A DNA stretch of 64,000 bases from NCBI GenBank assembly GCA_015063985.1, contig SVTC01000002.1, positions 67,475 through 131,474 on the forward strand, in the 5' to 3' direction. Made by a program: the position numbers and the translations under genes. Of this stretch, positions 1-64,000 are shown in pieces (within the stretch, counting starts at the first letter, position 1; the number at the start of each line of letters is the position of its first letter). Origin of the DNA: Oscillospiraceae bacterium (GTDB taxonomy: Bacteria > Bacillota > Clostridia > Oscillospirales > SIG627). Below the pieces are notes generated by a model. It had not been told where the DNA came from and made no database searches. It worked only from the letters and a program-made list of their open reading frames with translations.

Positions 1-270
1 GAGACCGAAAAGGGTGTTCTTACTTCCTGCTTCAAAGACAAAAAAATAAGCTTCTTCGAAGACAGAATCGAAATCATAAACGATAAGCTCATTCTTTATA
101 GAAATTCATTTCCCGAAAAAGCAAAATGTCTTTCGGACAGGATTCTGTTTGAATATAAAGATCACAGCTACAGCCTTATCGTAGAGGGTGCAAAAATCAC
201 CCCCGGAGAAAAAGAGATAATCCTTACCAAAACGGAAGATAAGATAGTTCTCTACCCCAAAAAGGGATAA
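1..270 (+). CDS. 3' end of a hypothetical protein (partial, runs off the window start)
   Basis: Frame 1 is open from base 1 (ETEKGVLTSCFKDKK...IVLYPKKG) to TAA at 268-270, followed by a hairpin. Confidence 0.7.
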   Translation, partial: ETEKGVLTSCFKDKKISFFEDRIEIINDKLILYRNSFPEKAKCLSDRILFEYKDHSYSLIVEGAKITPGEKEIILTKTEDKIVLYPKKG

Positions 271-274
271 AAGC

Positions 275-305
275 TTCACCGCTGATTTCTCAGCGGTGAT
301 TTTTC
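275..305. terminator. Hairpin between convergent genes, overlapping the AraC stop
   Basis: TCACCGCTGA-tttc-TCAGCGGTGA inverted repeat followed by a T-tract. Confidence 0.6.
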
Positions 306-1027
306 TTTTCGATAAGGGAAATATATTGCTTCGGAGAATAACCGAACTGCTTTTTGAATGCTTTGCTAAAGGAATAAGGCGAGGAAAATTCCAGCTGATG
401 AGAAACACTTCCGATCTTTTCGCCGTCTCTGAGCTTTTCCAAAGCCAAGCCAAATCTTTTCATTTCGGAATATTGCTTTGGTGTAACCCGAAACGCAGCC
501 TTGAATACTCTTGTGATGTGCTCTCTGGTATATCCGAGATCACGGCTGATTTCTTTCATATCGAGGCTTTTTTCCCTAAGATCAAGATAAGCCTTTATTC
601 TATAGGCAAGAGAACTGTCGGAGGTGATCTCATCAGATATCAAAGAAAGCAAAAACCCGATCACTTTTGAAAGTAACTCTCTATCCTCGCTTCTGATATA
701 TTTTCTCCAAAGCAAAACCGCATCCGCCAAGAGGCTGTTTTCAGGCACCTCTATTTTTGTAAAAGCGCTGACCTCGGGGACGGTGGTAACGTGGGAATAG
801 GTATGAAGAAGCTTATTATCCGGGTTTTCATAAAGATCAAAGCTTTTTCTGACGGGAGTGAGATATATGCAATTTTTCTCAAATCTCACTGCTTTGCCGT
901 TCTCCTTATAATAGGCTTCGCCGTCAAGGATATAATAGAGTCTTGAAAATCCCACGTTTACGTTTTTGAATACCCAATTGGGCGTGGTATAGGATTCGTC
1001 GGAAAGAAGAATTTGTTTTAATATCAT
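290..1027 (-). CDS. AraC family transcriptional regulator
   Basis: Cupin-like N-terminus (RLYYILDGEA) and double HTH C-terminus (HITRVFK...FSSPYSFSKAFKKQFGYSPKQY). Start trimmed to ATG 1027 because the longer ORF overlaps the divergent gene. Confidence 0.88.
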   Translation of the reverse strand: MILKQILLSDESYTTPNWVFKNVNVGFSRLYYILDGEAYYKENGKAVRFEKNCIYLTPVRKSFDLYENPDNKLLHTYSHVTTVPEVSAFTKIEVPENSLLADAVLLWRKYIRSEDRELLSKVIGFLLSLISDEITSDSSLAYRIKAYLDLREKSLDMKEISRDLGYTREHITRVFKAAFRVTPKQYSEMKRFGLALEKLRDGEKIGSVSHQLEFSSPYSFSKAFKKQFGYSPKQYISLIEKKNHR

Positions 1028-1198
1028 AACTACACTATACACCAATCCCCGAACTTTGTCAATAAAATCAATCCATTTAAACCGTCGTTTTTCCGACGGC
1101 GCTCCTTTGTAGTACGCTATTGACTTTTTTGAATAATTTTGATAAAATTTAAGTATCTTAAAATTAGAAACCGATAAATTCAAAAAAGGAAAATTCTG

Positions 1199-1960
1199 AT
1201 GAATTACGATGAAATAATCGAGCTTGTTAAAAGCACAAAGAGCATTATAGAAAACGAAAGCCTGAAAGCAGACGTTCACATGAAGGGCAGTGCGGACTTT
1301 GTTACCGCAGTGGATATTTCCATAAGCAATTATCTTAAAGAAAAGCTCCACGAGCTTTATCCCGACGTCGGCTTTTTCTCCGAGGAGGAGGCAGGAAGGC
1401 TTCACGAAAAATGCTGGATCCTGGATCCCATAGACGGCACCACAAATCTTGTATACGGCTACAATATGAGCTCTGTGTCGCTGGCGCTTTACATGGAGGA
1501 TAAGGTGGTATTCGGTGTGGTATACAACCCCTTTTCCGAGGAGTGCTACACTGCAAAGCACGGTGAGGGTGCATACCTTAACGGTAAGGCGATCTCGGTC
1601 TCAAAAAGAACTCTTTCGGAGAGCATAATCGAATTCGGAGCGGGAAGCACCAGAAAGCAGGAGGCGGAAAAAAGCTTTAAATTGGGCTGTGAGATCTTCA
1701 AGCGCTGTGTGGATATCCGCAGGATCTGCTCCTCCGCCTTGGATCTTTGCTTTATTGCCGCAGGAAGGATCGACGGCTATTTCGAATCCAAGCTAAAGCC
1801 CTGGGACTATGCGGCGGGAAGCCTGATCTTAAGCGAGGCGGGCGGAAAAACGACCGACTACGACGGCAATCCCATCCCCATGGACGTCCCCTCCTCGATA
1901 ATCTGTACCAATGGAATAATTCACGACGAGCTTTGTCTGATAATTAAGGAAAACAGGTAA
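1199..1960 (+). CDS. suhB: Inositol monophosphatase family protein
   Basis: DFVT, SEE, WILDPIDGTTN and KPWDYAAG motifs. Confidence 0.9.
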   Translation: MNYDEIIELVKSTKSIIENESLKADVHMKGSADFVTAVDISISNYLKEKLHELYPDVGFFSEEEAGRLHEKCWILDPIDGTTNLVYGYNMSSVSLALYMEDKVVFGVVYNPFSEECYTAKHGEGAYLNGKAISVSKRTLSESIIEFGAGSTRKQEAEKSFKLGCEIFKRCVDIRRICSSALDLCFIAAGRIDGYFESKLKPWDYAAGSLILSEAGGKTTDYDGNPIPMDVPSSIICTNGIIHDELCLIIKENR

Positions 1961-1968
1961 AAGACATC

Positions 1969-3225
1969 ATGGGAAGTATAAAAAAAGGGGAAAAGCCCGA
2001 CCATAAAAAAATAATAACCGGTCTTGCGATCGGCGCCGTGCTCACCATGGTGGAGGTATATCTGAGCAACATCTCCGGAGGAAAGAGTGCTCTGTTATGG
2101 CTGGCAGACCTTATTTTCGGCAGCATTCGGGATGAGGGTGTAATAAACCTTATTCTCACTGTTGAAGAGATCGCTTTTTTGGGTCTGTCATACGGAGTAA
2201 TATACTATCTGATATATTTTCCGTATAAGCTTATCTGGAAGCTGAAAAACAAGGAGCACTACCTTAAGGGAGCCTGGCTTCATATCCATGACAAGGAAGA
2301 TCCGAAGATTGGTGTGGTGGATATAGATCAAGAGTTTTACGATCTTTCCGTCAGCGCCAAAAACATTCGTCCCGGCTCAAGAAATCACACGGAAAATCAG
2401 ACGACCTGGTATTACATTGCCGCAGATTTCGAGCCCGAGGGCTCTATGGAAGATAAGCTTGTGGGGTGCTATCTTGCTCATAGAGACGGCGAAAGAAATA
2501 AGTACGGCGTGCATCTTTTCAAGGACGTAAAGAAAAACGAAAAGGGCTACGTCAACCACCTTGAAGGAAACTTCGGAGACACCTTCCGAAACGAGGATAT
2601 CCGAAACGCCAACGGTATAGACAGAACCGGAAAGCTTTACCTTTTCAAGATGCCCGATTGTATTAAAAAATATATAGAATACAAAAATTCGGATTCCTTT
2701 AACAAGGTCAAGCTTTCCTGCATTATTGACGATGTAAACTCTCTTGATGATACCGCAAAAGCAGAAGAGATTAAAAATACCGATTTTTATAAAACGCTCA
2801 AAAAGGTGATCCAAAAAAACAATTGCCGAAAAAAACACAGACTTTTGACAGAAAATCTGGATCGGCTCGATAACCGCGAGGTAAACACACAAACGGTTGA
2901 CCGTTGTCTTGCAATGATACTCTGCAAGGTCAGCCTTTGCGACGAAAGCCTGCACAAAAACGAGCTTGACAATTTAAACCACATTTTGGGAACCTATTGG
3001 AACGAGGATTACATAAGAGAGGTGTCCCGAAGCGTAAGATATCCATCCTGCGACGAGCTGGGAGTTGAAGAATTCCTCTCCTCCTTCAAGAGCTTTAACA
3101 CTGCCCTTTGGGAGGATCTCAAAGAGCTTGTCATTTGCGCCACAAAATGTATTATTCAATCCGATGACCGAAGAAGCACCGAGGAAACAAAGTGCCAGCA
3201 AATGATCGAGAATTTGTTTAAGTGA
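1969..3225 (+). CDS. Membrane protein: 2 TM + putative Cap15/S-2TM-beta-like barrel + C-terminal TerB-like domain
   Basis: Two hydrophobic N-terminal segments, then LKGAW...IDQEF...YG...LEGNF...RTGKLYL pattern and two TerB-like D-x6-E helical motifs. The ORF is solid; domain calls are by eye. Confidence 0.6.
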   Translation: MGSIKKGEKPDHKKIITGLAIGAVLTMVEVYLSNISGGKSALLWLADLIFGSIRDEGVINLILTVEEIAFLGLSYGVIYYLIYFPYKLIWKLKNKEHYLKGAWLHIHDKEDPKIGVVDIDQEFYDLSVSAKNIRPGSRNHTENQTTWYYIAADFEPEGSMEDKLVGCYLAHRDGERNKYGVHLFKDVKKNEKGYVNHLEGNFGDTFRNEDIRNANGIDRTGKLYLFKMPDCIKKYIEYKNSDSFNKVKLSCIIDDVNSLDDTAKAEEIKNTDFYKTLKKVIQKNNCRKKHRLLTENLDRLDNREVNTQTVDRCLAMILCKVSLCDESLHKNELDNLNHILGTYWNEDYIREVSRSVRYPSCDELGVEEFLSSFKSFNTALWEDLKELVICATKCIIQSDDRRSTEETKCQQMIENLFK

Positions 3226-3233
3226 ATATAGCT

Positions 3234-3275
3234 AAGGGGGTGACCGAAGTCAGCCCCTTTTTGTTTTTATATTGA
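3234..3275 (+). terminator. Intrinsic terminator
   Basis: AAGGGGGTGAC-cgaa-GTCAGCCCCTT followed by a T-rich tract. Confidence 0.75.
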
Positions 3276-3281
3276 GCCCTG

Positions 3282-4040
3282 TCCACCTTTTTGAAAAAAG
3301 GTGGAGCCAACTTACTTTTTTGAAAAAAAGTAAGCAAAAAATTTTTAATGTCGATTGGGTCAAGATATAACATCGTGCTCGAAAGGTGTGTTTTTGCAAA
3401 AATTGTAGAGATCGGCGTCCACGACGGTCCGAGATACGTTAAAATTTTGAGTTGGTGCGTAAGTTCCAAAGGAAGTGCAAAACCTCACTCTCGCAGGCTC
3501 CTTCCACCACCGCGTGAACGCGGCGGTCCCCCTCCCTCTCGGATGGAGGCATAGGGGGAAGCGCGAACAAAGCGGGAAAGGGAGAAGAATAAATTCGGGA
3601 GGGCACAATGCCCTCCCATACGGATTGGTTTAATTTTAAAGTTTGTGCGCAAATTTGGAAAAAGGTTGGATTTTAATCTTTTCAAAAGGACCGTCGGGGA
3701 CGTCCCTACAAATTTAATTGAGATAAACCCATATTTTTCGAAAGGTTACGAGTGTAAATTTACAAAGTAACCGATCGAACGTTATGTTCGTATTAAAAAC
3801 CGCCGAGATTGAAAGTTGATGTTTGGAGTTATTTTGAGTTGGTAAAAGCTCTTGAAGAAGATAATTATAGCACGCATTGAACATACAAAGAGGCTCCACC
3901 TCTGGGGGAGCTGTCGCGTTAGCGACTGAGAGGGCAAATTTAAACAACAAATTTTTACAAAATACCCATCGAGCGCTGTGTTCGCACTACACGGCATCGA
4001 ATTAAAAGTTTTTGGGCCTACCTTTTTTCAAAAAGGTAGG
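3282..4040. repeat. Intergenic cluster of REP-like palindromes, bracketed by two inverted copies of the AT-rich hairpin repeat
   Basis: AT-rich repeat at 3282-3360 (+) and ~3950-4040 (-); GC-rich hairpins at ~3493-3555, ~3597-3618, ~3688-3710 and ~3890-3935. Confidence 0.75.
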
Positions 4041-4694
4041 TTAAAAATTCTTCAGCTCATCCTTAAGAACGCCCTTCAGATATTCACCGTAAATATCATA
4101 GCCGTCCTGACTAAAGTGAACTCCGTCCTTGATAAATATGTCCTTTCTCATAAGGGGCTCGCACTCAAAGGGATCGAAGAAGGTACAGTTGGGAGTCTTT
4201 TCGCAGAATTTTTTCATTTCGGCGTTTTGCCACTCTCTGTCCCTGAGGTACTCCTCATTCATATCCCTTTTGGGGTTAAATCCGCTTAAATAAATACGGC
4301 AATCGGGAAAATCGGTAAGAGTGTAGATAATAACTCTCTGAGCAAGCTCCCAGGATTCCTTGGCGGAGTAACCGAAAGCCTCGTAATTACCAGGGCAATA
4401 GTATACCAACACCTTGGGCTCCAAGGGCTTTACCATTCTGTGATAATAATAGAGCTGATGCTCCGAGCAGCTCGAGCCAAATCCGCGGTTTACCGCACAA
4501 GGCTTTCCGCTTGCACCCAAAATACATTCACGCAGCGGCTTCATACCGTATTTCGGATCCCAACGGGTGAAGTTGGAGGGTCCGTAGAACACTATCTGTC
4601 CCTTTTCAAGAGGCTGTGCCTCATATGCTTGCACCGCGTTTTCCATGGAGTCCTTCCAGATCTCAATAAACCTTAATCCAACTTTTACAGGCAT
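4041..4694 (-). CDS. SGNH/GDSL-type hydrolase
   Basis: VFYGPSNF (block I), NRGFG (II), GN (III), KDGVHFSQDGY (V). Confidence 0.8.
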   Translation of the reverse strand: MPVKVGLRFIEIWKDSMENAVQAYEAQPLEKGQIVFYGPSNFTRWDPKYGMKPLRECILGASGKPCAVNRGFGSSCSEHQLYYYHRMVKPLEPKVLVYYCPGNYEAFGYSAKESWELAQRVIIYTLTDFPDCRIYLSGFNPKRDMNEEYLRDREWQNAEMKKFCEKTPNCTFFDPFECEPLMRKDIFIKDGVHFSQDGYDIYGEYLKGVLKDELKNF

Positions 4695-4829
4695 GGTTTT
4701 TTCTCCTTAGAAGAATTTCTTTTTTATATCTTAGCACAGTAAAGGGTATTTTTCAATATAATTATTGAAAAAAGGAAAAAAATGTGCTATACTTTCCTAT
4801 ACAGATCCTCAAAGAAAAAGGAGAAAAAA

Positions 4830-5450
4830 ATGAAAACGCTCAAGCTTTTAGGCAAAAGGGTTGAGCTCGACCAATGCCCTGTTTTAATGGAATACAGTCC
4901 CGAGGAAAACTTCCTTGACAAATGGCAGGTAATGCTGGGAAATTGGGAATATTCCGACGGCTGGCTGATCGGCACCGAGCCCGGCAATCAAGGCGGAATA
5001 CTCTTCTCAAGGGAAAGCTACGACGAAGACATAATCTTCAGCTTCACCGCCAAGACCGTACTTCCCGCAACAAGGGACGTCAACGCCCTTTTCTGCGCCC
5101 ATTGGGATAAGGATATAGATTATCTGGGCAATGCATACATAATCGGCCTCAACGGCTGGTACGATCACAAAAGCGGCATAGAGCGCAGCCCCGAAACAGG
5201 TCTTCGCTGCCTTAACGATGCCTACCGATATACCCCCGGCTCCGAGGTAAGGATCACAACGGGCATTATCAAGGATCATCTTTTCCTTTATGCCGACGAC
5301 ACTCTTGTTACAGAGCTTATCGACCCCCATTATATCTCGGGCGGTCACGTAGGCTTTTCTCCCTATTGCACAAAGCTTGCAATAAAGGATATAAAGGTAC
5401 AAAAGGCAGTCTATACTCCCATCCGACAAAGCTACAATCCGGAATTTTAA
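4830..5450 (+). CDS. Hypothetical beta-sandwich (concanavalin/LamG/DUF1080-like) protein
   Basis: AAGGAG before ATG 4830; GNWEYSDGWL and GGHVGF...IKDIKV patterns. Confidence 0.6.
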   Translation: MKTLKLLGKRVELDQCPVLMEYSPEENFLDKWQVMLGNWEYSDGWLIGTEPGNQGGILFSRESYDEDIIFSFTAKTVLPATRDVNALFCAHWDKDIDYLGNAYIIGLNGWYDHKSGIERSPETGLRCLNDAYRYTPGSEVRITTGIIKDHLFLYADDTLVTELIDPHYISGGHVGFSPYCTKLAIKDIKVQKAVYTPIRQSYNPEF

Positions 5451-5473
5451 ATATTATTTAAGGAGAATATAAA

Positions 5474-5698
5474 ATGGACATCAAACAAAAGATCACAGAG
5501 CTTACCGACAAGATCAAATCCGACCCCAAGCTTCTTGAGAGCTTCAAATCAGAGCCTATAAAGACAGTGGAATCCCTTATCGGCATCGACCTTCCCGACG
5601 ATCAGATCAAGGGCCTTGTGGACGGAATAAAGGCAAAGATCTCCCTCGGCGGCATCTCCGATGCACTGGGCGGTCTTGGCGGTCTTTTTAAGAAATAA
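5474..5698 (+). CDS. Small hypothetical protein (74 aa)
   Basis: Strong AAGGAG SD, genome-typical codons, C-terminal LGGLGGLFKK. Confidence 0.75.
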   Translation: MDIKQKITELTDKIKSDPKLLESFKSEPIKTVESLIGIDLPDDQIKGLVDGIKAKISLGGISDALGGLGGLFKK

Positions 5699-5702
5699 GA
5701 CC

Positions 5703-5756
5703 AAATAAAAAAGGATGGTTCATTGGCTCAACGCCTTTGATCCATCCTTATTTTTT
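5703..5756. terminator. Bidirectional terminator
   Basis: AAGGATGG...CCATCCTT stem with A/T tracts, between convergent genes. Confidence 0.6.
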
Positions 5757-7431
5757 ATTCTCTGCCGTCTAAAAGCTCTATGGCGTTTTGCCTTGCGGTC
5801 TCGGTAACGTTTATGCCTCCCAGTATCCTGCTCAGCTCCTCGATGCGCTCTGCTCTGCCCAGCTTTCTTGCGCTGCTGACGGTATTTTCACCGTCAAAGG
5901 CCTTTTCAAGCTTATAATGCTCCGAGGCAAGGGATGCTATCTGCGCCGAATGGGTAACGGCTATTATCTGGTTCGTCTTTGCCATTTCCGAAAGCAAAAT
6001 GCCTATTTTTCTGGAGGTCTTTCCCGAAATACCGGTGTCGATCTCATCAAAGATCAGGGTCGCGCTTTCTTTTTTTGTGGCAAGAGCGCTTTTCAGCGCC
6101 AGCATTACTCTTCCGAGCTCACCGCCGGAGGCAATATTACCCAGCGGACAAGCATCCTCGCCCTCATTGGTACGGATATAAAAGCTGACCCTGCTCCTTC
6201 CCTGAGGACAAAGCTCTTCCTCGGGAATAAATTTCACAAGGAACAAAGCCTTTTCCATATCAAGGAACTCAAGCCTTGCTTTTACCTCTCTTTCAAGAAT
6301 TCCTCCAAGAGCCATTCTTGACGCCTCCAGCTTTCCGGCAACAGTAAGGGCAAGCTTTTTCTGCTCCTCCAGCTGCTTTTCAAGCCTTCCGATGGCATTT
6401 GCACTGTCGTTTATAAGCTCAAATTCCTCCTTTGAGCTTTCAAGAAGCTCTATAAGCTCCTTTTCATTGCAGGAATACTTCTTTTTCAAGCGCCTGATGA
6501 GATTGATCCTATCGCTGATCTTTTCCATCAGCTTCTCATTGCTGTCACCGTCATCGGGACATATTCCGTCAAGCTCCTCCATAAGAGCCTCAAGCTCAAA
6601 GCCAAGCTGCTCAAATCTTTGGGAAAGCCTGCTTATACTCTCGCCAACGTCTCCCAATGCCGCAAGCTTTGCACTTGCAAGCATGATCCTTTCTCTTGCA
6701 CCCTTTTGCTTTTCGCTTCCGTTTACCGCAGTGCGAACGTACTGTGCGGCGGCACTCAGCTTACCCGAGTTTTCCAGGAGGCGATACTTTTCCCAAAGTC
6801 TGTCCTCCTCGTCGTGCTTGACGTTAGCAGCGCTCAGCTCCTTTACAAGGGTACGCAGATAATCCTTTTTCATTCTGCCTTCGGTAACCGTACGGCGGGT
6901 ATCCTCCAGCTTTTTCTTAAGCTCGCAGTACCTCTCGTATTCCTTTTCGTAGTTCTCCAAAAGCAAAAGATGATCGCCGTCTCCCAAGCCGTCCACGTAT
7001 CCGCAGTGATTCTGACTGTCGGCAAGAGAGTGAGTTTTGTGCTGACTGTGCATATGCAAAAGCTCCGCACCCACAGATCTGAGCACTGCAAGGCTGACCG
7101 CCTCGGAATTGACAAAGCATCTGGATCTGCCGTCTGAGCTTATCCTTCTGCCAAGAGAAACACAGCTTTCCCCGTCTCCCAAGCCCATTTCCTCAAGCTT
7201 TTTGGAAAGCTCCGGGGATATACCGTCAAAAAGAGCCGTGACCTTACATTCATTTTCTCCCTTGCTTACAAAGCCCGCCGGAGTTTTTTCTCCGCAAAGA
7301 AGCCCCAAAGCGGTTACGAAAACACTCTTTCCCGCTCCCGTTTCACCTGTCACCGCACAAAATCCGCCGTCGAAGGCAAGCTTTGCAGATCTGAGCAAAG
7401 CCGCATTAACAACGTTTATTTCGCAGATCAT
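5755..7431 (-). CDS. recN: DNA repair protein RecN
   Basis: TGETGAGKS Walker A, ASGGE signature, LIFDEIDTGISG, VTHSAQIA. Confidence 0.95.
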   Translation of the reverse strand: MICEINVVNAALLRSAKLAFDGGFCAVTGETGAGKSVFVTALGLLCGEKTPAGFVSKGENECKVTALFDGISPELSKKLEEMGLGDGESCVSLGRRISSDGRSRCFVNSEAVSLAVLRSVGAELLHMHSQHKTHSLADSQNHCGYVDGLGDGDHLLLLENYEKEYERYCELKKKLEDTRRTVTEGRMKKDYLRTLVKELSAANVKHDEEDRLWEKYRLLENSGKLSAAAQYVRTAVNGSEKQKGARERIMLASAKLAALGDVGESISRLSQRFEQLGFELEALMEELDGICPDDGDSNEKLMEKISDRINLIRRLKKKYSCNEKELIELLESSKEEFELINDSANAIGRLEKQLEEQKKLALTVAGKLEASRMALGGILEREVKARLEFLDMEKALFLVKFIPEEELCPQGRSRVSFYIRTNEGEDACPLGNIASGGELGRVMLALKSALATKKESATLIFDEIDTGISGKTSRKIGILLSEMAKTNQIIAVTHSAQIASLASEHYKLEKAFDGENTVSSARKLGRAERIEELSRILGGINVTETARQNAIELLDGRE

Positions 7432-7904
7432 TTCCTTATTGCTCCCATACCGATAAGCTCCTGAAGCTTTCTGATAACGTTATCGACCTCAGTAATGTCA
7501 CTTACTGCCAGAAACACGGTGTCGTCGCCCGCAATGGAGCCCGCTATCTGCTTATAGCCCTGAGAATCTATTGCGGCACAAGCCGCCTGAGCCGCACCGG
7601 GAATGGTCTTAACTATTACAAGATTTCCCGCACCCGCCACGCTGAGAGCCACTTGCCCAAGCACCGTGCGGAATTTTCCCTTCTCCTGATATTCTATGCC
7701 CGTTTCGGCAACTGTGGCATATTTATACCTTCCGTCCGACAAGGCAACCTTGGTAAGTCTGAGCTTTTTTATGTCTCTGGATACCGTCGCCTGAGTTACG
7801 TCGTAGCCGTCCTCCTTCAAAAGAGCCTGAAGCTCCTCCTGAGTCTCTATCTCTCTTTCCTTGACAAGCTCAACTATTCTTGTCTGTCTGGGATTCTTTG
7901 ACAT
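7428..7904 (-). CDS. argR: Arginine repressor
   Basis: TQEEL, VTQATVSRDI, GSIAGDDT motifs. Confidence 0.95.
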   Translation of the reverse strand: MSKNPRQTRIVELVKEREIETQEELQALLKEDGYDVTQATVSRDIKKLRLTKVALSDGRYKYATVAETGIEYQEKGKFRTVLGQVALSVAGAGNLVIVKTIPGAAQAACAAIDSQGYKQIAGSIAGDDTVFLAVSDITEVDNVIRKLQELIGMGAIRK

Positions 7905-7924
7905 TTCTCTTTACCCTTCCTTTT

Positions 7925-8755
7925 TTACATAGAAAAATAATTCTTAACCGCAGAATAAAACTGTCTGTCATGCAAAACCACAAGCTTGGCACAGGTATTG
8001 GATGCCCTGATCGTAAGCTTGCTTCGAGAGTCAAAATTCGAAAAATATTTTCCGTCGACGTATACGCTTGCCACTGCATCCGTTTCGTCAATGCAAAGCT
8101 CGCTGTCCCTGCCGAATACTATAGGTCTTGCACCCAAGGAGTGGGCGCAGATGGGTACCGACAAAATAAGCTCCAGCCCCGGATCCATAACTGGACCGCC
8201 CGCCGACAGAGAGTAGGCAGTGGAGCCTGTGGGTGTGGATATGATTATACCGTCGGCTCTGAAGGTTCCCAGACTTCTTCCGTTTTCGCTCAGAGAAAGG
8301 CTCAACATCTTCTTTTGTATCTGATGACAGACAACAACGTCGTTAAGCGCCGTCTCCGCCAAGCCGCCGTTTATGCTGACGTCAAGCATCATTCGCTTTT
8401 CACAGCTGTAGTCACCCTCAAAAAGCTTTTTTAAAAGCTCCAGCTCTCCAAGCTCAACACCGCTCATATATCCTACCTTGCCCATATTTACTCCAAGGAT
8501 CGGAATGTCCCTTTTACTGCAGGGCTTTGCGGCTGAAAGTATGGTGCCGTCCCCGCCGATCACCACGGTCAGCTCGGTTCCCTCAAGAAGCTCATCCAAG
8601 GTCTCGCACTGCCTTACGTATTGGGGAGCCTTTGGCATATCGCTTGACCTCACCTTTAGCTCGGCTCCGTATTGATGTAAGATCTCAGCCACCCTAATGC
8701 TGACCGCAAAATCATGATCCTTTTTCTGATTGGGCCACAGGGCAATGTTTTTCAT
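7925..8755 (-). CDS. nadK: NAD(+) kinase
   Basis: GGDGT, ALND, STPTGSTAYSLSAGGP. Confidence 0.95.
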   Translation of the reverse strand: MKNIALWPNQKKDHDFAVSIRVAEILHQYGAELKVRSSDMPKAPQYVRQCETLDELLEGTELTVVIGGDGTILSAAKPCSKRDIPILGVNMGKVGYMSGVELGELELLKKLFEGDYSCEKRMMLDVSINGGLAETALNDVVVCHQIQKKMLSLSLSENGRSLGTFRADGIIISTPTGSTAYSLSAGGPVMDPGLELILSVPICAHSLGARPIVFGRDSELCIDETDAVASVYVDGKYFSNFDSRSKLTIRASNTCAKLVVLHDRQFYSAVKNYFSM

Positions 8756-8761
8756 TATTGT

Positions 8762-9502
8762 TCACGTCTCCTTTTTTCTTTTGACGCTGTACTGCAAAAA
8801 TTCCTTGTTACCGTCTCCGCCCTCTATGGGGGATTCTATAATTCCCTTTATTTCAAAGCCCCTTTCCTCAAGCTTAAGCTTAAGACCGTGGCAAGCGCTT
8901 TGAATAGCCGCAGGCTTTTTCACAATGCCGTTTTTCCCCAGATTCTCTCTTCCCACCTCAAATTGGGGCTTTATCAGGGAAACGAACTCTCCGCCCTCGG
9001 GCAGAATATCAAATACCGCATCGTAAAGAAGAGCCTGGCTGATAAAGCTTACGTCCATAACTACCATCTGCACAGCCTCGGGAAAGCTATCCCGACCAAG
9101 CTCTCTGGCATTGGTATTTTCCATTACCGCCACTCTTTTATCAAATCTAAGCTTGGGGTGGAGCTGAGCGGTTCCAACGTCCACGCAATATGCCTTTTTT
9201 GCTCCTCTTTGAAGCATACAGTGGGAAAAGCCTCCGGTGCTTGCTCCTATATCGCAAAATACCTTACCCTCAACGTCGATACCAAAGGCATCCAGAGCCG
9301 CCTCCAGCTTAAGACCGCCTCGGCTGACGTATCTTGTAAGGGGCGAATCCTTAACCTCTATAAGACAAAAGGTCTCCAGCTCCTCGGAGGGCTTTTTAAC
9401 CTTGATCCCGTTGGCAAAGACCCTTCCCTCGCGAATAAGCTTTCCCGCAAGAGTCCTGCTTTCACAGTGCCCGTAAAGGTGCAAAAGAACGTCCGCCCTC
9501 AT
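8762..9502 (-). CDS. tlyA: TlyA family rRNA methyltransferase
   Basis: S4-like N-terminus, YVSRGGLKL, DIGASTGGF, LIKPQFE, GNKEFL. Confidence 0.93.
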   Translation of the reverse strand: MRADVLLHLYGHCESRTLAGKLIREGRVFANGIKVKKPSEELETFCLIEVKDSPLTRYVSRGGLKLEAALDAFGIDVEGKVFCDIGASTGGFSHCMLQRGAKKAYCVDVGTAQLHPKLRFDKRVAVMENTNARELGRDSFPEAVQMVVMDVSFISQALLYDAVFDILPEGGEFVSLIKPQFEVGRENLGKNGIVKKPAAIQSACHGLKLKLEERGFEIKGIIESPIEGGDGNKEFLQYSVKRKKET

Positions 9503-11343
9503 TTCAAAAGCTCCTTTGCTCTTTCATATAGGCTTTGCTTATCCAGCCCGCAAAGGCTGTAAAGAGTGTCCACCTTGCCGTGGCACACCTTTGAGTCTAT
9601 GGCGCATATATCCATTTTATCGGCATCGCATACTATTTTTCCCGTGGCTATCTGAGTGACTGCCCACTGAGAAAAGCCGCCGATCTTAACGCCCTCTTCG
9701 CAGAACAAAAGCCTTTTTGCTCCCCTTATCGCCTTCTCAAAGCAGGCTATATCCAAGGGCTTTATACGGTTTATTTTAACCACTCTTGATAAGATCCCTT
9801 CCGCCTCAAGAAGCTCTTTAGCTTCGAGGCATCTCTCGGTCTGTCTGCCGTAGCAGATCATCGCCAGCTCTCCCTCACCGAAGCTTTCAACGTCCTCAGT
9901 GCAGTCAAAGCATTGAAGAGCTCTTTGACTTTGTCCGCCCTTGGGGATCCTGACAATGGCGGGAGAGGAGAGCCTCGATTCCTTTTTAAGAAGCTTCTCA
10001 AGGGAGCTTACCGCCTCCTTGAAGGTAGCGGGAGAATAAATATACACCCCCGGCATACTCATGGTCATAGCCACGTCGTATATTCCGTGATGGGTGGGAC
10101 CGTCCTCGCCCACCAAGCCTGCTCGGTCAAGCACGGTAACCGTCCCCAGCTCCTGAAGAACACAGTCGTGCCAGAACTGATCGTAGGCTCTTTGAAAGAA
10201 GGTTGAATACACGCAAAATACGGGCAAAAGCCCTCCTGCCGCCATTGCCGCGGCACTGGTCTGAGCATGCTCCTCGGCAATTCCCACGTCGAAAAATCTA
10301 TCGGGAAACCTTTGCGCAAAGTCGCTGAGACCGACACCGTCCGTCATTGCCGCAGTGATTGCCACCAGGTCGGGATTCTCCTCTGCCATTCTGCAAAGAG
10401 TCTCACCCACGACCGATGAAAAGTCTTGCTTATCAGAGCTTTGCTTCTTTTTTGCCGATCCGACACTGTGAAAGCGCGAGGGATCGTTTTCCGCAGGCTC
10501 ATAGCCCTTTCCCTTAACGGTATACAGATGAACGATACAAGGTCCCTGATGACGCTTTGCCGCCCTCAAAAGCCTCTCCACGGTTTTAAGATCGTTTCCG
10601 TCGCTTGGGCCGAAATATCTTATGCCGTACATTTCAAAAAGATTGCTTTGCGCCAGCATCATTCTTTTAAGCCTTGTTTTCAGCCTGATTATCGCCCTTG
10701 CAAGGGGCTTTCCCAGAAGAGGTATCCTCATCATTGCTCTTCTGCTCTTATCCATAAGCTCGTAATAGCCGTCACCGGAGCGGATCTTGTTAAGATAGCC
10801 GGACAGTGCTCCCACCGAGGGTGATATGCTCATCTCATTATCATTGAGGATGATTATAAGCCTATCATCCCTTTTTACGTTATTAAGAGCCTCGAATACC
10901 ATTCCGCCGGTAAAGGCGCCGTCGCCTATTACGGCAACCGAATACGCCCCCGTATTTTTAAGCTTCGCACTTTGTGCATATCCCAATGCCGCGCTGATGC
11001 CCGTAGAGCTGTGGCCCACACCGAAGGCATCAAACTCACTTTCCTCCATTTTCGGAAAGCCGCTTATCCCGCCGAGCTGCCTGAGATCTCCGAATTTCTC
11101 CGCTCTGTCAGTCAGAGTCTTATGTACGTAGCTTTGGTGACCCGTATCGTAAATGATCTTATCCGTAGGCAGATCAAAGCATCTTGACAGAGCAAGGGAT
11201 ATTTCAACTATCCCCAGATTGCTGGCAAGATGACCGCCCGTCTTACTGACGTTTTCTATTAAATGGCGCCTTATTTCTTCACAAAGCTCCGCGGCTTGAC
11301 TATCGTTTAAGGCCTTTAGTTCCTGCTGAGTATATTGCTTCAT
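9499..11343 (-). CDS. dxs: 1-deoxy-D-xylulose-5-phosphate synthase
   Basis: GGHLASNLG, GHQSYVHK, GDGAFTGG, DRAGLVGEDGPTHHG. Start trimmed to ATG 11343 after GGAG. Confidence 0.95.
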   Translation of the reverse strand: MKQYTQQELKALNDSQAAELCEEIRRHLIENVSKTGGHLASNLGIVEISLALSRCFDLPTDKIIYDTGHQSYVHKTLTDRAEKFGDLRQLGGISGFPKMEESEFDAFGVGHSSTGISAALGYAQSAKLKNTGAYSVAVIGDGAFTGGMVFEALNNVKRDDRLIIILNDNEMSISPSVGALSGYLNKIRSGDGYYELMDKSRRAMMRIPLLGKPLARAIIRLKTRLKRMMLAQSNLFEMYGIRYFGPSDGNDLKTVERLLRAAKRHQGPCIVHLYTVKGKGYEPAENDPSRFHSVGSAKKKQSSDKQDFSSVVGETLCRMAEENPDLVAITAAMTDGVGLSDFAQRFPDRFFDVGIAEEHAQTSAAAMAAGGLLPVFCVYSTFFQRAYDQFWHDCVLQELGTVTVLDRAGLVGEDGPTHHGIYDVAMTMSMPGVYIYSPATFKEAVSSLEKLLKKESRLSSPAIVRIPKGGQSQRALQCFDCTEDVESFGEGELAMICYGRQTERCLEAKELLEAEGILSRVVKINRIKPLDIACFEKAIRGAKRLLFCEEGVKIGGFSQWAVTQIATGKIVCDADKMDICAIDSKVCHGKVDTLYSLCGLDKQSLYERAKELLK

Positions 11344-11638
11344 TATCTCTCCGTGCCCCCTTTCGGGAGCATAGTGTTTTATATTAAGCTCTCCGATCCA
11401 AAACGACCGTAAAAAGTATAACAATGCTTAGTTTTTCGATTTGAACAAAAACCGTGCAAGTTTATTTTATCATATAAATTATAAAAATACAACACTATTT
11501 TGATTTTATTAAATAAAAATACAAAATATCAAAGCAAAGAAAAATCTTTAAATAAAAACAGGTAAATATAATGAAAATAAGTTGCAAAAAAATGAATATT
11601 ATGCTATACTGATAAGAGTCAAAAAGGAGGCGATCGAA

Positions 11639-12781
11639 ATGAAAGCCGTAAAAGCAATAATAAACGCTAAAATAGTTTTTCCAAACAAGATAAAGGAAGG
11701 CTGTTTGGTATTCAATGACAAGATTATCGGCGCCTACGACTTCCTTCCTCAAGGCTTTGAGGGTGAGGTCATCGATGCCGACGGAGGGTATCTCTGCCCC
11801 GGTCTTATAGACGTTCATACCCACGGATATATGGGTATAGAATACACCGATGCCGATATGGAAAAGAACCTGAAAATATTAAGATCACTGCCTCAGCACG
11901 GCGTAACCGGGCTTCTTCCCACGGTTATGACAGTGAAGAAAGAGCTTATGGAAAGCTCCTTTGCCGCTCTGGAGCCTCTGATAAAAAAAGAAGGCACGGG
12001 TGCTGTGGTTTTAGGCATAAACAGTGAAGGACCCTTTATAAATCCCGAAAAAAAGGGCGCACAGGATGAGAACGGAATACAAAGCTTCGATGCGGATTGG
12101 ATACTCTCCCACAAAAACAGCATTCGCATTATAACCGTAGCTCCCGAAATGCCCGGATTTGAAGCCTTTGCCGAAAGGATCTGCCAAAATTCATCTATCA
12201 TCCTCAGCGCGGGCCATACCAACGCCACCGCCGAAGACATAATCCGCAGTGCCGATCTGGGACTTAAAAACGTAACTCATCTTTTCAACGCCATGAGCCC
12301 TCTGGGTCACAGAGCTCCCGGTACGGCGGGAGCCGCGCTTACCGATTCCAGGCTCTATTGCGAGCTGATTTGCGACGGATTCCACGTTAACAGCCTGCTT
12401 TTCGATACAGTCCGCAGACTCAAGGGTGACAAGCTTTGTCTTATCACCGACAGTGTCCGTCCCGCAGGTCTTCCCGACGGAAGGTACGATAACGGCTTTT
12501 CCTATATCACAAAAACCGGAATTCAGTGTCTGCTTCCAAACGGTACCATTGCAGGAAGCGTGCTGACAATGAATCTTGCTGTCAAAAACTTCTACGAAAG
12601 CACCGGCTGCCCCCTTTGGGAAGCGGTCAACGCCGCCTCACTCAACCCCGCAAGACTTCTGGGCGAGGATGGAAGCATAGGCTCTATCGAGGCAGGAAAG
12701 GACAGCGACCTTGTTATCTTTGACAAGGATTTCAACACAGTAAAAACATTTATAAAAGGAGATACAGTATATGAACATTAA
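11639..12781 (+). CDS. nagA: N-acetylglucosamine-6-phosphate deacetylase
   Basis: PGLIDVHTHG, EGPFI, THLFNAM, DGFHV. AGGAGG before ATG 11639. Confidence 0.95.
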   Translation: MKAVKAIINAKIVFPNKIKEGCLVFNDKIIGAYDFLPQGFEGEVIDADGGYLCPGLIDVHTHGYMGIEYTDADMEKNLKILRSLPQHGVTGLLPTVMTVKKELMESSFAALEPLIKKEGTGAVVLGINSEGPFINPEKKGAQDENGIQSFDADWILSHKNSIRIITVAPEMPGFEAFAERICQNSSIILSAGHTNATAEDIIRSADLGLKNVTHLFNAMSPLGHRAPGTAGAALTDSRLYCELICDGFHVNSLLFDTVRRLKGDKLCLITDSVRPAGLPDGRYDNGFSYITKTGIQCLLPNGTIAGSVLTMNLAVKNFYESTGCPLWEAVNAASLNPARLLGEDGSIGSIEAGKDSDLVIFDKDFNTVKTFIKGDTVYEH

Positions 12782-13553
12782 GCTTCTCACTCACCCCACA
12801 ATGAAAAACGTCCGTGTTTTCGTTTGCGAAAACTACGATGAGCTCAGCGAAAAGGCAGCTGCCATTGTCGGCGGTGCAATGCAGCAAAAGGACGGCTTCA
12901 TCCTCGGACTTGCAACAGGCTCCTCTCCCGTAGGACTCTATCAGGGTCTTATCAAGCAGTACGAGGAGGGCGTTTTGGACTTTTCTAAGGTTAAAAGCTA
13001 CAATCTTGACGAGTACTATCCCATCGCTCCCGAGAACGATCAGAGCTACGTTTACTTTATGAACAAAAACCTTTTCGACCACGTTAACATCGACAAGGCA
13101 AACGTTCATCTTCCCGACGGCAACGCCGCAGACGTTGAAAAGGCTTGCAGTGACTACGAAAAGGAGATCAGCGACCTCGGCGGAGTTGACCTTCAGGTTC
13201 TTGGAATCGGCTCCAACGGTCATATCGGCTTTAACGAGCCCTGCGACGAGTTTGTAGGTCCCACACACGTGGTTACTCTTACCGAAAACACCATAAAGGA
13301 CAACTCCCGTTTCTTTGCAAGTGCCGACCTTGTTCCCCGCAAGGCTGTCAGCATGGGTATCGGAACCATTATGAACGCAAAGCAGATCGTTCTTGTTGCC
13401 AACGGAAAGAACAAGGCAGATGCCATCAAGGCCGCTCTTGAGGGCCCCGTTGTTCCCGGCGTTCCCGCTTCCGTTTTGCAGTTCCACAAGAACGTTACCT
13501 TCGTTCTTGACAAGGATGCCGCATCAAAGCTGGAAATATTCAAGGAGAACTGA
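12771..13553 (+). CDS. nagB: Glucosamine-6-phosphate deaminase
   Basis: LGLATGSSP, NLDEY, GIGSNGHIGFNEP. Confidence 0.96.
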   Translation: MNIKLLTHPTMKNVRVFVCENYDELSEKAAAIVGGAMQQKDGFILGLATGSSPVGLYQGLIKQYEEGVLDFSKVKSYNLDEYYPIAPENDQSYVYFMNKNLFDHVNIDKANVHLPDGNAADVEKACSDYEKEISDLGGVDLQVLGIGSNGHIGFNEPCDEFVGPTHVVTLTENTIKDNSRFFASADLVPRKAVSMGIGTIMNAKQIVLVANGKNKADAIKAALEGPVVPGVPASVLQFHKNVTFVLDKDAASKLEIFKEN

Positions 13554-13557
13554 TTTG

Positions 13558-13584
13558 AAGCGGGGCTTTCGCCCCGCTTTTTTA
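13558..13584 (+). terminator. Intrinsic terminator after nagB
   Basis: AAGCGGGGC-tttc-GCCCCGCTT followed by TTTT. Confidence 0.85.
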
Positions 13585-13589
13585 AAGCT

Positions 13590-14705
13590 ATGATCTATTT
13601 TGACAACAGTGCCACCACCTGCCCCTCTAAAGGCTGTATAGATGCCGTCACAGGCGAGCTTTTGCTCTTTGCCAACCCCTCCAGTGTTCACACCGCAGGC
13701 TGGGAGGCAAGGAAAAGGCTGGAAGCCAACCGTGCCGTTATTGCTAAGACCCTATCGGCAAGTGCGGATCAGCTTATCTTCACCGCCAGCGCCACGGAGG
13801 CCGACAATATGGCTCTTATCGGCGCCGCAAACGCAAAAAAACGCAGGGGAAAAACGGTAATAATAACAGACAGCGAGCACCCCGCCGTAAGCCAAAGCGC
13901 TCTCAAGCTGGAAAGCGACGGCTTCAAGGTAGTACGCATCCCCACTAAGGGAGGAGCTCTCGATCTTTCTGCCATTGAAAGCGTCTGCTCATCGGGAGAC
14001 GTTATTCTTTCAAGCCTTATGCACGTCAACAACGAGACGGGCGCGGTATATGATGTTAAAGCTGCCAACACCCTTATAAAAAGGCTTTGCCCCGAGGCTC
14101 TTTGCCACTGCGACTGTGTGCAGAGCTACTTAAAATATCCCGTCTCTCTTCAAGGCCTCTGTGCCGATATGATAAGCATAAGCGCCCACAAGGTCTGCGG
14201 ACCCAAGGGGATTGCCGCTCTTGTTTTAAAAAAGGGTGTCAGAATACTCCCGATAATCCACGGCGGCGGTCAGGAAAGCACCTTAAGAAGCGGAACAGAA
14301 AACAGCCCGGGAATTGCCGGCTTTGCCGCGGCGGCAACCGAAGGCTTTGAGAATATGGAAAAAAACAAGGCTATTGTTTTGAACCTGAAGGCAATTATTG
14401 AAGATTCCTTTAAGGAAAACAAGCTTATTTCCTTCAACCGTCCTCCCGTCCAAAGTCCGTGGATCATAAGCATGCAGGTCAAGGGCTTTAAAAGCGAGGT
14501 ACTTTTAAGAATGCTTTCAGACAAGGGTATTTTTGTCAGTGCGGGCAGCGCCTGCTCCTCAAAAAACAAGAAAAGCCCTATTTTAAAGGCCTTCGGCTTA
14601 AGCGATGCCGAGGCTGACTGCACCGTAAGGATAAGCTTCTCTCACACCAACACTGCCGATGAGTGCAGAGAATTTACCCGAAAGCTTAACGAAATTATAA
14701 AATAA
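13590..14705 (+). CDS. iscS: Cysteine desulfurase (IscS/NifZ-like, thiI-associated)
   Basis: YFDNSATT, HVNNETG, SAHKVCGPKG, SAGSACSS. Confidence 0.9.
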   Translation: MIYFDNSATTCPSKGCIDAVTGELLLFANPSSVHTAGWEARKRLEANRAVIAKTLSASADQLIFTASATEADNMALIGAANAKKRRGKTVIITDSEHPAVSQSALKLESDGFKVVRIPTKGGALDLSAIESVCSSGDVILSSLMHVNNETGAVYDVKAANTLIKRLCPEALCHCDCVQSYLKYPVSLQGLCADMISISAHKVCGPKGIAALVLKKGVRILPIIHGGGQESTLRSGTENSPGIAGFAAAATEGFENMEKNKAIVLNLKAIIEDSFKENKLISFNRPPVQSPWIISMQVKGFKSEVLLRMLSDKGIFVSAGSACSSKNKKSPILKAFGLSDAEADCTVRISFSHTNTADECREFTRKLNEIIK

Positions 14706-14719
14706 AAAAGGAATTTGTT

Positions 14720-15904
14720 ATGACACAAAAAAGATGTATTCTTCTGAAATACGGCGAGCTGATCCTCAAGGGTCTCAACAAAAGATTTTTCGAAGACAAG
14801 CTTCTTGAAAGCGTAAGAGAAAAGCTTAGCGGCTTGGGAGACTTCAAGGTCAGTGTGCTCCAATCTACCGTGACAGTCTTCTGCGAGGACGACAGCCTTT
14901 ACGACCTCGCCCTGGAAAGAATGCAAAGGGTCTTCGGAATAGTCAGCGTTTGCATTGCTTATATAGCCGAAAAGGATCCCGAGGACATTTGCAGAGTAGT
15001 CAGAGAATACGTCGCTCCCTCCCTGAGAGGCTATCAAAGCTTCAAATGCGATGCCAGACGCTCCGATAAAAAATTCCCAATGACCTCTCCCGAAATAGCG
15101 AGAATGTGCGGAGCGGTCTGTCTTGAGGTCAATCCCCGACTGAAGGTGGACGTAAGAGATCCTCAGATCACCGTTATGACCGAGATAAGGGATAATTTTG
15201 CCTTTATCCACGCAGGCAGTCTCAAGGGCGCGGGCGGTATGCCCGTTGCAACCTCGGGAAAGGTAATGCTTTTATTATCCGGAGGTATCGACAGTCCCGT
15301 TGCGGGACATCTTCTTGCCAAAAGAGGTGCCCAGCTCGAGGCGGTTCATTTCGAAAGCTATCCCTACACCTCCATGCAGGCAAAGGAAAAGGTTCTGGAT
15401 CTTGCAAGAATAATGGCAAACTACACCGGTACGATCAAGGTACACGTGGTCAACGTGACAAACATTCAGCTGGCAATAAAGGAAAAATGCCGCGAGGAAT
15501 ACTTCACACTCATTTTGCGCAGATTTATGATGCGAATTGCCGATCATCTTGCAAAATTCTACGGCTGCGGCGCTCTTGTCACAGGTGAAAGCCTGGGTCA
15601 GGTGGCAAGTCAGACTCTAAGCGCTCTTCACTCCACCAACGCCGTTGCTTCTATCCCCGTTTTCAGACCCCTTATCGGCACCGACAAGGAGGAGATAGTC
15701 ACTATCGCCAGAAGAATCGGCACATTTGATACCTCAGTTCTCCCCTTCGAGGATTGCTGCACCGTATTCACACCCAGGCACCCCAAGCTCAACGTAGAGC
15801 TTTCAAAGCTCATAGAGCAGGAGGAAAAGCTGGATATAGATGCTCTTATCAAGGAGTCACTTGACAGCCGCGACACCGCGGTCTGCAAGCCAATGGATCA
15901 ATGA
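14720..15904 (+). CDS. thiI: tRNA 4-thiouridine(8) synthase
   Basis: THUMP domain, LLSGGIDSPVA, TGESLGQVASQT, EDCCTVF. Confidence 0.95.
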   Translation: MTQKRCILLKYGELILKGLNKRFFEDKLLESVREKLSGLGDFKVSVLQSTVTVFCEDDSLYDLALERMQRVFGIVSVCIAYIAEKDPEDICRVVREYVAPSLRGYQSFKCDARRSDKKFPMTSPEIARMCGAVCLEVNPRLKVDVRDPQITVMTEIRDNFAFIHAGSLKGAGGMPVATSGKVMLLLSGGIDSPVAGHLLAKRGAQLEAVHFESYPYTSMQAKEKVLDLARIMANYTGTIKVHVVNVTNIQLAIKEKCREEYFTLILRRFMMRIADHLAKFYGCGALVTGESLGQVASQTLSALHSTNAVASIPVFRPLIGTDKEEIVTIARRIGTFDTSVLPFEDCCTVFTPRHPKLNVELSKLIEQEEKLDIDALIKESLDSRDTAVCKPMDQ

Positions 15905-16758
15905 ATGCTCTCACCGCAAGGCTAAAAGGCCTTCTCTTCGCTCTTATCTACACCATAACCTTCGTTTCGGGACAGTTATTTGCAGACCTGCTCCTGATGA
16001 TACCCTACGCCATTGCGCAGTATTCATCCCTGGACGACGTACAAAACTTCTCCAACAAGCTTACCGAGCTTTTTAAAACCGATTTTCTTCCCCGATACAG
16101 CTGGCTGGTCTCTATATTAAGCGCCGCGATCTCAATTCTGCTCCTGCTTATCATAACTAAATTCACATCGAGATCCTTCAAAGCCCGGACTGCTATCAGA
16201 AAATGCCCCGTATCCCCCTTTCTCTATATAGTCACACTCTCTATCGGTCTGCAGATATTGATTACCCTGGCTATAGATTCTCTTGGCAGTATATCTGTTT
16301 TTGAGGAGCTTATAAAACAGCAAAACGACTATTCTCAAGCCATAACCGGAAATACCAACAAGCTTTTGGAGCTTCTGGCCGTTGCAGTTGCCGCTCCACT
16401 CTGCGAGGAGCTATTCTTCCGCGGCGCCGTACTCTCCTCACTTAGAGAAAACAGCTTCGGAAAAGTATCCTCCGTGCTTATTCAGGCCCTTATGTTCGCT
16501 ATAGTTCACGGTGTTCCCATCGCTATGCTCTATGCCTTTATTATGGGTACCGTTATGGGATGGCTGAGAATAAAATTCGACAGTATATGGCCCGGCATCT
16601 GTCTCCACAGCGTTTTCAACTGTGTTGCCTACTGGTCCTATATGGGCGGAGACGAGCTTCACCCCATCAGCTACGTACTGCTTTGGCTCTCTTCTGCCGC
16701 TATAAGCATTTCAAGCTTTATTTTATTATCAAGAAAGAAGACGGAAAATGAACGTTGA
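15901..16758 (+). CDS. CPBP (CAAX/Abi) family intramembrane metalloprotease
   Basis: Multi-TM; EELFFRG, FAIVH, HSVFN motifs. Confidence 0.9.
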   Translation: MNALTARLKGLLFALIYTITFVSGQLFADLLLMIPYAIAQYSSLDDVQNFSNKLTELFKTDFLPRYSWLVSILSAAISILLLLIITKFTSRSFKARTAIRKCPVSPFLYIVTLSIGLQILITLAIDSLGSISVFEELIKQQNDYSQAITGNTNKLLELLAVAVAAPLCEELFFRGAVLSSLRENSFGKVSSVLIQALMFAIVHGVPIAMLYAFIMGTVMGWLRIKFDSIWPGICLHSVFNCVAYWSYMGGDELHPISYVLLWLSSAAISISSFILLSRKKTENER

Positions 16759-17314
16759 ATATATTGTCGCAGGGCTGGGCAACCCCGGAAGCGAATACCA
16801 AAGGACCCGTCACAATGCGGGTTTTCTTGCCCTTGACGTTATCAGTCAAAAACACTCATTTAATATAAAAACTCTTAAATTCCACTCTCTTTGCGCAAGA
16901 GAGCTGATCAATTCAAAGTCCGTTCTTTTCCTCAAGCCCCAAACCTATATGAACAATTCGGGCGAGGCTATAAAAGCCGCCGCCGACTTTTACAAGATCC
17001 CACCCGAAAGAATAATCGTTATCTACGATGACATCAACTTCCAACCCGGTACTATCCGTATCCGCAAAAAGGGGTCCGCAGGCGGTCACAACGGTATAAA
17101 ATCCATTATAAGCAATCTTTCCTCCGATAATTTTCCCAGAATAAAGATCGGTGTCGGCAACAAGCCGCCTCATTTTGAGCTCTACGACTGGGTCCTGGGC
17201 AAGATCCCCAAGGAGGACCAAGAGCCTCTATTCTCAGCTCTTACCACCGCCTCAGATGCTCTCTCACTGATCCTTGATGGAAACATCGACAAGGCTTTGT
17301 GCACCTACAACTAA
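16748..17314 (+). CDS. pth: Peptidyl-tRNA hydrolase
   Basis: GLGNPG, TRHNAGF, KPQTYMN, GGHNGIKS. Confidence 0.96.
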   Translation: MNVEYIVAGLGNPGSEYQRTRHNAGFLALDVISQKHSFNIKTLKFHSLCARELINSKSVLFLKPQTYMNNSGEAIKAAADFYKIPPERIIVIYDDINFQPGTIRIRKKGSAGGHNGIKSIISNLSSDNFPRIKIGVGNKPPHFELYDWVLGKIPKEDQEPLFSALTTASDALSLILDGNIDKALCTYN

Positions 17315-17540
17315 CTTACTTTTTTGAAAAAAAGTAAGCAAAAAACTTTTAATGTCGACCAAGTCTGTGCTAACACATACCACGATGGTTTACTTTACAC
17401 TTATTTTAACGTGCCTTTTTGGAAAAACAATTAAGAACTTCCACCTTTTTAAAAAAAGGTGGAACCAAAAACTTTTAATGTCGATCAAGTCTGTGCTAAC
17501 ACACACCGCGATGCCTTACTTTTCACATAATTAAACATAC
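17315..17540 (+). repeat. Two tandem units of the AT-rich hairpin repeat
   Basis: CTTAC-T6-G-A7-GTAAG-CAAAAAACTTTTAATGTCGACCAAGTCTGTGCTAACACATACCACGATG starts at the base after the pth TAA; second unit at ~17439. Confidence 0.85.
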
Positions 17541-17664
17541 CATACGATAGGACAGCTTTTTACGTTCAGTGTCCTTTTTATTAGTTTACATAATTCGTGT
17601 TTTTGCGTGTTATGTTGATATATTATCATTTTTCAAATTTTTTAGAAAGATAAAGAGATTTAGC

Positions 17665-20600
17665 ATGGATCACATCAGTCTGCAGATCAGAATGCAAAAT
17701 GAATACAACGCAGTGGTTAAAGCAATGAAGGAGGGCTCCGAGCCCATCAGCCTTACAGGTATATGCGACTGTGCAAGGCATATCTTCCTTTCCTGTATAG
17801 CTCAGGACACCGGGCGCCTGATGACAGTCATCACCCCGGATGAAAAAAGCAGCGAGGAGCTTTACAAAAGTCTCTCGGGCATAGAAGGAGTATACCGCTT
17901 TCCCTCCAGAGATTTTTCCTTCCTCTCTGTAGATGCAAGCAGCCGAGAATTTTCCAACGCCAGACTTGAGGTCCTCTGCGCCATCTTCACCGGCAAAGCA
18001 AAAATGGTAATAAGCTCCATCGAAAGCGCTTGCCAAAGTACAGCCACAAGAGCAGAGCTTAAGGATAACGTAAAAAGCTTTTCCCTCTACGATGACTATC
18101 CCATTGAAGAGCTGAATGAATACCTTGTCCAACACGGTTACTCTCACAGTGAAAAGGTTGAAGGTGTTGGTCAATTCTGTCTCAGAGGCGGCATTTTAGA
18201 CTTCTTCCCTCCCGTTGAAAAAGAGCCTTTAAGATTGGAGTTCTTCGGCGACACCATCGACAGGATCAGCTCCTTTGACCTCATCAGCCAAAGAAGCACC
18301 TCTCAAAGGGAAGGCTTTATCCTCTGCCCCGCAGATGAATTCTACGCCGATCCCAAAAAGCTGGAAAAAGTCAGATCCGCACTTAAGGAAAGCCTCAGAT
18401 CATCCCCCGACAGAGAAAGCACAAAAAAAGCTCTTGAGGACGTCGAGATAGGCAGAATATCATCCTACGATTGCTTTAACAACATCTTAGGCTTCGGCGA
18501 ATGTCTTCTCGACCACTGCACCGAAGGAATATTTGCAATAAACGACGGCGATCTGTGCGCCGAGCGCCACAAAATCGCTATGGAGCTCCTTAAAGAGACC
18601 GTGAAAAGCCTTACCGAGCAGGAAAGACTCCCCATAGACGGAGCCCTTTCTCTCCCAATGGTGGAAATGGATCTTTTCCTTGACATTATGAAAAGCTCTC
18701 CCTGCGCCCTCTTTGAAAGCTTTGCAGGAAAAAATCTCATTCCTCCCAAAGGAATATTCCGCTTCGAAAGCAGAGTTGCTCCGGATCACGGCGCAGACTT
18801 AAAGGTCCTCTGTGACATAATCAAAGGCTATCTCGGCGAGGAAAGAAGGATCTTCTACGCCGCCGCAAACTCCATCGCAAGAGATAATCTCAAAAGCTTT
18901 CTTGACAACAGCTCCATACCCTGCAGCGTCTTTGAGGCAGGCAGTGATATGGAAGGCTCCTTGCACGGTATGGTGCATATATATACTCAATCACAGAATA
19001 TTTATACTTATTCACAAGGCTTTGAATTACCAAAAACAAAGACGGTCTTCTTATGTGACACCAAGTCCGCAAAGGCTTCTCCCAAAAAGCAATACGCGGT
19101 AAAGAAAAGTGCCAGAGAAACCATAGTAAGCTATGCGGATCTGGAAAAGGGAGATTACGTGGTTCACGCCAATCACGGCATAGGAATTTACGACGGAATA
19201 GAGAAGATCGAAAAGGACGGCGCGCTGAGAGATTTTATCAAGATAAAATACGCAGGCAGTGACGTTTTATACGTCCCATGCTCAAACCTTGAAAACGTGT
19301 CCAAATATATCGGTGCAGGCAGCGACAGTCCCGGCTTGAAGCTCAATAAAATGGGCACGGATACCTGGACTAAAACAAAATCCAGGGCAAAGAGCGCCGT
19401 AAAGGATATTGCCAAGGATCTTATAAAGCTGTACGCCGCAAGAAACAGCAGAAAGGGTCACGCCTTCAGCACCGACAGTCCCTGGCAAAAGGAGTTCGAG
19501 GATGCCTTCGAATACGATCCAACCGCAGACCAGATAAGAAGCAGCGACGAAATAAAAATGGATATGGAAAAAAGCATCCCCATGGACAGGCTTCTCTGCG
19601 GAGACGTGGGCTTCGGAAAGACAGAAATCGCTCTGCGAGCCGTTTTTAAGTGTATAATGGACGGTATGCAGGCGGCAATACTTGTTCCAACCACCATACT
19701 TGCGTGGCAGCACTATCAGACGGTTCTTTCAAGATTCAGATCCTACCCCGTAAAGGTCGGTCTTTTAAACAGATTCTGCACACCAAAGGAAGTAAAAAAG
19801 ACTCTGAGCGACTTAAAAAACGGTGCTCTCGATATTGTGGTAGGAACTCACCGTCTCCTTCAGAAGGACGTTGAATTCTATTCTCTCGGACTTTTGGTGG
19901 TTGACGAGGAGCAGCGCTTCGGTGTAGCCCACAAGGAAAAGATCAAGGAGCAGGCGCAAACGGTGGACGTTCTCACTCTAACCGCAACTCCCATCCCCAG
20001 AACTCTCAATATGGCTCTGGGAGGAATAAGGGATATGAGCGTTCTTGAGGAAGCACCCGGAGACCGATTCCCGGTCCAGACCTACGTTACCGAATACGAT
20101 CGTGAGCTTTTGTTGGAAGCAATAAGAAAGGAGCTCAGAAGATCCGGTCAGGTATTCTGGCTTCACAACAACACCGAGGAGCTCTATTCCAGAGCGGCAT
20201 TTATCAAGGAAGCCTTCCCCGATGCAAACGTAGCCGTTGCTCACGGAAAAATGGATAAAAATGCATTGAACAACATTTGGAAGGATATGATGGATCAAAA
20301 GGTTGACGTTCTGGTGTGCACCACAATAATAGAAACGGGTGTTGACGTTGCCAATGCAAATACTCTTATAGTTGAGGATGCTGATCACTTCGGTCTGAGT
20401 CAGCTCCACCAGATCCGAGGAAGAGTCGGAAGAAGCGACAGAAAGGCATACGCCTTTTTCTGTTACAGAAAGGGCAAGGAGCTTTCGGAGATATCAAGAA
20501 AAAGACTAAATGCCATAAAGGAATACACAAAATTCGGAAGCGGCTTCAAGCTTGCCTTAAGAGACCTGGAGCTGAGAGGTGCCGGTAACCTTCTGGGAAG

Positions 20601-21153
20601 TCAGCAGCACGGTCACATTGAAAGCGTAGGCTACGATCTTTTTATGCAGCTTCTTGATTCGGCAGTAAAAGAGGAAAAGGGAGAAAAGCTTTCCGAAAAG
20701 AAGGATTGCTTTATAGACGTTGCCGCAGATGCTTATATTCCCTCAAGCTATCTTGACAGCTCGAAAATGAGAATAGACGTATATAAGGAGATATCCTGCG
20801 CCGATACTCCCGAGGAGCTTGAAAAAACAAAGGAAAGCCTTCTGGACCGCTTCGGTACTCTTCCTAAGGCAGTGGAAAACCTTTTCCTTATAGCTCTCTT
20901 AAAGCAGAAGGCACAAAAGCTTGATATAACAAAGATCAGCCAACAGGATAAAAAGCTTATTTTCTTCACCGAAAATCCCCGCTTAAAGGAGCTGGGAGCA
21001 GTAAACGACGTATACGGTGCGCGCTTTACACTGCTCTTCACCGGAAAGACCCGTTTCACGTTAGAGCTGACAAGTAACGACGTTATCGGTCAAGCCCTGG
21101 AAATACTTCATCATTATGCATCTTTCAGCGAAAAACTTGATGAAAAAGCATAG
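17665..21153 (+). CDS. mfd: Transcription-repair coupling factor
   Basis: UvrB-homology module, CarD-like VVHANHGIG, GDVGFGKTE, VVDEEQRFG, QIRGRVGR, TRCF C-terminus. Start set at ATG 17665. Confidence 0.96.
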   Translation: MDHISLQIRMQNEYNAVVKAMKEGSEPISLTGICDCARHIFLSCIAQDTGRLMTVITPDEKSSEELYKSLSGIEGVYRFPSRDFSFLSVDASSREFSNARLEVLCAIFTGKAKMVISSIESACQSTATRAELKDNVKSFSLYDDYPIEELNEYLVQHGYSHSEKVEGVGQFCLRGGILDFFPPVEKEPLRLEFFGDTIDRISSFDLISQRSTSQREGFILCPADEFYADPKKLEKVRSALKESLRSSPDRESTKKALEDVEIGRISSYDCFNNILGFGECLLDHCTEGIFAINDGDLCAERHKIAMELLKETVKSLTEQERLPIDGALSLPMVEMDLFLDIMKSSPCALFESFAGKNLIPPKGIFRFESRVAPDHGADLKVLCDIIKGYLGEERRIFYAAANSIARDNLKSFLDNSSIPCSVFEAGSDMEGSLHGMVHIYTQSQNIYTYSQGFELPKTKTVFLCDTKSAKASPKKQYAVKKSARETIVSYADLEKGDYVVHANHGIGIYDGIEKIEKDGALRDFIKIKYAGSDVLYVPCSNLENVSKYIGAGSDSPGLKLNKMGTDTWTKTKSRAKSAVKDIAKDLIKLYAARNSRKGHAFSTDSPWQKEFEDAFEYDPTADQIRSSDEIKMDMEKSIPMDRLLCGDVGFGKTEIALRAVFKCIMDGMQAAILVPTTILAWQHYQTVLSRFRSYPVKVGLLNRFCTPKEVKKTLSDLKNGALDIVVGTHRLLQKDVEFYSLGLLVVDEEQRFGVAHKEKIKEQAQTVDVLTLTATPIPRTLNMALGGIRDMSVLEEAPGDRFPVQTYVTEYDRELLLEAIRKELRRSGQVFWLHNNTEELYSRAAFIKEAFPDANVAVAHGKMDKNALNNIWKDMMDQKVDVLVCTTIIETGVDVANANTLIVEDADHFGLSQLHQIRGRVGRSDRKAYAFFCYRKGKELSEISRKRLNAIKEYTKFGSGFKLALRDLELRGAGNLLGSQQHGHIESVGYDLFMQLLDSAVKEEKGEKLSEKKDCFIDVAADAYIPSSYLDSSKMRIDVYKEISCADTPEELEKTKESLLDRFGTLPKAVENLFLIALLKQKAQKLDITKISQQDKKLIFFTENPRLKELGAVNDVYGARFTLLFTGKTRFTLELTSNDVIGQALEILHHYASFSEKLDEKA

Positions 21154-21233
21154 ACTTTTTTATTATTTTATGATATAATAATAGGTAGACTGATACAATA
21201 GGTCTTACGGTAAAAAACAAAAAGGAAAATGCA

Positions 21234-22250
21234 ATGAAAAAAATAATTTGTGCGCTTTTTATTTTATCCACACTGCTTTCTCTGGTGTCCTGCTCGGCAG
21301 GCGGAGCGGTCGTTATAAGCTATAAAGATCAAAGACTTACCGAAAGAGATTTTATCTATGAGCTTGCCATGGAAAAATCATCCATTCTCTCTGAAAACGA
21401 TCTGAGTCAGGACGATGCTTCCCTTTGGGCGGCAAAGGACTCCGAAGGTAAGACTATGGACAAGATCTATATGGAAAACTTAAAAAAGACACTTGTATTA
21501 AGACTCTACTTTGCTCAGTATGCCATAGACAAGGGTTACGGTCTTACCGACAACGATCTTTCCTTAGTCAAGGACAGCATGAATAAATACGCGCAAAATT
21601 TTTCAAGTCTTGAAGAATTTAACGGCTATATGTCAAATTTCGACTCCGATTACGACAGTATCCACGAGCTTATGAAGACCCAATATCTTTCTCAAAAGGG
21701 TCAGTATCTGCTCTTCGGTTCCGGTGGAGAAAAGGAAATAACCGAGGAAAATGCAAGAGAATTCTTTGTAAAGAACTACGCCACCTCGGAGCATATCTTT
21801 ATAAACAACGTTTCAAAGGTCTATCCCAATCAAAAGGTCGTACCCTTAAACGATGAGGAAAAGGCTGAAAAGAACGCCTATATCGAAGATCTTAAATCAA
21901 AGATAACGGCAGAGAATTTCAAGGAATATCTTTCAGTCAGCGAGGAAAAAACCTCTGAATATACCATTTGCCAAGGAATGACCGACAACAGGGAATATGA
22001 AGAAAAGCTTTTTCAATCATCCGTGGGAGAGATCAGCTATCTTCAGACAGAGCAGGGCTTCTACTTCATTTTACGCAAGGAGCTCAACGCCGATTATATA
22101 ACCGATGACGAAACCAAGGCTATTATGTCGCTTCTTACAGAAAAAGCTATGGATGAGATCTACCTCACTGTAGTATCATCGGCTGAATTTAACGATGAAA
22201 TACTTAATAAATTCAGCTTTTCTTCAGCGAAATACTTTACATCTTATTGA
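21234..22250 (+). CDS. Lipoprotein, PrsA/SurA-like foldase family (degenerate parvulin-like)
   Basis: Lipobox LVSC; HIFI...GEIS..QTEQGFYFILR parvulin-like pattern; located after mfd as prsA-like genes often are. Confidence 0.6.
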   Translation: MKKIICALFILSTLLSLVSCSAGGAVVISYKDQRLTERDFIYELAMEKSSILSENDLSQDDASLWAAKDSEGKTMDKIYMENLKKTLVLRLYFAQYAIDKGYGLTDNDLSLVKDSMNKYAQNFSSLEEFNGYMSNFDSDYDSIHELMKTQYLSQKGQYLLFGSGGEKEITEENAREFFVKNYATSEHIFINNVSKVYPNQKVVPLNDEEKAEKNAYIEDLKSKITAENFKEYLSVSEEKTSEYTICQGMTDNREYEEKLFQSSVGEISYLQTEQGFYFILRKELNADYITDDETKAIMSLLTEKAMDEIYLTVVSSAEFNDEILNKFSFSSAKYFTSY

Positions 22251-22264
22251 TACGGGAGAAATAA

Positions 22265-23824
22265 ATGAATTCATTTGAGGAGCTTTGGGCTCTAATACTT
22301 AACACATTAGAGGAGAAGAAGACCTTTTCCGATTCAAGCTTTAATCTCTGGCTTAGAGATATGGAGCTTATAGAAATGACCGAGGATACCGTATACATAA
22401 AGGTTGAAACGGATTTCAAAATGAACTTTATAAAATCAAGATATATGGATTTTATAAGCAGTGTTCTTTGTGATATCTTAGGTTTTTCCTCTAAAATAGT
22501 TCTCATCAGTGAGGAAAGCGCGGATCCCGACGTTAGAGCAGTCTTCGAGGACTACGAAAAAACAAAAATACAAAAGGACTGTCTTTTCCTTTACGTTCCG
22601 AAGGAGCTTAGAGAAACCGAGCCTCAGATCACCAGGGAAGAGCCGAAAAAGGCTCTTGACAAGGAATACGAAAAGGATGATTTTGTTCCCGAAAATGCAA
22701 GAAAGCCTACCCAATGGATAAAGGAAGATCCCAAGCTTGACAGAAAGGAACAAGGCTCGGATATTGAAGAGATACCTACCCCCGGAGTAGGTACCTACTT
22801 AGGCTACAGCGAAAAATATACCTTTGAAAACTTTATAGTAGGTAATACTAACCGTTTTGCCTACAATGCCTGCAAGGCAGTAGCCGACGATCCCAGCAAC
22901 CTCTATAACCCTCTCTTCATTCACGGTCCCTCGGGCCTGGGAAAAACTCACCTTCTTTACGCTATAACAAATCAGCTTATAATCTCCAATCCCGACAGCC
23001 ACGTTCTTTACGTTAAGGGCGAGGATTTCACCAATCAGCTTGTGGACTTCATAACACAAAAGGAGCCCATGCACTTTTTCAGAGATAAATACAGAAACGT
23101 CGACGTACTTTTGGTGGACGATATTCAATTTATCGCAGGTAAGACAGCCACACAGGAGGAATTCTTTCATACCTTTAACGCTCTCCATCAGGAGAATAAG
23201 CAGATAATCGTCACCTCCGACCGCCCTCCAAGAGATATGACAACCCTGGAGGAAAGATTAAAGAGCCGTTTTGAGTGGGGTCTTATAGTGGATATGCAGC
23301 CTCCGGACGTTGAATTAAGGACCGCTATCTTAAAGAAAAAATGCGATGAGGTCAATCTTCCAAACGTACCCATTCAGATCCTTGAGTATATGGCGGAGCA
23401 CATCAAGGATAATGTCCGTCAGCTGGAGGGAGCGATCAAAAAGCTCAGTGCATATTCCTTTATAGATCAGCTGCCCATTGATATGGCATTGGCAAGACGT
23501 TGTATTAAGGACGTTTCATCCTCCGACAGCGAGGGAGGAAGCCAGGATACAATCAACAGGATCTTTAACGCAGTATGCAAAAAGACCTCGGTATCCATTG
23601 AGGATATCAAGAGTAAAAAGAGAATAAGAGAAATAGTAAAGGCCCGTCATCTTGCTATATTCCTTCTCTCAAAAACAGTTGAGCTGCCGTCAACGGCTAT
23701 AGCAAAGATATTTGACCAGGATCATACAAGTATACTCTATGCCATCAACACTCTTGAAAAAAAAGCCGAGACCGATCCGGTATTTATGGATGAGGTAAAG
23801 GAGATCGAGGATAAGGTAAGGTGA
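22265..23824 (+). CDS. dnaA: Chromosomal replication initiator DnaA
   Basis: YTFENFIVG, NPLFIHGPSGLGKTHLL, LLVDDIQF, RLKSRFEWGL, domain IV DHTSILYA. Confidence 0.97.
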   Translation: MNSFEELWALILNTLEEKKTFSDSSFNLWLRDMELIEMTEDTVYIKVETDFKMNFIKSRYMDFISSVLCDILGFSSKIVLISEESADPDVRAVFEDYEKTKIQKDCLFLYVPKELRETEPQITREEPKKALDKEYEKDDFVPENARKPTQWIKEDPKLDRKEQGSDIEEIPTPGVGTYLGYSEKYTFENFIVGNTNRFAYNACKAVADDPSNLYNPLFIHGPSGLGKTHLLYAITNQLIISNPDSHVLYVKGEDFTNQLVDFITQKEPMHFFRDKYRNVDVLLVDDIQFIAGKTATQEEFFHTFNALHQENKQIIVTSDRPPRDMTTLEERLKSRFEWGLIVDMQPPDVELRTAILKKKCDEVNLPNVPIQILEYMAEHIKDNVRQLEGAIKKLSAYSFIDQLPIDMALARRCIKDVSSSDSEGGSQDTINRIFNAVCKKTSVSIEDIKSKKRIREIVKARHLAIFLLSKTVELPSTAIAKIFDQDHTSILYAINTLEKKAETDPVFMDEVKEIEDKVR

Positions 23825-24100
23825 ATAATCTGTGGAAAAGAAGCTTAAAAGCTGTTGAAAATAAAATTTTTTCTATTTAAAGTTTTCCACTTTTCCCCGT
23901 GAAAAATATGTGAAAACAAAAAACGACTGAAAACGACTGATTTTTTCACTTTTATTTCAAGGCTTTTCCTTTAAGTATATTCTTAGAGTATCAACGGAAA
24001 TTTCGGGTTTTCCACTTTTTCCGGCCCTCTACTGCTACTACTTCTGTTATTTAATAATAATTATTCAATAATAATAAATAATAACAATAAAGGCAAAATT
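23825..24100. other. Replication origin oriC (dnaA-dnaN intergenic)
   Basis: About 7 DnaA-box-like 9-mers (e.g. TGTGGAAAA 23831, TTTTCCACT 23883 and 24008), GGCCC, trinucleotide run CTACTGCTACTACTTCTG, then an AT-rich tract. By eye the + strand changes from C-rich to G-rich around here. Confidence 0.85.
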
Positions 24101-24146
24101 TGATTTTTTTAAAAAAATACTCACACCCCGTAAAACAAAGGAGATT

Positions 24147-25328
24147 GTGAAAATGTATATTCGAGTTAACAGTAAAATTCTTACGGAAGCGGTTCTTCCC
24201 GCTCTTTGCGCAGTAACACCCAGAGCGCTCCTGGCAAGTGCATCGGGCTTAAGGCTTGAGGCAAACAAGGAGGAAAGTAGTCTTACCATTACAGGCTACG
24301 ATATCCAAAAGGGCTTGACCACCACTATTTCCTGCGAGGTAATAAACGAAGGAAGTATGCTCCTTGACGGATACAGACTTGCGACTATTTGCAGAAACAT
24401 TCCGGAGGGAGAGATAACTCTTTCCAGCGATGAAAAATATCTTACCACCATATCCAGCCAAAAATGTAAGTTTGAGATATCCGGCTCATCCAGCCAGAAC
24501 TATCCCACACTCCCCATACTTTCCGGAGAGAGATATTTTTCCATCAGCCAAAAGGTATTGAAAAAGATGCTCAATCAGGTAATGTTCAGCTACTCCGTAA
24601 CAGACAGCAAGCCTGTTTTGACCGGTATTTATTTTGACGTGGATCAGGATATGTTCCAGATCTGTACCTGCGACGGCTACAGAATAAGCCTTACAAAGAA
24701 AAAGATCGACAACGAGCCCAATTACGATGAAAAGGGTAAAGCTAAGGAAAAGGATTTTATCTGCAATTTCTCCGATCACTTCCTTGTTCCCGGAAAGAAC
24801 GTAGTGGAGCTTTCAAAGCTTCTTGAGGACAGTGATGCTCCTATCAGAATAGAGCTTGCAAGAAAGCACGTTATATTCTGCTTTGATGACAAGACCTTCT
24901 TTTCCAGACTTTTGGACGGAGACTACATAAATTACGAAAGCTCCTTGCCCGACGATTACAAAACCAAGATCATAGTGGATCTTGCTCAGATCAGCTCTGC
25001 AATTGAAAGAGTAGGTCTTCTTAACGATGAAAAGACAAAGTCGGCTCTGCACTTCTGTGTCAGAGAGGATCACATAATTTTAAGATGCCAGACCTCTCAG
25101 GGAAGGACAGAAGAGCTTGTCGACTGTGTTATAGAGGGAGATCAGAATACTCTCGGCTTTAATCACCGTTATCTTGTGGATGCCTTCCGTGCCGCTCTTT
25201 TAAGCGGTGAGGAAAAGGTAGAGGTAAGGCTTAACAGTCACCTTAACGGGCTTATGATAGAGTCCGTGGGAGATAACAGAGCCGAAAAGAGATTCTTCTA
25301 TCTTGTTTTACCGGTGAAGCTTAACTGA
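24147..25328 (+). CDS. dnaN: DNA polymerase III beta clamp
   Basis: Position after oriC; KPVLTGI, TCDGYRI, SRLLDGDY, GFNHRYL, LVLPV. Start is GTG 24147 or ATG 24153. Confidence 0.93.
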   Translation: MKMYIRVNSKILTEAVLPALCAVTPRALLASASGLRLEANKEESSLTITGYDIQKGLTTTISCEVINEGSMLLDGYRLATICRNIPEGEITLSSDEKYLTTISSQKCKFEISGSSSQNYPTLPILSGERYFSISQKVLKKMLNQVMFSYSVTDSKPVLTGIYFDVDQDMFQICTCDGYRISLTKKKIDNEPNYDEKGKAKEKDFICNFSDHFLVPGKNVVELSKLLEDSDAPIRIELARKHVIFCFDDKTFFSRLLDGDYINYESSLPDDYKTKIIVDLAQISSAIERVGLLNDEKTKSALHFCVREDHIILRCQTSQGRTEELVDCVIEGDQNTLGFNHRYLVDAFRAALLSGEEKVEVRLNSHLNGLMIESVGDNRAEKRFFYLVLPVKLN

Positions 25329-25330
25329 AA

Positions 25331-26421
25331 ATGAAAATAGATTCCATTACACTGGAAAACTTCAGAAACGTTGAAAAGGCTTCAATAGAGTTTACCGACG
25401 GTGTAAATCTGCTTTACGGTAAAAACGCCCAGGGAAAGACAAATGCCTTGGAGGCCATATATTATCTTGCGGGGCTTAAAAGCTTTCGTTGTCCGAAATA
25501 CAGAGAAATGATCTCCTACGATGCTCCCGAGGCAAAGATAGAGGGAGTTATTTCTCAAAACGGCAGGCAAGTGGTATTAAGTGCCCTTTTACCAAAGAAC
25601 GGAAAAAGAAACGTATTGAAAAACGGCGTAAAGCTGCAAAAGCTCAGCGAATATATGGGGATATTTCGAGCAGTGCTCTTTTGCCCGGAGCATCTTGAGC
25701 TTATAAAGGGCGGTCCTGCCGAAAGGCGAAGCTTTATAGATGGAGCAATATGCCAGCTCAAGCCCGCCTATGCCTCTTTATTAAACGAGTTCAACAGAAT
25801 ATATGGTCAAAGGCAGGCGCTTTTCAGATCGATGAAGGATAAAAGCATTAGTGAAGAGCTTTTGGAGATCTGGGATGAAAGCTATGCGAGCCTGAGTATA
25901 AAAATATCAAAAACAAGAAAGACCTACGTTGAAAATATATCGGGTCTTGCTTCGGAGTTTTACAGAGGAATAACAAAGGATCATGAAGAGCTTTCCTTAA
26001 GCTACAAATGCGACGTAGATCCTTTTTCGGAAAAGGCAAAGGAAGAATTTCTTAAGCTTTTAAAGCAAAACAGAGAGCTTGAGAAAAGAAATCTGTTCTG
26101 CCCGAAGGGAGCTCACAAGGATGATCTTATTTGTAAGATAAATTCCAAAAACTCCCGATTTTATGCATCTCAGGGTCAGCAAAGATCCTGCGTATTAAGT
26201 CTGAAGCTTGCCGAGGGAGAATACAGCAAGAAGCTCAGCGGTCAGTCGCCGGTATTTTTACTGGATGACGTTTTAAGCGAGCTGGACAGTGAAAGACGGG
26301 AGTATATTCTTTCAAACGTTCAATCCGGACAGGTAATAATAACGTCCTGCGATCCCGACGGCTTTGAATCAGTGGAAAATATAAGAAAAATTCTTGTTAA
26401 AAAAGGAAGCTATATTATCTG

Positions 26422-26422
<1 letters not shown>
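25331..26422 (+). CDS. recF: DNA replication/repair protein RecF
   Basis: GKNAQGKTNALEAI, ASQGQQR, LLDDVLSELD. Confidence 0.95.
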
Positions 26423-28691
<2,269 letters not shown>

Positions 28692-28711
28692 TCAAATTTA
28701 ATGCAGTAAAG

Positions 28712-28770
28712 TTTTCCCCACCTGTGAAAAAACCTTGTGGAAAAGATTACTGTAAACCATCTTTTCCAAG
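28712..28770. promoter_or_regulatory. DnaA-box-like cluster between gyrB and gyrA
   Basis: TTTTCCCCA, TGTGAAAAA, TGTGGAAAA, TTTTCCAAG. Confidence 0.55.
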
Positions 28771-28845
28771 AAAGCTTGATTTCAAGCCATATTCTGAAAT
28801 CAGATAAAGCAAAATGTAAACGAAAAACCTTTAAAGGAGACTGAA

Positions 28846-31389
28846 ATGGAACTCAATCTTGAGGGTCAGAATATACAAAATATTGAAATTGAAAAAGAGA
28901 TAAAGCGTTCCTACATAGACTATGCAATGAGTGTAATTGTGGGAAGAGCTCTGCCTGACGTAAGGGACGGAATGAAGCCCGTTCACAGACGTGTTCTTTA
29001 CAGTATGTACAAGGACAATCTTACTCACGACAAGCCCTTCAGAAAATCGGCCACCACAGTAGGAAACGTTTTGGGTCACTACCATCCTCACGGAGATGCC
29101 GCGGTATACGATACCTTGGTCAGAATGGCCCAGCCCTTCTCCTTAAGATATCCACTTGTTGACGGTCACGGTAACTTCGGTAACGTGGACGGAGACGGAG
29201 CTGCTGCATACCGTTACACCGAGGCAAGAATGTCAAGAATAGCCTCGGAGCTTATGAGTGATATTGAAAAGAACGTTGTTGACTTTGTTCCGAACTTCGA
29301 CAACAAGCTGACCGAGCCCACAGTTCTCCCCAGTCGTTTTCCGAATCTTCTTGTTAACGGCTCTGTAGGTATTGCCGTCGGTATGGCTACAAATATCCCC
29401 GCTCACAATATGAGCGAGGTCATCGACGGTACCGTTTACCTTATCGATCATCCCGATTGCGATATTCCCGCCCTTATGGAATTTATCAAGGGACCCGATT
29501 TTCCCACCGGTGCGGTTATTTACGGCACCTCCGGTATTTATCAGACCTATATGACAGGTCACGGAAAAATACTTGTCCGTGCAAAGTATCACATTGAAAC
29601 ACATAATAACCGCAGCTCCATAGTCTATACCGAGATCCCTTATCAGGTCAACAAGTCTTCTCTTGTAAAAAGCATAGTTGATCTTGTTAAGGAAAAGCGT
29701 GTCGAGGGTATAGCAGACCTCAGAGACGAAAGTGATATGGACAAGGGTATGCGTATCGTCGTGGACGTAAAGCGAGATGCAAATCCCGAAATAGTTGTTA
29801 ATCAGCTCTTCAAGCACACCCAGCTTCAAGACACCTGCGCGGCAAATATGCTTGCATTGGTTGATAACGAGCCCAAGGTACTCAATCTTAAGCAGATCCT
29901 TTGGCACTACGTTCGCCATCAGGAGGACGTGGTAACGAGAAAATTTAAATACGAGCTGGAAAAGGCTCTGGCAAGACTCCATATTCTCGAGGGCTACAAG
30001 ATAGCTATCGACAATATCGAGGAGGTCATTCGTATTATCCGTGCCAACAAGACCGTTCCCGAGGCAAAGGCTGCCTTGATAGAGCGCTTTGAGCTCTCCG
30101 ATGCTCAGGGTCAGGCAATAGTGGAAATGCCCTTGGGTAAGCTTGCCGGTCTTGAGGTAAACAAAATTCTTGAGGAAATGGCTGAAAAGCAGGCTTTGGT
30201 TGAAAAGATCAGAGATATCCTTTCCGATGAAAAGAAGGTCCTGGGAGTTGTGAAGGAGGATCTTCTGGAAATTAAGGCACGCTACGGTGACGAAAGAAAG
30301 ACTGCGATCGAGCAGGCAGTGGACGATATCCTTATTGAAGACCTTATTGAAAAGCACAAGTGCGTTGTTACCGTTTCAAAATCCGGTTACATCAAGCGTA
30401 TTCCCGCCGATCAGTATCAGGCTCAGAACAGAGGCGGCAAGGGTATAAACGCCATGACCACCAAGGAAGAGGATTTTGTAAGCAATATTATCGTTGCTCA
30501 CAGTCACAGCTGGCTCTTTATGTTTACAAACCTCGGCAGGCTCTATGCAAAAAAGTGCTATGAGCTTCCCGAGGCAGGAAGAACGGCAAAGGGTACGAAT
30601 ATTGTCAATATTCTTCCTCTTAAGCCCGATGAGAAGATCACTGCCTTTATTTCAGTAAGCAAGGTGGATACGGACGAGCTTCTCACTATGATAACTCGCT
30701 CCGGCTACATTAAGCGCACTCCCTTGAAGGTGTTCAAGCATTTGAGAAGAAACGGTATCAATGCTATTACCCTTACCGAGGGCGATGAGCTTATGTTTGT
30801 TGAAAAGACAGACTCCGACAAGGATATCTTTGTTGCTACAAATGACGGAAGATGCATTCGCTTTGATGAAAAAGAAGTCAGTGTTATGGGAAGAAATGCC
30901 CGCGGTGTAAGAGCTATCCGTCTTAGCGGTTCTCAGGTCGTTGCAGGCGCTCTCAGCCTTGACAAGGATTCCGATAAGCTTATTCTTACCGTTACTCAAA
31001 ACGGATTCGGAAAGCGCTCCGATCCTGCCGCTTATACCTCACATCACCGCGGAGGAAGCGGTATGACCTGCCACAAGCTTTCGGAAAAGACAGGTCTCTT
31101 GTCAGGCATCGCCGCAGTTGATGACAGTGACGATATTATGATGATCACCGACAGCGGTATGCTTATCAGGATCCCGGTTAACCAGATCTCCGTTATCGGA
31201 AGAGCTGCATCCGGTGTTATCATTATGAGGACCTCCGATAATGCCGTTATATCCGGATTCCAGGTTATCCAAAAGGATGACAACGTTGAAGAGACTGTTA
31301 TAGACGAGGAAGTTGAGGAGATTTCTTTTGCTGACTCCGACTCCGATTCGGATACAGATCTTGACTCTGATACCTTGCCTGAGGCTTAA
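28846..31389 (+). CDS. gyrA: DNA gyrase subunit A
   Basis: ALPDVRDGMKPVHRR, HPHGD, YRYTEAR catalytic Tyr, GyrA-box QNRGGKG, acidic tail. Confidence 0.97.
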   Translation: MELNLEGQNIQNIEIEKEIKRSYIDYAMSVIVGRALPDVRDGMKPVHRRVLYSMYKDNLTHDKPFRKSATTVGNVLGHYHPHGDAAVYDTLVRMAQPFSLRYPLVDGHGNFGNVDGDGAAAYRYTEARMSRIASELMSDIEKNVVDFVPNFDNKLTEPTVLPSRFPNLLVNGSVGIAVGMATNIPAHNMSEVIDGTVYLIDHPDCDIPALMEFIKGPDFPTGAVIYGTSGIYQTYMTGHGKILVRAKYHIETHNNRSSIVYTEIPYQVNKSSLVKSIVDLVKEKRVEGIADLRDESDMDKGMRIVVDVKRDANPEIVVNQLFKHTQLQDTCAANMLALVDNEPKVLNLKQILWHYVRHQEDVVTRKFKYELEKALARLHILEGYKIAIDNIEEVIRIIRANKTVPEAKAALIERFELSDAQGQAIVEMPLGKLAGLEVNKILEEMAEKQALVEKIRDILSDEKKVLGVVKEDLLEIKARYGDERKTAIEQAVDDILIEDLIEKHKCVVTVSKSGYIKRIPADQYQAQNRGGKGINAMTTKEEDFVSNIIVAHSHSWLFMFTNLGRLYAKKCYELPEAGRTAKGTNIVNILPLKPDEKITAFISVSKVDTDELLTMITRSGYIKRTPLKVFKHLRRNGINAITLTEGDELMFVEKTDSDKDIFVATNDGRCIRFDEKEVSVMGRNARGVRAIRLSGSQVVAGALSLDKDSDKLILTVTQNGFGKRSDPAAYTSHHRGGSGMTCHKLSEKTGLLSGIAAVDDSDDIMMITDSGMLIRIPVNQISVIGRAASGVIIMRTSDNAVISGFQVIQKDDNVEETVIDEEVEEISFADSDSDSDTDLDSDTLPEA

Positions 31390-31401
31390 AGTTTTTAAGG
31401 A

Positions 31402-31520
31402 GGCACACCTTTTTGAAAAAAGGTGTGCCAAAAACTTTTAATTTCGATTAAGTATTTATTAACAAAAACCACGATGGTTGTTTTGTAATAAATAAACCTT
31501 ATTTTTCGGGAAAACACTTT
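31402..31520 (+). repeat. Diverged single unit of the AT-rich hairpin repeat
   Basis: GGCACACC-T5-G-A6-GGTGTGCC-AAAAACTTTTAATTTCGAT...ACCACGATG, 12 bp after the gyrA stop. Confidence 0.75.
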
Positions 31521-31586
31521 TTATTCTTATCCTGCTTGTAGTCCGATAAAAATAGGTCTGAACCTAAGATAATAAAGGAAAAAGCA

Positions 31587-32144
31587 ATGAAGAAAGTTAA
31601 AGTTGTTCTTTTTAAAGCTTATAAAAGAATAGACAGAGATCTTTCGAGAAGGTTATTTTTAAAGGCTGTTGAGCTTTGCTTTTCTGAAGAGGAAAGACCT
31701 AAGAAGAGAGCTTGCCGAGAGGACGGAAAGCCTGTTTTTATTGATAGGAGCGAGGTTAAGTTTTCTGTAAGTCACAGTGAAAACTGGTACCTTGCAGCCT
31801 TTTGCATTGACAGTGAGGTAGGAATTGACGTTGAAGTATTGCGGCAGGTAAACGTAAAGCAGGAGAGGATAGCCAAAAGATTTTTCGATCCCTCCGAGCA
31901 GGAGATACTGAAAAGAGAGCCTGCGGATTTTTTAAAGATCTGGACAAAAAAGGAAGCAACGGTAAAGCTTAACGGAAAAGGTATCGGCGGCTTGAAAAGC
32001 ACCGATGAGGACTCAAAAAAGCTTTATTTTACGGATATAAGCGAAAGGCTTGGAGAGCTTTGTAATGAAAATATAGCAGGCACGCTTTGTTGCGAAGAGG
32101 AGTTTTACTGCGATATTATTCGCGGGGAGGATTTTAATGGCTAA
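31587..32144 (+). CDS. 4'-phosphopantetheinyl transferase (Sfp-like)
   Basis: GKP, FSVSHS, VGIDVE, WTKKEATVK. Confidence 0.88.
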   Translation: MKKVKVVLFKAYKRIDRDLSRRLFLKAVELCFSEEERPKKRACREDGKPVFIDRSEVKFSVSHSENWYLAAFCIDSEVGIDVEVLRQVNVKQERIAKRFFDPSEQEILKREPADFLKIWTKKEATVKLNGKGIGGLKSTDEDSKKLYFTDISERLGELCNENIAGTLCCEEEFYCDIIRGEDFNG

Positions 32145-32460
32145 AAGATTTACAAAAAACGACAGCGGATTTATTTGTGCCAATTGCGGAGCCGAGGTGG
32201 AGCCGCTGGAATATTCATCAAGAGATCACTGCCCCTTTTGCCTATGGTCTTTGCACGTGGATATAATGCCGGGAGACAGATCAAATCCCTGCAAGGCAAA
32301 GCTTGAGCCGATATCCGCGGAGCCTGATGCAAAAAAGGGCTTTATAATAAATTACAGATGCACAAAATGCGGAGCAAAAACAAGGTGCAAGGCTGCTCTT
32401 GGAAAGGGGCAGACCGACAGCACCGATCTATTGATAAAATTAACAGTAAACAGAGATTGA
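32137..32460 (+). CDS. RNHCP domain zinc-binding protein
   Basis: FICANCG...RDHCPFCLWSLHVDIMPGDR. Confidence 0.85.
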   Translation: MAKRFTKNDSGFICANCGAEVEPLEYSSRDHCPFCLWSLHVDIMPGDRSNPCKAKLEPISAEPDAKKGFIINYRCTKCGAKTRCKAALGKGQTDSTDLLIKLTVNRD

Positions 32461-32469
32461 GGTGTAAGG

Positions 32470-32889
32470 ATGAAGGTGATCTTTGTTTGTACGGGTAACA
32501 CCTGCAGAAGTCCCATGGCGCAGATGATAGCCCAAGAAAAAATAAAAAATCACAGCTTTTCCTCGGCAGGTATCTATGCCGCAAACGGTGAGGAGGCATC
32601 ATACGGTGCCCAAAATGCAATGGAGATAATGTTTTCAAAGCCTCTTATACATAAAAGCACTTTGATAACAAAGGATATTTTTGATTCCAATGATCTTGTT
32701 ATAGCTATAAGCGGGCGTCACAAGGCTCTTCTTGAAGCCTTGTACGGAAAAAGCGATAAGATAATTGCAATGCCCGAGGATATTGCCGATCCCTTTGGCG
32801 GCGACGTTGACGATTATCTTGCCTCGGCAAGAGATATAGAAAGAGGAATAGATATTCTTCAAAGCAGAGGTTATTTTGATGATAAGTGA
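32470..32889 (+). CDS. Low-molecular-weight protein (arginine/tyrosine) phosphatase
   Basis: FVCTGNTCRSPMA P-loop, DIADPFGG. Confidence 0.9.
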   Translation: MKVIFVCTGNTCRSPMAQMIAQEKIKNHSFSSAGIYAANGEEASYGAQNAMEIMFSKPLIHKSTLITKDIFDSNDLVIAISGRHKALLEALYGKSDKIIAMPEDIADPFGGDVDDYLASARDIERGIDILQSRGYFDDK

Positions 32890-33316
32890 TGCAAGCCTGA
32901 AGGATTCAGTGGCTATTGCGGATATTGAAAAAGAATGCTTTTCATTGCCTTGGAGCAAAAATGCCATTGAAAAGGCAATTAAAGATCCCTCCTATACGGT
33001 GCTTTGTAAATACTGCGACGGCGAGGTCTGTGCTTATATAACTGCCTTGAATACTCCCGACAGTGTGGATATTTGTAATATAGCTGTAAGGGAAGAATTC
33101 AGACGCCGCGGATTTGCCTCGGAGCTTTTAAGAGAGCTGATACGTCGCTTTGAGAATAAAAAAGTTTTTTTAGAGGTGCGATCTAAGAATACCGCTGCCA
33201 TAAGCCTTTATGAAAAAATGGGATTTTGTTTTGCGGGAAAAAGAAAGAGCTTTTATTCAAATCCCACAGACGATGCCTTTATATTGACCTTGGATGCCAA
33301 GGTCGGTACTAATTGA
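32876..33316 (+). CDS. rimI: RimI-like GNAT acetyltransferase
   Basis: FSLPWS, NIAV..EFRRRG, LEVRSKN..AISLYEK.GF; directly upstream of tsaD. Confidence 0.85.
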   Translation: MMISDASLKDSVAIADIEKECFSLPWSKNAIEKAIKDPSYTVLCKYCDGEVCAYITALNTPDSVDICNIAVREEFRRRGFASELLRELIRRFENKKVFLEVRSKNTAAISLYEKMGFCFAGKRKSFYSNPTDDAFILTLDAKVGTN

Positions 33317-33343
33317 AAAAGGTGTAAAATAAGGAGACAGAGT

Positions 33344-34345
33344 GTGAAAATATTAAGCATAGAAAGCAGTTGTGACGAGACGGCGGCTGCTGTAGTTGAG
33401 GACGGAAGAAGGGTACTGTCGGGAATAGTAAACAGTCAGATAGAGACCCATAAAAAATATGGCGGAGTAGTACCCGAGATAGCCAGCAGAGCCCATACGG
33501 AGGCTATTAGTTACGTAGTAAAGGAGGCGCTGGAGAAGGCAGGGACGGGAATTGACGGTATAGATGCCATAGCGGTGACCTATACCCCCGGTCTTGTGGG
33601 AGCGCTTTTGGCGGGAGTCAGCTTTGCAAAGGGATTGAGCCTTGCTACGGGTAAGCCTCTCATCGGAGTGAACCATATGAGGGGACATATAGCGGCAGCG
33701 TATCCCGAGAATCCCGATCTTGAGGGAGATTTCTACGCCCTTGTGCTTTCCGGCGGTCATACCTCCATTATCAGAGCAAAAAGCTACACTGAGTTTGAGC
33801 TTGTGGGTATGACCAGAGACGATGCCGCAGGCGAGGCATTTGATAAGGTTGCCAGAGTAATGGGAATAGGATATCCCGGCGGCAAGGAGCTGGATATACT
33901 CAGTAAGAGCGGCGATTGGAAAAATTGCCCTTTGCCGATGCCGATAATAAAGGGAAGCGATTTTGACTTTTCCTTTTCGGGATTGAAGACAGCGGTGATC
34001 AATAAGGTGCATACAGCCGGGCAGAAGGGTGAAGAAATAAACAGAGCAGATCTTGCCGCAGGCTTTACAAAGGCAGTCTGCGACGGAATAAGGGACAGAC
34101 TTGAGAATCTTTTCAGTGCCCGAGAGGTAAAAAAGCTGGTGCTTTGCGGAGGAGTTGCGGCAAACAGCGCGGTAAGAGCGGCAGTAAGCGAGCTTTGTGA
34201 GAAAAAAGGCGTGAAGCTTTATATACCCTGCCTTGAATACTGCGGAGATAATGCGGTAATGATAGGTGCGCAGGCATATTATGAATATTTGGCGGGAAAT
34301 CTTGCCGGAAGCGATTTGAATGCGGAGCCGGTGAGCCAGATCTGA
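33344..34345 (+). CDS. tsaD: tRNA N6-adenosine threonylcarbamoyltransferase
   Basis: IESSCDET, GGVVPEIASRAH, SGGHT, DDAAGEAFDK, FSFSGLKT, DNAVMI. Confidence 0.96.
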   Translation: MKILSIESSCDETAAAVVEDGRRVLSGIVNSQIETHKKYGGVVPEIASRAHTEAISYVVKEALEKAGTGIDGIDAIAVTYTPGLVGALLAGVSFAKGLSLATGKPLIGVNHMRGHIAAAYPENPDLEGDFYALVLSGGHTSIIRAKSYTEFELVGMTRDDAAGEAFDKVARVMGIGYPGGKELDILSKSGDWKNCPLPMPIIKGSDFDFSFSGLKTAVINKVHTAGQKGEEINRADLAAGFTKAVCDGIRDRLENLFSAREVKKLVLCGGVAANSAVRAAVSELCEKKGVKLYIPCLEYCGDNAVMIGAQAYYEYLAGNLAGSDLNAEPVSQI

Positions 34346-34354
34346 GGAGAAAAA

Positions 34355-37171
34355 ATGGCTGAAAAATATATAACCATAAACGGTGCAAGGGTGCATAATT
34401 TAAAGAACGTTGACTTGCAGATACCAAGGGATAAGCTTGTGGTATTTACGGGATTGTCGGGCTCGGGAAAAACCAGCCTTGCCTTTGATACCATATATGC
34501 GGAGGGCTACAGAAGATTTGTGGAGAGCCTTTCCAGCTATGCAAGAATGTTTCTCGGTCAGTTGGATAAGCCCGACGTGGATAAAATAGAGGGACTCAGT
34601 CCTTCTATTAGTATAGATCAGAAGACCACCAGCCGAAATCCCAGATCTACCGTTGGAACGGTTACGGAGATACACGATTATCTGAGATTGATGTATGCGA
34701 GGATAGGAATACCACACTGTCCCGTATGCTTCAAGCCAATAAAGGGCCAGAGCATTGACCAGATGGTGGATAGGGTGCTGGAGCTTGATGACGGGACAAG
34801 ATTTATGATACTTGCGCCCGTTGTAAGGGAGAAGAAGGGCAGACACGAGAAGGTGATCGAAGCCACGGTAAAGAACGGCTTTTCCCGAATGAAGGTGGAC
34901 GGCGAGATAATGGAGCTTGACGGCGAAATAGAGCTGGACAAGAATAAAAAGCATACTCTTGAGATAGTAGTTGACAGGCTTGTTAAAAAGGAAGGAATAA
35001 GATCGAGGCTTGCAAATTCATTGGAAACGGCACTTGGAATGAGTGACGGAATAGTGACCTTGGAGCTTGTTGACAGAGAGGGTGAAGACAGATACTTTAC
35101 CATGAGCAGGAATTTTGCCTGCGAGGAGCACGATTTTCAGCTTGGAGAGCTGAGTCCGAGAATGTTTTCCTTTAATAATCCTTACGGCGCCTGTAGCGCG
35201 TGCTCGGGCTTGGGAGTAAAGAGGGAAATATCACCGGAGAAGATAATACCCGATATGAGTCTTTCACTTGCGGAGGGCGCGGTAATTTGTAACGGCTTTA
35301 AGAGTATAGACGAAAAGAGCTGGACGGGAAAGGTCATAAATGCAGTGGGAGCAAGCTACGGCTTTGATATCCATAAGAAGCTTTGTGATTACTCTCCGGA
35401 GCAGATGGACGTGCTTTTATACGGCAACGGAGTGAAGAGAAGACGTGGAGGACTGTTCAGACCAAAGCTCAGAGTGGGAGATTTTATGGGCATAGTCAGT
35501 ATGATCCAGGAACGCTTTGAGATGGGAAATAATGAGTATTACGATCAGTTTCTTGAGGAGGTTCCCTGCCCGCAGTGTCAAGGAAAGAGATTAAAGGATG
35601 AGATACTTGCGGTAACCGTGGGTGGAAAGAGCATTGCCGATTTTTGCGATATGTCGGTAAAGGATGCATTGTCCTTTATAAAGGAGCTGAAGCTTAGTCC
35701 CAGGGAGAATATCATTGCCGCAGAGCTTATTAAGGAGATCAGATCAAGGCTTGAGTTTTTGCAGAGAGTGGGACTTGATTATCTTACCCTTTCCAGAGCA
35801 AGTGCGGGCTTAAGCGGCGGCGAGGCACAGAGAATAAGGCTTGCAACGCAGATAGGCTCGGGACTTATGGGAGTGCTTTATATTCTGGATGAGCCAAGTA
35901 TAGGCTTGCACCAGAGGGATAATTCCAAGCTTATAGATACTCTTAAGAGGCTCAGGGATAGCGGAAATACCGTTATCGTGGTGGAGCACGATGAAGAGAC
36001 TATGGAAAGCAGCGACTTTATCGTGGACGTTGGACCCGGAGCCGGAATAAACGGCGGAAGGATAGTTGTTGCGGGAACTCCCGATGAGGTAAAAAGCTGC
36101 GAGGAGTCGGTCACGGGCGACTTTTTAAGTGGCAGAAAAAAAATAGCAGTTCCCAAAATCAGAAAAGAACCCACGGGATATTTGAAGATATTCGGAGCAA
36201 GGGAGAATAATTTAAAGAATATTGACGTGGATGTGCCCTTGGGATGCTTCGTAGCGGTTACGGGCGTGTCGGGAAGCGGAAAATCCAGCTTGATAAATAA
36301 GATACTTTTAAGCGAGCTGGCAAGAAAGCTGAACCGAGCCTTTACAACAAGGGGAGATTTTGACAGCATTGAGGGCATTGAGCAGCTTGATAAGGTGATT
36401 GCTATAGATCAAAGCCCTATAGGAAGAACACCCAGAAGCAATCCGGCTACTTATACGGGAATGTTTACCGATATAAGGCAGATATTTTCTAAGTGCCCTG
36501 AAGCGAAAATGAGGGGATTCGGTCAAGATAGATTTTCATTTAACGTTAAGGGCGGAAGATGTGAAGCCTGTCAAGGAGACGGAACCGTTAAGATCGAGAT
36601 GAATTTCTTGTCCGACGTTTTTGTTAAATGCGACGTGTGCGGCGGAAAAAGATATAACCGCGAGACTCTTGAGGTAAAATACAAGGGCAAGACGATTTAT
36701 GACGTTCTGGAAATGACTGTGGATGAAGCGTTGGCCTTCTTTGAGAATCATCCTTCGGTGGTGAGAAAATTAAGGACCTTGAAGGACGTTGGATTGGGAT
36801 ACATCAAGCTGGGACAGTCGTCTACCACTCTTTCCGGAGGTGAGGCGCAGAGAGTAAAGCTTTCCTGCGAGCTTTCAAAGAGGAATACGGGAAAGACCTG
36901 CTATATACTTGATGAGCCTACAACGGGACTTCACTCTGCGGACGTGGAGATGCTTTTGAAGATATTAACAAAGTTTTCGGACGGCGGAAATTCGGTTATT
37001 GTTATTGAGCATAATCTTGACGTTATAAAATGTGCAGACCAAATTATTGATATGGGTCCTGAAGGCGGAGACGGAGGAGGAACCGTTATATTCAGCGGTA
37101 CTCCCGAGGAAGCGGTTAAATGCCGTGAGAGCTATACGGGCAGATATCTTGAAGCAAAGCTGAAGGGATAA
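34355..37171 (+). CDS. uvrA: Excinuclease ABC subunit A
   Basis: Two ABC domains (GLSGSGKT, GVSGSGKS, two LSGGEAQR) and zinc-finger motifs. Confidence 0.97.
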   Translation: MAEKYITINGARVHNLKNVDLQIPRDKLVVFTGLSGSGKTSLAFDTIYAEGYRRFVESLSSYARMFLGQLDKPDVDKIEGLSPSISIDQKTTSRNPRSTVGTVTEIHDYLRLMYARIGIPHCPVCFKPIKGQSIDQMVDRVLELDDGTRFMILAPVVREKKGRHEKVIEATVKNGFSRMKVDGEIMELDGEIELDKNKKHTLEIVVDRLVKKEGIRSRLANSLETALGMSDGIVTLELVDREGEDRYFTMSRNFACEEHDFQLGELSPRMFSFNNPYGACSACSGLGVKREISPEKIIPDMSLSLAEGAVICNGFKSIDEKSWTGKVINAVGASYGFDIHKKLCDYSPEQMDVLLYGNGVKRRRGGLFRPKLRVGDFMGIVSMIQERFEMGNNEYYDQFLEEVPCPQCQGKRLKDEILAVTVGGKSIADFCDMSVKDALSFIKELKLSPRENIIAAELIKEIRSRLEFLQRVGLDYLTLSRASAGLSGGEAQRIRLATQIGSGLMGVLYILDEPSIGLHQRDNSKLIDTLKRLRDSGNTVIVVEHDEETMESSDFIVDVGPGAGINGGRIVVAGTPDEVKSCEESVTGDFLSGRKKIAVPKIRKEPTGYLKIFGARENNLKNIDVDVPLGCFVAVTGVSGSGKSSLINKILLSELARKLNRAFTTRGDFDSIEGIEQLDKVIAIDQSPIGRTPRSNPATYTGMFTDIRQIFSKCPEAKMRGFGQDRFSFNVKGGRCEACQGDGTVKIEMNFLSDVFVKCDVCGGKRYNRETLEVKYKGKTIYDVLEMTVDEALAFFENHPSVVRKLRTLKDVGLGYIKLGQSSTTLSGGEAQRVKLSCELSKRNTGKTCYILDEPTTGLHSADVEMLLKILTKFSDGGNSVIVIEHNLDVIKCADQIIDMGPEGGDGGGTVIFSGTPEEAVKCRESYTGRYLEAKLKG

Positions 37172-37231
37172 AAAAAGGAATGGCATATAGCCCTTCCTTA
37201 ATTTGTTATAATTTTAATCCGGCATAAAGTT

Positions 37232-37460
37232 AAGCATTGTGGTATGTGTTAGCACAGATTTGATCGACATTAAAAGTTTTTTGCTTACTTTTTTTCAAAA
37301 AAGTAAGTTGGCTCCACCTTTTTTCAAAAAGGTAAGTGTAAATAAGAGTAGAGTAGACCGTCGTGGTATGTGTTAGCATAGACTTGATCGACATTAAAAG
37401 TTTTTTGCTTACTTTTTTTCAAAAAAGTAAGTTGGCTCCACCTTTTTTCAAAAAGGTGGA
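37232..37460 (-). repeat. Two tandem units of the AT-rich hairpin repeat, overlapping the GH127 3' end
   Basis: Reverse complement matches the 3282 and 17315 copies (TCCACC-T5-G-A6-GGTGGAGCCAACTTAC...). Confidence 0.85.
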
Positions 37461-39260
37461 AGGGAGCCAGACGGACATCTCTCCAACGGAGCGGTTGGCA
37501 AAGGCGAAGTAGGGTATGAGAGTGAGGTCAATAGGCTTTGGCTCTGTGGGGGAGAAATCAAAGTAGAGCTCGGAAGCTTCAAAGTCAAGATCAAAGCCCT
37601 TTGCCTTAATGGTAAAGGCATTGAATTGGTGAGAAAAATCACCTAAAGCGGGTGAATAGGGATCTATAGCGATGCAGTCCAGAGAGTAGGGGTTGTCGTG
37701 CTGCTCGAGACAGTAGATCATGGGGCCGTAGCTAACGGCTACCTTTGAGCAGTTGGATCTTACCTTGGGGTTGGAGGAAATGACTCTGACTCTCATTTGA
37801 AAGTCAAGATCTATAACGTCGCCGTTTTTAACGGGGATATATAGATAACCGTCGGAGGATTTTTCATTGGCATAGGCATTGCTCCAGGAGGGAACGCGGA
37901 TGGCAAGAGTATCGTCCGCTCCGGAATAGGAAATGGAAATTATGCCGTTTTTTGGGTATTCGGTGCTTTGCTTTATTGATACTTCCGTACCGTTTCGTGA
38001 AAAGCTTGATACGGAAGATGAGAATTGGTTAACGTAGATAGCTTTGTCGTTAAAGGAGTAGAAGTAGTTACCAAGGCTTGCGAAGAAGCGGTTAACGTTG
38101 GGCGGACAGCAGCTGCAGGAAAAGACCTTGACTCTTTGGGGAATGGGGTAGTGCATATTGCCGAGAGAATTGAGCTCGGGGCGGAGCTCCAGAGGGTTTT
38201 CATAGAAGAAGTGGTCACCGATTAAGTCAACTCCCGAGAGAACGCCGTTGTAGAGGAGCCTTTCGATAACGTCGGCATATAATGAATTTGTGAATAGCCT
38301 TTGGAGTCTGTGGGCGAAAAAAGCCAAAGCTATGCCTGCACAGGTTTCGGCATAAGCGTTGAGATTGGGAAGATAGTAGGGATGAGCGAAGGATTCACCT
38401 CTGGAATTGGATCCAACACCGCCGGTTATGAACATCTTGTTTGCGACAATGTCGTCAAAGACCGTTTTTACCTGCTTGCGAAGGGCTTGGTCGTTGGTTT
38501 CAAGGGCGAGGTCGGCAATTGCGGAGAACATATACAACGCTCTTACGCTGTGACCCTCGGCGACTGTTTGTTCGGTTGCTTTTTTGTGGCTTTGAAAGTT
38601 TACGGGATTTACCTTGGGAATAAAATCATTTTCGCTGCAGCCTCTGTTGAAAATGAAAAACTTTGCCATTTCAAGATAATCGGGATCATTGGTGTAGCGA
38701 TATAGCTTTATAAGAGCGAGCTCGATCTCCTGGTGACCGGGAGTGGTGAAGGCAGAGCTTTTTTCTTCCATAAAGATCTTTTTGACAAGAGAGGTGTATT
38801 TTTTCACACAGTTGAGCATTTTGCTTTTGCCGGTGGCATCGTCATAGGCAATAGCGGCTTCGATGAGGTGACCGAGACAGTACAGCTCGTGATTGTTTCT
38901 GTTGGTGAAGCGCTTGTCCTTTTCCAAGGTGAGATAGTAGCAGTTGTAGTAGCCGTCTTCAGCCATACTGTTTGCCATATCATCGATTATCAGATCTGCT
39001 TTTTCTTCAAGCTCGGGTACTGTTTCGCCGTTTTTAATAAGATATGCAACACTTTCTATCCATTTGGCAACGTCTGAATCCCAAAATACGTGGGGACGAA
39101 TGCCGTTTTCCCCGTCGTATTCGCACTTGAAGGCATCGATTCTGCCCGTTTCCTTAAACCGTGCATATACTGCGGGAATGCTTACGTTTTTGTTGCGATC
39201 GTATACCTGCTTTAAAAAGCCATCGGTAAGCTTTACGTTGGAAAAATTAATAATACCCAT
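37419..39260 (-). CDS. GH127 family glycoside hydrolase (beta-L-arabinofuranosidase-like)
   Basis: FWDSDVAKWIE, HELYCLGHLIEA, GHSVRALY, YAETCA, CSCCPPN. Start ATG 39260 after GGAG. Confidence 0.9.
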   Translation of the reverse strand: MGIINFSNVKLTDGFLKQVYDRNKNVSIPAVYARFKETGRIDAFKCEYDGENGIRPHVFWDSDVAKWIESVAYLIKNGETVPELEEKADLIIDDMANSMAEDGYYNCYYLTLEKDKRFTNRNNHELYCLGHLIEAAIAYDDATGKSKMLNCVKKYTSLVKKIFMEEKSSAFTTPGHQEIELALIKLYRYTNDPDYLEMAKFFIFNRGCSENDFIPKVNPVNFQSHKKATEQTVAEGHSVRALYMFSAIADLALETNDQALRKQVKTVFDDIVANKMFITGGVGSNSRGESFAHPYYLPNLNAYAETCAGIALAFFAHRLQRLFTNSLYADVIERLLYNGVLSGVDLIGDHFFYENPLELRPELNSLGNMHYPIPQRVKVFSCSCCPPNVNRFFASLGNYFYSFNDKAIYVNQFSSSVSSFSRNGTEVSIKQSTEYPKNGIISISYSGADDTLAIRVPSWSNAYANEKSSDGYLYIPVKNGDVIDLDFQMRVRVISSNPKVRSNCSKVAVSYGPMIYCLEQHDNPYSLDCIAIDPYSPALGDFSHQFNAFTIKAKGFDLDFEASELYFDFSPTEPKPIDLTLIPYFAFANRSVGEMSVWLPSTFLKKGGANLLF

Positions 39261-39385
39261 TTTTTTCTCCGTTATTAATAGAGTTGACGGAAGATACCGT
39301 TGGGTATACGATAACATAATAATAGTCTTTTGTCAAGTGTTGACTTTTTTATTGTCAGCGGTAAAATAACTTTGTTTTTTCTGAG

Positions 39386-40276
39386 GTGTTTATGAATAGA
39401 TTAAAAGCTAACGTAATGCTGCTTCTTGCGGCATTTATATGGGGTACGGCTTTCGTTGCCCAGAGCGTGGGAATGGATAGCATTGGCCCGGTTTCCTTTA
39501 ACTGTGTGAGAATGTTTATAGGAAGCCTTACCTTGATCCCGGTAATTTACTTCCGCAGATTTATGGAAAAAAGAAAAAGCGGGAAAGTAGAGAAAATTGA
39601 TCTTAAAAAGCATATTATAGGCGGCGCGGCTTGCGGTGCGTTTCTTTTTCTTGCATCGGTGTCTCAGCAGATGGGCCTTGTTTTCACTACACCTGCAAAA
39701 AGCGGATTTATAACTGCTCTTTACGTTGTTCTTGTTCCTATAGTGGGTTTGTTTTTTAAGAAAAAGGTTCGTTGGAATATGTGGGTAGCGGTAGTGCTTG
39801 CCGCCGCGGGACTGTATTTTCTTTGTATTCAAGGAAGCTTTGTTCTGCAGCTTGGCGATCTTCTTACTCTTATCTGCGCCTTTATGTATACGTTCCACGT
39901 TCTTACGGTGGATCATTTTTCCCCTGAGACTGATCCTGTTATACTGAGCTGTCTGCAGTTTTTCTTTTGCTCGCTGTTTTCCTTTTGTCTTATGTTCTTT
40001 ATTGAGGAGCCCTCGGTATTGCAGATATACAATGCGGCTATACCGATTCTTTATACCGGCGTTCTTTCCAGCGGAGTTGCTTTTACCTTTCAGGTATGTG
40101 CACAAAAGCACACTTCGCCCACTGTCGCTTCCCTTCTGATGTGTCTGGAATCCGTTTTTGCGGTGCTGGCGGGTATGGTTATTCTTTCTCAAATACCCTC
40201 TCCTGCGGAGGCCTTCGGGTGCGTTCTGATGTTTGTGGCAATAGTTTTGGGGCAGATATTCCCCGAAAAGGAATAA
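39386..40276 (+). CDS. DMT/EamA family transporter
   Basis: About 10 TM; IWGTAFVAQ, SGFITALYVVLVP, LESVFA. Confidence 0.9.
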   Translation: MFMNRLKANVMLLLAAFIWGTAFVAQSVGMDSIGPVSFNCVRMFIGSLTLIPVIYFRRFMEKRKSGKVEKIDLKKHIIGGAACGAFLFLASVSQQMGLVFTTPAKSGFITALYVVLVPIVGLFFKKKVRWNMWVAVVLAAAGLYFLCIQGSFVLQLGDLLTLICAFMYTFHVLTVDHFSPETDPVILSCLQFFFCSLFSFCLMFFIEEPSVLQIYNAAIPILYTGVLSSGVAFTFQVCAQKHTSPTVASLLMCLESVFAVLAGMVILSQIPSPAEAFGCVLMFVAIVLGQIFPEKE

Positions 40277-40391
40277 AAAATAAAAGGAAGGGCTTGCGGT
40301 ACCTACCGTAAGGCAGGAAAACGCATCATCTATATTGGTGATGCGTTTTTGCTTTTCAACCTACAGTTGAAAAATCTCGTTTATGCAGTTA

Positions 40392-40420
40392 TTGTCAAAA
40401 AAAGATTGCCGTGATATAAT
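40392..40420 (+). promoter_or_regulatory. SigA-type promoter of the cassette 1 passenger gene
   Basis: TTGTCA-17 bp-TATAAT with extended -10 TG. Confidence 0.7.
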
Positions 40421-40464
40421 AAAAGCACAGGACAGGCGCCGTCTTGAAATTCGGAGGTAAATTT

Positions 40465-41256
40465 ATGAATATTGGAAACAAAATTAAAGAATTGAGAAAG
40501 CAACGCGGCATTACTCAAGAACAACTTGCAGATAGCATAGGTGTTTCCTTTCAAGCGGTTAGCAAATGGGAGAATAATATAGCTTTGCCTGATATCACGC
40601 TTGCTCCTGCTTTGGCAAGTTATTTCGGTGTATCTATGGACGTTCTTTTCGATTTCAATTTGCAGGAAATTGAAGATAAAGCATTTGCTATCGCAAAAGA
40701 AAGCTGGAAATATCGTAGCTCCGATTGGGAAAAAGCACGAAACATTATTGATGAAGGGCTGAAGACATATCCTGATAACGTTATTCTTTTGATTAACAGA
40801 CTTTATGTTATGAACAGCGAGGAAACTCCCGACGAGGTTATCACTATCGCGTTGAAAATTATTGATCTTTCCAAAGACGAAGCGATAAAATATGATGCCT
40901 GTCAATTCTTGGCGTATGCGTACAAAGCAAAAGGAGATTATGAAAGTGCGCGAAAAGCAATCGATATCATTCCCGATATTCGTTTCTCGAATCAGAGATT
41001 GAAAGCGTCCATTTTGGAAGGAAAAGAGAAATGGGATGCGGCATGTCAAGAATTTAATGAATCTTTATATGCATTTATGTTTATCACTTATAGCATGGCA
41101 GAATGTTGCAATGAAAGAGGCGAATATAAAGAAGCTTTGGAATATTATGAGAAAGCTTTACGTGTACTTGACATCTATAAAGTGAAAGAAAGCTGGTATG
41201 GTTTTCGTGAAGGGTTTAATGAAGAAATTGCAAAGATAAAAGAAAAAGCGAAATAA
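40465..41256 (+). CDS. XRE-family HTH regulator with TPR-like C-terminus
   Basis: GGAGG SD; IKELRKQRGITQEQLA...VSFQAVSKWE..PD; helical repeats (GDYESAR, GEYKEALEYYEKAL); more AT-rich than its neighbours. Confidence 0.88.
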   Translation: MNIGNKIKELRKQRGITQEQLADSIGVSFQAVSKWENNIALPDITLAPALASYFGVSMDVLFDFNLQEIEDKAFAIAKESWKYRSSDWEKARNIIDEGLKTYPDNVILLINRLYVMNSEETPDEVITIALKIIDLSKDEAIKYDACQFLAYAYKAKGDYESARKAIDIIPDIRFSNQRLKASILEGKEKWDAACQEFNESLYAFMFITYSMAECCNERGEYKEALEYYEKALRVLDIYKVKESWYGFREGFNEEIAKIKEKAK

Positions 41257-41330
41257 GATATTGCATTTGTGTCCGCAAAAGCAGTGCTTGTCAGGAAAAA
41301 CAGACAGACTTTCAGAGCGCACAAACAAAA

Positions 41331-41513
41331 GGCTCCCTCCGGGAGGGAGCTCCCGACGAAGTCGGGTGAGGGAGAGCGCGTTACAATAAAAATTGTGCTT
41401 ATTTGACAGTCACGCGGGCTCCTTCCGTCACGCTACGCAGCGAACCCCCAAAGCTCATTTCATTCGCTTCGGGGAACCCCTGCCGCGTGCCACCTTCCTC
41501 CCGGAGGAAGGCT
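41331..41513. repeat. GC-rich composite REP/MITE-like element, copy 1
   Basis: GGCTCCCTCCGGGAGGGAGC...CTTCCTCCCGGAGGAAGGCT; near-identical to 49126-49382. Confidence 0.85.
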
Positions 41514-41642
41514 ATTTTGCCGCCTGGCAGTATACCTAAGAGGTGTAACACACTATACCTTGCGTGGCAGGCATGTGAAAAGGAGTACGAACAAATCGTC
41601 CGTACTCCTTTTGTTATTTTTTCGGAAGGTGTTGCCCCCTGC

Positions 41643-41800
41643 GTGTCATCTTGAGCGGAGTCCGCCCGAGATTCCACCTTCGCTTTGCTCGGTGCTGCTT
41701 CGCAGTTCGACTACGCTACGCTTCGCTCAGAATGACACGGCGGACGCAGTCGAAACCCGAAGGGCGAACGGCAATGCCGTTCGGATCTCGCAGGGAGATT
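41643..41800. repeat. Second REP-like palindromic element
   Basis: GTGTCATCTTGAGCG...CGCTCAGAATGACAC inverted repeat plus further hairpins. Confidence 0.65.
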
Positions 41801-41848
41801 AAAACCTGCTTTATGGAAGGCACCCCTTGTCCCTTCCTTTTTTACGGT

Positions 41849-42712
41849 TTATTTTACCATAAGTGCGGAATATATCTCGCTTTTCGGAAGCTTGCGATCC
41901 TTGGCGACTGCTTTTACAGCATCCATTTTGGAAAGTCCCTGATCCAGATAGATCTGCAGGTGCTCGTCTAAGCTGATAGAGGAATAATCGTCCTTCAGTT
42001 CATCTAAAGCTGCTCCCTCAACGACCAGAACGAACTCTCCCTTGGGCTCTCTTTGGGAAAAGAGCTCTGCGGCTTCCTTTAATGAAAGGCGGATAACCTC
42101 CTCGTTGAGCTTTGTCAGCTCTCGGCAAAGTGATATTTTTCTGTCCTCGCCGAAGCTTTGCAGTAAGGAGTCAAGGGTCTTTCGCAGCCTGTGGGGCGCC
42201 TCGTAAAAGATCATTGTGCGATCCTCTGTCTTTAAAGCGTCCAAACGTTTTTTGCGCCCGGAATTATCCGTAGGCAGAAAGCCTTCAAAGCAGAATCTTG
42301 CAGTGGCAAGAGCGGACAGACTTAAGGCACACACTGCGGCGCAGGCGCCGGGAACGGCAACGACATCTATTCCCTCCATGGCGCACTTTTTAACAACGTC
42401 CTCACCGGGATCACTGATGGCGGGGGTGCCTGCATCGGTGACCAAGGCAACGCTACGCATTACTTTAAGCTCGTTTATGATCTTTTCTCCTGCCATCTTG
42501 CAGTTATGCTCGTGATAACTGATAAGAGGCTTTTTTATTTCGAAGCGATTTAATAGCTTTAAGGTTACTCGGGTATCCTCCGCGGCGATAAGATCTACGT
42601 TGGATAAAAGGCTTATCGCTCTTTGGCTGAGGTCTCCGAGATTGCCGATGGGGGTGGCGACCAGATACAGTACGCCACCCTTGGGCTCATTTGTCAGAAC
42701 TGTGCTTCCCAT
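41849..42712 (-). CDS. rsmI: 16S rRNA (cytidine1402-2'-O)-methyltransferase
   Basis: LYLVATPIGNL, AAEDTR, DAGTPAISDPG, FYEAPHR, RELTK. Confidence 0.95.
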   Translation of the reverse strand: MGSTVLTNEPKGGVLYLVATPIGNLGDLSQRAISLLSNVDLIAAEDTRVTLKLLNRFEIKKPLISYHEHNCKMAGEKIINELKVMRSVALVTDAGTPAISDPGEDVVKKCAMEGIDVVAVPGACAAVCALSLSALATARFCFEGFLPTDNSGRKKRLDALKTEDRTMIFYEAPHRLRKTLDSLLQSFGEDRKISLCRELTKLNEEVIRLSLKEAAELFSQREPKGEFVLVVEGAALDELKDDYSSISLDEHLQIYLDQGLSKMDAVKAVAKDRKLPKSEIYSALMVK

Positions 42713-44400
42713 GTGAATTCGCCGGGATCGTCGGAGGTAAAGGGCATTTGGATCTTAACGGTCTTGTAGGAGCCATACCAAGCGCTTGAGCTGTCGATGA
42801 GTATTTTGTTTACGCTGTTGTTAACTCTGCTGTTGCAGCCGTCTTCGGTGTTTTCGGGAAGCAGGGAGATCTTGGGCTTTAACATATTGAAGAAGGTCAT
42901 ATCAACGTTGTAGCCGTGGTGGGGAAGCTGGAAGATATCGCACTTGAGGACGCTTTCGTCGTAGGCATCGTTGCAGTAGTTAAATTCACCAACGGACATA
43001 TCACCGCTTACCAGAAGGATCTGGCCGTCGATATAGAACTTCATAAGAAGGCTGGAATCGTTAAAATCGTTGAAGTTGTTGGGGATAACGTCTTCCTGGC
43101 TGCAGAGGAACTCGACCTTGATGTCGCCAAGATACATCGTGTCGCCTGTGTGGGGCTTTATGACCTCGGAGGACTCGTAGAAGCCCTTGATGGTGTTTCT
43201 CACGTTCTTGGTCTGACCGATGCAATCGGGCTCGAACTGCTCGTAAATGGAATCGCTGGGGAAGTTGAAAATGAAGCGGTCAACGGTGATGGCGCTTGTT
43301 TTGCCGATGGATGAGAGTCCGTACAGAGCATAGCTGTGGTCGGGGTGAGCATGGGTCATTATCCAAGCGGCAACGTGGGGCTTTTGTCCCTCGGGAGTAA
43401 GGCTCTGGAGGAATTTTACTAAGTTTGCACTTTCGCTTGTCTGCGCGCCGTCGATGATTATAAAGCTGCCGTCCTTAAGCTGGATCACCATGGAAAGACC
43501 GAAGTTCTTGGTCTCCAGCATATAAACGTCATTGGTCTTGGTAGTGTCTACCACTTGAGGCTCTTGGGGAAGCAGTGAGGTATATTCACCGAAGACGATC
43601 TTTGTCTGACCCCAATCGCTGTGGTGGGTAATGTGTATCTCAACGTTGTCCTTGATGTACTTTGCAAAGGAGTTGTTTCCGATGGTGTTGGAGCTGTGCA
43701 GGGTGTAGCCTTGGGAGGTAAGCTTCTGGGCATATGCATCCACGTCTGCTTTCTCGGTGTGGAGATAGCTCATAAGATAATAGCCGTCGCCGCAGTCGGT
43801 AACTCTGGGATCCTCATCTGTGGGAGTTTCGAAGGCGGGAATGTCGATGATCGCCATTTCGGCATCGGCAATGTATTCAAGCTCGCCGGGGACCGCCAAG
43901 GTCCCTGATTTTACGGAGGTCATATAGTTCTTTCTGAACCAGTTGCAGGCAATGGGAAGGTTCTCTTCAATTCCTGCGCCTATAGCTATACATCCGTCCT
44001 TGATGATAACGCCTACCTGAAACATATCAAGCTTGCTGTAAAGCTCCTTGGAAAGCTCTCTTGAGGTGTTACCGATGATGATCTCGGTCTTACCCGGCGT
44101 TTTATTCATAACATCAAACTTAAGGCTGAGTCTTGTGCCCTTGACCTTTTTTGCAAGAGCGCTCATAAATTCGTTTGCTGCCTTTTCCTCTTGCCACTGA
44201 ACCTTTGTGTTCACGATGATGTCGGTAGTGCATTCGCCGTCCTTAAACAGATAAATATCCGGAACCTTGGGCGCAGAGGAGCTCTGATCCTGAGTGCCGT
44301 TGTTGTTCTGAGGCGGTGTTGCGGTTCCTGTGGGATCGGCGGCAGTGCAAGAGCAAAGCACAGCCATAACACACAGTATAAGTGCGATGAATTTTTTCAT
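42694..44400 (-). CDS. Lipoprotein with ComEC/Rec2-like metallo-beta-lactamase domain
   Basis: Lipobox LCSC, low-complexity linker, IIIDG, THAHPDH, NDSS, GD, QLPHHG. Confidence 0.8.
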   Translation of the reverse strand: MKKFIALILCVMAVLCSCTAADPTGTATPPQNNNGTQDQSSSAPKVPDIYLFKDGECTTDIIVNTKVQWQEEKAANEFMSALAKKVKGTRLSLKFDVMNKTPGKTEIIIGNTSRELSKELYSKLDMFQVGVIIKDGCIAIGAGIEENLPIACNWFRKNYMTSVKSGTLAVPGELEYIADAEMAIIDIPAFETPTDEDPRVTDCGDGYYLMSYLHTEKADVDAYAQKLTSQGYTLHSSNTIGNNSFAKYIKDNVEIHITHHSDWGQTKIVFGEYTSLLPQEPQVVDTTKTNDVYMLETKNFGLSMVIQLKDGSFIIIDGAQTSESANLVKFLQSLTPEGQKPHVAAWIMTHAHPDHSYALYGLSSIGKTSAITVDRFIFNFPSDSIYEQFEPDCIGQTKNVRNTIKGFYESSEVIKPHTGDTMYLGDIKVEFLCSQEDVIPNNFNDFNDSSLLMKFYIDGQILLVSGDMSVGEFNYCNDAYDESVLKCDIFQLPHHGYNVDMTFFNMLKPKISLLPENTEDGCNSRVNNSVNKILIDSSSAWYGSYKTVKIQMPFTSDDPGEFTWEAQF

Positions 44401-44415
44401 TATTCTCTCTCCTTT

Positions 44416-46308
44416 TTAACTTTTATAAATGTACGAAAGCGGATTAACTGCAGTACCGTTGGGCTTTCGTAATTCAAAATGGAAGTGCGGACCGGTGGTA
44501 TAACCGGTATTGCCCGAATAGCCGATAAGCTGACCCTGCTTAACTCGATCGCCCTTCTTTACGCAAAACTCGTCCAGATGGGCGTAATAGGTCTCGTAGC
44601 CGTTATCGTGCTTTATTCGGATAAGATTTCCGAAGGTGGAGTAGCTTTCCGCAAATACTACCTCACCGGAAAGCGAGGCGTATATTTTTGAACGCATCGG
44701 AGCTTCGATGTCAAGTCCGTTATGGAAATCGTCGTTCTTTCCGTCTCCGTTCATATCTCTCCAGCCAAAATAAGAATTAATGGAGCTTTGTCTGGGCAGA
44801 ATGAATACCTTCAGGCTGTTATTAACGTTTTCCTCCGGCAGAGGCTTGGTTCCCACCTTTACTATCTGCGCGGTGGGAGAAGCGAATATCTGAGAGCTTA
44901 CCGTTGATTTGGAGATCTGCTCTCCGTTGACGTAGGTATATCTTGTGGTCATGACCGCTTTTCCGTTTTTGCCCTTGACCGATATCTCCTCGCCGCCTAC
45001 GTAGATATCAGGATCGTTTTCTCTGACGGTTTCAAAGGGAAGATCGCCAACGGTGGTTATATCAACGTAGTAGCTGAAGGTAATGACCGTTCCGTCCATT
45101 TTATCGGGTATGGTGTTTGGACTGTCGTCGTAATAAAAATGAGTATTGGTAAAATCGGTATTGTACGCCGCGATCTTAGCCTTGTCATAGGCTTTTTTTC
45201 CGAGACTCGTGCAGAATCCCGCGCCAAGCCTACTGCAGGTGCCGTATATTGGAGTGTTTATTCTGTTTAGCACGTTAAGAAGGGAATATTCCGAGGAACC
45301 GTAAAGCAAAAACTCTGTCAGACCCTCGGTGTTAAGAAGCTTTTGCGTGGGGAAGGTTCCGGTTACTGTTCTTATAGAGCTGAAAACCTCCACTGTAAAT
45401 CTGTCGTTTTTGCTTTGCTCAAGAGTCAATGCATCCTCTATTGCTTTCGTTATCTCATTTTCCGTCTTTGTTGCCGCCACAAGCTTATCGTCAACGTAGA
45501 GGCCGTATCCCGGGCGGATATACTCACCCAAGGTGTCCATTAAGGAGTTATAAAGCTGACTTTTTGTAAGGAATTTATCCTTTTCGGAAAAATAATAGCT
45601 TATGTTATATGGGTACTTGAAGCTTCGTCCCAGAACACTGCTGGTTTTTTCCTCCACCTCTTTGACAGTGTCGTCAATAACGTCTATGGACTCAATAAGT
45701 CCAAGCTCTATCCCGTTTACCTGGGCGCCCAGAACAATGGGGGTATTGGCAACGCTGACCATATAAGAGAATATCACTATTGCAAAGATCGAAGGTATTA
45801 TCACACCCAGATGTCTTCTTAAAAAGGCAAGATTATCCTTGGTGCTCTTAAGAAGGTTATCCCTTGCATAATTGAAGGAGAAAAAGCGCTTCATAGCACT
45901 GAATGGACGGACTAAGCGCTCGGGCGCATAGCTCAAAAGGTCAAAAAGAAGCTTCCAGCCTACGTGGTACACGGTTTTTTCCGCTGCCTCTCCCCAACCC
46001 TGAGGATGCTTGGGGATATCCCCGAGATCTACCTTTACCCTTCGGATGCTTTCGTGATATCTGCAGCATACGCTGATGTAAAAGGCGGCAAAATATCTGT
46101 TAAAGACTCCGACCTGCTCTTTATCAAGGCTATCTGCCAATTGAGAAAAGCTTTTTTCACCGTCTCCGCGCTTTAGGGCTTTTACAAAACGAAGGGGCAA
46201 CAGGGCACAATATTTTAAGGTATTATAAAAACCGATGAAGATCTGTGTTACTCTTTCTACCGTATTTATACTGCCACCCCCTATGATAAACTCATATAAT
46301 TTTATCAT
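44416..46308 (-). CDS. Membrane-anchored G5 + M23 family peptidase
   Basis: TM segment, G5-like KGKNG...IVKVGTK, HNGLD, YYAHL, TGPHFHFE. Confidence 0.85.
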   Translation of the reverse strand: MIKLYEFIIGGGSINTVERVTQIFIGFYNTLKYCALLPLRFVKALKRGDGEKSFSQLADSLDKEQVGVFNRYFAAFYISVCCRYHESIRRVKVDLGDIPKHPQGWGEAAEKTVYHVGWKLLFDLLSYAPERLVRPFSAMKRFFSFNYARDNLLKSTKDNLAFLRRHLGVIIPSIFAIVIFSYMVSVANTPIVLGAQVNGIELGLIESIDVIDDTVKEVEEKTSSVLGRSFKYPYNISYYFSEKDKFLTKSQLYNSLMDTLGEYIRPGYGLYVDDKLVAATKTENEITKAIEDALTLEQSKNDRFTVEVFSSIRTVTGTFPTQKLLNTEGLTEFLLYGSSEYSLLNVLNRINTPIYGTCSRLGAGFCTSLGKKAYDKAKIAAYNTDFTNTHFYYDDSPNTIPDKMDGTVITFSYYVDITTVGDLPFETVRENDPDIYVGGEEISVKGKNGKAVMTTRYTYVNGEQISKSTVSSQIFASPTAQIVKVGTKPLPEENVNNSLKVFILPRQSSINSYFGWRDMNGDGKNDDFHNGLDIEAPMRSKIYASLSGEVVFAESYSTFGNLIRIKHDNGYETYYAHLDEFCVKKGDRVKQGQLIGYSGNTGYTTGPHFHFELRKPNGTAVNPLSYIYKS

Positions 46309-46336
46309 ATTTTGCTCATTTTGTCAACCTGAGAAG

Positions 46337-46561
46337 TTTTCCCCATCTTGTGAAAAAGACTGTGGAAAAAGTATGAGTTGGTGGAAAAACTTTTTGTAAA
46401 AATATGGCCGTTTTTGGGTTTTTCACAGCTTTGAAATCCTCGAAAAGTCCTTGAAACGTGGGTTTTTCACCGATGTTTTCCACAGTTTGGGGAAAAGTGT
46501 TTTCTTAAATGAGTAAAAGTGGAAAAGGGAGTTTTCCCCCAAGAGAGCTCGGATTTTCACT
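46337..46561. promoter_or_regulatory. Dense DnaA-box-like cluster
   Basis: About 11 TTTTCCAC-like 9-mers in both orientations, including perfect TTTTCCACA copies at 46361 (-) and 46476 (+). Confidence 0.7.
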
Positions 46562-46610
46562 GTATTTTGGCTTTGGCATATAATGATAAAAAATCCAAAA
46601 GGAGTAAAAT

Positions 46611-48968
46611 ATGAGCGCAGATCTTAGAGTTGCTCTTTCGGCGGCAGACGAGGCTTTTCCCGTAACGGGAAGCACGGTTACCGTTCTGAGCCTTGACGGC
46701 AGAGAGCTTTACAGCGAAATCGTTTCAAGTGAAAGCGAAGGAAGATCGGGTCCCTTCAGGCTTTTTACACCCGATATTTCCTCAGATGAGCCCGATGATG
46801 GCGGTCCCAAGCCCTACTCAAAATACACGGTTACAATAAAAAGCAAAAGATATTACAACATTCGTATTGAGGGCGTTCAAATGTTTGACGGCTTCGATTC
46901 GACCCTGCCCGTGTGGATGATCCCTCTGCCCGAGGAGGGAGTGGACCCGGATGCTTACCCCGAAAAGCTCTACGTCATCGGTGACAACGTGCTGAATTCG
47001 TCTTCTCCCCGTCCAGATTCCCAAACTCAGCCCGACTCCTACCTTCCCGCTATTCTGGAAAGCGTATACGTCCCCTCCCGAATAAGGGTCCACCTGGGTG
47101 CGCCGGATTCCGATGCCCAAAACGTCAGTGTAAGCTTTCCCGACTACATCAAAAACGTTGCCTCAAGCGAGATCTATCCCACCTGGCCGGAGGAATCTCT
47201 TCGCGCCAATATCATTGCACAGATATCTCTTGCTCTTAACAGGATCTTCACAGAGTGGTATCCATCCCGCGGCTATAATTTTGATATTACTAACTCCACT
47301 GCCTACGATCAGTATTTTGTGTACGGCAGAAATATTTTCGACAGTGTAAGCCGTATAGTGGACGAGATATTCTCCACTTACCTTCGCCGCCCCGGCAGAA
47401 TTGAACCCTTTTTTGCCGAATACTGCAACGGTACCAGCGTTTCCTGCGCGGGTATGAGCCAATGGGGCACGGTCTCCCTCGCTCAGCAGGGGCTTGATGC
47501 CGAAAGTATTCTCCAATTCTACTACGGTGACGTTGAAACAGTGGTAACGGATGACGTGCGTCAAATAGAGGAAAGCTATCCCGGCTTCCCTCTCAGAGTA
47601 GGCTCCTCCGGTGATGACGTTCGTACTCTCCAGGAGCAGCTCAACAGAGTTGCCATAAACTACCCGTCTGTCGGCCTTACTCCCTCTGACGGTATCTTCG
47701 GCGAAGACACAAGGCGCTCGGTTATTAATTTCCAGCGGCTTTTCGTGCTCTCTCCCGACGGTGTTGTGGGCAGAGCTACCTGGTACAGACTGAGTTATAT
47801 TTATGCCGCCATTAAAAAGCTTGCCGAGCTTACCAGCGAGGGACAGAGGGAGGAATACAATACCACCCAATACCCCGGCTTTATTCTCAGGCGCGGCTCC
47901 CGCGGCAGTGAGGTACAGCAGATACAGTTTTATCTCTCCCGCATAGCACTGTTCAATCCCGCTATTGCCGAGGTGAAGATCGACGGCATCTACGGACTTA
48001 CCACTCAAAATGCAGTTCTTGCCTTCCAGCGATATTACGGCTTGGAGGTTGACGGAGTTGTGGGTAAAAGCACCTGGGATAAGATCGCGTCTGTATATTT
48101 GGGGACTGAGGATTCTCCCGAAGCGCCTGCCCGTGTCCGTCCGTATCCGGGTACTCCCGTTTCCTCTGGCTCACGCGGTGAAAACGCAAAATACGTTCAG
48201 ATACTTTTAAACTACGTTACCTCAGCCTTTCCGGGATTGAAAAAGGTCGTGGCAGACGGAGTTTTCGGGCGGCTCAGCGTGGATGCTCTCAAGGATTTTC
48301 AATCCCTTTTCGGACTCAGCGCAGACGGCGTTGCCGGCAGGCTTACCTGGGACGTTCTTAACAGAGTTTATCTCGCCGTTTCCAAAAACTGCATAGAGTC
48401 CGCTCCCAACGCCTCTGATATCAAGCCTTATCCCGGCTACGTTATCTACGTTGGCTCCGCAGGAAGCAACGTGCGATATATTCAGAATATTCTTAGGACC
48501 ATCAGTAATATTTTCGTTCCCCTTGGACCGATATCCGTGGACGGTGTTTTCGGCAGGTCCACTCAGAATAAAATAAAGACCTTCCAATCCCTTTTCGGTC
48601 TTTCCTCCGACGGAAGCGTGGGCAAAATTACTTGGGACAAGCTGAATCGCATTTACAGCGCCGTTCTTGCAGGCTGCTTTGCACCCGCAAGGCTTGATGC
48701 TTCGGCTCTGACTACTCTCTCTCCCGTTGATTCTTTGCCGCCGCTTCCTCTCTTCAGAGGCTCGCCTATTTGTGTCGGAGCCTTCGGTGAGTCAGTTCTT
48801 GAATTCAAGCGCTTATTCCTGTTTAAGACGGGCATTTCCTTAGGGGATTCCGCTTTATTTGGCTTGAAAAGCGCCGCAATATTGAGAAAATTTCAGCTCG
48901 ACCATTCCTTAGAGCCTACTGCTATCCTTGATGAAGCTACTTTTTCATATCTCTATGAAGAAGTATAA
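46611..48968 (+). CDS. SleC-like spore cortex-lytic protein (SpoIID/LytB domain + multiple PG-binding repeats)
   Basis: DYIKNVASSEIYPTWP...NRIFTEWYPSRGYNFDIT; four YPG..L..GS.G..V..Q...DG.VG..TW repeats plus a degenerate fifth. Confidence 0.82.
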   Translation: MSADLRVALSAADEAFPVTGSTVTVLSLDGRELYSEIVSSESEGRSGPFRLFTPDISSDEPDDGGPKPYSKYTVTIKSKRYYNIRIEGVQMFDGFDSTLPVWMIPLPEEGVDPDAYPEKLYVIGDNVLNSSSPRPDSQTQPDSYLPAILESVYVPSRIRVHLGAPDSDAQNVSVSFPDYIKNVASSEIYPTWPEESLRANIIAQISLALNRIFTEWYPSRGYNFDITNSTAYDQYFVYGRNIFDSVSRIVDEIFSTYLRRPGRIEPFFAEYCNGTSVSCAGMSQWGTVSLAQQGLDAESILQFYYGDVETVVTDDVRQIEESYPGFPLRVGSSGDDVRTLQEQLNRVAINYPSVGLTPSDGIFGEDTRRSVINFQRLFVLSPDGVVGRATWYRLSYIYAAIKKLAELTSEGQREEYNTTQYPGFILRRGSRGSEVQQIQFYLSRIALFNPAIAEVKIDGIYGLTTQNAVLAFQRYYGLEVDGVVGKSTWDKIASVYLGTEDSPEAPARVRPYPGTPVSSGSRGENAKYVQILLNYVTSAFPGLKKVVADGVFGRLSVDALKDFQSLFGLSADGVAGRLTWDVLNRVYLAVSKNCIESAPNASDIKPYPGYVIYVGSAGSNVRYIQNILRTISNIFVPLGPISVDGVFGRSTQNKIKTFQSLFGLSSDGSVGKITWDKLNRIYSAVLAGCFAPARLDASALTTLSPVDSLPPLPLFRGSPICVGAFGESVLEFKRLFLFKTGISLGDSALFGLKSAAILRKFQLDHSLEPTAILDEATFSYLYEEV

Positions 48969-49125
48969 GTAAGAAAAAAGAAAAAGCCGACTTTTAGAGC
49001 GTCACGCTAAAGGACAGTTTGGGGAAATACGGCATATCTCGAAAGAGGTATGCCGTGTTTTGCGTTTGTGGACACAAATGCAGTGCTTGTCAGGAAAATT
49101 GACAAGTTATAGGTGAACATAAAAA

Positions 49126-49382
49126 GGCTCCCTCCGGGAGGGAGCTCCCGACGGAGTCGGGTGAGGGAGAGCGCGTTACAATAAGGTTTATCTAAATTTA
49201 AGTCACGCAGGCTCCTTCCGTCACGCTACGCAGCGAACCCCCAAAGCTCATTTCATTCGCTTCGGGGAACCCCTGCCGTGTGCCACCGTCTCGCTACGGC
49301 TCGGTCACGCTCGGGCTCTGACACCACACCGTGGTGTCATTCACTACCCTCGCGCCGCTTCGCTACCTCCCGGAGGAAGGCT
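49126..49382. repeat. GC-rich composite REP/MITE-like element, copy 2 (with ~75-bp nested insert)
   Basis: Matches 41331-41513 except for an extra palindromic segment at ~49288-49365. Confidence 0.85.
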
Positions 49383-49426
49383 TTTTTACCTCCCGGAAGG
49401 TAATGGAATAAACTTCTCGAAATATG

Positions 49427-49455
49427 TTTACAAATCGCAAAAAATGTGATATAAT
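49427..49455 (+). promoter_or_regulatory. SigA-type promoter in cassette 2
   Basis: TTTACA-17 bp-TATAAT with extended -10 TG. Confidence 0.72.
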
Positions 49456-49461
49456 AGTTAT

Positions 49462-49675
49462 GCCAAACAAATTTAATAGTAGAATTAGCGGTATCTTTTT
49501 CTTTATGGGATAATTATACCCTTTTTTCGCCATAATCATTTTTAGAATTTGGTAAAAGCGCAAATTCCGAGTAGTGATTATGGTAGAGATACTCTAATTC
49601 TATTAAATTTGTTTGGCGACAATCGGAGTTGGCGTTTTTCGGAGCGTTGACTACGGTTGACGCTCTTTTTATTTT
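49462..49675 (+). ncRNA. Candidate structured RNA/leader (long hairpin + terminator)
   Basis: GCCAAACAAATTTAATAG pairs with CTATTAAATTTGTTTGGC; inner stems; terminator-like GAGCGTTGAC-tacg-GTTGACGCTC plus T-tract. Confidence 0.5.
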
Positions 49676-49703
49676 ATATTTATCTTTTGAAGGGAAAAAT
49701 GAG

Positions 49704-50171
49704 ATGAAAAAAATTGTATCACTTGCACTTGTTCTTAGCACGTTACTGTGTGCATTCACTTTGACTTCTTGCGGTTCGAATAAAAAAGAAGAAGTATTTT
49801 ATAATCTTGTGGACGAAACAAAGGAATTACTTGATATTGTAGCAGATGATATTTATTCATACTGGTATGATTGTATTTATGAAGATAAGTATCTTGATAA
49901 CATTTCTTATGCTGTTGCCTGTGCAAAAAGCGATAACGAAGAAAACATTAATACCATTGAGGAAAACACTACAAAAATCAAGGATCTCTACAAGGAAATA
50001 AAAGATGGAAAATTACGCTCTGAAGCAAAAGCTGTAATGCAAGCATATAATGATTACTATACTTTAATTGTTGAAGTTAGTGGCTCATTCAATTCGTATT
50101 CCGCAAGTAAAGAAACTTATAAAAAAGAACTTGCCAGCGCAATAGACGATTTTTATTTTGAGCTTAATTGA
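49704..50171 (+). CDS. Hypothetical lipoprotein (helical)
   Basis: Signal peptide MKKIVSLALV...LTSC; AT-rich codons; start ATG 49704. Confidence 0.8.
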   Translation: MKKIVSLALVLSTLLCAFTLTSCGSNKKEEVFYNLVDETKELLDIVADDIYSYWYDCIYEDKYLDNISYAVACAKSDNEENINTIEENTTKIKDLYKEIKDGKLRSEAKAVMQAYNDYYTLIVEVSGSFNSYSASKETYKKELASAIDDFYFELN

Positions 50172-50350
50172 TTATAGATTGCAAAATCGATAAGAACACT
50201 TTCTTATCCGCTTTTGATTTTGCGTCAAAACAAAAAAAGGACGAGGAATTTCAATAATTCTTCGTCCTTTTCCTGTCGGTAGGTAACATATTCTATTAAT
50301 TTTCAAAAACCGTCCTTAAGAGTACGTCCCATTTTAGTCGGCTTTTATTA

Positions 50351-50929
50351 TTATACGTTCTTTAAGTAAGGCACAAGAGCTGAGTAGCAGACCTTGAAGA
50401 CGTGCACGCGAGTGTCCTCGTTGTTTTCAACGTCTCCGTTGAAAACCTTGACTGCGAAATCCAAAACTGTATTAAGTACGTGATTTATAAGCATCCACAC
50501 GTTTGCCTTGGGCTTGAATAAGGGAGTGAGCTTCTCCACTACTCCGCCAAATCTGTGGGCATGCTCTTCAAAGGAATGCTTCTTGAAGTAGGGAGAATAA
50601 TAATAGCGGATAAAAGCAAGACATTTATTCTGATTTCCCAATACAAAGCTCCATAGCTTGCAGAAGCTCAAATAGAATGCCTCCTCGGAATGCTCCTTAT
50701 CCGCTACAAGGTTGATGCTATCTTCGATGCATTTAAGAAGCTCATCATCAAGAAAGGAAAACGTATTCTTAAACAGATCCTCTTTGTCCAGAAAAACTCT
50801 ATAAATATACGCCTCATTGATCTTTGCACCGCCTGCAACTACCTTTGTGGTAGTTTTGTCTATACCGAGAGTTCCTATTGCATTTACTGTACTGTCTAAC
50901 AATGCAACTCTCATTTCGTCCAGTGTCAT
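50351..50929 (-). CDS. TetR/AcrR family regulator
   Basis: GIDKTTTKVVA..AKINEAYIYRVFLDKEDLF HTH; GGAGG SD. Confidence 0.88.
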   Translation of the reverse strand: MTLDEMRVALLDSTVNAIGTLGIDKTTTKVVAGGAKINEAYIYRVFLDKEDLFKNTFSFLDDELLKCIEDSINLVADKEHSEEAFYLSFCKLWSFVLGNQNKCLAFIRYYYSPYFKKHSFEEHAHRFGGVVEKLTPLFKPKANVWMLINHVLNTVLDFAVKVFNGDVENNEDTRVHVFKVCYSALVPYLKNV

Positions 50930-51300
50930 AATTGATCCTCCGTTTGTTTCTTCTCTCTCATATAATATATTCTAACATATTATATATACTTAATCAAGTG
51001 TTATTTTAGAAAAAATTCGTTATAAATGCATATTTTTTTCGTGTTTTTGCCCCTTTTTATGTAGTGTTTATTATACAAATTGCTGAAAATTATTAAAATT
51101 AAAGAAATCAAAAGAGATTGCATATTGAAAAGCGGAAGGCCGTAATTCCTTCCGCTTGCCGAAGATTATTAAGACGTTTATGAGTTGGGGCACAATGTGT
51201 GCCGAAATCTTGTCAACGACAAGTTTTTTGGTCCCGGTATTTTAACCGTTAAAAATGTAGTGAATGAATATGCGGTATATTTTCCTTTTATATAGCGGAT

Positions 51301-51869
51301 ATAAGTGGGTGCAGAGTAAAGGAGCGTGGTATGTGTTGGTGCTGACTTGATCGACAATGAAAGTTTTTTGCCTACTTTTTTTCAAAAAGAGATGTATAAG
51401 TCGATGCAGAGTAAAGCATCGTGGTATGTGTTGGTGCTGATTCGATCGACAATGAAAGTTTTTTGCCTGCTTTTTTTCAAAAAGAAATGTTTAAGTCGAT
51501 GCAGAGTAAAGCATCGTGGTATGTGTTGGTGCTGATTTGATCGACAATGAAAGCTTTTTGCCTACTTTTTTTCAAAAAGAAACGTTTAAGTCGATGCAGA
51601 GTAAAGCATCGTGATGTGTGTTGGTGCTGACTTGATCGACAATGAAAGCTTTTTGCCTACTTTTTTTCAAAAAGAAACGTTTAAGTCGATGCAGAGTAAA
51701 GCATCGTGATGTGTGTTGGTGCTGACTTGATCGACAATGAAAGTTTTTTGCCTACTTTTTTTCAAAAAGAGATGTTTAAGTCGATGCAGAGTAAAGCATC
51801 GTGGTATGTGTTGGTGCTGACTTGATCGACAATGAAAGTTTTTTGCCTACTTTTTTTCAAAAAAGTAGG
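51301..51869 (-). repeat. Tandem array of the AT-rich repeat, 95-bp period, 6 units
   Basis: Units start (+ strand) at 51326, 51421, 51516, 51611, 51706 and 51801; near-identical, no unique spacers. Confidence 0.95.
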
Positions 51870-52574
51870 TCAGATGTCGAAAGAGGTATCAAGGGAATAA
51901 ATGTTGGTTGCTTGCTTGTAGACGTCGGAGCCGAAAACCTTTATATTGGCGTAAGCAGCATCGCCGGGCTTTGAGTTTTGAGGAAGGAGCTGGAGTCGAA
52001 CGCTGGGCACGTCGGAGAGATCCACGTTGGAGAAGGCCACTCTTATGAAGGTGTATCCCCATCTCACGTCGGAGACGGAGTAGGTGCTTTCGGTATAGCT
52101 AACGTTGCCGTGTTCGTCGATAAGCTTGAGGCGCAGATCGTAACCCAAGCCGTTGTTTTTGCCATAATAGCGGGTATTGAGACGGATAGTCATTTGAAGA
52201 TTGTCAGCGCTGTCGAGATAATAGACGTTTCTGATTTGGAGTCTGCCGTCTGCATCCATAGTTGTGGCGGGATGAACACTGTAGCAGTTGAACTTCAAGC
52301 CGTCCTCCGGGAAGAAGAATGAGTGAGGATCGTCTTCCTGTGGGAGCTTTACGTCCAGAGCGCAGTAGGAATAAGCCTTATGCGCATGGTCGTCCATAAT
52401 GATCCTGTCGGAGATCTCGGAGTCTCTGGCTTGGTATATTCTTAAAAATATCACCGCAAAGATAGCTACGCTGATCATAATAACAAGAATGCTCAGAGCG
52501 TTGCCGAAGCGGCTTTTTTCCTCTATATTACCGTATTCGTCGTATTTAAGCTTCTTTTTTTTCATATCAGTCAT
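51870..52574 (-). CDS. Hypothetical single-TM membrane protein
   Basis: Basic N-terminus, one TM segment, beta-rich C-terminal domain. Confidence 0.75.
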   Translation of the reverse strand: MTDMKKKKLKYDEYGNIEEKSRFGNALSILVIMISVAIFAVIFLRIYQARDSEISDRIIMDDHAHKAYSYCALDVKLPQEDDPHSFFFPEDGLKFNCYSVHPATTMDADGRLQIRNVYYLDSADNLQMTIRLNTRYYGKNNGLGYDLRLKLIDEHGNVSYTESTYSVSDVRWGYTFIRVAFSNVDLSDVPSVRLQLLPQNSKPGDAAYANIKVFGSDVYKQATNIYSLDTSFDI

Positions 52575-52587
52575 CCCGAAAAAAATA

Positions 52588-52617
52588 AATAGACAGAGGT
52601 AAAAAACCTCTGTCTAT
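52588..52617. terminator. Terminator downstream of rarA
   Basis: ATAGACAGAGGT-aaaaa-ACCTCTGTCTAT, with a T-tract on the - strand. Confidence 0.7.
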
Positions 52618-52675
52618 ATTATAACTTTTAAAAGGCAACAAATAATCAATCAACTTTTAATTATTTGTAACATTT

Positions 52676-53917
52676 TCAGCCTTTGATCTTTTTCCAATAC
52701 TCTTTTGCTGCATTTTCCTGCTTGTTTTCACCGAAGTGGTAGTAGACTCTGTCCTTAATATCGTCGGGGAGATATTGCTGCTTTACGAAGTGATTGGGGT
52801 AATCGTGGGGATAGAGATAGGAATTCTTTTTGTCGCCCTCGCCGAAAAAATGGTTGTTCTTCAGCTGAGATGGCATATCCGATCCTTTTCCCGCCTTGAC
52901 GTCGTCCAAGGCCATATGATAAGCAAGGTAGGATGAGTTGCTTTTGGGAGAGGTCGCAAGAAGAACTGCGGCTTGAGCCAGGGGAATGCCCGCTTCGGGC
53001 ATTCCAAGCTGCAGTGCGCAGTCAACGCAGGACTTTGTGACTACCACTCCGTTGGGATATGCCAGTCCCACGTCCTCTGCCGCAATGACCATAAGCCTTC
53101 TGCAGGCGCTGATAATGTCACCGCTGTCAAGGAGCTTTGCGAGATAGAATACCGCCGCATCGGGATCGGAGCCGCGGATAGACTTTTGCAAAGCGCTCAT
53201 AAGCTCGAATTTGTCGTCGCCCTCGCGGTCATAGCCGGAAAGGCTGCGGCTGATAAGAGCCTGAGCATCGGAGAGCGTGAGGGTATCTTGGCAGGAAAGG
53301 TATAAAAGCTCAAGGGTGTTTATTGCTTTGCGTACGTCTCCGCCGCAGCAGGATGCGACGTGCCAAAGAGCATCCTTTTCCGCTGATTTTTCGGCCTTGT
53401 TTTCAAGGTTTAAGAAATCGAGGGCGCGTTGGAGGCTTAGGAGAACGTCGGAGGCTTGTACCTCCTTGAATTCAAATACGGCGCAACGGGAAAGGATAGC
53501 CTTGTAGATATAGAAATAAGGATTTTCCGTTGTTGAGGCGATGAGAGTGACTCTGCCGTCTTCGATGTATTCAAGAAGGATCTGCTGCTGCTTTCTGTTG
53601 AGATATTGGAGCTCGTCCAAATATAACAGCACGCCGTCGGAGCCAAAAATACCCGAGGATTCCTCCAGAACGGCTTTTATATCTGCACCGGAGGCGGTGG
53701 TTCCGTTGAGCTTGTGAAAGGTCATTTGGCAATTTTGAGCAATTATCTGGGCAACAGTGGTCTTTCCCGTTCCCGAGGGACCGTAGAAGATCATATTGCC
53801 CACCTTGTTGGAATCAAGATAGCGGCGCAGAATACCGTTTTCACCCAGAAGGTGCTTTTGTCCGCAGACCTGATCCAGGCTCTTTGGCCTGAGCCTTTGG
53901 GCGAGCGGTACGTTCAT
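52676..53917 (-). CDS. rarA: Replication-associated recombination protein A (MgsA family)
   Basis: PLAQRLRP, GPSGTGKTT, TTENPYF, SALQKSIRGSD, AAEDVGLA, YLYPHD. Confidence 0.94.
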   Translation of the reverse strand: MNVPLAQRLRPKSLDQVCGQKHLLGENGILRRYLDSNKVGNMIFYGPSGTGKTTVAQIIAQNCQMTFHKLNGTTASGADIKAVLEESSGIFGSDGVLLYLDELQYLNRKQQQILLEYIEDGRVTLIASTTENPYFYIYKAILSRCAVFEFKEVQASDVLLSLQRALDFLNLENKAEKSAEKDALWHVASCCGGDVRKAINTLELLYLSCQDTLTLSDAQALISRSLSGYDREGDDKFELMSALQKSIRGSDPDAAVFYLAKLLDSGDIISACRRLMVIAAEDVGLAYPNGVVVTKSCVDCALQLGMPEAGIPLAQAAVLLATSPKSNSSYLAYHMALDDVKAGKGSDMPSQLKNNHFFGEGDKKNSYLYPHDYPNHFVKQQYLPDDIKDRVYYHFGENKQENAAKEYWKKIKG

Positions 53918-55161
53918 CAGTTATAGAGGGGGAAGCTTTCGCAAAGATCGCTAACGGCTTTTCTGGTCATTTCGCAGGTTCCTTCAAAGTCTTTTGCGGT
54001 GTCTGCAATGAATTTGGCAATGAGCTTCATCTGATCGGGGCCGAAGCCTCTGGAGGTGACTGCGGGAGTACCTATTCTTAAGCCGCTGGTAACAAAGTGA
54101 CTTTGGGGATCGAAGGGAATGGAATTTTTGTTGGCGGTGATGTATACCTGATCCAGCTTTTTCTCCAGATCCTTGCCGGTAAGGTTCATACTTCTCAGAT
54201 CAAGGAGCATAAGATGATTGTCGGTGCCGCCGCTGACAAGGTCGAAGCCCTCTGCCATAAGAGCTTCTGATAAAACCTTAGCGTTGTCAACTACCTTCTT
54301 TGCGTAGTTTGCGAACTTGGGCTTTAGAGCCTCGCCGAAGCAAACTGCCTTTGCGGCGATGATGTGCATAAGAGGACCACCCTGGATTCCGGGGAAGATA
54401 GCCTTGTCAATCTGCTTGGCAAGCTCTTCACTGCAAAGGATAAGACCGCCTCTGGGACCTCTGAGGGTCTTGTGAGTGGTGGTGGTAACTACGTCGGCAA
54501 TGCCGACGGGAGAGGGATGAAGACCTGTTGCTACAAGGCCCGCGATATGTGCCATATCTACCATAAGATATGCGCCGACCTTGTCTGCGATCTCCCTGAA
54601 ACGCTTAAAATCGATTATACGGGGATATGCGCTGGCACCGGCAACGATGAGCTTGGGCTTGGATTCCATAGCAATCTTTTCAACCTGATCGTAATCTATG
54701 CGGTGCGTCTTTTCGTCAACGCCGTAGCTGACGAAATTATAATAAAGACCGGAGATGTTAACGGGGCTTCCGTGGGTAAGGTGTCCGCCGTCATTAAGGT
54801 TCATACCCATAACGGTGTCGCCAGCCTTGAGAAGAGCGACGTATACTGCAGTGTTTGCCTGAGATCCGGAGTGAGGCTGAACGTTTGCGTGCTCGGCGCC
54901 GAAAAGCTTGCAGGCTCTTTCGCGGGCGATGTTTTCAACAACGTCTACCTCTTCGCAGCCGCCGTAATATCTTTTTGCGGGATATCCCTCGGCGTACTTG
55001 TTTGTGAGAACGCTTCCTGCAGCGGCAAGAACTGCACTGCTTACCACGTTTTCGCTGGCGATAAGCTCGATGTTTCTGTTCTGTCTTTTAAACTCTGCCT
55101 CGATTGCCTGAGCTACTTCAGAGTCCTGAGTCTTAAGAAAGTCCATGTTTTTCTTAACCAT
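53917..55161 (-). CDS. glyA: Serine hydroxymethyltransferase
   Basis: [36 protein letters not shown]. Confidence 0.97.
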
Positions 55162-55182
55162 TTTTTATCTCCTTAAAAATTT

Positions 55183-55845
55183 TTACTTTATTACAATTTC
55201 GCTGAGCTCTTCCAGCCTTGCTCTGTCGCTGACGGAGCGGGTGAAGAATTCTCGGCTTTTTTTACATTTGGGGCATGTGAACACTATGCTTTCGCTTTTA
55301 ACGGCTATGTCGGGGTTTTTATCTCCGCAGATGCAGCTGAGCTTTCCGTCGTAAGCCATATCCTTTATGATAAAGAGCATATCAGAGCTGATCTCGGGAT
55401 TGAAGAACTCGACCTCTTCCATTCCATTGGTGTCTATAGCCATATCGGAGGAAAGACCGAGGCTGTCTTCAACGGTGCCGTCCTGGAATTTTTCCTCCAG
55501 GGCGAGAAGACGGGCGATCTCACTGTCGGATTCCTCGATTGCTTGGCGTACCTTTTCATCATCGCCGCAGAAGAAGCAATCTATGCCCGAATATGCACAC
55601 TGGAGGCTGAGAAGCTCCTTTTCCAGCAATGCCTTGGTAAGGGTGAAGCGGTGAGGTGTTGGGCAGGCAACGCAGGGTACCGTGACCTTGAATTTGCCTT
55701 GCTCTGTTTTTTCTATAATAATGGCACAGTGGCCGCAGGATGCGCTTTGGGAAAAGCCGTTGGTTTCCAGATCACCGAGATCTATCTTTACAAAGTGATT
55801 CTGTGCGCAGTGGTTGCATCTGTAGGCTACGGTTATCGTTTTCAT
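55183..55845 (-). CDS. Hypothetical Cys-rich (zinc-ribbon-like) protein
   Basis: Multiple CxxC/CxC motifs; overlaps the ogg stop. Confidence 0.75.
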   Translation of the reverse strand: MKTITVAYRCNHCAQNHFVKIDLGDLETNGFSQSASCGHCAIIIEKTEQGKFKVTVPCVACPTPHRFTLTKALLEKELLSLQCAYSGIDCFFCGDDEKVRQAIEESDSEIARLLALEEKFQDGTVEDSLGLSSDMAIDTNGMEEVEFFNPEISSDMLFIIKDMAYDGKLSCICGDKNPDIAVKSESIVFTCPKCKKSREFFTRSVSDRARLEELSEIVIK

Positions 55846-56684
55846 TGGGCAAGATACCTTTCGTAATAGAACAAATATTGTTGGGCAAGACCCGCGTTCA
55901 AGCCGAAGTCGGGAACGGTCCTGTTAAGGCGGGTGTCAATGACCTTTCTCATCCACACGTCAACGGGAAAGGCTTCACGCTTGGAATATCCAAACAGGAG
56001 TGCGCAGTTTGCAACCTTTTCGCCGATCCCCTTAACTGTACAAAGCATTTCCTTTGCCTTATGGTAATCCGCTTCTTTAATGGCGGAGGCATCAAGGCTT
56101 CCGCTGTGGAAGGCTTGAGCGCAGTTGATAAGATAAGGCGCTCTGAACCCGAAGGATAATTCTCTCAGCCTTTCCTCTCCCAGCTCAAGCACCGCCTCGG
56201 GCTCGGGAAATGAGTAGCAGTCCCCTCCCAGATCCTTTCCCGCCTCGCGGCAAAGGCTGCGGATGAGCTTTTTTATTCTTTGAATGTTGTTGTTCTGACT
56301 TATAACGAAGCTGAGAGTTGTCTCCCAGGGATCCTGATTAAGGATCCTTATTCCGTTTCCCTTTTCTATGCAGAGCTTAAGATGATCCTTTGATGCTCCC
56401 GAGGCTTCTATTATTTCCTTTTGTGCCAGAGAATAGTCTCTTTCAAGATCGAAGAAATCCTTCCAGACTATTTCAAAGTCTTCCTCTGTGACTCCTTCCA
56501 GAAACAGACCCGAATCATTGCGGAGCTTTACAGAAAGGGTCTTGCCCCCGGCTATGCCGAAAAAACCGTTTTGGCTTTTATCGAATCTGAAGCACTGACC
56601 GCAATCAAAGGTCTTTTCCGGATCCAGACCGTCGGGCACGTAAAGCAGACAGCCCTTTTTATCAAAGCTTACACTGTAAGACAT
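55842..56684 (-). CDS. ogg: 8-oxoguanine DNA glycosylase
   Basis: TFDCGQCFRF, QDPWE..SFVISQNNNI, KGIGEKVANC, FPVDVW, AGLAQQYLF. Confidence 0.9.
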   Translation of the reverse strand: MSYSVSFDKKGCLLYVPDGLDPEKTFDCGQCFRFDKSQNGFFGIAGGKTLSVKLRNDSGLFLEGVTEEDFEIVWKDFFDLERDYSLAQKEIIEASGASKDHLKLCIEKGNGIRILNQDPWETTLSFVISQNNNIQRIKKLIRSLCREAGKDLGGDCYSFPEPEAVLELGEERLRELSFGFRAPYLINCAQAFHSGSLDASAIKEADYHKAKEMLCTVKGIGEKVANCALLFGYSKREAFPVDVWMRKVIDTRLNRTVPDFGLNAGLAQQYLFYYERYLAQ

Positions 56685-56769
56685 ATTTCGTCCTTTTTTC
56701 CGTTATTGTTGACTTTTTTTACAAATGACATTATAATTAATATATTAAGTACCTTCTAAGGAGCGAGCT

Positions 56770-57453
56770 ATGGAATCGATCTATACAATACCCGTAAACG
56801 AGGCATTTGAGCAAAATCATCAGTGCCCGTTTTGCACACTTTTCGACAAGCTGGAGGAAAACGAGCTTGATCTGATTCTGGGCGCCAGCATGATGGAGCC
56901 CGATATTCGCATAAAGACCAATAAAATGGGCTTCTGCCAAACTCATTACAAGCTTATGTATGAGGGGAAAAACCGTCTCAGCCTTGCCCTGATGCTTGAA
57001 AGCCATCTGGACAGTGTTAAGAAGGAGTTAAAGGCGGGCTTTACTCTTTTCGGAACCAAGGCCGCAAAGTCTGCGGGAAACGTGGGCGAGATCAACGAGA
57101 GCTGCTACGTTTGCGACAAGATCTCAATGCATTTAAGCAAAATGATAGAGACCGCGTGCATTCTTTATAATTCCGAGGAGGAATTCAGGAAGAAATACTC
57201 ATCTCAACCTTACTTCTGCCTTAAGCACTACGAAAAGCTGATGCGCGTTGCACCCGTTTTCATCGATAAAAAGAAGCTTAAGGAGTTTTACGAGCTTACC
57301 GAGGCTATTCAGCTTAAATACATCTCCTCGCTGAGAGATGACGTGAGCTTTTTCTGCAAAAAGTTCGATTACCGCTATAAGGATGAGCCTTGGGGCACCG
57401 CAAAGGATGCAGTGGAGCGCACGATCGCGTATCTCAACGGCAGAATGATATAA
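56770..57453 (+). CDS. Conserved Clostridial hypothetical protein (DUF6062-like)
   Basis: IYTIPVNEAF..CPFC, GFCQTH, CYVC, FCLKH, KFDYR; family name from memory. Confidence 0.7.
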   Translation: MESIYTIPVNEAFEQNHQCPFCTLFDKLEENELDLILGASMMEPDIRIKTNKMGFCQTHYKLMYEGKNRLSLALMLESHLDSVKKELKAGFTLFGTKAAKSAGNVGEINESCYVCDKISMHLSKMIETACILYNSEEEFRKKYSSQPYFCLKHYEKLMRVAPVFIDKKKLKEFYELTEAIQLKYISSLRDDVSFFCKKFDYRYKDEPWGTAKDAVERTIAYLNGRMI

Positions 57454-57462
57454 ATCCCACCC

Positions 57463-57490
57463 AAAGCAACGGCTGAGCCGTTGCTTTTTT
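57463..57490. terminator. Bidirectional terminator
   Basis: AAAGCAACGGC-tga-GCCGTTGCTTT between convergent genes. Confidence 0.8.
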
Positions 57491-60092
57491 ATTGTATGGG
57501 AGGCTCGCTTGAGTCGCTCTTTTGATTCATCCACTCCATATATCTGTTCATATCCCACAGTACCTCACGGGGCTTGGAGCCGTTGAAGGGACCTATGACT
57601 CCCATATTTCCCATTATGTCCGTGATACGTCCCGCTCTGGAGTAGCCAAGCTGGAGCTTTCTCTGGATAAATGACGTGGAGATCTTTCCGTTTTCTATGG
57701 AGAGCTTTATTGCCTGAGCCAGCATAGGATCGTCATCCTGGGCACCCGAGGCATCGGGATCGGCATCGAAGCCCGCAGAATGCTTCTTTTCTCCGCAGCG
57801 TGCGGCTTCCTTTTCGATCTGTTCCTGGATCTCGCGGGAGTACTCTGCGACCTTGTGCTCTCTTAAAAAGTCGGTTATTTCCTCGACCTCTGCTTCGCTG
57901 ACGAAGCTTCCTTGAACTCTGGTGGGCTTGGTGCTGCCTACGGGAGCGTAGAGCATATCACCCCTACCCATAAGCTTTTCCGCACCTGCGATGTCGATTA
58001 TGGTCCTTGAATCTACCTGGCTGGATACCGTAAAGGCGATTCGGCTGGGGAAGTTTGCCTTGATAAGACCTGTGATAACGTCAACAGAGGGTCTTTGCGT
58101 ACCGATGATAAGGTGTATTCCCGCCGCTCTTGCCTTCTGCGCCAGACGGCAAATGGAGCTTTCAACGTCGTCTCGGGCGGTCATCATTAGATCGGCAAGC
58201 TCGTCGATGACTATTACTATGTAGGGCTCCTTTTGTCTTTCGGGATCTCCCGCAATGGCTTTATTGTAGTTTGCGATATTTCTTACGCCCTCCTCCTCAA
58301 TCAGAGCAAAGCGTCTTTCCATTTCGCTTACCGCCCATGCCAAGGCGCCTGCCGCCTTCTTGGGCTCGCTGACAACGGGGACTATAAGATGGGGAATGCC
58401 GTTGTATATGCTCATTTCAACCTTTTTGGGGTCGATAAGTATCAGCTTGACCTCGTCGGGAGTGGCCTTGTAGAGGATGGAGGTGATTACCGAGTTCATA
58501 CATACGGATTTACCCATATTGGTAGCGCCCGCGATAAGCAGATGGGGCATTTTGGTTATGTTGCAGAAAATGGGCTTGCCGGCAACGTCCATACCAAGGC
58601 ACACCGTGAGCTTGCTTTCGGCATCCTTGAAGGCACTGCTGTCGATAAGCTCTCTTAAGTATACTGTGGCAACGGATTTATTGGGAACCTCTATTCCCAC
58701 TGCCTCTTTTCCGGGGATGGGTGCTTCTATTCTGACGCCCGATGCCGCAAGATTAAGAGCGATATCGTCTGCCAGATTTACTATCGATCTGACTCTTACG
58801 CCGATGTCGGGCTGAAGCTCGTATCTTGTAACAGTGGGTCCCACTGCAACGTCAAGTATCTTTGTTTTTACTCCGAAGCTTGCCAGAGTCTCCACCAGCT
58901 TGTTGGCGGTCTGCTCCTGCTCCTGGGTGTTGCCCGATTTTCTTACGGGCTCGTATTGAAGAAGACTGACGGGAGGAAAAACGTAGGCTTCCTCGGGCTG
59001 AGGAGCTTCGTCCTCCTCTATTGTGCTGTGAATGGTTCTTTTTACCTCAAGGGAGGTCTGTGCCTCCAGCTCCTCATCGTCCTCGTCGTCAAGGCCGTCA
59101 AGGCTATCGGTAAAGCGGTGGCTGAGCTCGGGGTCCTCTTTTTTGGAAAACACGTTTTGCAGGGTCTCTCCGACGCTTGCGGGAGCCTCGCGGAGATCCT
59201 CGGCTGCGGGTCTTGCGCCGCGGCTTGCTTGGGCGGGCGCAGGTGTCATTAAGCCGTCCTCGTCAAAGCCGGGAAGCTCGCCGTCCTCGTCATACTGAGG
59301 GGTCCTTTTCTGAGGGGGAGCGGGGATCTCGTTATCGTTTTCGGCTTCTTCGTCCTCCGTGGGATCTACCTTGAAGCCCTCTCTTCTTTTTTCTGCGCAT
59401 TCCTTGCGCAAAAGCTCTGCCTGCTTCTTTTCCTCAAGCTGTCTTTGACGCTCTCTTTCCTCTTCTCTTGCAAGCTTTTTATCCCTGGCGTTATCTCTCA
59501 TATCGCCGATCTTTCCTTCTACGTTGCCCACGATAAGCCCGAAGATCTCAACGGGGCTCTTTCCGAAGATAAAGGAGCCGGAGACAATAAGCAAAATAGC
59601 GCTGATTATGGCAGTGGCTATCTTTCCCACTGCGGCTATACAGAAGCCGGAAAGAAGTGCTCCTATTGCGCCTGCGCCGGAAAGCTGGATGCCGTTATCA
59701 AATGCCACCTTGCCGTCGTATTCATCGGCAACGGGGAAAAACATTCCGTATATTATACTCACAAGCAAGATGCAGCATACACTCAGCACCCACTTGAAGA
59801 CCATACCCTTTTCCATATCCTTGGAAAAATACACCGATCTTATAAGCATTACCACGGGAATAAGATATGCTCCTACGCTGAAGCAGCCCTTGAAGCAGTT
59901 GTTGAAAAACAGTCCCACAGCTCCGGTAACGTCGGTAAATATAAGGCAAGCGGCAAAGAACACTGCCACCAATCCCAAAATGTAAGGGATAAGCCTTAAA
60001 AGAGCGGAATTGTCCTTTTTAACGGCTGTGCTTCCTTTTTTTGACGGAGGGTTTTTGCCCCCCTTTTTATTGTTTGTTTTGGTATATTTCAT
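57489..60092 (-). CDS. ftsK: DNA translocase FtsK/SpoIIIE
   Basis: 4-TM N-terminus, acidic linker, MPHLLIAGATNMGKS, IDELADLM, TQRPSVDVITG, gamma domain. Confidence 0.95.
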   Translation of the reverse strand: MKYTKTNNKKGGKNPPSKKGSTAVKKDNSALLRLIPYILGLVAVFFAACLIFTDVTGAVGLFFNNCFKGCFSVGAYLIPVVMLIRSVYFSKDMEKGMVFKWVLSVCCILLVSIIYGMFFPVADEYDGKVAFDNGIQLSGAGAIGALLSGFCIAAVGKIATAIISAILLIVSGSFIFGKSPVEIFGLIVGNVEGKIGDMRDNARDKKLAREEERERQRQLEEKKQAELLRKECAEKRREGFKVDPTEDEEAENDNEIPAPPQKRTPQYDEDGELPGFDEDGLMTPAPAQASRGARPAAEDLREAPASVGETLQNVFSKKEDPELSHRFTDSLDGLDDEDDEELEAQTSLEVKRTIHSTIEEDEAPQPEEAYVFPPVSLLQYEPVRKSGNTQEQEQTANKLVETLASFGVKTKILDVAVGPTVTRYELQPDIGVRVRSIVNLADDIALNLAASGVRIEAPIPGKEAVGIEVPNKSVATVYLRELIDSSAFKDAESKLTVCLGMDVAGKPIFCNITKMPHLLIAGATNMGKSVCMNSVITSILYKATPDEVKLILIDPKKVEMSIYNGIPHLIVPVVSEPKKAAGALAWAVSEMERRFALIEEEGVRNIANYNKAIAGDPERQKEPYIVIVIDELADLMMTARDDVESSICRLAQKARAAGIHLIIGTQRPSVDVITGLIKANFPSRIAFTVSSQVDSRTIIDIAGAEKLMGRGDMLYAPVGSTKPTRVQGSFVSEAEVEEITDFLREHKVAEYSREIQEQIEKEAARCGEKKHSAGFDADPDASGAQDDDPMLAQAIKLSIENGKISTSFIQRKLQLGYSRAGRITDIMGNMGVIGPFNGSKPREVLWDMNRYMEWMNQKSDSSEPPIQ

Positions 60093-60210
60093 TATTTTTT
60101 CCTTTGTAAAATATTCAAAAGCTATTCAGCATAATTATATCACTTTGTTCAAAAAAAATCAAGAGAAATAAAGCTTTATCCGAGGCTTTTTGTTGAAATG
60201 AAGAAAAAAT

Positions 60211-60252
60211 AAAAAAAGCCCGATGAACTGCAGTTAGATTCTTCGGGCTTTT
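60211..60252 (-). terminator. Terminator after the acyl-CoA ligase operon
   Basis: AAAAGCCCGA...TCGGGCTTTT stem. Confidence 0.6.
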
Positions 60253-60266
60253 GCTTATATTAAATT

Positions 60267-61901
60267 TCAGCGTTTGATCTTTCTGGAGCTGGTCTTGGGG
60301 AAGGGCTCTGTGCGGATGATGACATCCTTGATCTGCTTATATGCGGGCAGGTCCTTCAAAGCCTCGTCGATCTTGGTTCTGAGAGCCTCTTTATCTATGG
60401 GCTGCTCCATAAATACCTCGGCGCTGAGGGCTATCTCCTCGCCGTGTTCGTTTTTTATGCCTCTGACCACTATTTCGGTGATCTCGTCAATGCTCATCAA
60501 AATGTTTTCCATTTCCTCGGGATAGATATTCTTACCGTTGGAGAGAACTATGAGATTCTTTTTTCTTCCCGTGATGATGAGCTCGTCGTCCTCCGTAATC
60601 ATACCGTAGTCGCCGGTATAGAACCAGCCGTCCTTTATGACCTCTGCGGTCTTTTCGGGGTTCTTATAGTAGCCCAGCATAACGGTCTTACCCTTAACGC
60701 AGATCTCGCCGATGCCCTCTTCGTTGGGCTGATCGATGCGCCATTCAACGCAACCGAGCTTTTTACCTGCGCTTTTATAGTTGGTGGCACCCATGGGATT
60801 TACGCAAACCAAGGGAGAGCATTCGGTAATGCCGTAGCCTGCGGTGAGGGGGATGCCGATATCGTCAAAGAACTTACCGATCTCGGGTCTGATGGGCGCA
60901 CCGCCGCAGACCAGCTGGCGAAGATTTCCGCCGAAGGCTTCGTAAACGGAGCTAAAGAGCTTTCTTCTGAGATCGATACCCATTTTTCTCAAAGCTCTGC
61001 TGACCTTGATAAGTATCTTGAAGGCCTTTTCCTTGCCCTGCTTTTTAACGTTGTTATTTACCGCGGTGTAGAAAAGCTCTGCAACTGCGGGAACGATCAT
61101 CATATAATCGGGCTTAAAGAGCTTAAGGTTATTAACCACTGCCTTGAGCTGGTCGTTTATTGCAAGGCTTGCGCCGTAGCGGAAGGCAACAAGGATATCC
61201 ACAACTGCCGCATAGCTATGGGTATAAGGAAGAATGGAAAGGCCGGAGTCGTAGATATGTGCCACGTTAAGGCCGTGGTAAACAAGATTTACCATATTGC
61301 TCTCGCTGAGCATAACGCCCTTAGCCACACCGGTGGTTCCTGAGGTATATACAAGAAGCTTGAGGCTGTGAAGATCGCTCTGAAGAGAATTGTACTGTGT
61401 CTTATCCAGACTCTCGCCGTGCTTAAGAAGCTTGGAGAAGCTGAGAACGCCGTCCTGATCCTCGTCAAGATCAAAGCAGATGATCTTTTCCAAAAGAGGC
61501 ATCTTATCCTTTACCTCAAGAAGCTTTTCCAGGTTCTTTTTGCCGACGAAGATGACTTTACTGTCGGAATTGTTGAAAAGATCCTTAAAATCCTCGGAGG
61601 GAAGATCCTTATCCAGAGGCACGAAGGCACCCTCGGACATAATAACGGTGAAATAGCTGAGTATCCACTCGTAACGGTTTTCGCAGTAGCAGGCAACGTG
61701 GGTATTGCCGTAGCCCAGCTCGCAAAGCGCTGCGCCCAGAGCCTCGCACTGATTCTTGAACTCTCCGAAGGTGACGTCCTTGATCTCGGTCTTGGAAAGC
61801 TTGTAGCGGTAAGCCACGCTGTCGTGATATTTCTCGTCTGCTTCCTTTACCATCTGGCGGATGGTATCAAAGGGGAGATTGGGCCTTCTTTGGTATTTCA
61901 T
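60267..61901 (-). CDS. AMP-dependent long-chain acyl-CoA/acyl-ACP ligase
   Basis: YTSGTTGVAKG, GYGITE, GWFYTGD, GRKKN, FPKTSSRKIKR. Start ATG 61901 overlaps the ACP stop. Confidence 0.9.
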   Translation of the reverse strand: MKYQRRPNLPFDTIRQMVKEADEKYHDSVAYRYKLSKTEIKDVTFGEFKNQCEALGAALCELGYGNTHVACYCENRYEWILSYFTVIMSEGAFVPLDKDLPSEDFKDLFNNSDSKVIFVGKKNLEKLLEVKDKMPLLEKIICFDLDEDQDGVLSFSKLLKHGESLDKTQYNSLQSDLHSLKLLVYTSGTTGVAKGVMLSESNMVNLVYHGLNVAHIYDSGLSILPYTHSYAAVVDILVAFRYGASLAINDQLKAVVNNLKLFKPDYMMIVPAVAELFYTAVNNNVKKQGKEKAFKILIKVSRALRKMGIDLRRKLFSSVYEAFGGNLRQLVCGGAPIRPEIGKFFDDIGIPLTAGYGITECSPLVCVNPMGATNYKSAGKKLGCVEWRIDQPNEEGIGEICVKGKTVMLGYYKNPEKTAEVIKDGWFYTGDYGMITEDDELIITGRKKNLIVLSNGKNIYPEEMENILMSIDEITEIVVRGIKNEHGEEIALSAEVFMEQPIDKEALRTKIDEALKDLPAYKQIKDVIIRTEPFPKTSSRKIKR

Positions 61902-62125
61902 TTGCTGAGCTCCTCTACGTAGTTGCAAAGATCGGTTACGGTAACCAGTGCCATAAGCCTATCCTCGTCCATTTCAATGTCAAAGTTCTCTTCGATTGCC
62001 ATAATAGCATTGATAAAGCTGATAGAGTCTACACCCAGATCGGAGCTGATCTTTGTTTCGGGGGTGATGAGGTCGGCGTCTACTCCTACCTCTTCCACAA
62101 GAATGGTTTTGATTTTTTCAAACAT
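61898..62125 (-). CDS. Acyl carrier protein
   Basis: 75 aa, acidic, DLGVDSI phosphopantetheine site. Confidence 0.9.
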   Translation of the reverse strand: MFEKIKTILVEEVGVDADLITPETKISSDLGVDSISFINAIMAIEENFDIEMDEDRLMALVTVTDLCNYVEELSK

Positions 62126-62143
62126 AATTTATCTCCTTTATAA

Positions 62144-63859
62144 TTAGATGCTGTCCTTCTTGAGCTTCTTGAGCTCCTCTTCCTCCAGCTGGCGGTATGC
62201 CACCTTACCCACAAGGGTCTTGGGGAGCTGATCGCGGAATTCTATATCGTAGGGAATGGCATATTTTGCGATGTGCTTCTTGCAGTATTCCTTGAGCTGA
62301 AGCTTAAGTTCGTCGGAGGGGGTGACTCCGGGCTTGAGCATAATGAACGCCTTTATCTTCTGGATCTTAATAGGATCGGGAACGCCGATGATGCAGCTCA
62401 TCTGTACAAGCTCGTGGGCATCCAGGATATTTTCAAGCTGAGAGGGATAAACGTTGTAGCCGCTGGTGATTATCATCCTCTTTATTCTCTGCTTGAAGTA
62501 AACAAAGCCCTCGTCGTCCATAGTGCCCAGGTCTCCGGTGTGTACCCAGGTTCTGCCGTCCTCGTGGATCCTCAAGGTATCTGCGGTCTCCTGCGGATGC
62601 TTTAAGTATCCCATCATAACGGTGGGGCCGGAAAGACAGATCTCGCCATCCTCGCCGTATGGAACCTCCTCGGTGGTACCTACCTTGACTATCTTATAAT
62701 AGGTATCGGGGAAGGGCTGGCCTATACTGCCCTCCTTTGCAAGGTGCAGAGGAGTAAGACAGCTTGCGGTAACACATTCGGTGGTGCCGTAGCCCTCGCG
62801 GACCTTTACGGTGGCGTTGTGGCTCTCCAGGAATTTATCAAGACGCTTCTTAAGCTCCACGGAGAGACTGTCTCCACCGGAGAAAACGCCCTTAAGGCAG
62901 CTCAGATCGCCTTCCTCCATGGTCTTTTGTCTGAGAAGTGCCTCAAAGAGAGTGGGAACGCCTGCCATAAAGTTGCAGCGCTCCTTCAAGAGAAGCTTTG
63001 CATAGCTTTCGGGGGTGAAACGGGGAACGAGAATGCATCTGCCTCCGTTTGCGATCATAGAGTGGATGCTGACACCCAGTCCGAAGCCGTGGAAAATGGG
63101 CATAGCCGCCAGCATTTTATCGCCGGGAGCGAAAATGGGGTTGGTTGCGACGATCTGCCTTGCCAATGCATTGAAGTTGCGGTTGGAGAGCATGATTCCC
63201 TTGGTGGTGCCGGTGGTTCCGCCGCTGTAAAGGATGACGGCAAGCTGATCTGCGTTGCGCTTTACCTTGTAGTCGGCGACGTCCTTTCCGGACTTCATAA
63301 AGTCGCGCCACATAATAACGGGAGCATCCTTGGGAAGCTTTTTGATCTTTCTGCCCTCGGTGAGTATGTAACCGGTCTTCAGAGGCTGAGGCAGATAGTC
63401 CTTAATAGAGGTTATTATGAGCTTATCCAGCTTCACGTTGGAGCGGATAGCCTCAAATTTTGAATAGAACTGATCCAGGGTGATCGCCATAACGCTTTCG
63501 GACTCGTTGAGATAGAACTCTATCTCCTTTTCGCCGGAGAGGGGGTGGATCATATTTGCCACCGCACCAACCACGTTGATGGCATAAAACATTATAAGAG
63601 CCTGAGGGCAATTGGGCATACAGACCGTAACGCAGTCGTTTTCCTTGACACCTTGTGACTTAAGTGCCTTTGCGCACTGATTTACCTCGCGGTCAAAGCG
63701 GATGTACGTGGAGCTTCCGCCCATAAAGTCGTATGCGATATAGTCCGGATATTTTTCAACGATCTTCTCGACCGCCTCGTACATTGAGCCTTCGGGGTAT
63801 TCGAGATTGAATTTTACCTCGCCGTAGTTTTTAAGCCAAGGTGCTTTTACTTCTGACAT
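62144..63859 (-). CDS. AMP-dependent acyl-CoA ligase
   Basis: YSGGTTGTTKG, EGYGTTE, HTGDLG, LPKTLVGK. AAGGAG before ATG 63859. Confidence 0.9.
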   Translation of the reverse strand: MSEVKAPWLKNYGEVKFNLEYPEGSMYEAVEKIVEKYPDYIAYDFMGGSSTYIRFDREVNQCAKALKSQGVKENDCVTVCMPNCPQALIMFYAINVVGAVANMIHPLSGEKEIEFYLNESESVMAITLDQFYSKFEAIRSNVKLDKLIITSIKDYLPQPLKTGYILTEGRKIKKLPKDAPVIMWRDFMKSGKDVADYKVKRNADQLAVILYSGGTTGTTKGIMLSNRNFNALARQIVATNPIFAPGDKMLAAMPIFHGFGLGVSIHSMIANGGRCILVPRFTPESYAKLLLKERCNFMAGVPTLFEALLRQKTMEEGDLSCLKGVFSGGDSLSVELKKRLDKFLESHNATVKVREGYGTTECVTASCLTPLHLAKEGSIGQPFPDTYYKIVKVGTTEEVPYGEDGEICLSGPTVMMGYLKHPQETADTLRIHEDGRTWVHTGDLGTMDDEGFVYFKQRIKRMIITSGYNVYPSQLENILDAHELVQMSCIIGVPDPIKIQKIKAFIMLKPGVTPSDELKLQLKEYCKKHIAKYAIPYDIEFRDQLPKTLVGKVAYRQLEEEELKKLKKDSI

Positions 63860-63872
63860 AAGGTTCTCCTTT

Positions 63873-64000
63873 TCAGACAAGATCTTTTATACTGTCGTCC
63901 ACGTGCATAATAGGTTGGTCCAGCAGACTTGGATCGGCAAGCAAGGCCTTAAGAAGTCTGACGCTTTTTGAATAGTAATAGCCGTCGGCTATTCTTTCGT
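63873..64000 (-). CDS. 3' end of a 2-oxoacid dehydrogenase E2/CAT-like acyltransferase (partial)
   Basis: Translates xERIADGYYYSKSVRLLKALLADPSLLDQPIMHVDDSIKDLV*, resembling the DHRxxDG...L..P C-terminus; not in the ORF track. Confidence 0.55.
   Translation of the reverse strand, partial: ERIADGYYYSKSVRLLKALLADPSLLDQPIMHVDDSIKDLV

Follow-up and report, generated by a model that had tools for sequence, protein, structure and literature searches.

A terminator-interrupting single-gene cassette from an Oscillospiraceae genome and its probable connection with large serine recombinases

Anatomy of the cassette and of the interrupted terminator

We analyzed a 64,000-nt window of contig SVTC01000002.1 (assembly GCA_015063985.1; genome label G000), which is the whole stretch of DNA under study and to which all coordinates refer. 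An EamA-family transporter gene (39386-40276, plus strand; Pfam EamA, 1.3e-35) and a convergent TP_methylase/RsmI-like gene (41849-42712, minus strand; Pfam TP_methylase, 1.7e-28), both identified as ORFs, flank an insert of 1,529 bp (40297-41825), here called cassette 1. As read directly from the sequence, this insert interrupts the perfect 11-bp stem of a bidirectional terminator. Specifically, direct reading and folding place the left half-stem, AAAAGGAAGGG, at 40282-40292 and the right half-stem, CCCTTCCTTTT, at 41831-41841. The CTTG of the terminator loop is present at 40293-40296 and again at 41826-41829, where a single T (41830) separates it from the right half-stem. The position of the insert, its half-stems and its EamA/rsmI flanks had been proposed in the original prediction and were correct at every coordinate, as examined by direct reading and Pfam. 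When the flanks were joined by coordinates, they folded, as also proposed, into a terminator with an 11-bp stem, a loop of 5 nt and a U-tract on each strand (-15.2/-16.2 kcal/mol). Note that an 11-bp inverted repeat of the A-run/T-run type is not rare alone, since the 2.2-Mb genome contains 204 such pairs whose arms reach 10 bp or more at a spacing of 0.15-3 kb; what makes the split stem significant is that it coincides with the ends of an element that occurs repeatedly, and that this recurs across the family. Among the best 25 inverted repeats of the window, the 11-bp pair was not cleanly represented, and repeat I23 overlaps it.

The left end of cassette 1 is a 21-nt inverted repeat, CGGTACCTACCGTAAGGCAGG (40297-40317, plus strand; its start is possibly 40296), and the right end, read from outside in, is GGGTGCCTTCCATAAAGCAGG (41805-41825, minus strand). 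The two ends had been described as imperfect terminal inverted repeats, and our recount gave the same value, 16 identical positions out of 21, for which the binomial chance is 1e-6 to 2e-5 for one fixed pair. Inside the left end, a hairpin (40318-40349, plus strand; -21.4 kcal/mol) followed by a U-tract is predicted to be a replacement terminator for eamA. In the present arrangement, the eamA transcript runs into this hairpin. The hairpin inside the right end (41578-41612) is terminator-like on both strands; according to folding, it would close the cargo transcript on the plus strand (-18.2 kcal/mol) and face rsmI on the minus strand (-21.6 kcal/mol). These energies agree with the earlier claim of a terminator-like hairpin inside each end. 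A search of the cassette against Rfam with E values up to 1 gave only two weak, unrelated sRNA models.

Between the hairpins lies one passenger gene. Its promoter, TTGTCA-17-TATAAT with an upstream TG (40392-40420, plus strand), scores 11/12 against the consensus, and the gene (40465-41256, plus strand) encodes a 263-aa regulator with an XRE-type HTH and TPR repeats (Pfam HTH_3, 2.6e-18; TPR_14, 4.1e-10). The GC content of the gene is 36.5% vs 45.8% in the window. The promoter of its own, and the single AT-rich passenger gene unaccompanied by a transposase, were both borne out. The HTH/TPR gene is the only ORF of cassette 1 with a family match, and neither the ORFs nor Pfam gave a recombinase or large serine recombinase (LSR) gene in 40297-41825; lacking an LSR of its own, the cassette is called non-autonomous. 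The protein matched PDB sequences through its HTH and TPR parts only, PlcR being matched via the HTH alone, and its architecture, an N-terminal XRE HTH with a C-terminal TPR domain by Pfam, is RRNPP-like. The ORF list contained no convincing small ORF for a signalling peptide in the tail.

The tail (41257-41825) is a non-coding mosaic that is repeated elsewhere in the genome, as examined by blast. Its segment 41261-41300 resembles a stretch downstream of a serine recombinase gene in another genome (G359, match L299), small palindromes span 41327-41349 and 41494-41516, and approximately 41630-41795 is taken up by a palindromic insert nested in the tail. The copy on contig C35 and the contigs of other samples are without approximately 41612-41800. 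An inward-facing promoter-like site, TTCACA-16-TATAGT (41552-41579, minus strand; 10/12), belongs to a conserved right-end module that is common to cassettes and MITE-like elements.

Relatives of the cassette and the state of its junctions

A search with the end motif identified 12 ends of the same family in this genome, so the paired copies that had been anticipated do exist, here and in many other genomes. The end pattern was present in 10 of 51 genomes of the bacterial family (0 matches for the reversed control) and in 26 of 401 genomes of the order (50 matches vs 3 for the control), and it gave 0 matches in two same-genus genomes. Scanning of 185,579 species genomes yielded at least 124 stretches, mostly in gut Clostridia MAGs. 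The plasmid and phage collections gave no match to the pattern, and only one of its 61 matches in viral contigs was a family member (L187), the remainder being due to chance. The left end of cassette 1 itself is a divergent member of its family (nhmmer E 6.7). Members of the superfamily are MITE-like units of ~240-350 bp and one- or two-gene cassettes of 1.2-2.2 kb. XRE-type HTH_3 domains were found in 11 of the 17 cargo proteins scanned, spread over three end families, and other cassettes bounded by these ends encode AraC, MerR, SAM methyltransferase, lipoprotein or unknown proteins.

Splitting of terminators recurs in this family. We looked for a helix within 8 nt of the two junctions, taking mismatched flank pairs as the control. 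Of the 18 complete elements, 12 had a perfect helix of 7 bp or more, vs 11 of 306 (3.6%) mismatched pairs, which upholds the proposal that terminator loops serve as insertion sites. A second terminator was found in a genome of a different family in the same order (G270), where contig C21 carries a copy of the cargo with 96% amino acid identity (91.6% DNA identity over 1,101 bp). This cassette has its own ends and lies inside another terminator, with a 10-bp perfect stem, AAAGGCAACC / GGTTGCCTTT. Given that a near-identical cassette occupies a different terminator in another bacterial family, cassette 1 is, judged from this sequence comparison, mobile.

We next consider the length of the target duplication, which had been proposed to be the CTTG tetranucleotide. 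Twenty-nine elements were compared, that is, 36 rows minus seven chance pairs (L170, L176, L185, L203, L206, the L047 pair and the 657-bp L061 pair). A duplication of 2 bp fitted 25/29 elements, one of 3 bp 7/29 and one of 4 bp 4/29, with 25.6% in the shuffled-partner control, and the flanking dinucleotide co-varied at both junctions (TT, AA, TA, GA). CTTG does stand at both junctions of cassette 1, but these counts suggest that the duplication is more likely the 2-bp TT (40294-40295 and 41827-41828) than the 4-bp CTTG. The 2-bp model superseded two other readings, namely a 3-bp duplication judged by eye and an IS91-like target of the CTTG/GAAC type. Interpretation of the 11-6-11 left hairpin as a tyrosine-recombinase or dif-like site was also dropped, its outer arm being constant between loci.

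No empty-site allele of the cassette 1 locus, which the original prediction had hoped for in relatives or MAGs, was found in relatives, in the metagenome scan or in sample contigs. The relatives are too distant for such a comparison: rsmI of the same genus is only 66-69% identical at the DNA level, and in one same-genus genome (G002) rsmI is followed by a 414-aa ORF, a RarA-like ATPase by eye, instead of eamA. An EamA query of metagenomes returned only 44-45% relatives. Contigs from three samples of different studies (X1, X7 and X8) span both junctions in the occupied form. The joint 40296->41826 was not among the joints listed, and no circular junction was seen in the sample contigs. In a further sample (X9), flank depth was ~12 and 40353-41054 was uncovered, a lack of coverage that proves nothing; its flank contigs end at 40317 (+5 nt) and 41823 (-25 nt).

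Serine recombinase genes beside related ends, and competing explanations

Ends of the superfamily lie physically beside LSR genes. The LSR type in question has the Pfam plan Resolvase + Recombinase + Zn_ribbon_recom + DUF4368 and is located at the edge of larger mobile elements. F1-type hairpin ends were found ~120 nt past the stop of DUF4368 reading frames at three loci with three different flanks (L032, 9.3e-25; L110; L119). In addition, an F3-type end lies 20-250 nt downstream of full LSR genes in G059:C134 and G359:C18, and related ends lie within the same range of full LSR genes in G043, G047, G009 and G023. At G059:C119, a full LSR gene is followed, again within 20-250 nt, by the heptamer array of F1 MITE-like elements (98/121 identity, E 5e-23). 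The 300 nt downstream of the relatives' LSR genes matched non-coding parts of this genome's elements in 7/22 cases; as controls, the final 300 nt of the genes themselves gave 0/22, and the 300 nt that follow the downstream stretch gave 0/21. In this genome, a DUF4368 gene ends at the edge of contig C16, and after it come an end of the superfamily type and a flank with an A-run, a stem and TTG; the partner flank of this end was not found in the assembly.

The sites of serine integrases are described in PMC3783163 as a central crossover dinucleotide between two partly identical half-sites. Cassette 1 likewise has the same dinucleotide at both junctions and two partly identical inverted half-sites, whose 21 nt are in the range of ~20-25 bp expected for an LSR-integrated element. 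The sequence relationships above suggest that its 'inverted repeats' are probably att half-sites of LSR-driven elements rather than inverted repeats of an IS with a DDE transposase, which would explain why its ends could not be assigned to a named IS family. On balance, we favor the explanation that cassette 1 is a non-autonomous integrative mini-element, for which an LSR would act in trans and terminator hairpins would serve as attB. In this mechanism, the LSR would recombine the joined ends of the element, an attP-like P-TT-P' site, with a terminator hairpin. The two stem halves of the hairpin would be the inverted B and B' arms (left and right half-stems, respectively), and the loop would supply the matching dinucleotide. 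The element would thereby come to lie in the loop with the 2-bp core, TT here, on both sides, its left and right ends being the putative P' and P half-sites. The element's own end hairpins would then give termination back to both neighbors, so that the insertion would be nearly neutral.

Several observations count against this explanation. Cassette 1 itself matches an LSR flank directly only over a short stretch (29 nt, 86%, E 2e-5), and the rest of the link is by transitivity via the right-end module of F1 MITE-like elements. No Recombinase-domain match was obtained in the G000 assembly, which gave only a C-terminal DUF4368 fragment, and DUF4368 is weakly enriched in genomes with the F1 pattern (7/10 vs 18/41). 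A clean split stem is absent in 6/18 complete elements, and 4/29 elements break the 2-bp rule. The predominance of TT and AA (TT 15, AA 10 and TA 3 over all 36 rows) makes chance matches easy, as the shuffled control indicates. Furthermore, the serine integrases known so far usually accept only a single attB sequence. A complete LSR element with both ends around a split terminator was not recovered, as contigs break there, and the cassette 1 locus showed neither an empty allele nor a circular junction in the material searched.

An origin as a conventional mobile insertion cassette or a relative of MITEs would also produce the 16/21 inverted ends and the short flanking duplication. The ends would then be true IS inverted repeats, and a DDE transposase encoded at another locus, such as an enzyme of the IS30, IS3 or IS630 type with duplications of 2-4 bp, would cut and paste the element with a preference for hairpin or palindromic targets. 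Possible enzyme sources are a partial transposase gene of the IS30 family, which lies at the end of contig C7 in this genome, and IS3-type elements in genomes with the ends. We nevertheless consider this origin unlikely, since the IS30-like element has unrelated ends (in a full copy in G143 and in solo copies), no transposase lies inside any element examined, and the same ends adjoin serine recombinase genes. The original prediction suggested a scan for a copy of the ends that encloses a transposase; none was found in G000 or in eight other element-bearing genomes, whose rve/DDE_Tnp_1 genes had no end motif nearby in these incomplete assemblies (the inspection covered rve/DDE genes of G276, G279, G270 and G125, and IS3-type elements of G015, G020 and G060). 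Likewise, rve, DDE_Tnp_1, DDE_Tnp_1_2, DDE_3 and DDE_Tnp_4 were unmatched in the incomplete G000 assembly. Far less probable is that the cargo HTH protein itself is a mobility or recruiting factor that moves other-cargo cassettes and MITE-like elements in trans. The recurrence of XRE-type HTH_3 cargo in three end families would fit such a role, and so would the resemblance to an IS, with a length of 1.4-1.6 kb, a single gene and a promoter located at one of the ends, but the C-terminal part of the protein is a TPR solenoid with no nuclease or recombinase signal in Pfam or PDB sequence matches, and the same ends surround quite different cargo.

The chance that cassette 1 is not currently mobile, being an old insertion fixed in the species or a pair of independent half-terminators, is slighter still. 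The occupied junctions in the spanning contigs of all three samples and the failure to find an empty allele are in its favor; against it, the G270 cassette lies in a different terminator in another family, the ends are absent from both same-genus genomes searched, and the two halves pair as a perfect 11-bp stem. We give least credence to rolling-circle or single-strand (HUH, IS91- or IS200/IS605-like) transposition beside a CTTG-type tetranucleotide in hairpin loops. Most left-end flanks do finish in TTG (one MITE-like subtype in (A/C)AC), hairpins occur within the ends, and the genome has one Y1 gene of the IS200 type (C20:134585). However, the ends are real inverted repeats, and the cassette family does not qualify as an IS91 or IS200/IS605 derivative, because the flanking dinucleotide co-varies at both junctions, as expected of a true duplication, and the C20 IS200 copy has unrelated ends.

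Relation to known mobile elements and significance

Among known systems, Tn4451 and Tn4453 are mobilizable integrative elements whose movement is carried out by TnpX, a large resolvase. The superfamily shares with them the recombinase domain plan at the element edge and the imperfect inverted ends, and cassette 1 shares the identical dinucleotide at both junctions and, putatively, a circular intermediate. However, cassette 1 is only 1.5 kb long and carries no recombinase, it occupies terminator loops of varied sequence, and its mobilization would occur in trans. In addition, the junction dinucleotide of Tn4451 differs from the TT/AA of this family. The CIMEs of streptococcal ICEs and the ccr-less pseudo-SCC cassettes are also bounded by sites of a recombinase encoded elsewhere, but they are kilobases long and use one fixed attB (a tRNA or the rlmH 3' end), whereas the cassette family is dispersed over many terminators and is MITE-like in number and size.

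MIC231 is a mobile insertion cassette (MIC). Another is the qnrD mic (PMC3913671), and PMC10969869 defines prokaryotic MITEs as non-coding units of ~50-500 bp with inverted ends and a target duplication. Cassette 1 resembles MICs in its inverted ends, passenger gene, lack of a transposase and short duplication. At 1,529 bp and coding, it falls outside the MITE definition, whereas relatives that have the same ends and measure 237-350 bp do conform to it. The family also resembles MICs and MITEs in that its copies far outnumber any autonomous partner. On the other hand, its ends associate with serine recombinase genes, and no cognate IS with the same ends as cassette 1 was found in G000 and the eight genomes inspected, all incomplete assemblies. 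Integron cassettes are similar as promoter-adjacent single-gene units handled by a site-specific recombinase at folded or palindromic sites; cassette 1 differs in having no attC, integron platform or tyrosine IntI, and in having its own promoter and a dispersed location in terminators.

Extragenic hairpins are used as targets by other elements. Group IIC introns insert after terminators, and Tn7 inserts in the glmS terminator. REP loops are targets of IS1397 and ISKpn1, and REPs of ISPpu9 (related papers: PMC8450116, PMC12288879). Terminator loops as targets are absent from those passages of PMC10969869 on terminators that were listed (12 of 22). The hairpin- and terminator-targeting elements resemble cassette 1 in landing at extragenic hairpins or terminators, where an insertion costs little, but they rely on other enzymes (DDE, DEDD, RT, TnsABCD) and other end structures. 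To our knowledge, single-gene cassettes have not been described in any of them. Elements like those reported here are undescribed in the literature searched, most subscription journals being outside it, and their absence is thus unproven.

As a broader and tentative proposal, to which we give somewhat less than even weight, a gut-Clostridia clade of TnpX-like LSRs may use terminator hairpins as a generic degenerate attB, with the stem halves as arms and C-TT-G as the loop core, and may have spawned a dispersed cassette system that spreads between families. Such a system would comprise MITE-like units and 1-2 kb promoter-gene-terminator modules, mostly of transcription regulators, and would spread across bacterial families into terminator loops with neither neighbor disturbed. 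It would represent a serine-recombinase counterpart of MITEs and MICs and a dispersed analogue of integron cassettes. For annotation, the elements would account for many HTH genes that stand as orphans and for the contig breaks that repeats cause in gut MAGs. If the mechanism favored above holds, serine recombinases, like DDE transposases, would generate large populations of miniature non-autonomous elements. Some recombinases would then accept a structural class of sites, terminator hairpins, instead of one attB, which would bear on landing sites for genome engineering. Finally, single regulator genes (XRE/TPR, AraC, MerR, sigma-like) would travel between gut Clostridia as promoter-gene-terminator units.

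Cassette 1 and the terminator that it splits

The window corresponds to C10:67475-131474 of the source genome G000 (2.24 Mb in 43 contigs, 90.7% complete). Reading the sequence directly, we found that the original prediction had described the locus of cassette 1 exactly. A left half-stem AAAAGGAAGGG (40282-40292), a CTTG copy (40293-40296), an insert of 1,529 bp (40297-41825), a second CTTG copy (41826-41829) followed by T (41830), and a right half-stem CCCTTCCTTTT (41831-41841) lie between convergent genes for an EamA transporter and an RsmI-like TP_methylase. The flanks joined by coordinates form an 11-bp stem with a 5-nt loop and U-tracts on both strands (-15.2/-16.2 kcal/mol), and this rebuilt hairpin is a bidirectional intrinsic terminator. 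Note that A/T-flanked inverted repeats with arms of 10 bp or more at similar spacing form 204 pairs in the genome; an 11-bp stem is thus not rare alone, and the case therefore rests on the family evidence.

The two ends of cassette 1 match in inverted orientation at 16 of 21 positions. Just inside them, folding gave a left hairpin of -21.4 kcal/mol (+ strand) and a right hairpin of -21.6 (- strand) and -18.2 kcal/mol (+ strand). The sole convincing gene (40465-41256, 36.5% GC) is preceded by a near-consensus promoter (40392-40420), and its 263-aa product carries an XRE-type HTH (HTH_3, 2.6e-18) and TPR repeats; by every test run, the predicted cargo is a regulator and not a DNA-acting enzyme. 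Between 41289 and 41640, the tail contains small palindromic modules, for example ~41327-41349 and ~41494-41516, that occur in very large numbers among contigs of gut metagenomes. Their summed contig depth reached 3,742 in sample X1 where the flanks stood at ~7, indicating that the modules are common to many organisms. An inward promoter-like site, TTCACA-16-TATAGT (41552-41579, - strand), lies where the right-end module, which all elements of the end family of cassette 1 (F1) have in common, is best conserved. In cassette 1, transcription from this site would yield a structured antisense RNA and run towards a terminator-like hairpin on the - strand (41350-41332).

A family of elements in terminator loops

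The 570 bp 3' of the cargo gene (41261-41829) recur in the genome, at 80% over 572 bp on C3 and also on C35, on C25 and at 49060-49290 of the window. As the original prediction proposed, we sought other copies of the ends: 12 of 17 motif matches in the genome were cassette 1-type ends, the other 5 looking like chance, and more were present in related genomes. These 12 ends bound cassette 1 (its left end diverges from the rest of the family), three MITE-like elements (330-350 bp; C25, C31 and C42) and contig-edge half-cassettes with one AraC-type and one MerR-type regulator. For cross-genome counts, an 18-nt degenerate end pattern was used with the reversed pattern as a control. The pattern occurred in 10 of 51 genomes of the family, with 0 in the two genomes of the same genus (reversed control, 0), and in 26 of 401 genomes of the order with 50 matches (reversed control, 3). 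Across 185,579 species genomes, at least 124 stretches bore it, and the matches listed were mostly from MAGs of ruminant and other gut Clostridia, Oscillospiraceae, Acutalibacteraceae and Ruminococcus.

G270, a genome from another family of the same order, encodes a cargo protein 96% identical to that of cassette 1, and DNA identity is 91.6% across the 1,101 bp that start at the left end. This copy splits another terminator, whose perfect 10-bp stem has the halves AAAGGCAACC and GGTTGCCTTT and which apparently separates convergent ORFs, indicating that the whole cassette has moved. A shorter tail in the G270 copy shows this part to be modular. The L006/L067 and L024/L070/L031/L250 cassette types, among others, are likewise present in several genomes and have differing flanks there. 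Neither an empty site at the cassette 1 locus, in the relatives, metagenome contigs and reads examined, nor a circular junction of cassette 1 was found.

In 12 of 18 complete elements, the two flanks pair perfectly over at least 7 bp and up to 19 bp, no more than 8 nt away from the junctions, a criterion reached by 11 of 306 mismatched left/right flanks; the remaining 6 fail it, some having imperfect stems. Single-end flanks nearly always consist of an A-run and a GC-rich stem, then ...TTG or ...AAG. Insertion in terminator loops is the rule for the element family.

An unbiased split-terminator search in the genome yielded two more end families, F2 and F3, which have the layout of the cassette 1 family (a tip of 11-13 nt, then ...TAA(A/G)G... 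as the core, then a T-run, in many cases with a hairpin after it) and also its TTG-type flanks. Cassette 2 (48982-50346, C10:116456-117820; insert of 1,343 bp), with F3 ends, splits the 11-bp stem AAAAGCCGACT / AGTCGGCTTTT; its end core is CTAAAGGACAG / CTTAAGGACGG with a subterminal hairpin, and its cargo is a putative lipoprotein of 155 aa (49704-50168). F2 MITE-like elements of ~340-400 bp (G000 C40:33932-34303, C35:96022-96382 and, outside the window, C10:7731-8148) have hairpin ends of type GGCACACTCCGTAAGGAAGTGTGCC and a GTGATAT-heptamer interior, and also split terminators. MITE-like interiors (e.g., G000 C25:117220-117600 and C31:19500-19829), and likewise L281 (G005:C18) and L266 (G059:C119), hold arrays of a 7-nt word (GTGATAT, ATGATAT or ATGATGT). 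A short GC hairpin comes after each word, and the complementary word takes over from halfway on. Units of this kind form a long tandem array 3' of a serine recombinase gene in G005. Accessory binding sites and structured RNA are both possibilities for these arrays.

Among 17 cargo proteins scanned against Pfam, 11 were of XRE type (HTH_3, several with TPR), one each was of AraC, MerR and SAM methyltransferase type, and three had no match, although one of the latter, L050, represents the C-terminal portion of a cargo of AraC type. Outside the scanned set were the small lipoprotein of cassette 2 and a sigma-factor-like ORF. Two more F3-type cassettes in G000 (C25:20012-21606 and C40:78281-79756) each hold an XRE-family gene (open frames of 387 and 368 aa), so that regulators are cargo in more than one end family. 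Contigs C34 (1-951) and C35 (99627-100512) overlap by 127 bp within the AraC-type cargo gene, yet no single terminator can be rebuilt from the outer flanks of the two, which suggests that the sample contains this cassette in several contexts.

The proposed crossover core and the candidate recombinase

The conserved core served as the anchor for the junctions, and 29 elements were kept of 36 rows after seven chance pairs were left out (L170, L176, L185, L203, L206, an L047 pair and a 657-bp L061 pair). A 2-bp repeat fits 25 of the 29 elements (partner-shuffled control, 25.6%), a 3-bp repeat 7 and a 4-bp repeat 4. CTTG is thus present at both junctions of cassette 1 as predicted, but the family data favour a duplication of 2 bp rather than 4, and CTTG is therefore made up of the TT repeat, a conserved base of the target and a base of the tip. 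The 2-bp reading also accounts for one MITE-like subtype with seemingly unrelated flanks, which reads AA/AA, the C-TT-G target having been entered the opposite way round. Under this reading, both tips start with GG and both target arms end with C, symmetrically around an asymmetric dinucleotide. Serine-integrase sites follow this plan, and their orientation is set by the central dinucleotide (PMC3783163).

F1-type hairpin ends lie ~120 nt past DUF4368-containing frames in three records with three differing flanks (L032, a remnant, 9.3e-25; L110; L119). In G059:C134 and G359:C18, a typical F3 end with a hairpin lies directly 3' of a full large serine recombinase (LSR) gene (Resolvase, Recombinase, Zn_ribbon_recom and DUF4368), and related ends lie 3' of LSR genes in G043, G047, G009 and G023. 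The LSR gene of G059:C119 is followed by a GTGATAT-heptamer/hairpin array identical at 98 of 121 positions (E 5e-23) to G000 interiors, where such arrays fill F1, F2 and F3 MITE-like elements. The left non-coding part of cassette 2 likewise matches regions 3' of serine recombinase genes in G359, G059, G066 and G020. The 300 nt past the stop of LSR genes in relatives matched non-coding parts of G000 elements in 7 of 22 cases, compared with 0 of 22 for the last 300 nt inside the genes and 0 of 21 for the next 300 nt beyond. At the edge of G000 C16, a DUF4368 gene end precedes a superfamily-type end with an A-run/stem/TTG flank; the rest of this gene is absent from the G000 assembly.

The main rival explanation is that a DDE enzyme moves the elements in trans. 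Cassette 1 itself shares only 29 nt directly with a recombinase flank, DUF4368 co-occurs weakly with the F1 pattern (7 of 10 genomes with it vs 18 of 41 without), and no complete autonomous element was found in the LSR-bearing contigs examined. As for a DDE enzyme, none of the element interiors examined contained a transposase, rve, DDE_Tnp_1, DDE_Tnp_1_2, DDE_3 and DDE_Tnp_4 had no match in the G000 assembly, and the end motif was not found near DDE genes of eight other element-bearing genomes. A Y2_Tnp search of G000 gave no match, its control being silent too. Two resident enzymes were rejected as movers. An IS30-family transposase gene is partial, at a contig end (C7:52730-53340), and its inverted repeats are unrelated to cassette ends; three further copies of its ~27-nt terminal repeat occur (C25:111159, C34:10438 and C36:104), one directly adjoining an F2 hairpin. 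A single IS200-type Y1 transposase gene (C20:134468-135010; Y1_Tnp, 1.6e-40) has hairpin ends of its own, unrelated to those of the cassettes.

Comparisons and proposed mechanism

Cassette 1 works like a mobile insertion cassette (MIC) or a MITE, although no cognate IS, as expected for a MIC, was found in G000 or in eight other element-bearing genomes. It most resembles CIMEs and ccr-less SCC-like cassettes, which are non-autonomous att-flanked derivatives of integrative elements; unlike these, elements of the cassette 1 kind are miniaturised, multi-copy and aimed at terminators. We found no description of such elements in the full-text literature searched, and a 2024 MITE review is, in its available text, silent on terminator loops as targets (PMC10969869).

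Under the LSR reading, a larger element would supply the recombinase, and the mini-element would be excised and integrated by conservative recombination between two sites: P-TT-P', formed where its ends are joined, and a terminator, with the halves of the terminator stem acting as B and B'. Resemblance between target stem and tip is frequent (e.g., ...GCACCC-AAG beside GGGTGC...) and would fit a recombinase tolerating attB sites that resemble attP. Left-type ends are directly repeated a few hundred bp apart in G023 (C23:73984 and 74272) and in L091 (two ends 215 bp apart), a pattern that tandem accretion at a recombination site would produce. In L051 and L064, solo left-type 26-nt palindromes (11-nt arm, 6-nt spacer, 11-nt arm) stand alone in terminator loops, one of them ~200 nt downstream of a full serine recombinase gene, and may be minimal elements or footprints. 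Once inserted, the end hairpins would terminate the transcripts of the neighbours, the right hairpin also ending the cargo transcript, so that insertion would cost little.

Follow-up and report, generated by a model that had tools for sequence, protein, structure and literature searches.

Within the window, the 64,000-nucleotide stretch of DNA that was analysed, a 1336-bp insertion that we call cassette 2 occupies positions 48996-50331, with borders set by an empty-site contig from another sample. It parts the two halves, AAAAGCCGAC and GTCGGCTTTT, of one bidirectional terminator, and it carries a promoter, a structured leader and a lipoprotein gene, as had been proposed in a preliminary description of this DNA; the letters, the half-stems and the TTTTA that adjoins each half-stem on its inner side likewise lie where that description placed them. 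From left to right, the features are as follows.

48982..48995, no strand assigned: left half of the split host terminator, with an A-run and stem AAAAGCCGAC (48982-48991) and loop Ts, the left copy of the TT repeat being 48994-48995 (sequence, inverted-repeat search and empty-site contig)
48996..49020, + strand: left terminal inverted repeat (attL arm), in which a variable tip of 11 nt, AGAGCGTCACG, precedes the conserved core CTAAAGGACAGTTT
49025..49061, + strand: left internal hairpin with Ts after it (inverted-repeat search, folding)
49062..49110, + strand: conserved left-module sequence GTGGACACAAATGCAGTGCTTGTCAGGAAAATTGACAAG, holding a small palindrome
49121..49400, no strand assigned: nested GC-rich palindromic repeat with 25-nt arms, 88% complementary
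49427..49455, + strand: cargo promoter, TTTACA-17-TATAAT with TG upstream (11/12 matches)
49463..49676, + strand: structured leader RNA, closed by an intrinsic terminator (49641-49666) immediately ahead of the cargo ribosome-binding site
49704..50171, + strand: cargo gene (ORF) for a 155-aa protein with a lipoprotein-type signal peptide (…LTSCGS…)
50230..50276, no strand assigned: right internal hairpin, A-run before and T-run after (inverted-repeat search, folding)
50307..50331, - strand: right terminal inverted repeat (attR arm), core AAACCGTCCTTAAG and 11-nt tip AGTACGTCCCA
50332..50346, no strand assigned: right half of the split host terminator, with the TT repeat copy at 50332-50333, the remaining loop TTA, and half-stem and T-run GTCGGCTTTT (50337-50346)

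The ends of cassette 2 are 25-bp imperfect inverted repeats with the core CTWAAGGACAGTTT, and across the family the outermost 11 nt of these repeats are the least conserved part. The left core is found again at element ends in the same genome assembly (G000), in relatives and at 80 loci of other MAGs, and the right end belongs to the same family as right ends in relatives and on four contigs of G000 (C23, C25, C35 and C40). Hairpins had been described inside both ends, and both fold strongly, the left one at -28.4 kcal/mol against a shuffle mean of -10.0 and the right one at -23.0 (+) and -24.5 (-) kcal/mol against shuffle means of -7.5 and -8.7, though a simple terminator scan flagged neither. 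The left hairpin is kept, with changes, in every left end found; at the place of the right hairpin, other copies have a hairpin of different sequence. As putative transcription terminators, the left hairpin can stop + strand read-through from the upstream gene whose terminator was split, and the right hairpin could terminate both the cargo gene (+) and read-through from the TetR gene (-).

The conserved sequence at 49062-49110 shares 82-92% identity with many copies in relatives and also forms the 5' edge of a GC-rich repeat in cassette 1, a sister insertion in the window. The GC-rich repeat of cassette 2 is 87% identical to window positions 41261-41497 and also matches contigs C35 and C3 of G000; a copy in X9 is without it (joint 49133->49374), and the repeat is dispensable for the element. 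For the hairpins and the GC-rich block, an IS200/IS605 or omega-RNA interpretation was considered, and was dropped on finding true inverted repeats and the recombinase described below.

At the cargo promoter TGTGATATAAT is invariant in all seven aligned homologues, and the alignment of the leader (seven sequences) predicts 52 pairs, of which 21 show a compensatory change. The conserved leader is a candidate new cis-regulatory RNA. Rfam returned 0 families at gathering score for the whole window; matches obtained in E-value mode for 48950-50400 fell far below threshold over the right hairpin (best SraG, 25.6 bits versus 50) and were taken as chance. The cargo protein belongs to no known family, with no match in Pfam or NCBIfam, and in the Atlas it falls only among unnamed Bacillota clusters, EMYY_lipop being a weak lead. 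Another MAG has a homologous cargo following the same left end. Within 48996-50331 there is no ORF for a recombinase or a relaxase, the only sizeable ORF has no Pfam family, and cassette 2 thus keeps attL and attR arms without integrase or relaxase genes, as CIMEs do.

The empty site and the length of the repeat

In an inverted-repeat search the half-stems form a pair of 11 nt, 100% complementary, with arms 1343 nt apart. The same 1551-nt stretch holds 27 inverted pairs of at least 10 nt, so that the split stem alone is not beyond chance; we count it as real because of the empty-site contig described here and the family-level flank control given below. A DNA search for the empty site in same-genus genomes found the upstream gene to be only 68-71% identical and the intergenic regions to be unalignable, and the empty site was therefore sought in reads.

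The X8 contig (record 16, 3417 nt) runs through 48300-48993 and then directly into 50332-50999, skipping 1338 nt. At the junction 48993->50332 two letters fit either side and there are no extra letters, i.e. the site is restored precisely; on its two sides the contig differs from the window by 8 and 13 letters. That a relative without the cassette would show the re-formed hairpin is borne out by this contig, in which the rebuilt terminator has fold energies of -16.3 and -15.4 kcal/mol for its two strands. What the X8 contig shows is an allele that is precisely empty, and not excision in progress. The site is polymorphic between strains that differ by ~1-2% in their flanks; these data come from metagenome contigs, stretches with read cover only, so that for example the cargo gene in X7-X10 was left out.

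Two details of the preliminary description need correction. The product of excision had been given as AAAAGCCGAC-TTTTA-GTCGGCTTTT, whereas the empty site reads AAAAGCCGAC-TTTTTTA-GTCGGCTTTT, with six Ts against 4+4 in the occupied site (4+4-2), and the duplication is therefore of 2 bp (TT) rather than the 4 bp (TTTT(A)) described. A 4-5-bp target duplication is ruled out both by this site and by the covariation of TT or AT across the subfamily.

A family of insertions in terminators

Ends of the cassette 2 type occur in G000 and in relatives, and among other Clostridia MAGs at least 119 stretches have them, so that the ends cluster as a family. The family is widespread in animal-gut Clostridia, and terminators are its landing sites. 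From the 80 left-end loci of other MAGs, 47 had at least 2 kb downstream and 37 had the right-end motif. Among these 37 left/right pairs the flanks form a perfect inverted repeat of at least 8 nt in 28, compared with 0.45% of 1332 mismatched control pairs; the other nine are without clean complementary flanks. In a fixed 11-nt register the same dinucleotide lies on both sides in 26 of 29 pairs (20 TT/TT and 6 AT/AT), the AT being shifted by 1-2 nt in the remaining three. The 26 rebuilt sites have A at -15 to -11 (19-25/26), T at +12 to +17 (18-26/26) and a W-T centre, with stems that vary. Together with the varied cargo, the complementary flanks bear out the idea of a mobile cassette family with one target rule and different passengers.

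The 26 elements measured span 365-1955 bp, and a recombinase gene is absent from all the cassettes examined that have both ends (0.35-2 kb). Insertions are scattered, with no cassette arrays seen. Partner stems were sought in relatives for 10 left ends and none was found, most of those ends lying at contig ends. One linear metagenome contig of 1368 nt (L188), which has no end overlap, shows a right end joined through TT to a left end with no stems between, as in a circle or a tandem of two elements; the joined-ends pattern had 0 matches in viral contigs.

G000 holds six complete split-terminator insertions: cassette 2, cassette 1, C25:20001-21616, C40:~78290-79745, and one each at C21/C23 and C16/C30. 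The second of these also lies in the window.

40296..41826, + strand: cassette 1, with the related end subtype CGTAAGGCAGG / CATAAAGCAGG and TT at 40294-40295 and 41827-41828, in the split terminator AAAAGGAAGGG / CCCTTCCTTTT

A kinship of ends between the two cassettes had been noted earlier, and a motif search placed the left-end motif of cassette 1 at 40297 (1 match, 0 expected). The cargo of cassette 1 is an XRE-HTH and TPR protein (40465-41256; Pfam HTH_3 and TPR). Cargo of this XRE-TPR type lies in three different terminators (cassette 1, C25 and C40), and the same leader occurs with different ORFs.

Full-length relatives and the candidate recombinase

An enzyme co-occurring with the ends had been anticipated, and one is found in full-length elements of 5-19 kb, which have the same architecture and carry a DUF4368-type large serine recombinase (LSR) directly inside the left end. 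The 16.8-kb element L156 (G067:C46) shares the core and the left hairpin of cassette 2 and, flanked by TT at either end, lies in a split terminator. Its recombinase, P0001, is a protein of 565 aa with Resolvase, Recombinase, Zn_ribbon_recom and DUF4368 domains (Pfam); the gene ends ~70 nt inside the left end of L156, the hairpin lying between the repeat and the recombinase stop codon, so that the recombinase-proximal end shares the left repeat and hairpin with cassette 2. A Pfam scan of the ORFs of L156 also revealed ParB, a MobA/VirD2 relaxase, a NikA-like protein and helicases. At another locus, L160, the exact cassette 2 core accompanies an LSR that is 59% identical to P0001. More generally, an A-run with a TAARR-type core follows the LSR stop within 150 nt at 20 of 30 loci with P0001 homologues and in 3 of 150 control stretches. 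Of the 14 LSR regions fetched, six hold a complete element (5-19 kb) flanked left and right by complementary terminator halves; of the eight without a right end, three are cut by contig ends and five have none within 20 kb. Some LSR elements show AA or unclear dinucleotides at their junctions.

The recombinase is seldom next to a left end, however, being present beside only 1 of the 12 long-range left-end loci inspected (80 left-end loci in all). In G000 (assembly 90.7% complete) a search for a P0001-type LSR gave only a C-terminal fragment of 32% identity, in an element of a different repeat subtype, and there was no match to the PF07508 Recombinase domain. After the fragment, which lies at the end of contig C16, come a hairpin, a variant of the repeat, TT and one terminator half; the matching half is on C30. 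G000 thus does contain a partly assembled LSR element. Another assembly, G005, has at least six left ends and no P0001 homologue at E<=1e-60, and only two of seven LSR regions from G005, G010, G015 and G049 have family-type ends, both of them from G010. Because of this, many cassettes are orphans in their own assemblies.

Since cassette 2 has no LSR ORF and relatives with the same type of end do have an LSR, cassette 2 can itself be no more than a non-autonomous derivative. The explanation that we consider most likely, and in which we have good confidence, is that it is an att-bounded mini-element moved in trans by a DUF4368, TnpX/TndX-like LSR. Adjacency and shared architecture, both read from sequence, are what link the enzyme with the ends, and they point to the LSR as the probable agent and to its presumed action in trans on the cassettes. 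Cassette 2 would have kept only the attL and attR arms of an integrative mobilizable element family. An LSR from a resident or incoming full-length element would bind both 25-bp arms and cut at the TT beside each, and the cassette would leave as a circle whose joined ends make up an attP-like palindrome of ~50 bp centred on TT. The circle would then re-insert by a 2-bp crossover into an attB-like site, which would be the centre of a factor-independent terminator (A-run, variable G+C-rich stem, TT/AT loop, stem and T-run). Such an insertion would split the terminator, and the cassette's own end hairpins could take over termination for both flanking genes; the cargo, here the lipoprotein, would bring its own promoter and leader.

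The same structure might have arisen with no movement at all, if a full-length recombinase element had lost its interior in place and left a decayed remnant that was never mobilised in trans. The left 70 nt (repeat and hairpin) do match the recombinase-proximal end of L156, as expected of a deletion derivative, no cognate recombinase was found in the G000 assembly, and CIMEs are described as products of in-place decay in the passages of PMC5704250 that treat them. We nevertheless judge this unlikely, since the short forms far outnumber the full-length ones, as the single recombinase among the 12 inspected loci illustrates, and the measured elements all fall within the size range given above. 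Moreover, in one gut metagenome the contig depths of the left module add up to 5310, against ~7 for the flanks; cargo-less forms of ~0.4-0.5 kb occur at several sites, and joints in reads point to forms that are shorter still. Related cargo types recur in different terminators, as with the three XRE-TPR copies and the leader shared by different ORFs, and the site of cassette 2 is occupied in one strain and empty in a close relative.

Movement by another kind of enzyme was also weighed. The ~25-bp terminal inverted repeats and the 2-bp direct repeat would suit a MITE-like element that carries a passenger gene and depends on a DDE transposase (2-bp duplication, IS630/Tc1-like or IS30-like) with a preference for palindromic targets, and DDE families with 2-3-bp duplications and palindromic hot spots exist. 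Such an origin appears very improbable to us given that the eight complete full-length elements with this kind of end showed no DDE transposase (one encoded elsewhere being possible), that the recombinase gene lies directly inside the left end at 20 of the 30 homologue loci, and that a variable outermost 11 nt, seldom met in DDE ends, is common in serine-integrase sites, which have a variable centre. The hairpins just inside both ends, and a target that is also a hairpin, bring to mind a single-strand, hairpin-dependent element (IS200/IS605-like or integron attC-like) that inserts into extruded hairpins. IS200/IS605 elements are not known to have terminal inverted repeats or a direct repeat, and their subterminal hairpins are recognition sites, whereas the ends here are true inverted repeats with a 2-bp direct repeat, and the right hairpin varies in sequence between copies and resembles a plain terminator. 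With no Y1 transposase or integron integrase in the full-length relatives and no cassette arrays, we give this reading scarcely any credence.

Mobilisation in trans by an LSR, which we favour, invites a broader and more tentative proposal, one that we think may well prove too strong: a decentralised, integron-like gene-shuttle in animal-gut Clostridia, in which DUF4368 LSRs would use essentially every bidirectional intrinsic terminator, and tiny single-gene cassettes, each with its own promoter, regulatory leader and replacement terminators, would be moved in trans between terminators and genomes. Recognition would be by palindromic A/T-tract geometry and not by stem sequence. If true, this would explain how 'multi-targeting' LSRs can be promiscuous yet harmless, namely by landing in intergenic terminator loops with replacement terminators carried along, and it would mean that miniature non-autonomous forms have arisen in abundance from serine-recombinase elements, as they have from DDE transposons. 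With cargo that includes regulators, lipoproteins, membrane proteins and genes of a restriction-like type, the cassettes would then add a hidden layer to gene flow among gut Clostridia, overlooked by standard annotation because the cassettes encode no mobility protein. An enzyme whose attB rule is simple and structure-like and whose attP measures 50 bp could also serve as an integration tool for Firmicutes.

Comparison with known systems

The preliminary description put these cassettes forward as its best candidate for an undescribed system, but the kind of system is a described one. Both the enzyme class (PMC10083194) and non-autonomous att-bounded derivatives (CIMEs, as outlined in PMC5704250) are already known. 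What may be new is the use of terminator loops as targets, together with how abundant the single-gene mini-cassettes are: the literature searched, which covered work outside subscription journals and the main text of PMC10083194, yielded no account of serine-recombinase elements lying in terminator loops or of miniature forms derived from such elements. DUF4368 is given in the main text of that paper as a hallmark of the 'multi-targeting' LSR clade (Durrant et al. 2022, PMC10083194), and the 21 attB sites of one member share a conserved TT core and are rich in T and A at their ends (PMC10083194). This TT core with A/T-rich flanks fits the logo obtained here (A-run, WT centre, T-run). In the main text of PMC10083194 'terminator' and 'palindrom' occur 0 times, the supplements being a place that may show such motifs, and the passages on the clade mention no non-autonomous derivatives.

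Tn4451 and Tn4453 (TnpX) and Tn5397 (TndX) are likewise clostridial and LSR-moved, and the relatives described here have the Resolvase, Recombinase, Zn ribbon and DUF4368 domains; P0001 is likened to TnpX/TndX by description. TnpX and TndX use a GA dinucleotide. The full-length relatives encode a relaxase and are therefore integrative mobilizable elements like Tn4451. Cassette 2 differs from Tn4451 and Tn5397 in having neither recombinase nor relaxase, and the target here is an intrinsic terminator loop with a TT/AT crossover. The TnpX of Tn4451 recombines at 2-bp identical sequences with low specificity, and the passages on Tn4451 in PMC5704250 mention no terminator target.

CIMEs, as characterised in the corresponding passages of PMC5704250, keep attL and attR and have lost the genes for integration and transfer; they are decay products at one specific site and are moved in cis with a neighbouring element (PMC5704250). 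In contrast, the mini-elements here are dispersed over many terminators and genomes, go down to 365 bp in the measured set and carry single self-contained genes. MITEs and mobile insertion cassettes likewise have inverted-repeat ends and no transposase, and are small and numerous, some with a passenger gene. They derive from DDE insertion sequences, whereas the autonomous relatives here encode a serine recombinase.

Integron gene cassettes are also single genes shuttled by a site-specific recombinase encoded elsewhere. Integrons work with a tyrosine integrase and folded attC sites, and their cassettes, which stand in ordered arrays at attI, mostly have no promoters; in the present family the insertions are scattered, a promoter and terminators come with each cassette, and a serine recombinase is most probably the enzyme. 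The scattered insertions and the recombinase association are why reading these elements as integron cassettes was set aside. As for the target, group IIC introns, IS1630, the REP-targeting IS1397 and IS110-family elements also use hairpin-forming intergenic sequences as safe landing sites. These terminator- or palindrome-seeking elements do so by retrohoming, with DDE or DEDD enzymes, or with bridge RNAs, so that their hairpin targets are like those of the cassettes, but the mechanisms differ.

The split terminator and its empty allele

Cassette 2, the 1336-bp element that runs from AGAGCG to GTCCCA, sits between two convergent genes and separates two half-stems, which an inverted-repeat search returns as an 11-nt pair with 100% complementarity and 1343 nt between the arms.

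Features of the cassette 2 site
46611-48968, + strand: upstream gene, 785-aa protein with four PG_binding_1 repeats and a SpoIID domain
48982-48991: left half-stem AAAAGCCGAC, inner neighbour TTTTA
48996-50331: cassette 2 proper
49025-49061: left internal hairpin, fold -28.4 kcal/mol against a shuffle mean of -10.0
50230-50276: right internal hairpin, fold -23.0 kcal/mol against a shuffle mean of -7.5
50337-50346: right half-stem GTCGGCTTTT, inner neighbour TTTTA
50351-50929, - strand: downstream gene, TetR_N regulator

The half-stems and flanking TTTTA lie where the preliminary description had placed them and the internal hairpins are present; only the size of the duplication was wrong. Taken alone, a 10-11-nt inverted pair is unremarkable; 27 inverted pairs of at least 10 nt occur within the same 1551 nt. 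Just past the TetR gene, a tandem array occupies 51302-51863 (5.9 copies of a 95-bp unit, 95% matches), and similar units occur at ~17321-17526 of the window and on another contig of the same genome, G000 (C42:7355-7521).

Contigs of four other gut or faecal metagenome runs were aligned to 48300-51000. In run X8 (record 16, 3417 nt, depth 7.26), 48300-48993 runs straight into 50332-50999, skipping 1338 nt, with two letters fitting either side of the joint and with flanks that differ from the window by 8 and 13 letters on the two sides. The hairpin expected of a relative without the cassette is thus rebuilt by flanks joined directly. This empty allele reads A-run, GCCGAC, TTTTTTA, GTCGGC, T-run. 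Since the occupied site carries four Ts at either junction and the empty one six, the duplicated sequence is exactly TT, and the proposed 4-bp duplication, TTTT(A), is not borne out. Each strand of the rebuilt site can be folded into a hairpin of 11 pairs (-16.3 and -15.4 kcal/mol; the shuffle means lie near -3), and the site is a bidirectional terminator serving the two convergent genes. A third allele comes from run X7 (record 9): position 48980 is joined to 50332, the cassette and the left half-stem being replaced by 86 other letters.

Neither internal hairpin is flagged by a simple terminator scan. A T-run follows each on the strand facing its flanking gene and, judged by folding, the two hairpins could replace the terminator split by insertion.

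A family of ends with a common target rule

The ends are imperfect inverted repeats in which a variable tip of 11 nt adjoins a core that is conserved (left CTAAAGGACAGTTT, right AAACYGTCCTTAAG). Within G000, the left 70-110 nt of cassette 2 recur on contigs C21, C25 and C5, and the right ~100 nt on C35 and C23. Six complete insertions in split terminators were found in the genome, two of them spanning contig breaks.

Complete split-terminator insertions in G000
Cassette 2
Cassette 1, 40296-41826: TT on both sides, stems AAAAGGAAGGG / CCCTTCCTTTT, related core CGTAAGGCAGG
C25:20001-21616
C40:~78290-79745
Insertion spanning the C21/C23 contig break
Insertion spanning C16/C30

Elsewhere, the left end with its adjoining conserved sequence is present in 17 of 50 other genomes of the taxonomic family (E<=1e-5), and, with one genome scanned for each species, the end pattern turns up in at least 119 stretches, in MAGs titled Clostridia, Eubacteriales, Oscillospiraceae and the like, many from goat, sheep or deer gut. 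The ends do cluster as a family, as had been supposed.

Of 80 fetched loci, 47 continue for 2 kb or more downstream of the left end, and a right-end motif is present in 37. The flanks outside both ends are perfect reverse complements over at least 8 nt in 28 of these 37 pairs and over at least 6 nt in 29, whereas the rate of 8-nt complementarity among 1332 mismatched left/right pairs is 0.45%. The stems vary from site to site, so they are the host's and not the element's. The same dinucleotide stands on both sides in 26 of 29 pairs, in a fixed register 11 nt outside the core (20 TT/TT, 6 AT/AT); the remaining three have AT shifted by 1-2 nt, and a left TT is never paired with a right AT among these pairs. 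In 26 rebuilt sites, whose elements range from 365 to 1955 bp, the conserved features are a W-T centre and, placed symmetrically about it, an A-run at -15 to -11 (19-25 of 26) and a T-run at +12 to +17 (18-26 of 26); a loop of 4 nt is commonest (10 of 26).

Recombinase-bearing relatives and cassette cargo

One of 12 long-range left-end loci inspected (L115) runs into a 565-aa ORF reading towards the end. The region, fetched as L156 (G067:C46), is an element of 16.8 kb, flanked by TT at each end and bearing the core of cassette 2, whose left hairpin also recurs there, between repeat and recombinase gene; it splits a terminator (AAAAGGACACTC / GAGTGTCCTTTT) just 3' of a tRNA gene. The ORF product, P0001, carries Resolvase, Recombinase, Zn_ribbon_recom and DUF4368 domains, and the co-occurring enzyme that the preliminary description had sought is thus a large serine recombinase (LSR). 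By its gene content, L156 is an integrative mobilizable element with the LSR as its integrase; its other products include ParB, a relaxase (MobA/VirD2), a NikA-like protein and helicases of large size. Its positions 6330-16000 encode a 569-aa SF1 helicase-like protein, a 1707-aa DEAD helicase with an MrfA Zn-binding domain and a 941-aa protein without family, which together look like anti-phage defence cargo.

Of a sample of 201 genomes of the order, 96 have homologues of P0001 (E<=1e-60). An A-run with a TAARR-type core lies within 150 nt after the recombinase stop codon in 20 of 30 loci returned, against 3 of 150 control stretches; one homologue with 59% identity (L160) has the exact core of cassette 2, and the cores at L170, L175 and L181 resemble that of cassette 1. 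Extension of 14 LSR regions to 20 kb gave six complete elements, 5.3-19 kb long, each lying between complementary terminator halves; the dinucleotides are TT, AT, AA or ambiguous. In G000 itself, the end of C16 encodes the C-terminal 133 aa of such a recombinase. Beyond it come a hairpin, a variant of the repeat (CTCATAAGGATGTTT), TT and half of a terminator; the other half and the matching right end are on C30. A DUF4368 recombinase element at L206 (G010:C23:1-3200) appears to adjoin the 3' part of a leader-like RNA (…GATCGGAGCTGTGCATTTTTT…), and may therefore have landed in the terminator of that RNA.

No recombinase gene was found in any examined cassette bounded by both ends. The passengers differ, as the two cassettes of the window had suggested: three G000 cassettes carry XRE-HTH and TPR-like paralogues, a type of regulator that is often a peptide-sensing switch on mobile elements, and others carry a SHOCT-tailed protein, a 156-aa membrane protein, an AraC-like regulator or nothing at all. 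A 395-aa cargo protein resembles, by eye, a restriction-enzyme N-terminal domain. Cassette 2 carries the gene of a 155-aa protein that begins with a signal peptide of the lipoprotein type, matches no Pfam or NCBIfam family and yields only unnamed Bacillota look-alikes in the Atlas; in another MAG (L054), the same left end is followed by a homologous cargo.

Cargo and nested sequences
40465-41256 (cassette 1): XRE-HTH and TPR-like protein
C25:20205-21327: XRE-HTH and TPR-like protein
C40:~78563-79657, - strand: XRE-HTH and TPR-like protein
49463-49676 (cassette 2): conserved structured RNA, ~215 nt
49121-49400, 41261-41520, C35:99652-99969 and C3:57450-57970 (the last two elsewhere in G000): GC-rich long-palindrome repeat (AAAAAGGCTCCC...GGGAGG...CTTTTT)

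The structured RNA comes with a strong promoter of its own and ends in an intrinsic terminator, and the small ORF that follows it differs between genomes, encoding the lipoprotein in cassette 2 and a SHOCT-tailed protein in G005:C12. In an alignment of seven sequences, 21 of 52 predicted pairs show compensatory changes, and no Rfam family matches. The RNA may be a new leader of the riboswitch kind or a new small RNA. The GC-rich palindrome is nested in the cassettes and reaches a very high summed depth in gut metagenomes. It appears to be a small repeat family of its own, placed inside an internal hairpin, and a cassette copy without it exists in run X9 (joint 49133->49374).

Proposed movement in trans and comparison with known systems

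For strand exchange, serine recombinases use a central overlap of 2 bp. If the two arms of cassette 2 were joined, they would make an attP-like palindrome of ~50 bp around TT. The terminator would act as attB, since it is naturally palindromic and its A-run and T-run stand 11-17 bp from the centre. Across the metagenome collection, a single exact joined-ends site was found (L188, 81-128), made up of a right end, TT and a left end, each end with its 11-nt tip and no stems between, followed by an AraC-like gene; the contig is linear, without end overlap, and the junction could be that of a circle or a tandem. TnpX of Tn4451 recombines 2-bp identical sequences in its att sites and requires no other element protein (PMC5704250).

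Taken together, the sequences make it quite probable that cassette 2 is a non-autonomous, att-bounded mini-element moved in trans by a DUF4368-type LSR. Against this stand the failure to find a P0001-type recombinase in the G000 assembly, which is 90.7% complete, and the case of genome G005, which has at least six left ends yet no P0001 homologue at E<=1e-60. Family-type ends were found at two of seven LSR regions fetched from G005, G010, G015 and G049, both from G010. With cassettes lacking a cognate recombinase in the assembly, mobilization in trans would depend on elements that are transient or missed by assemblies.

The cassette-shuttling system put forward in the preliminary description stands as a family with a common target rule; its engine belongs to a known recombinase clade, so the system is not an undescribed one. 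PMC10083194 describes the DUF4368 clade as "multi-targeting", one member having 21 attB sites, a TT core and T/A-rich ends, and the words terminator and palindrome are absent from its main text. A preprint (10.1101/2024.01.18.576133) also links DUF4368 recombinases to integrative mobilizable elements, and att-bounded elements without mobility genes carry the name CIMEs (PMC5704250). In the literature we searched, neither serine-recombinase elements inserted into the loops of terminators nor miniature forms of them are described. The enzyme class and its chemistry are therefore already known, and what is new is the reading of terminator loops as the target and the population of single-gene mini-cassettes.
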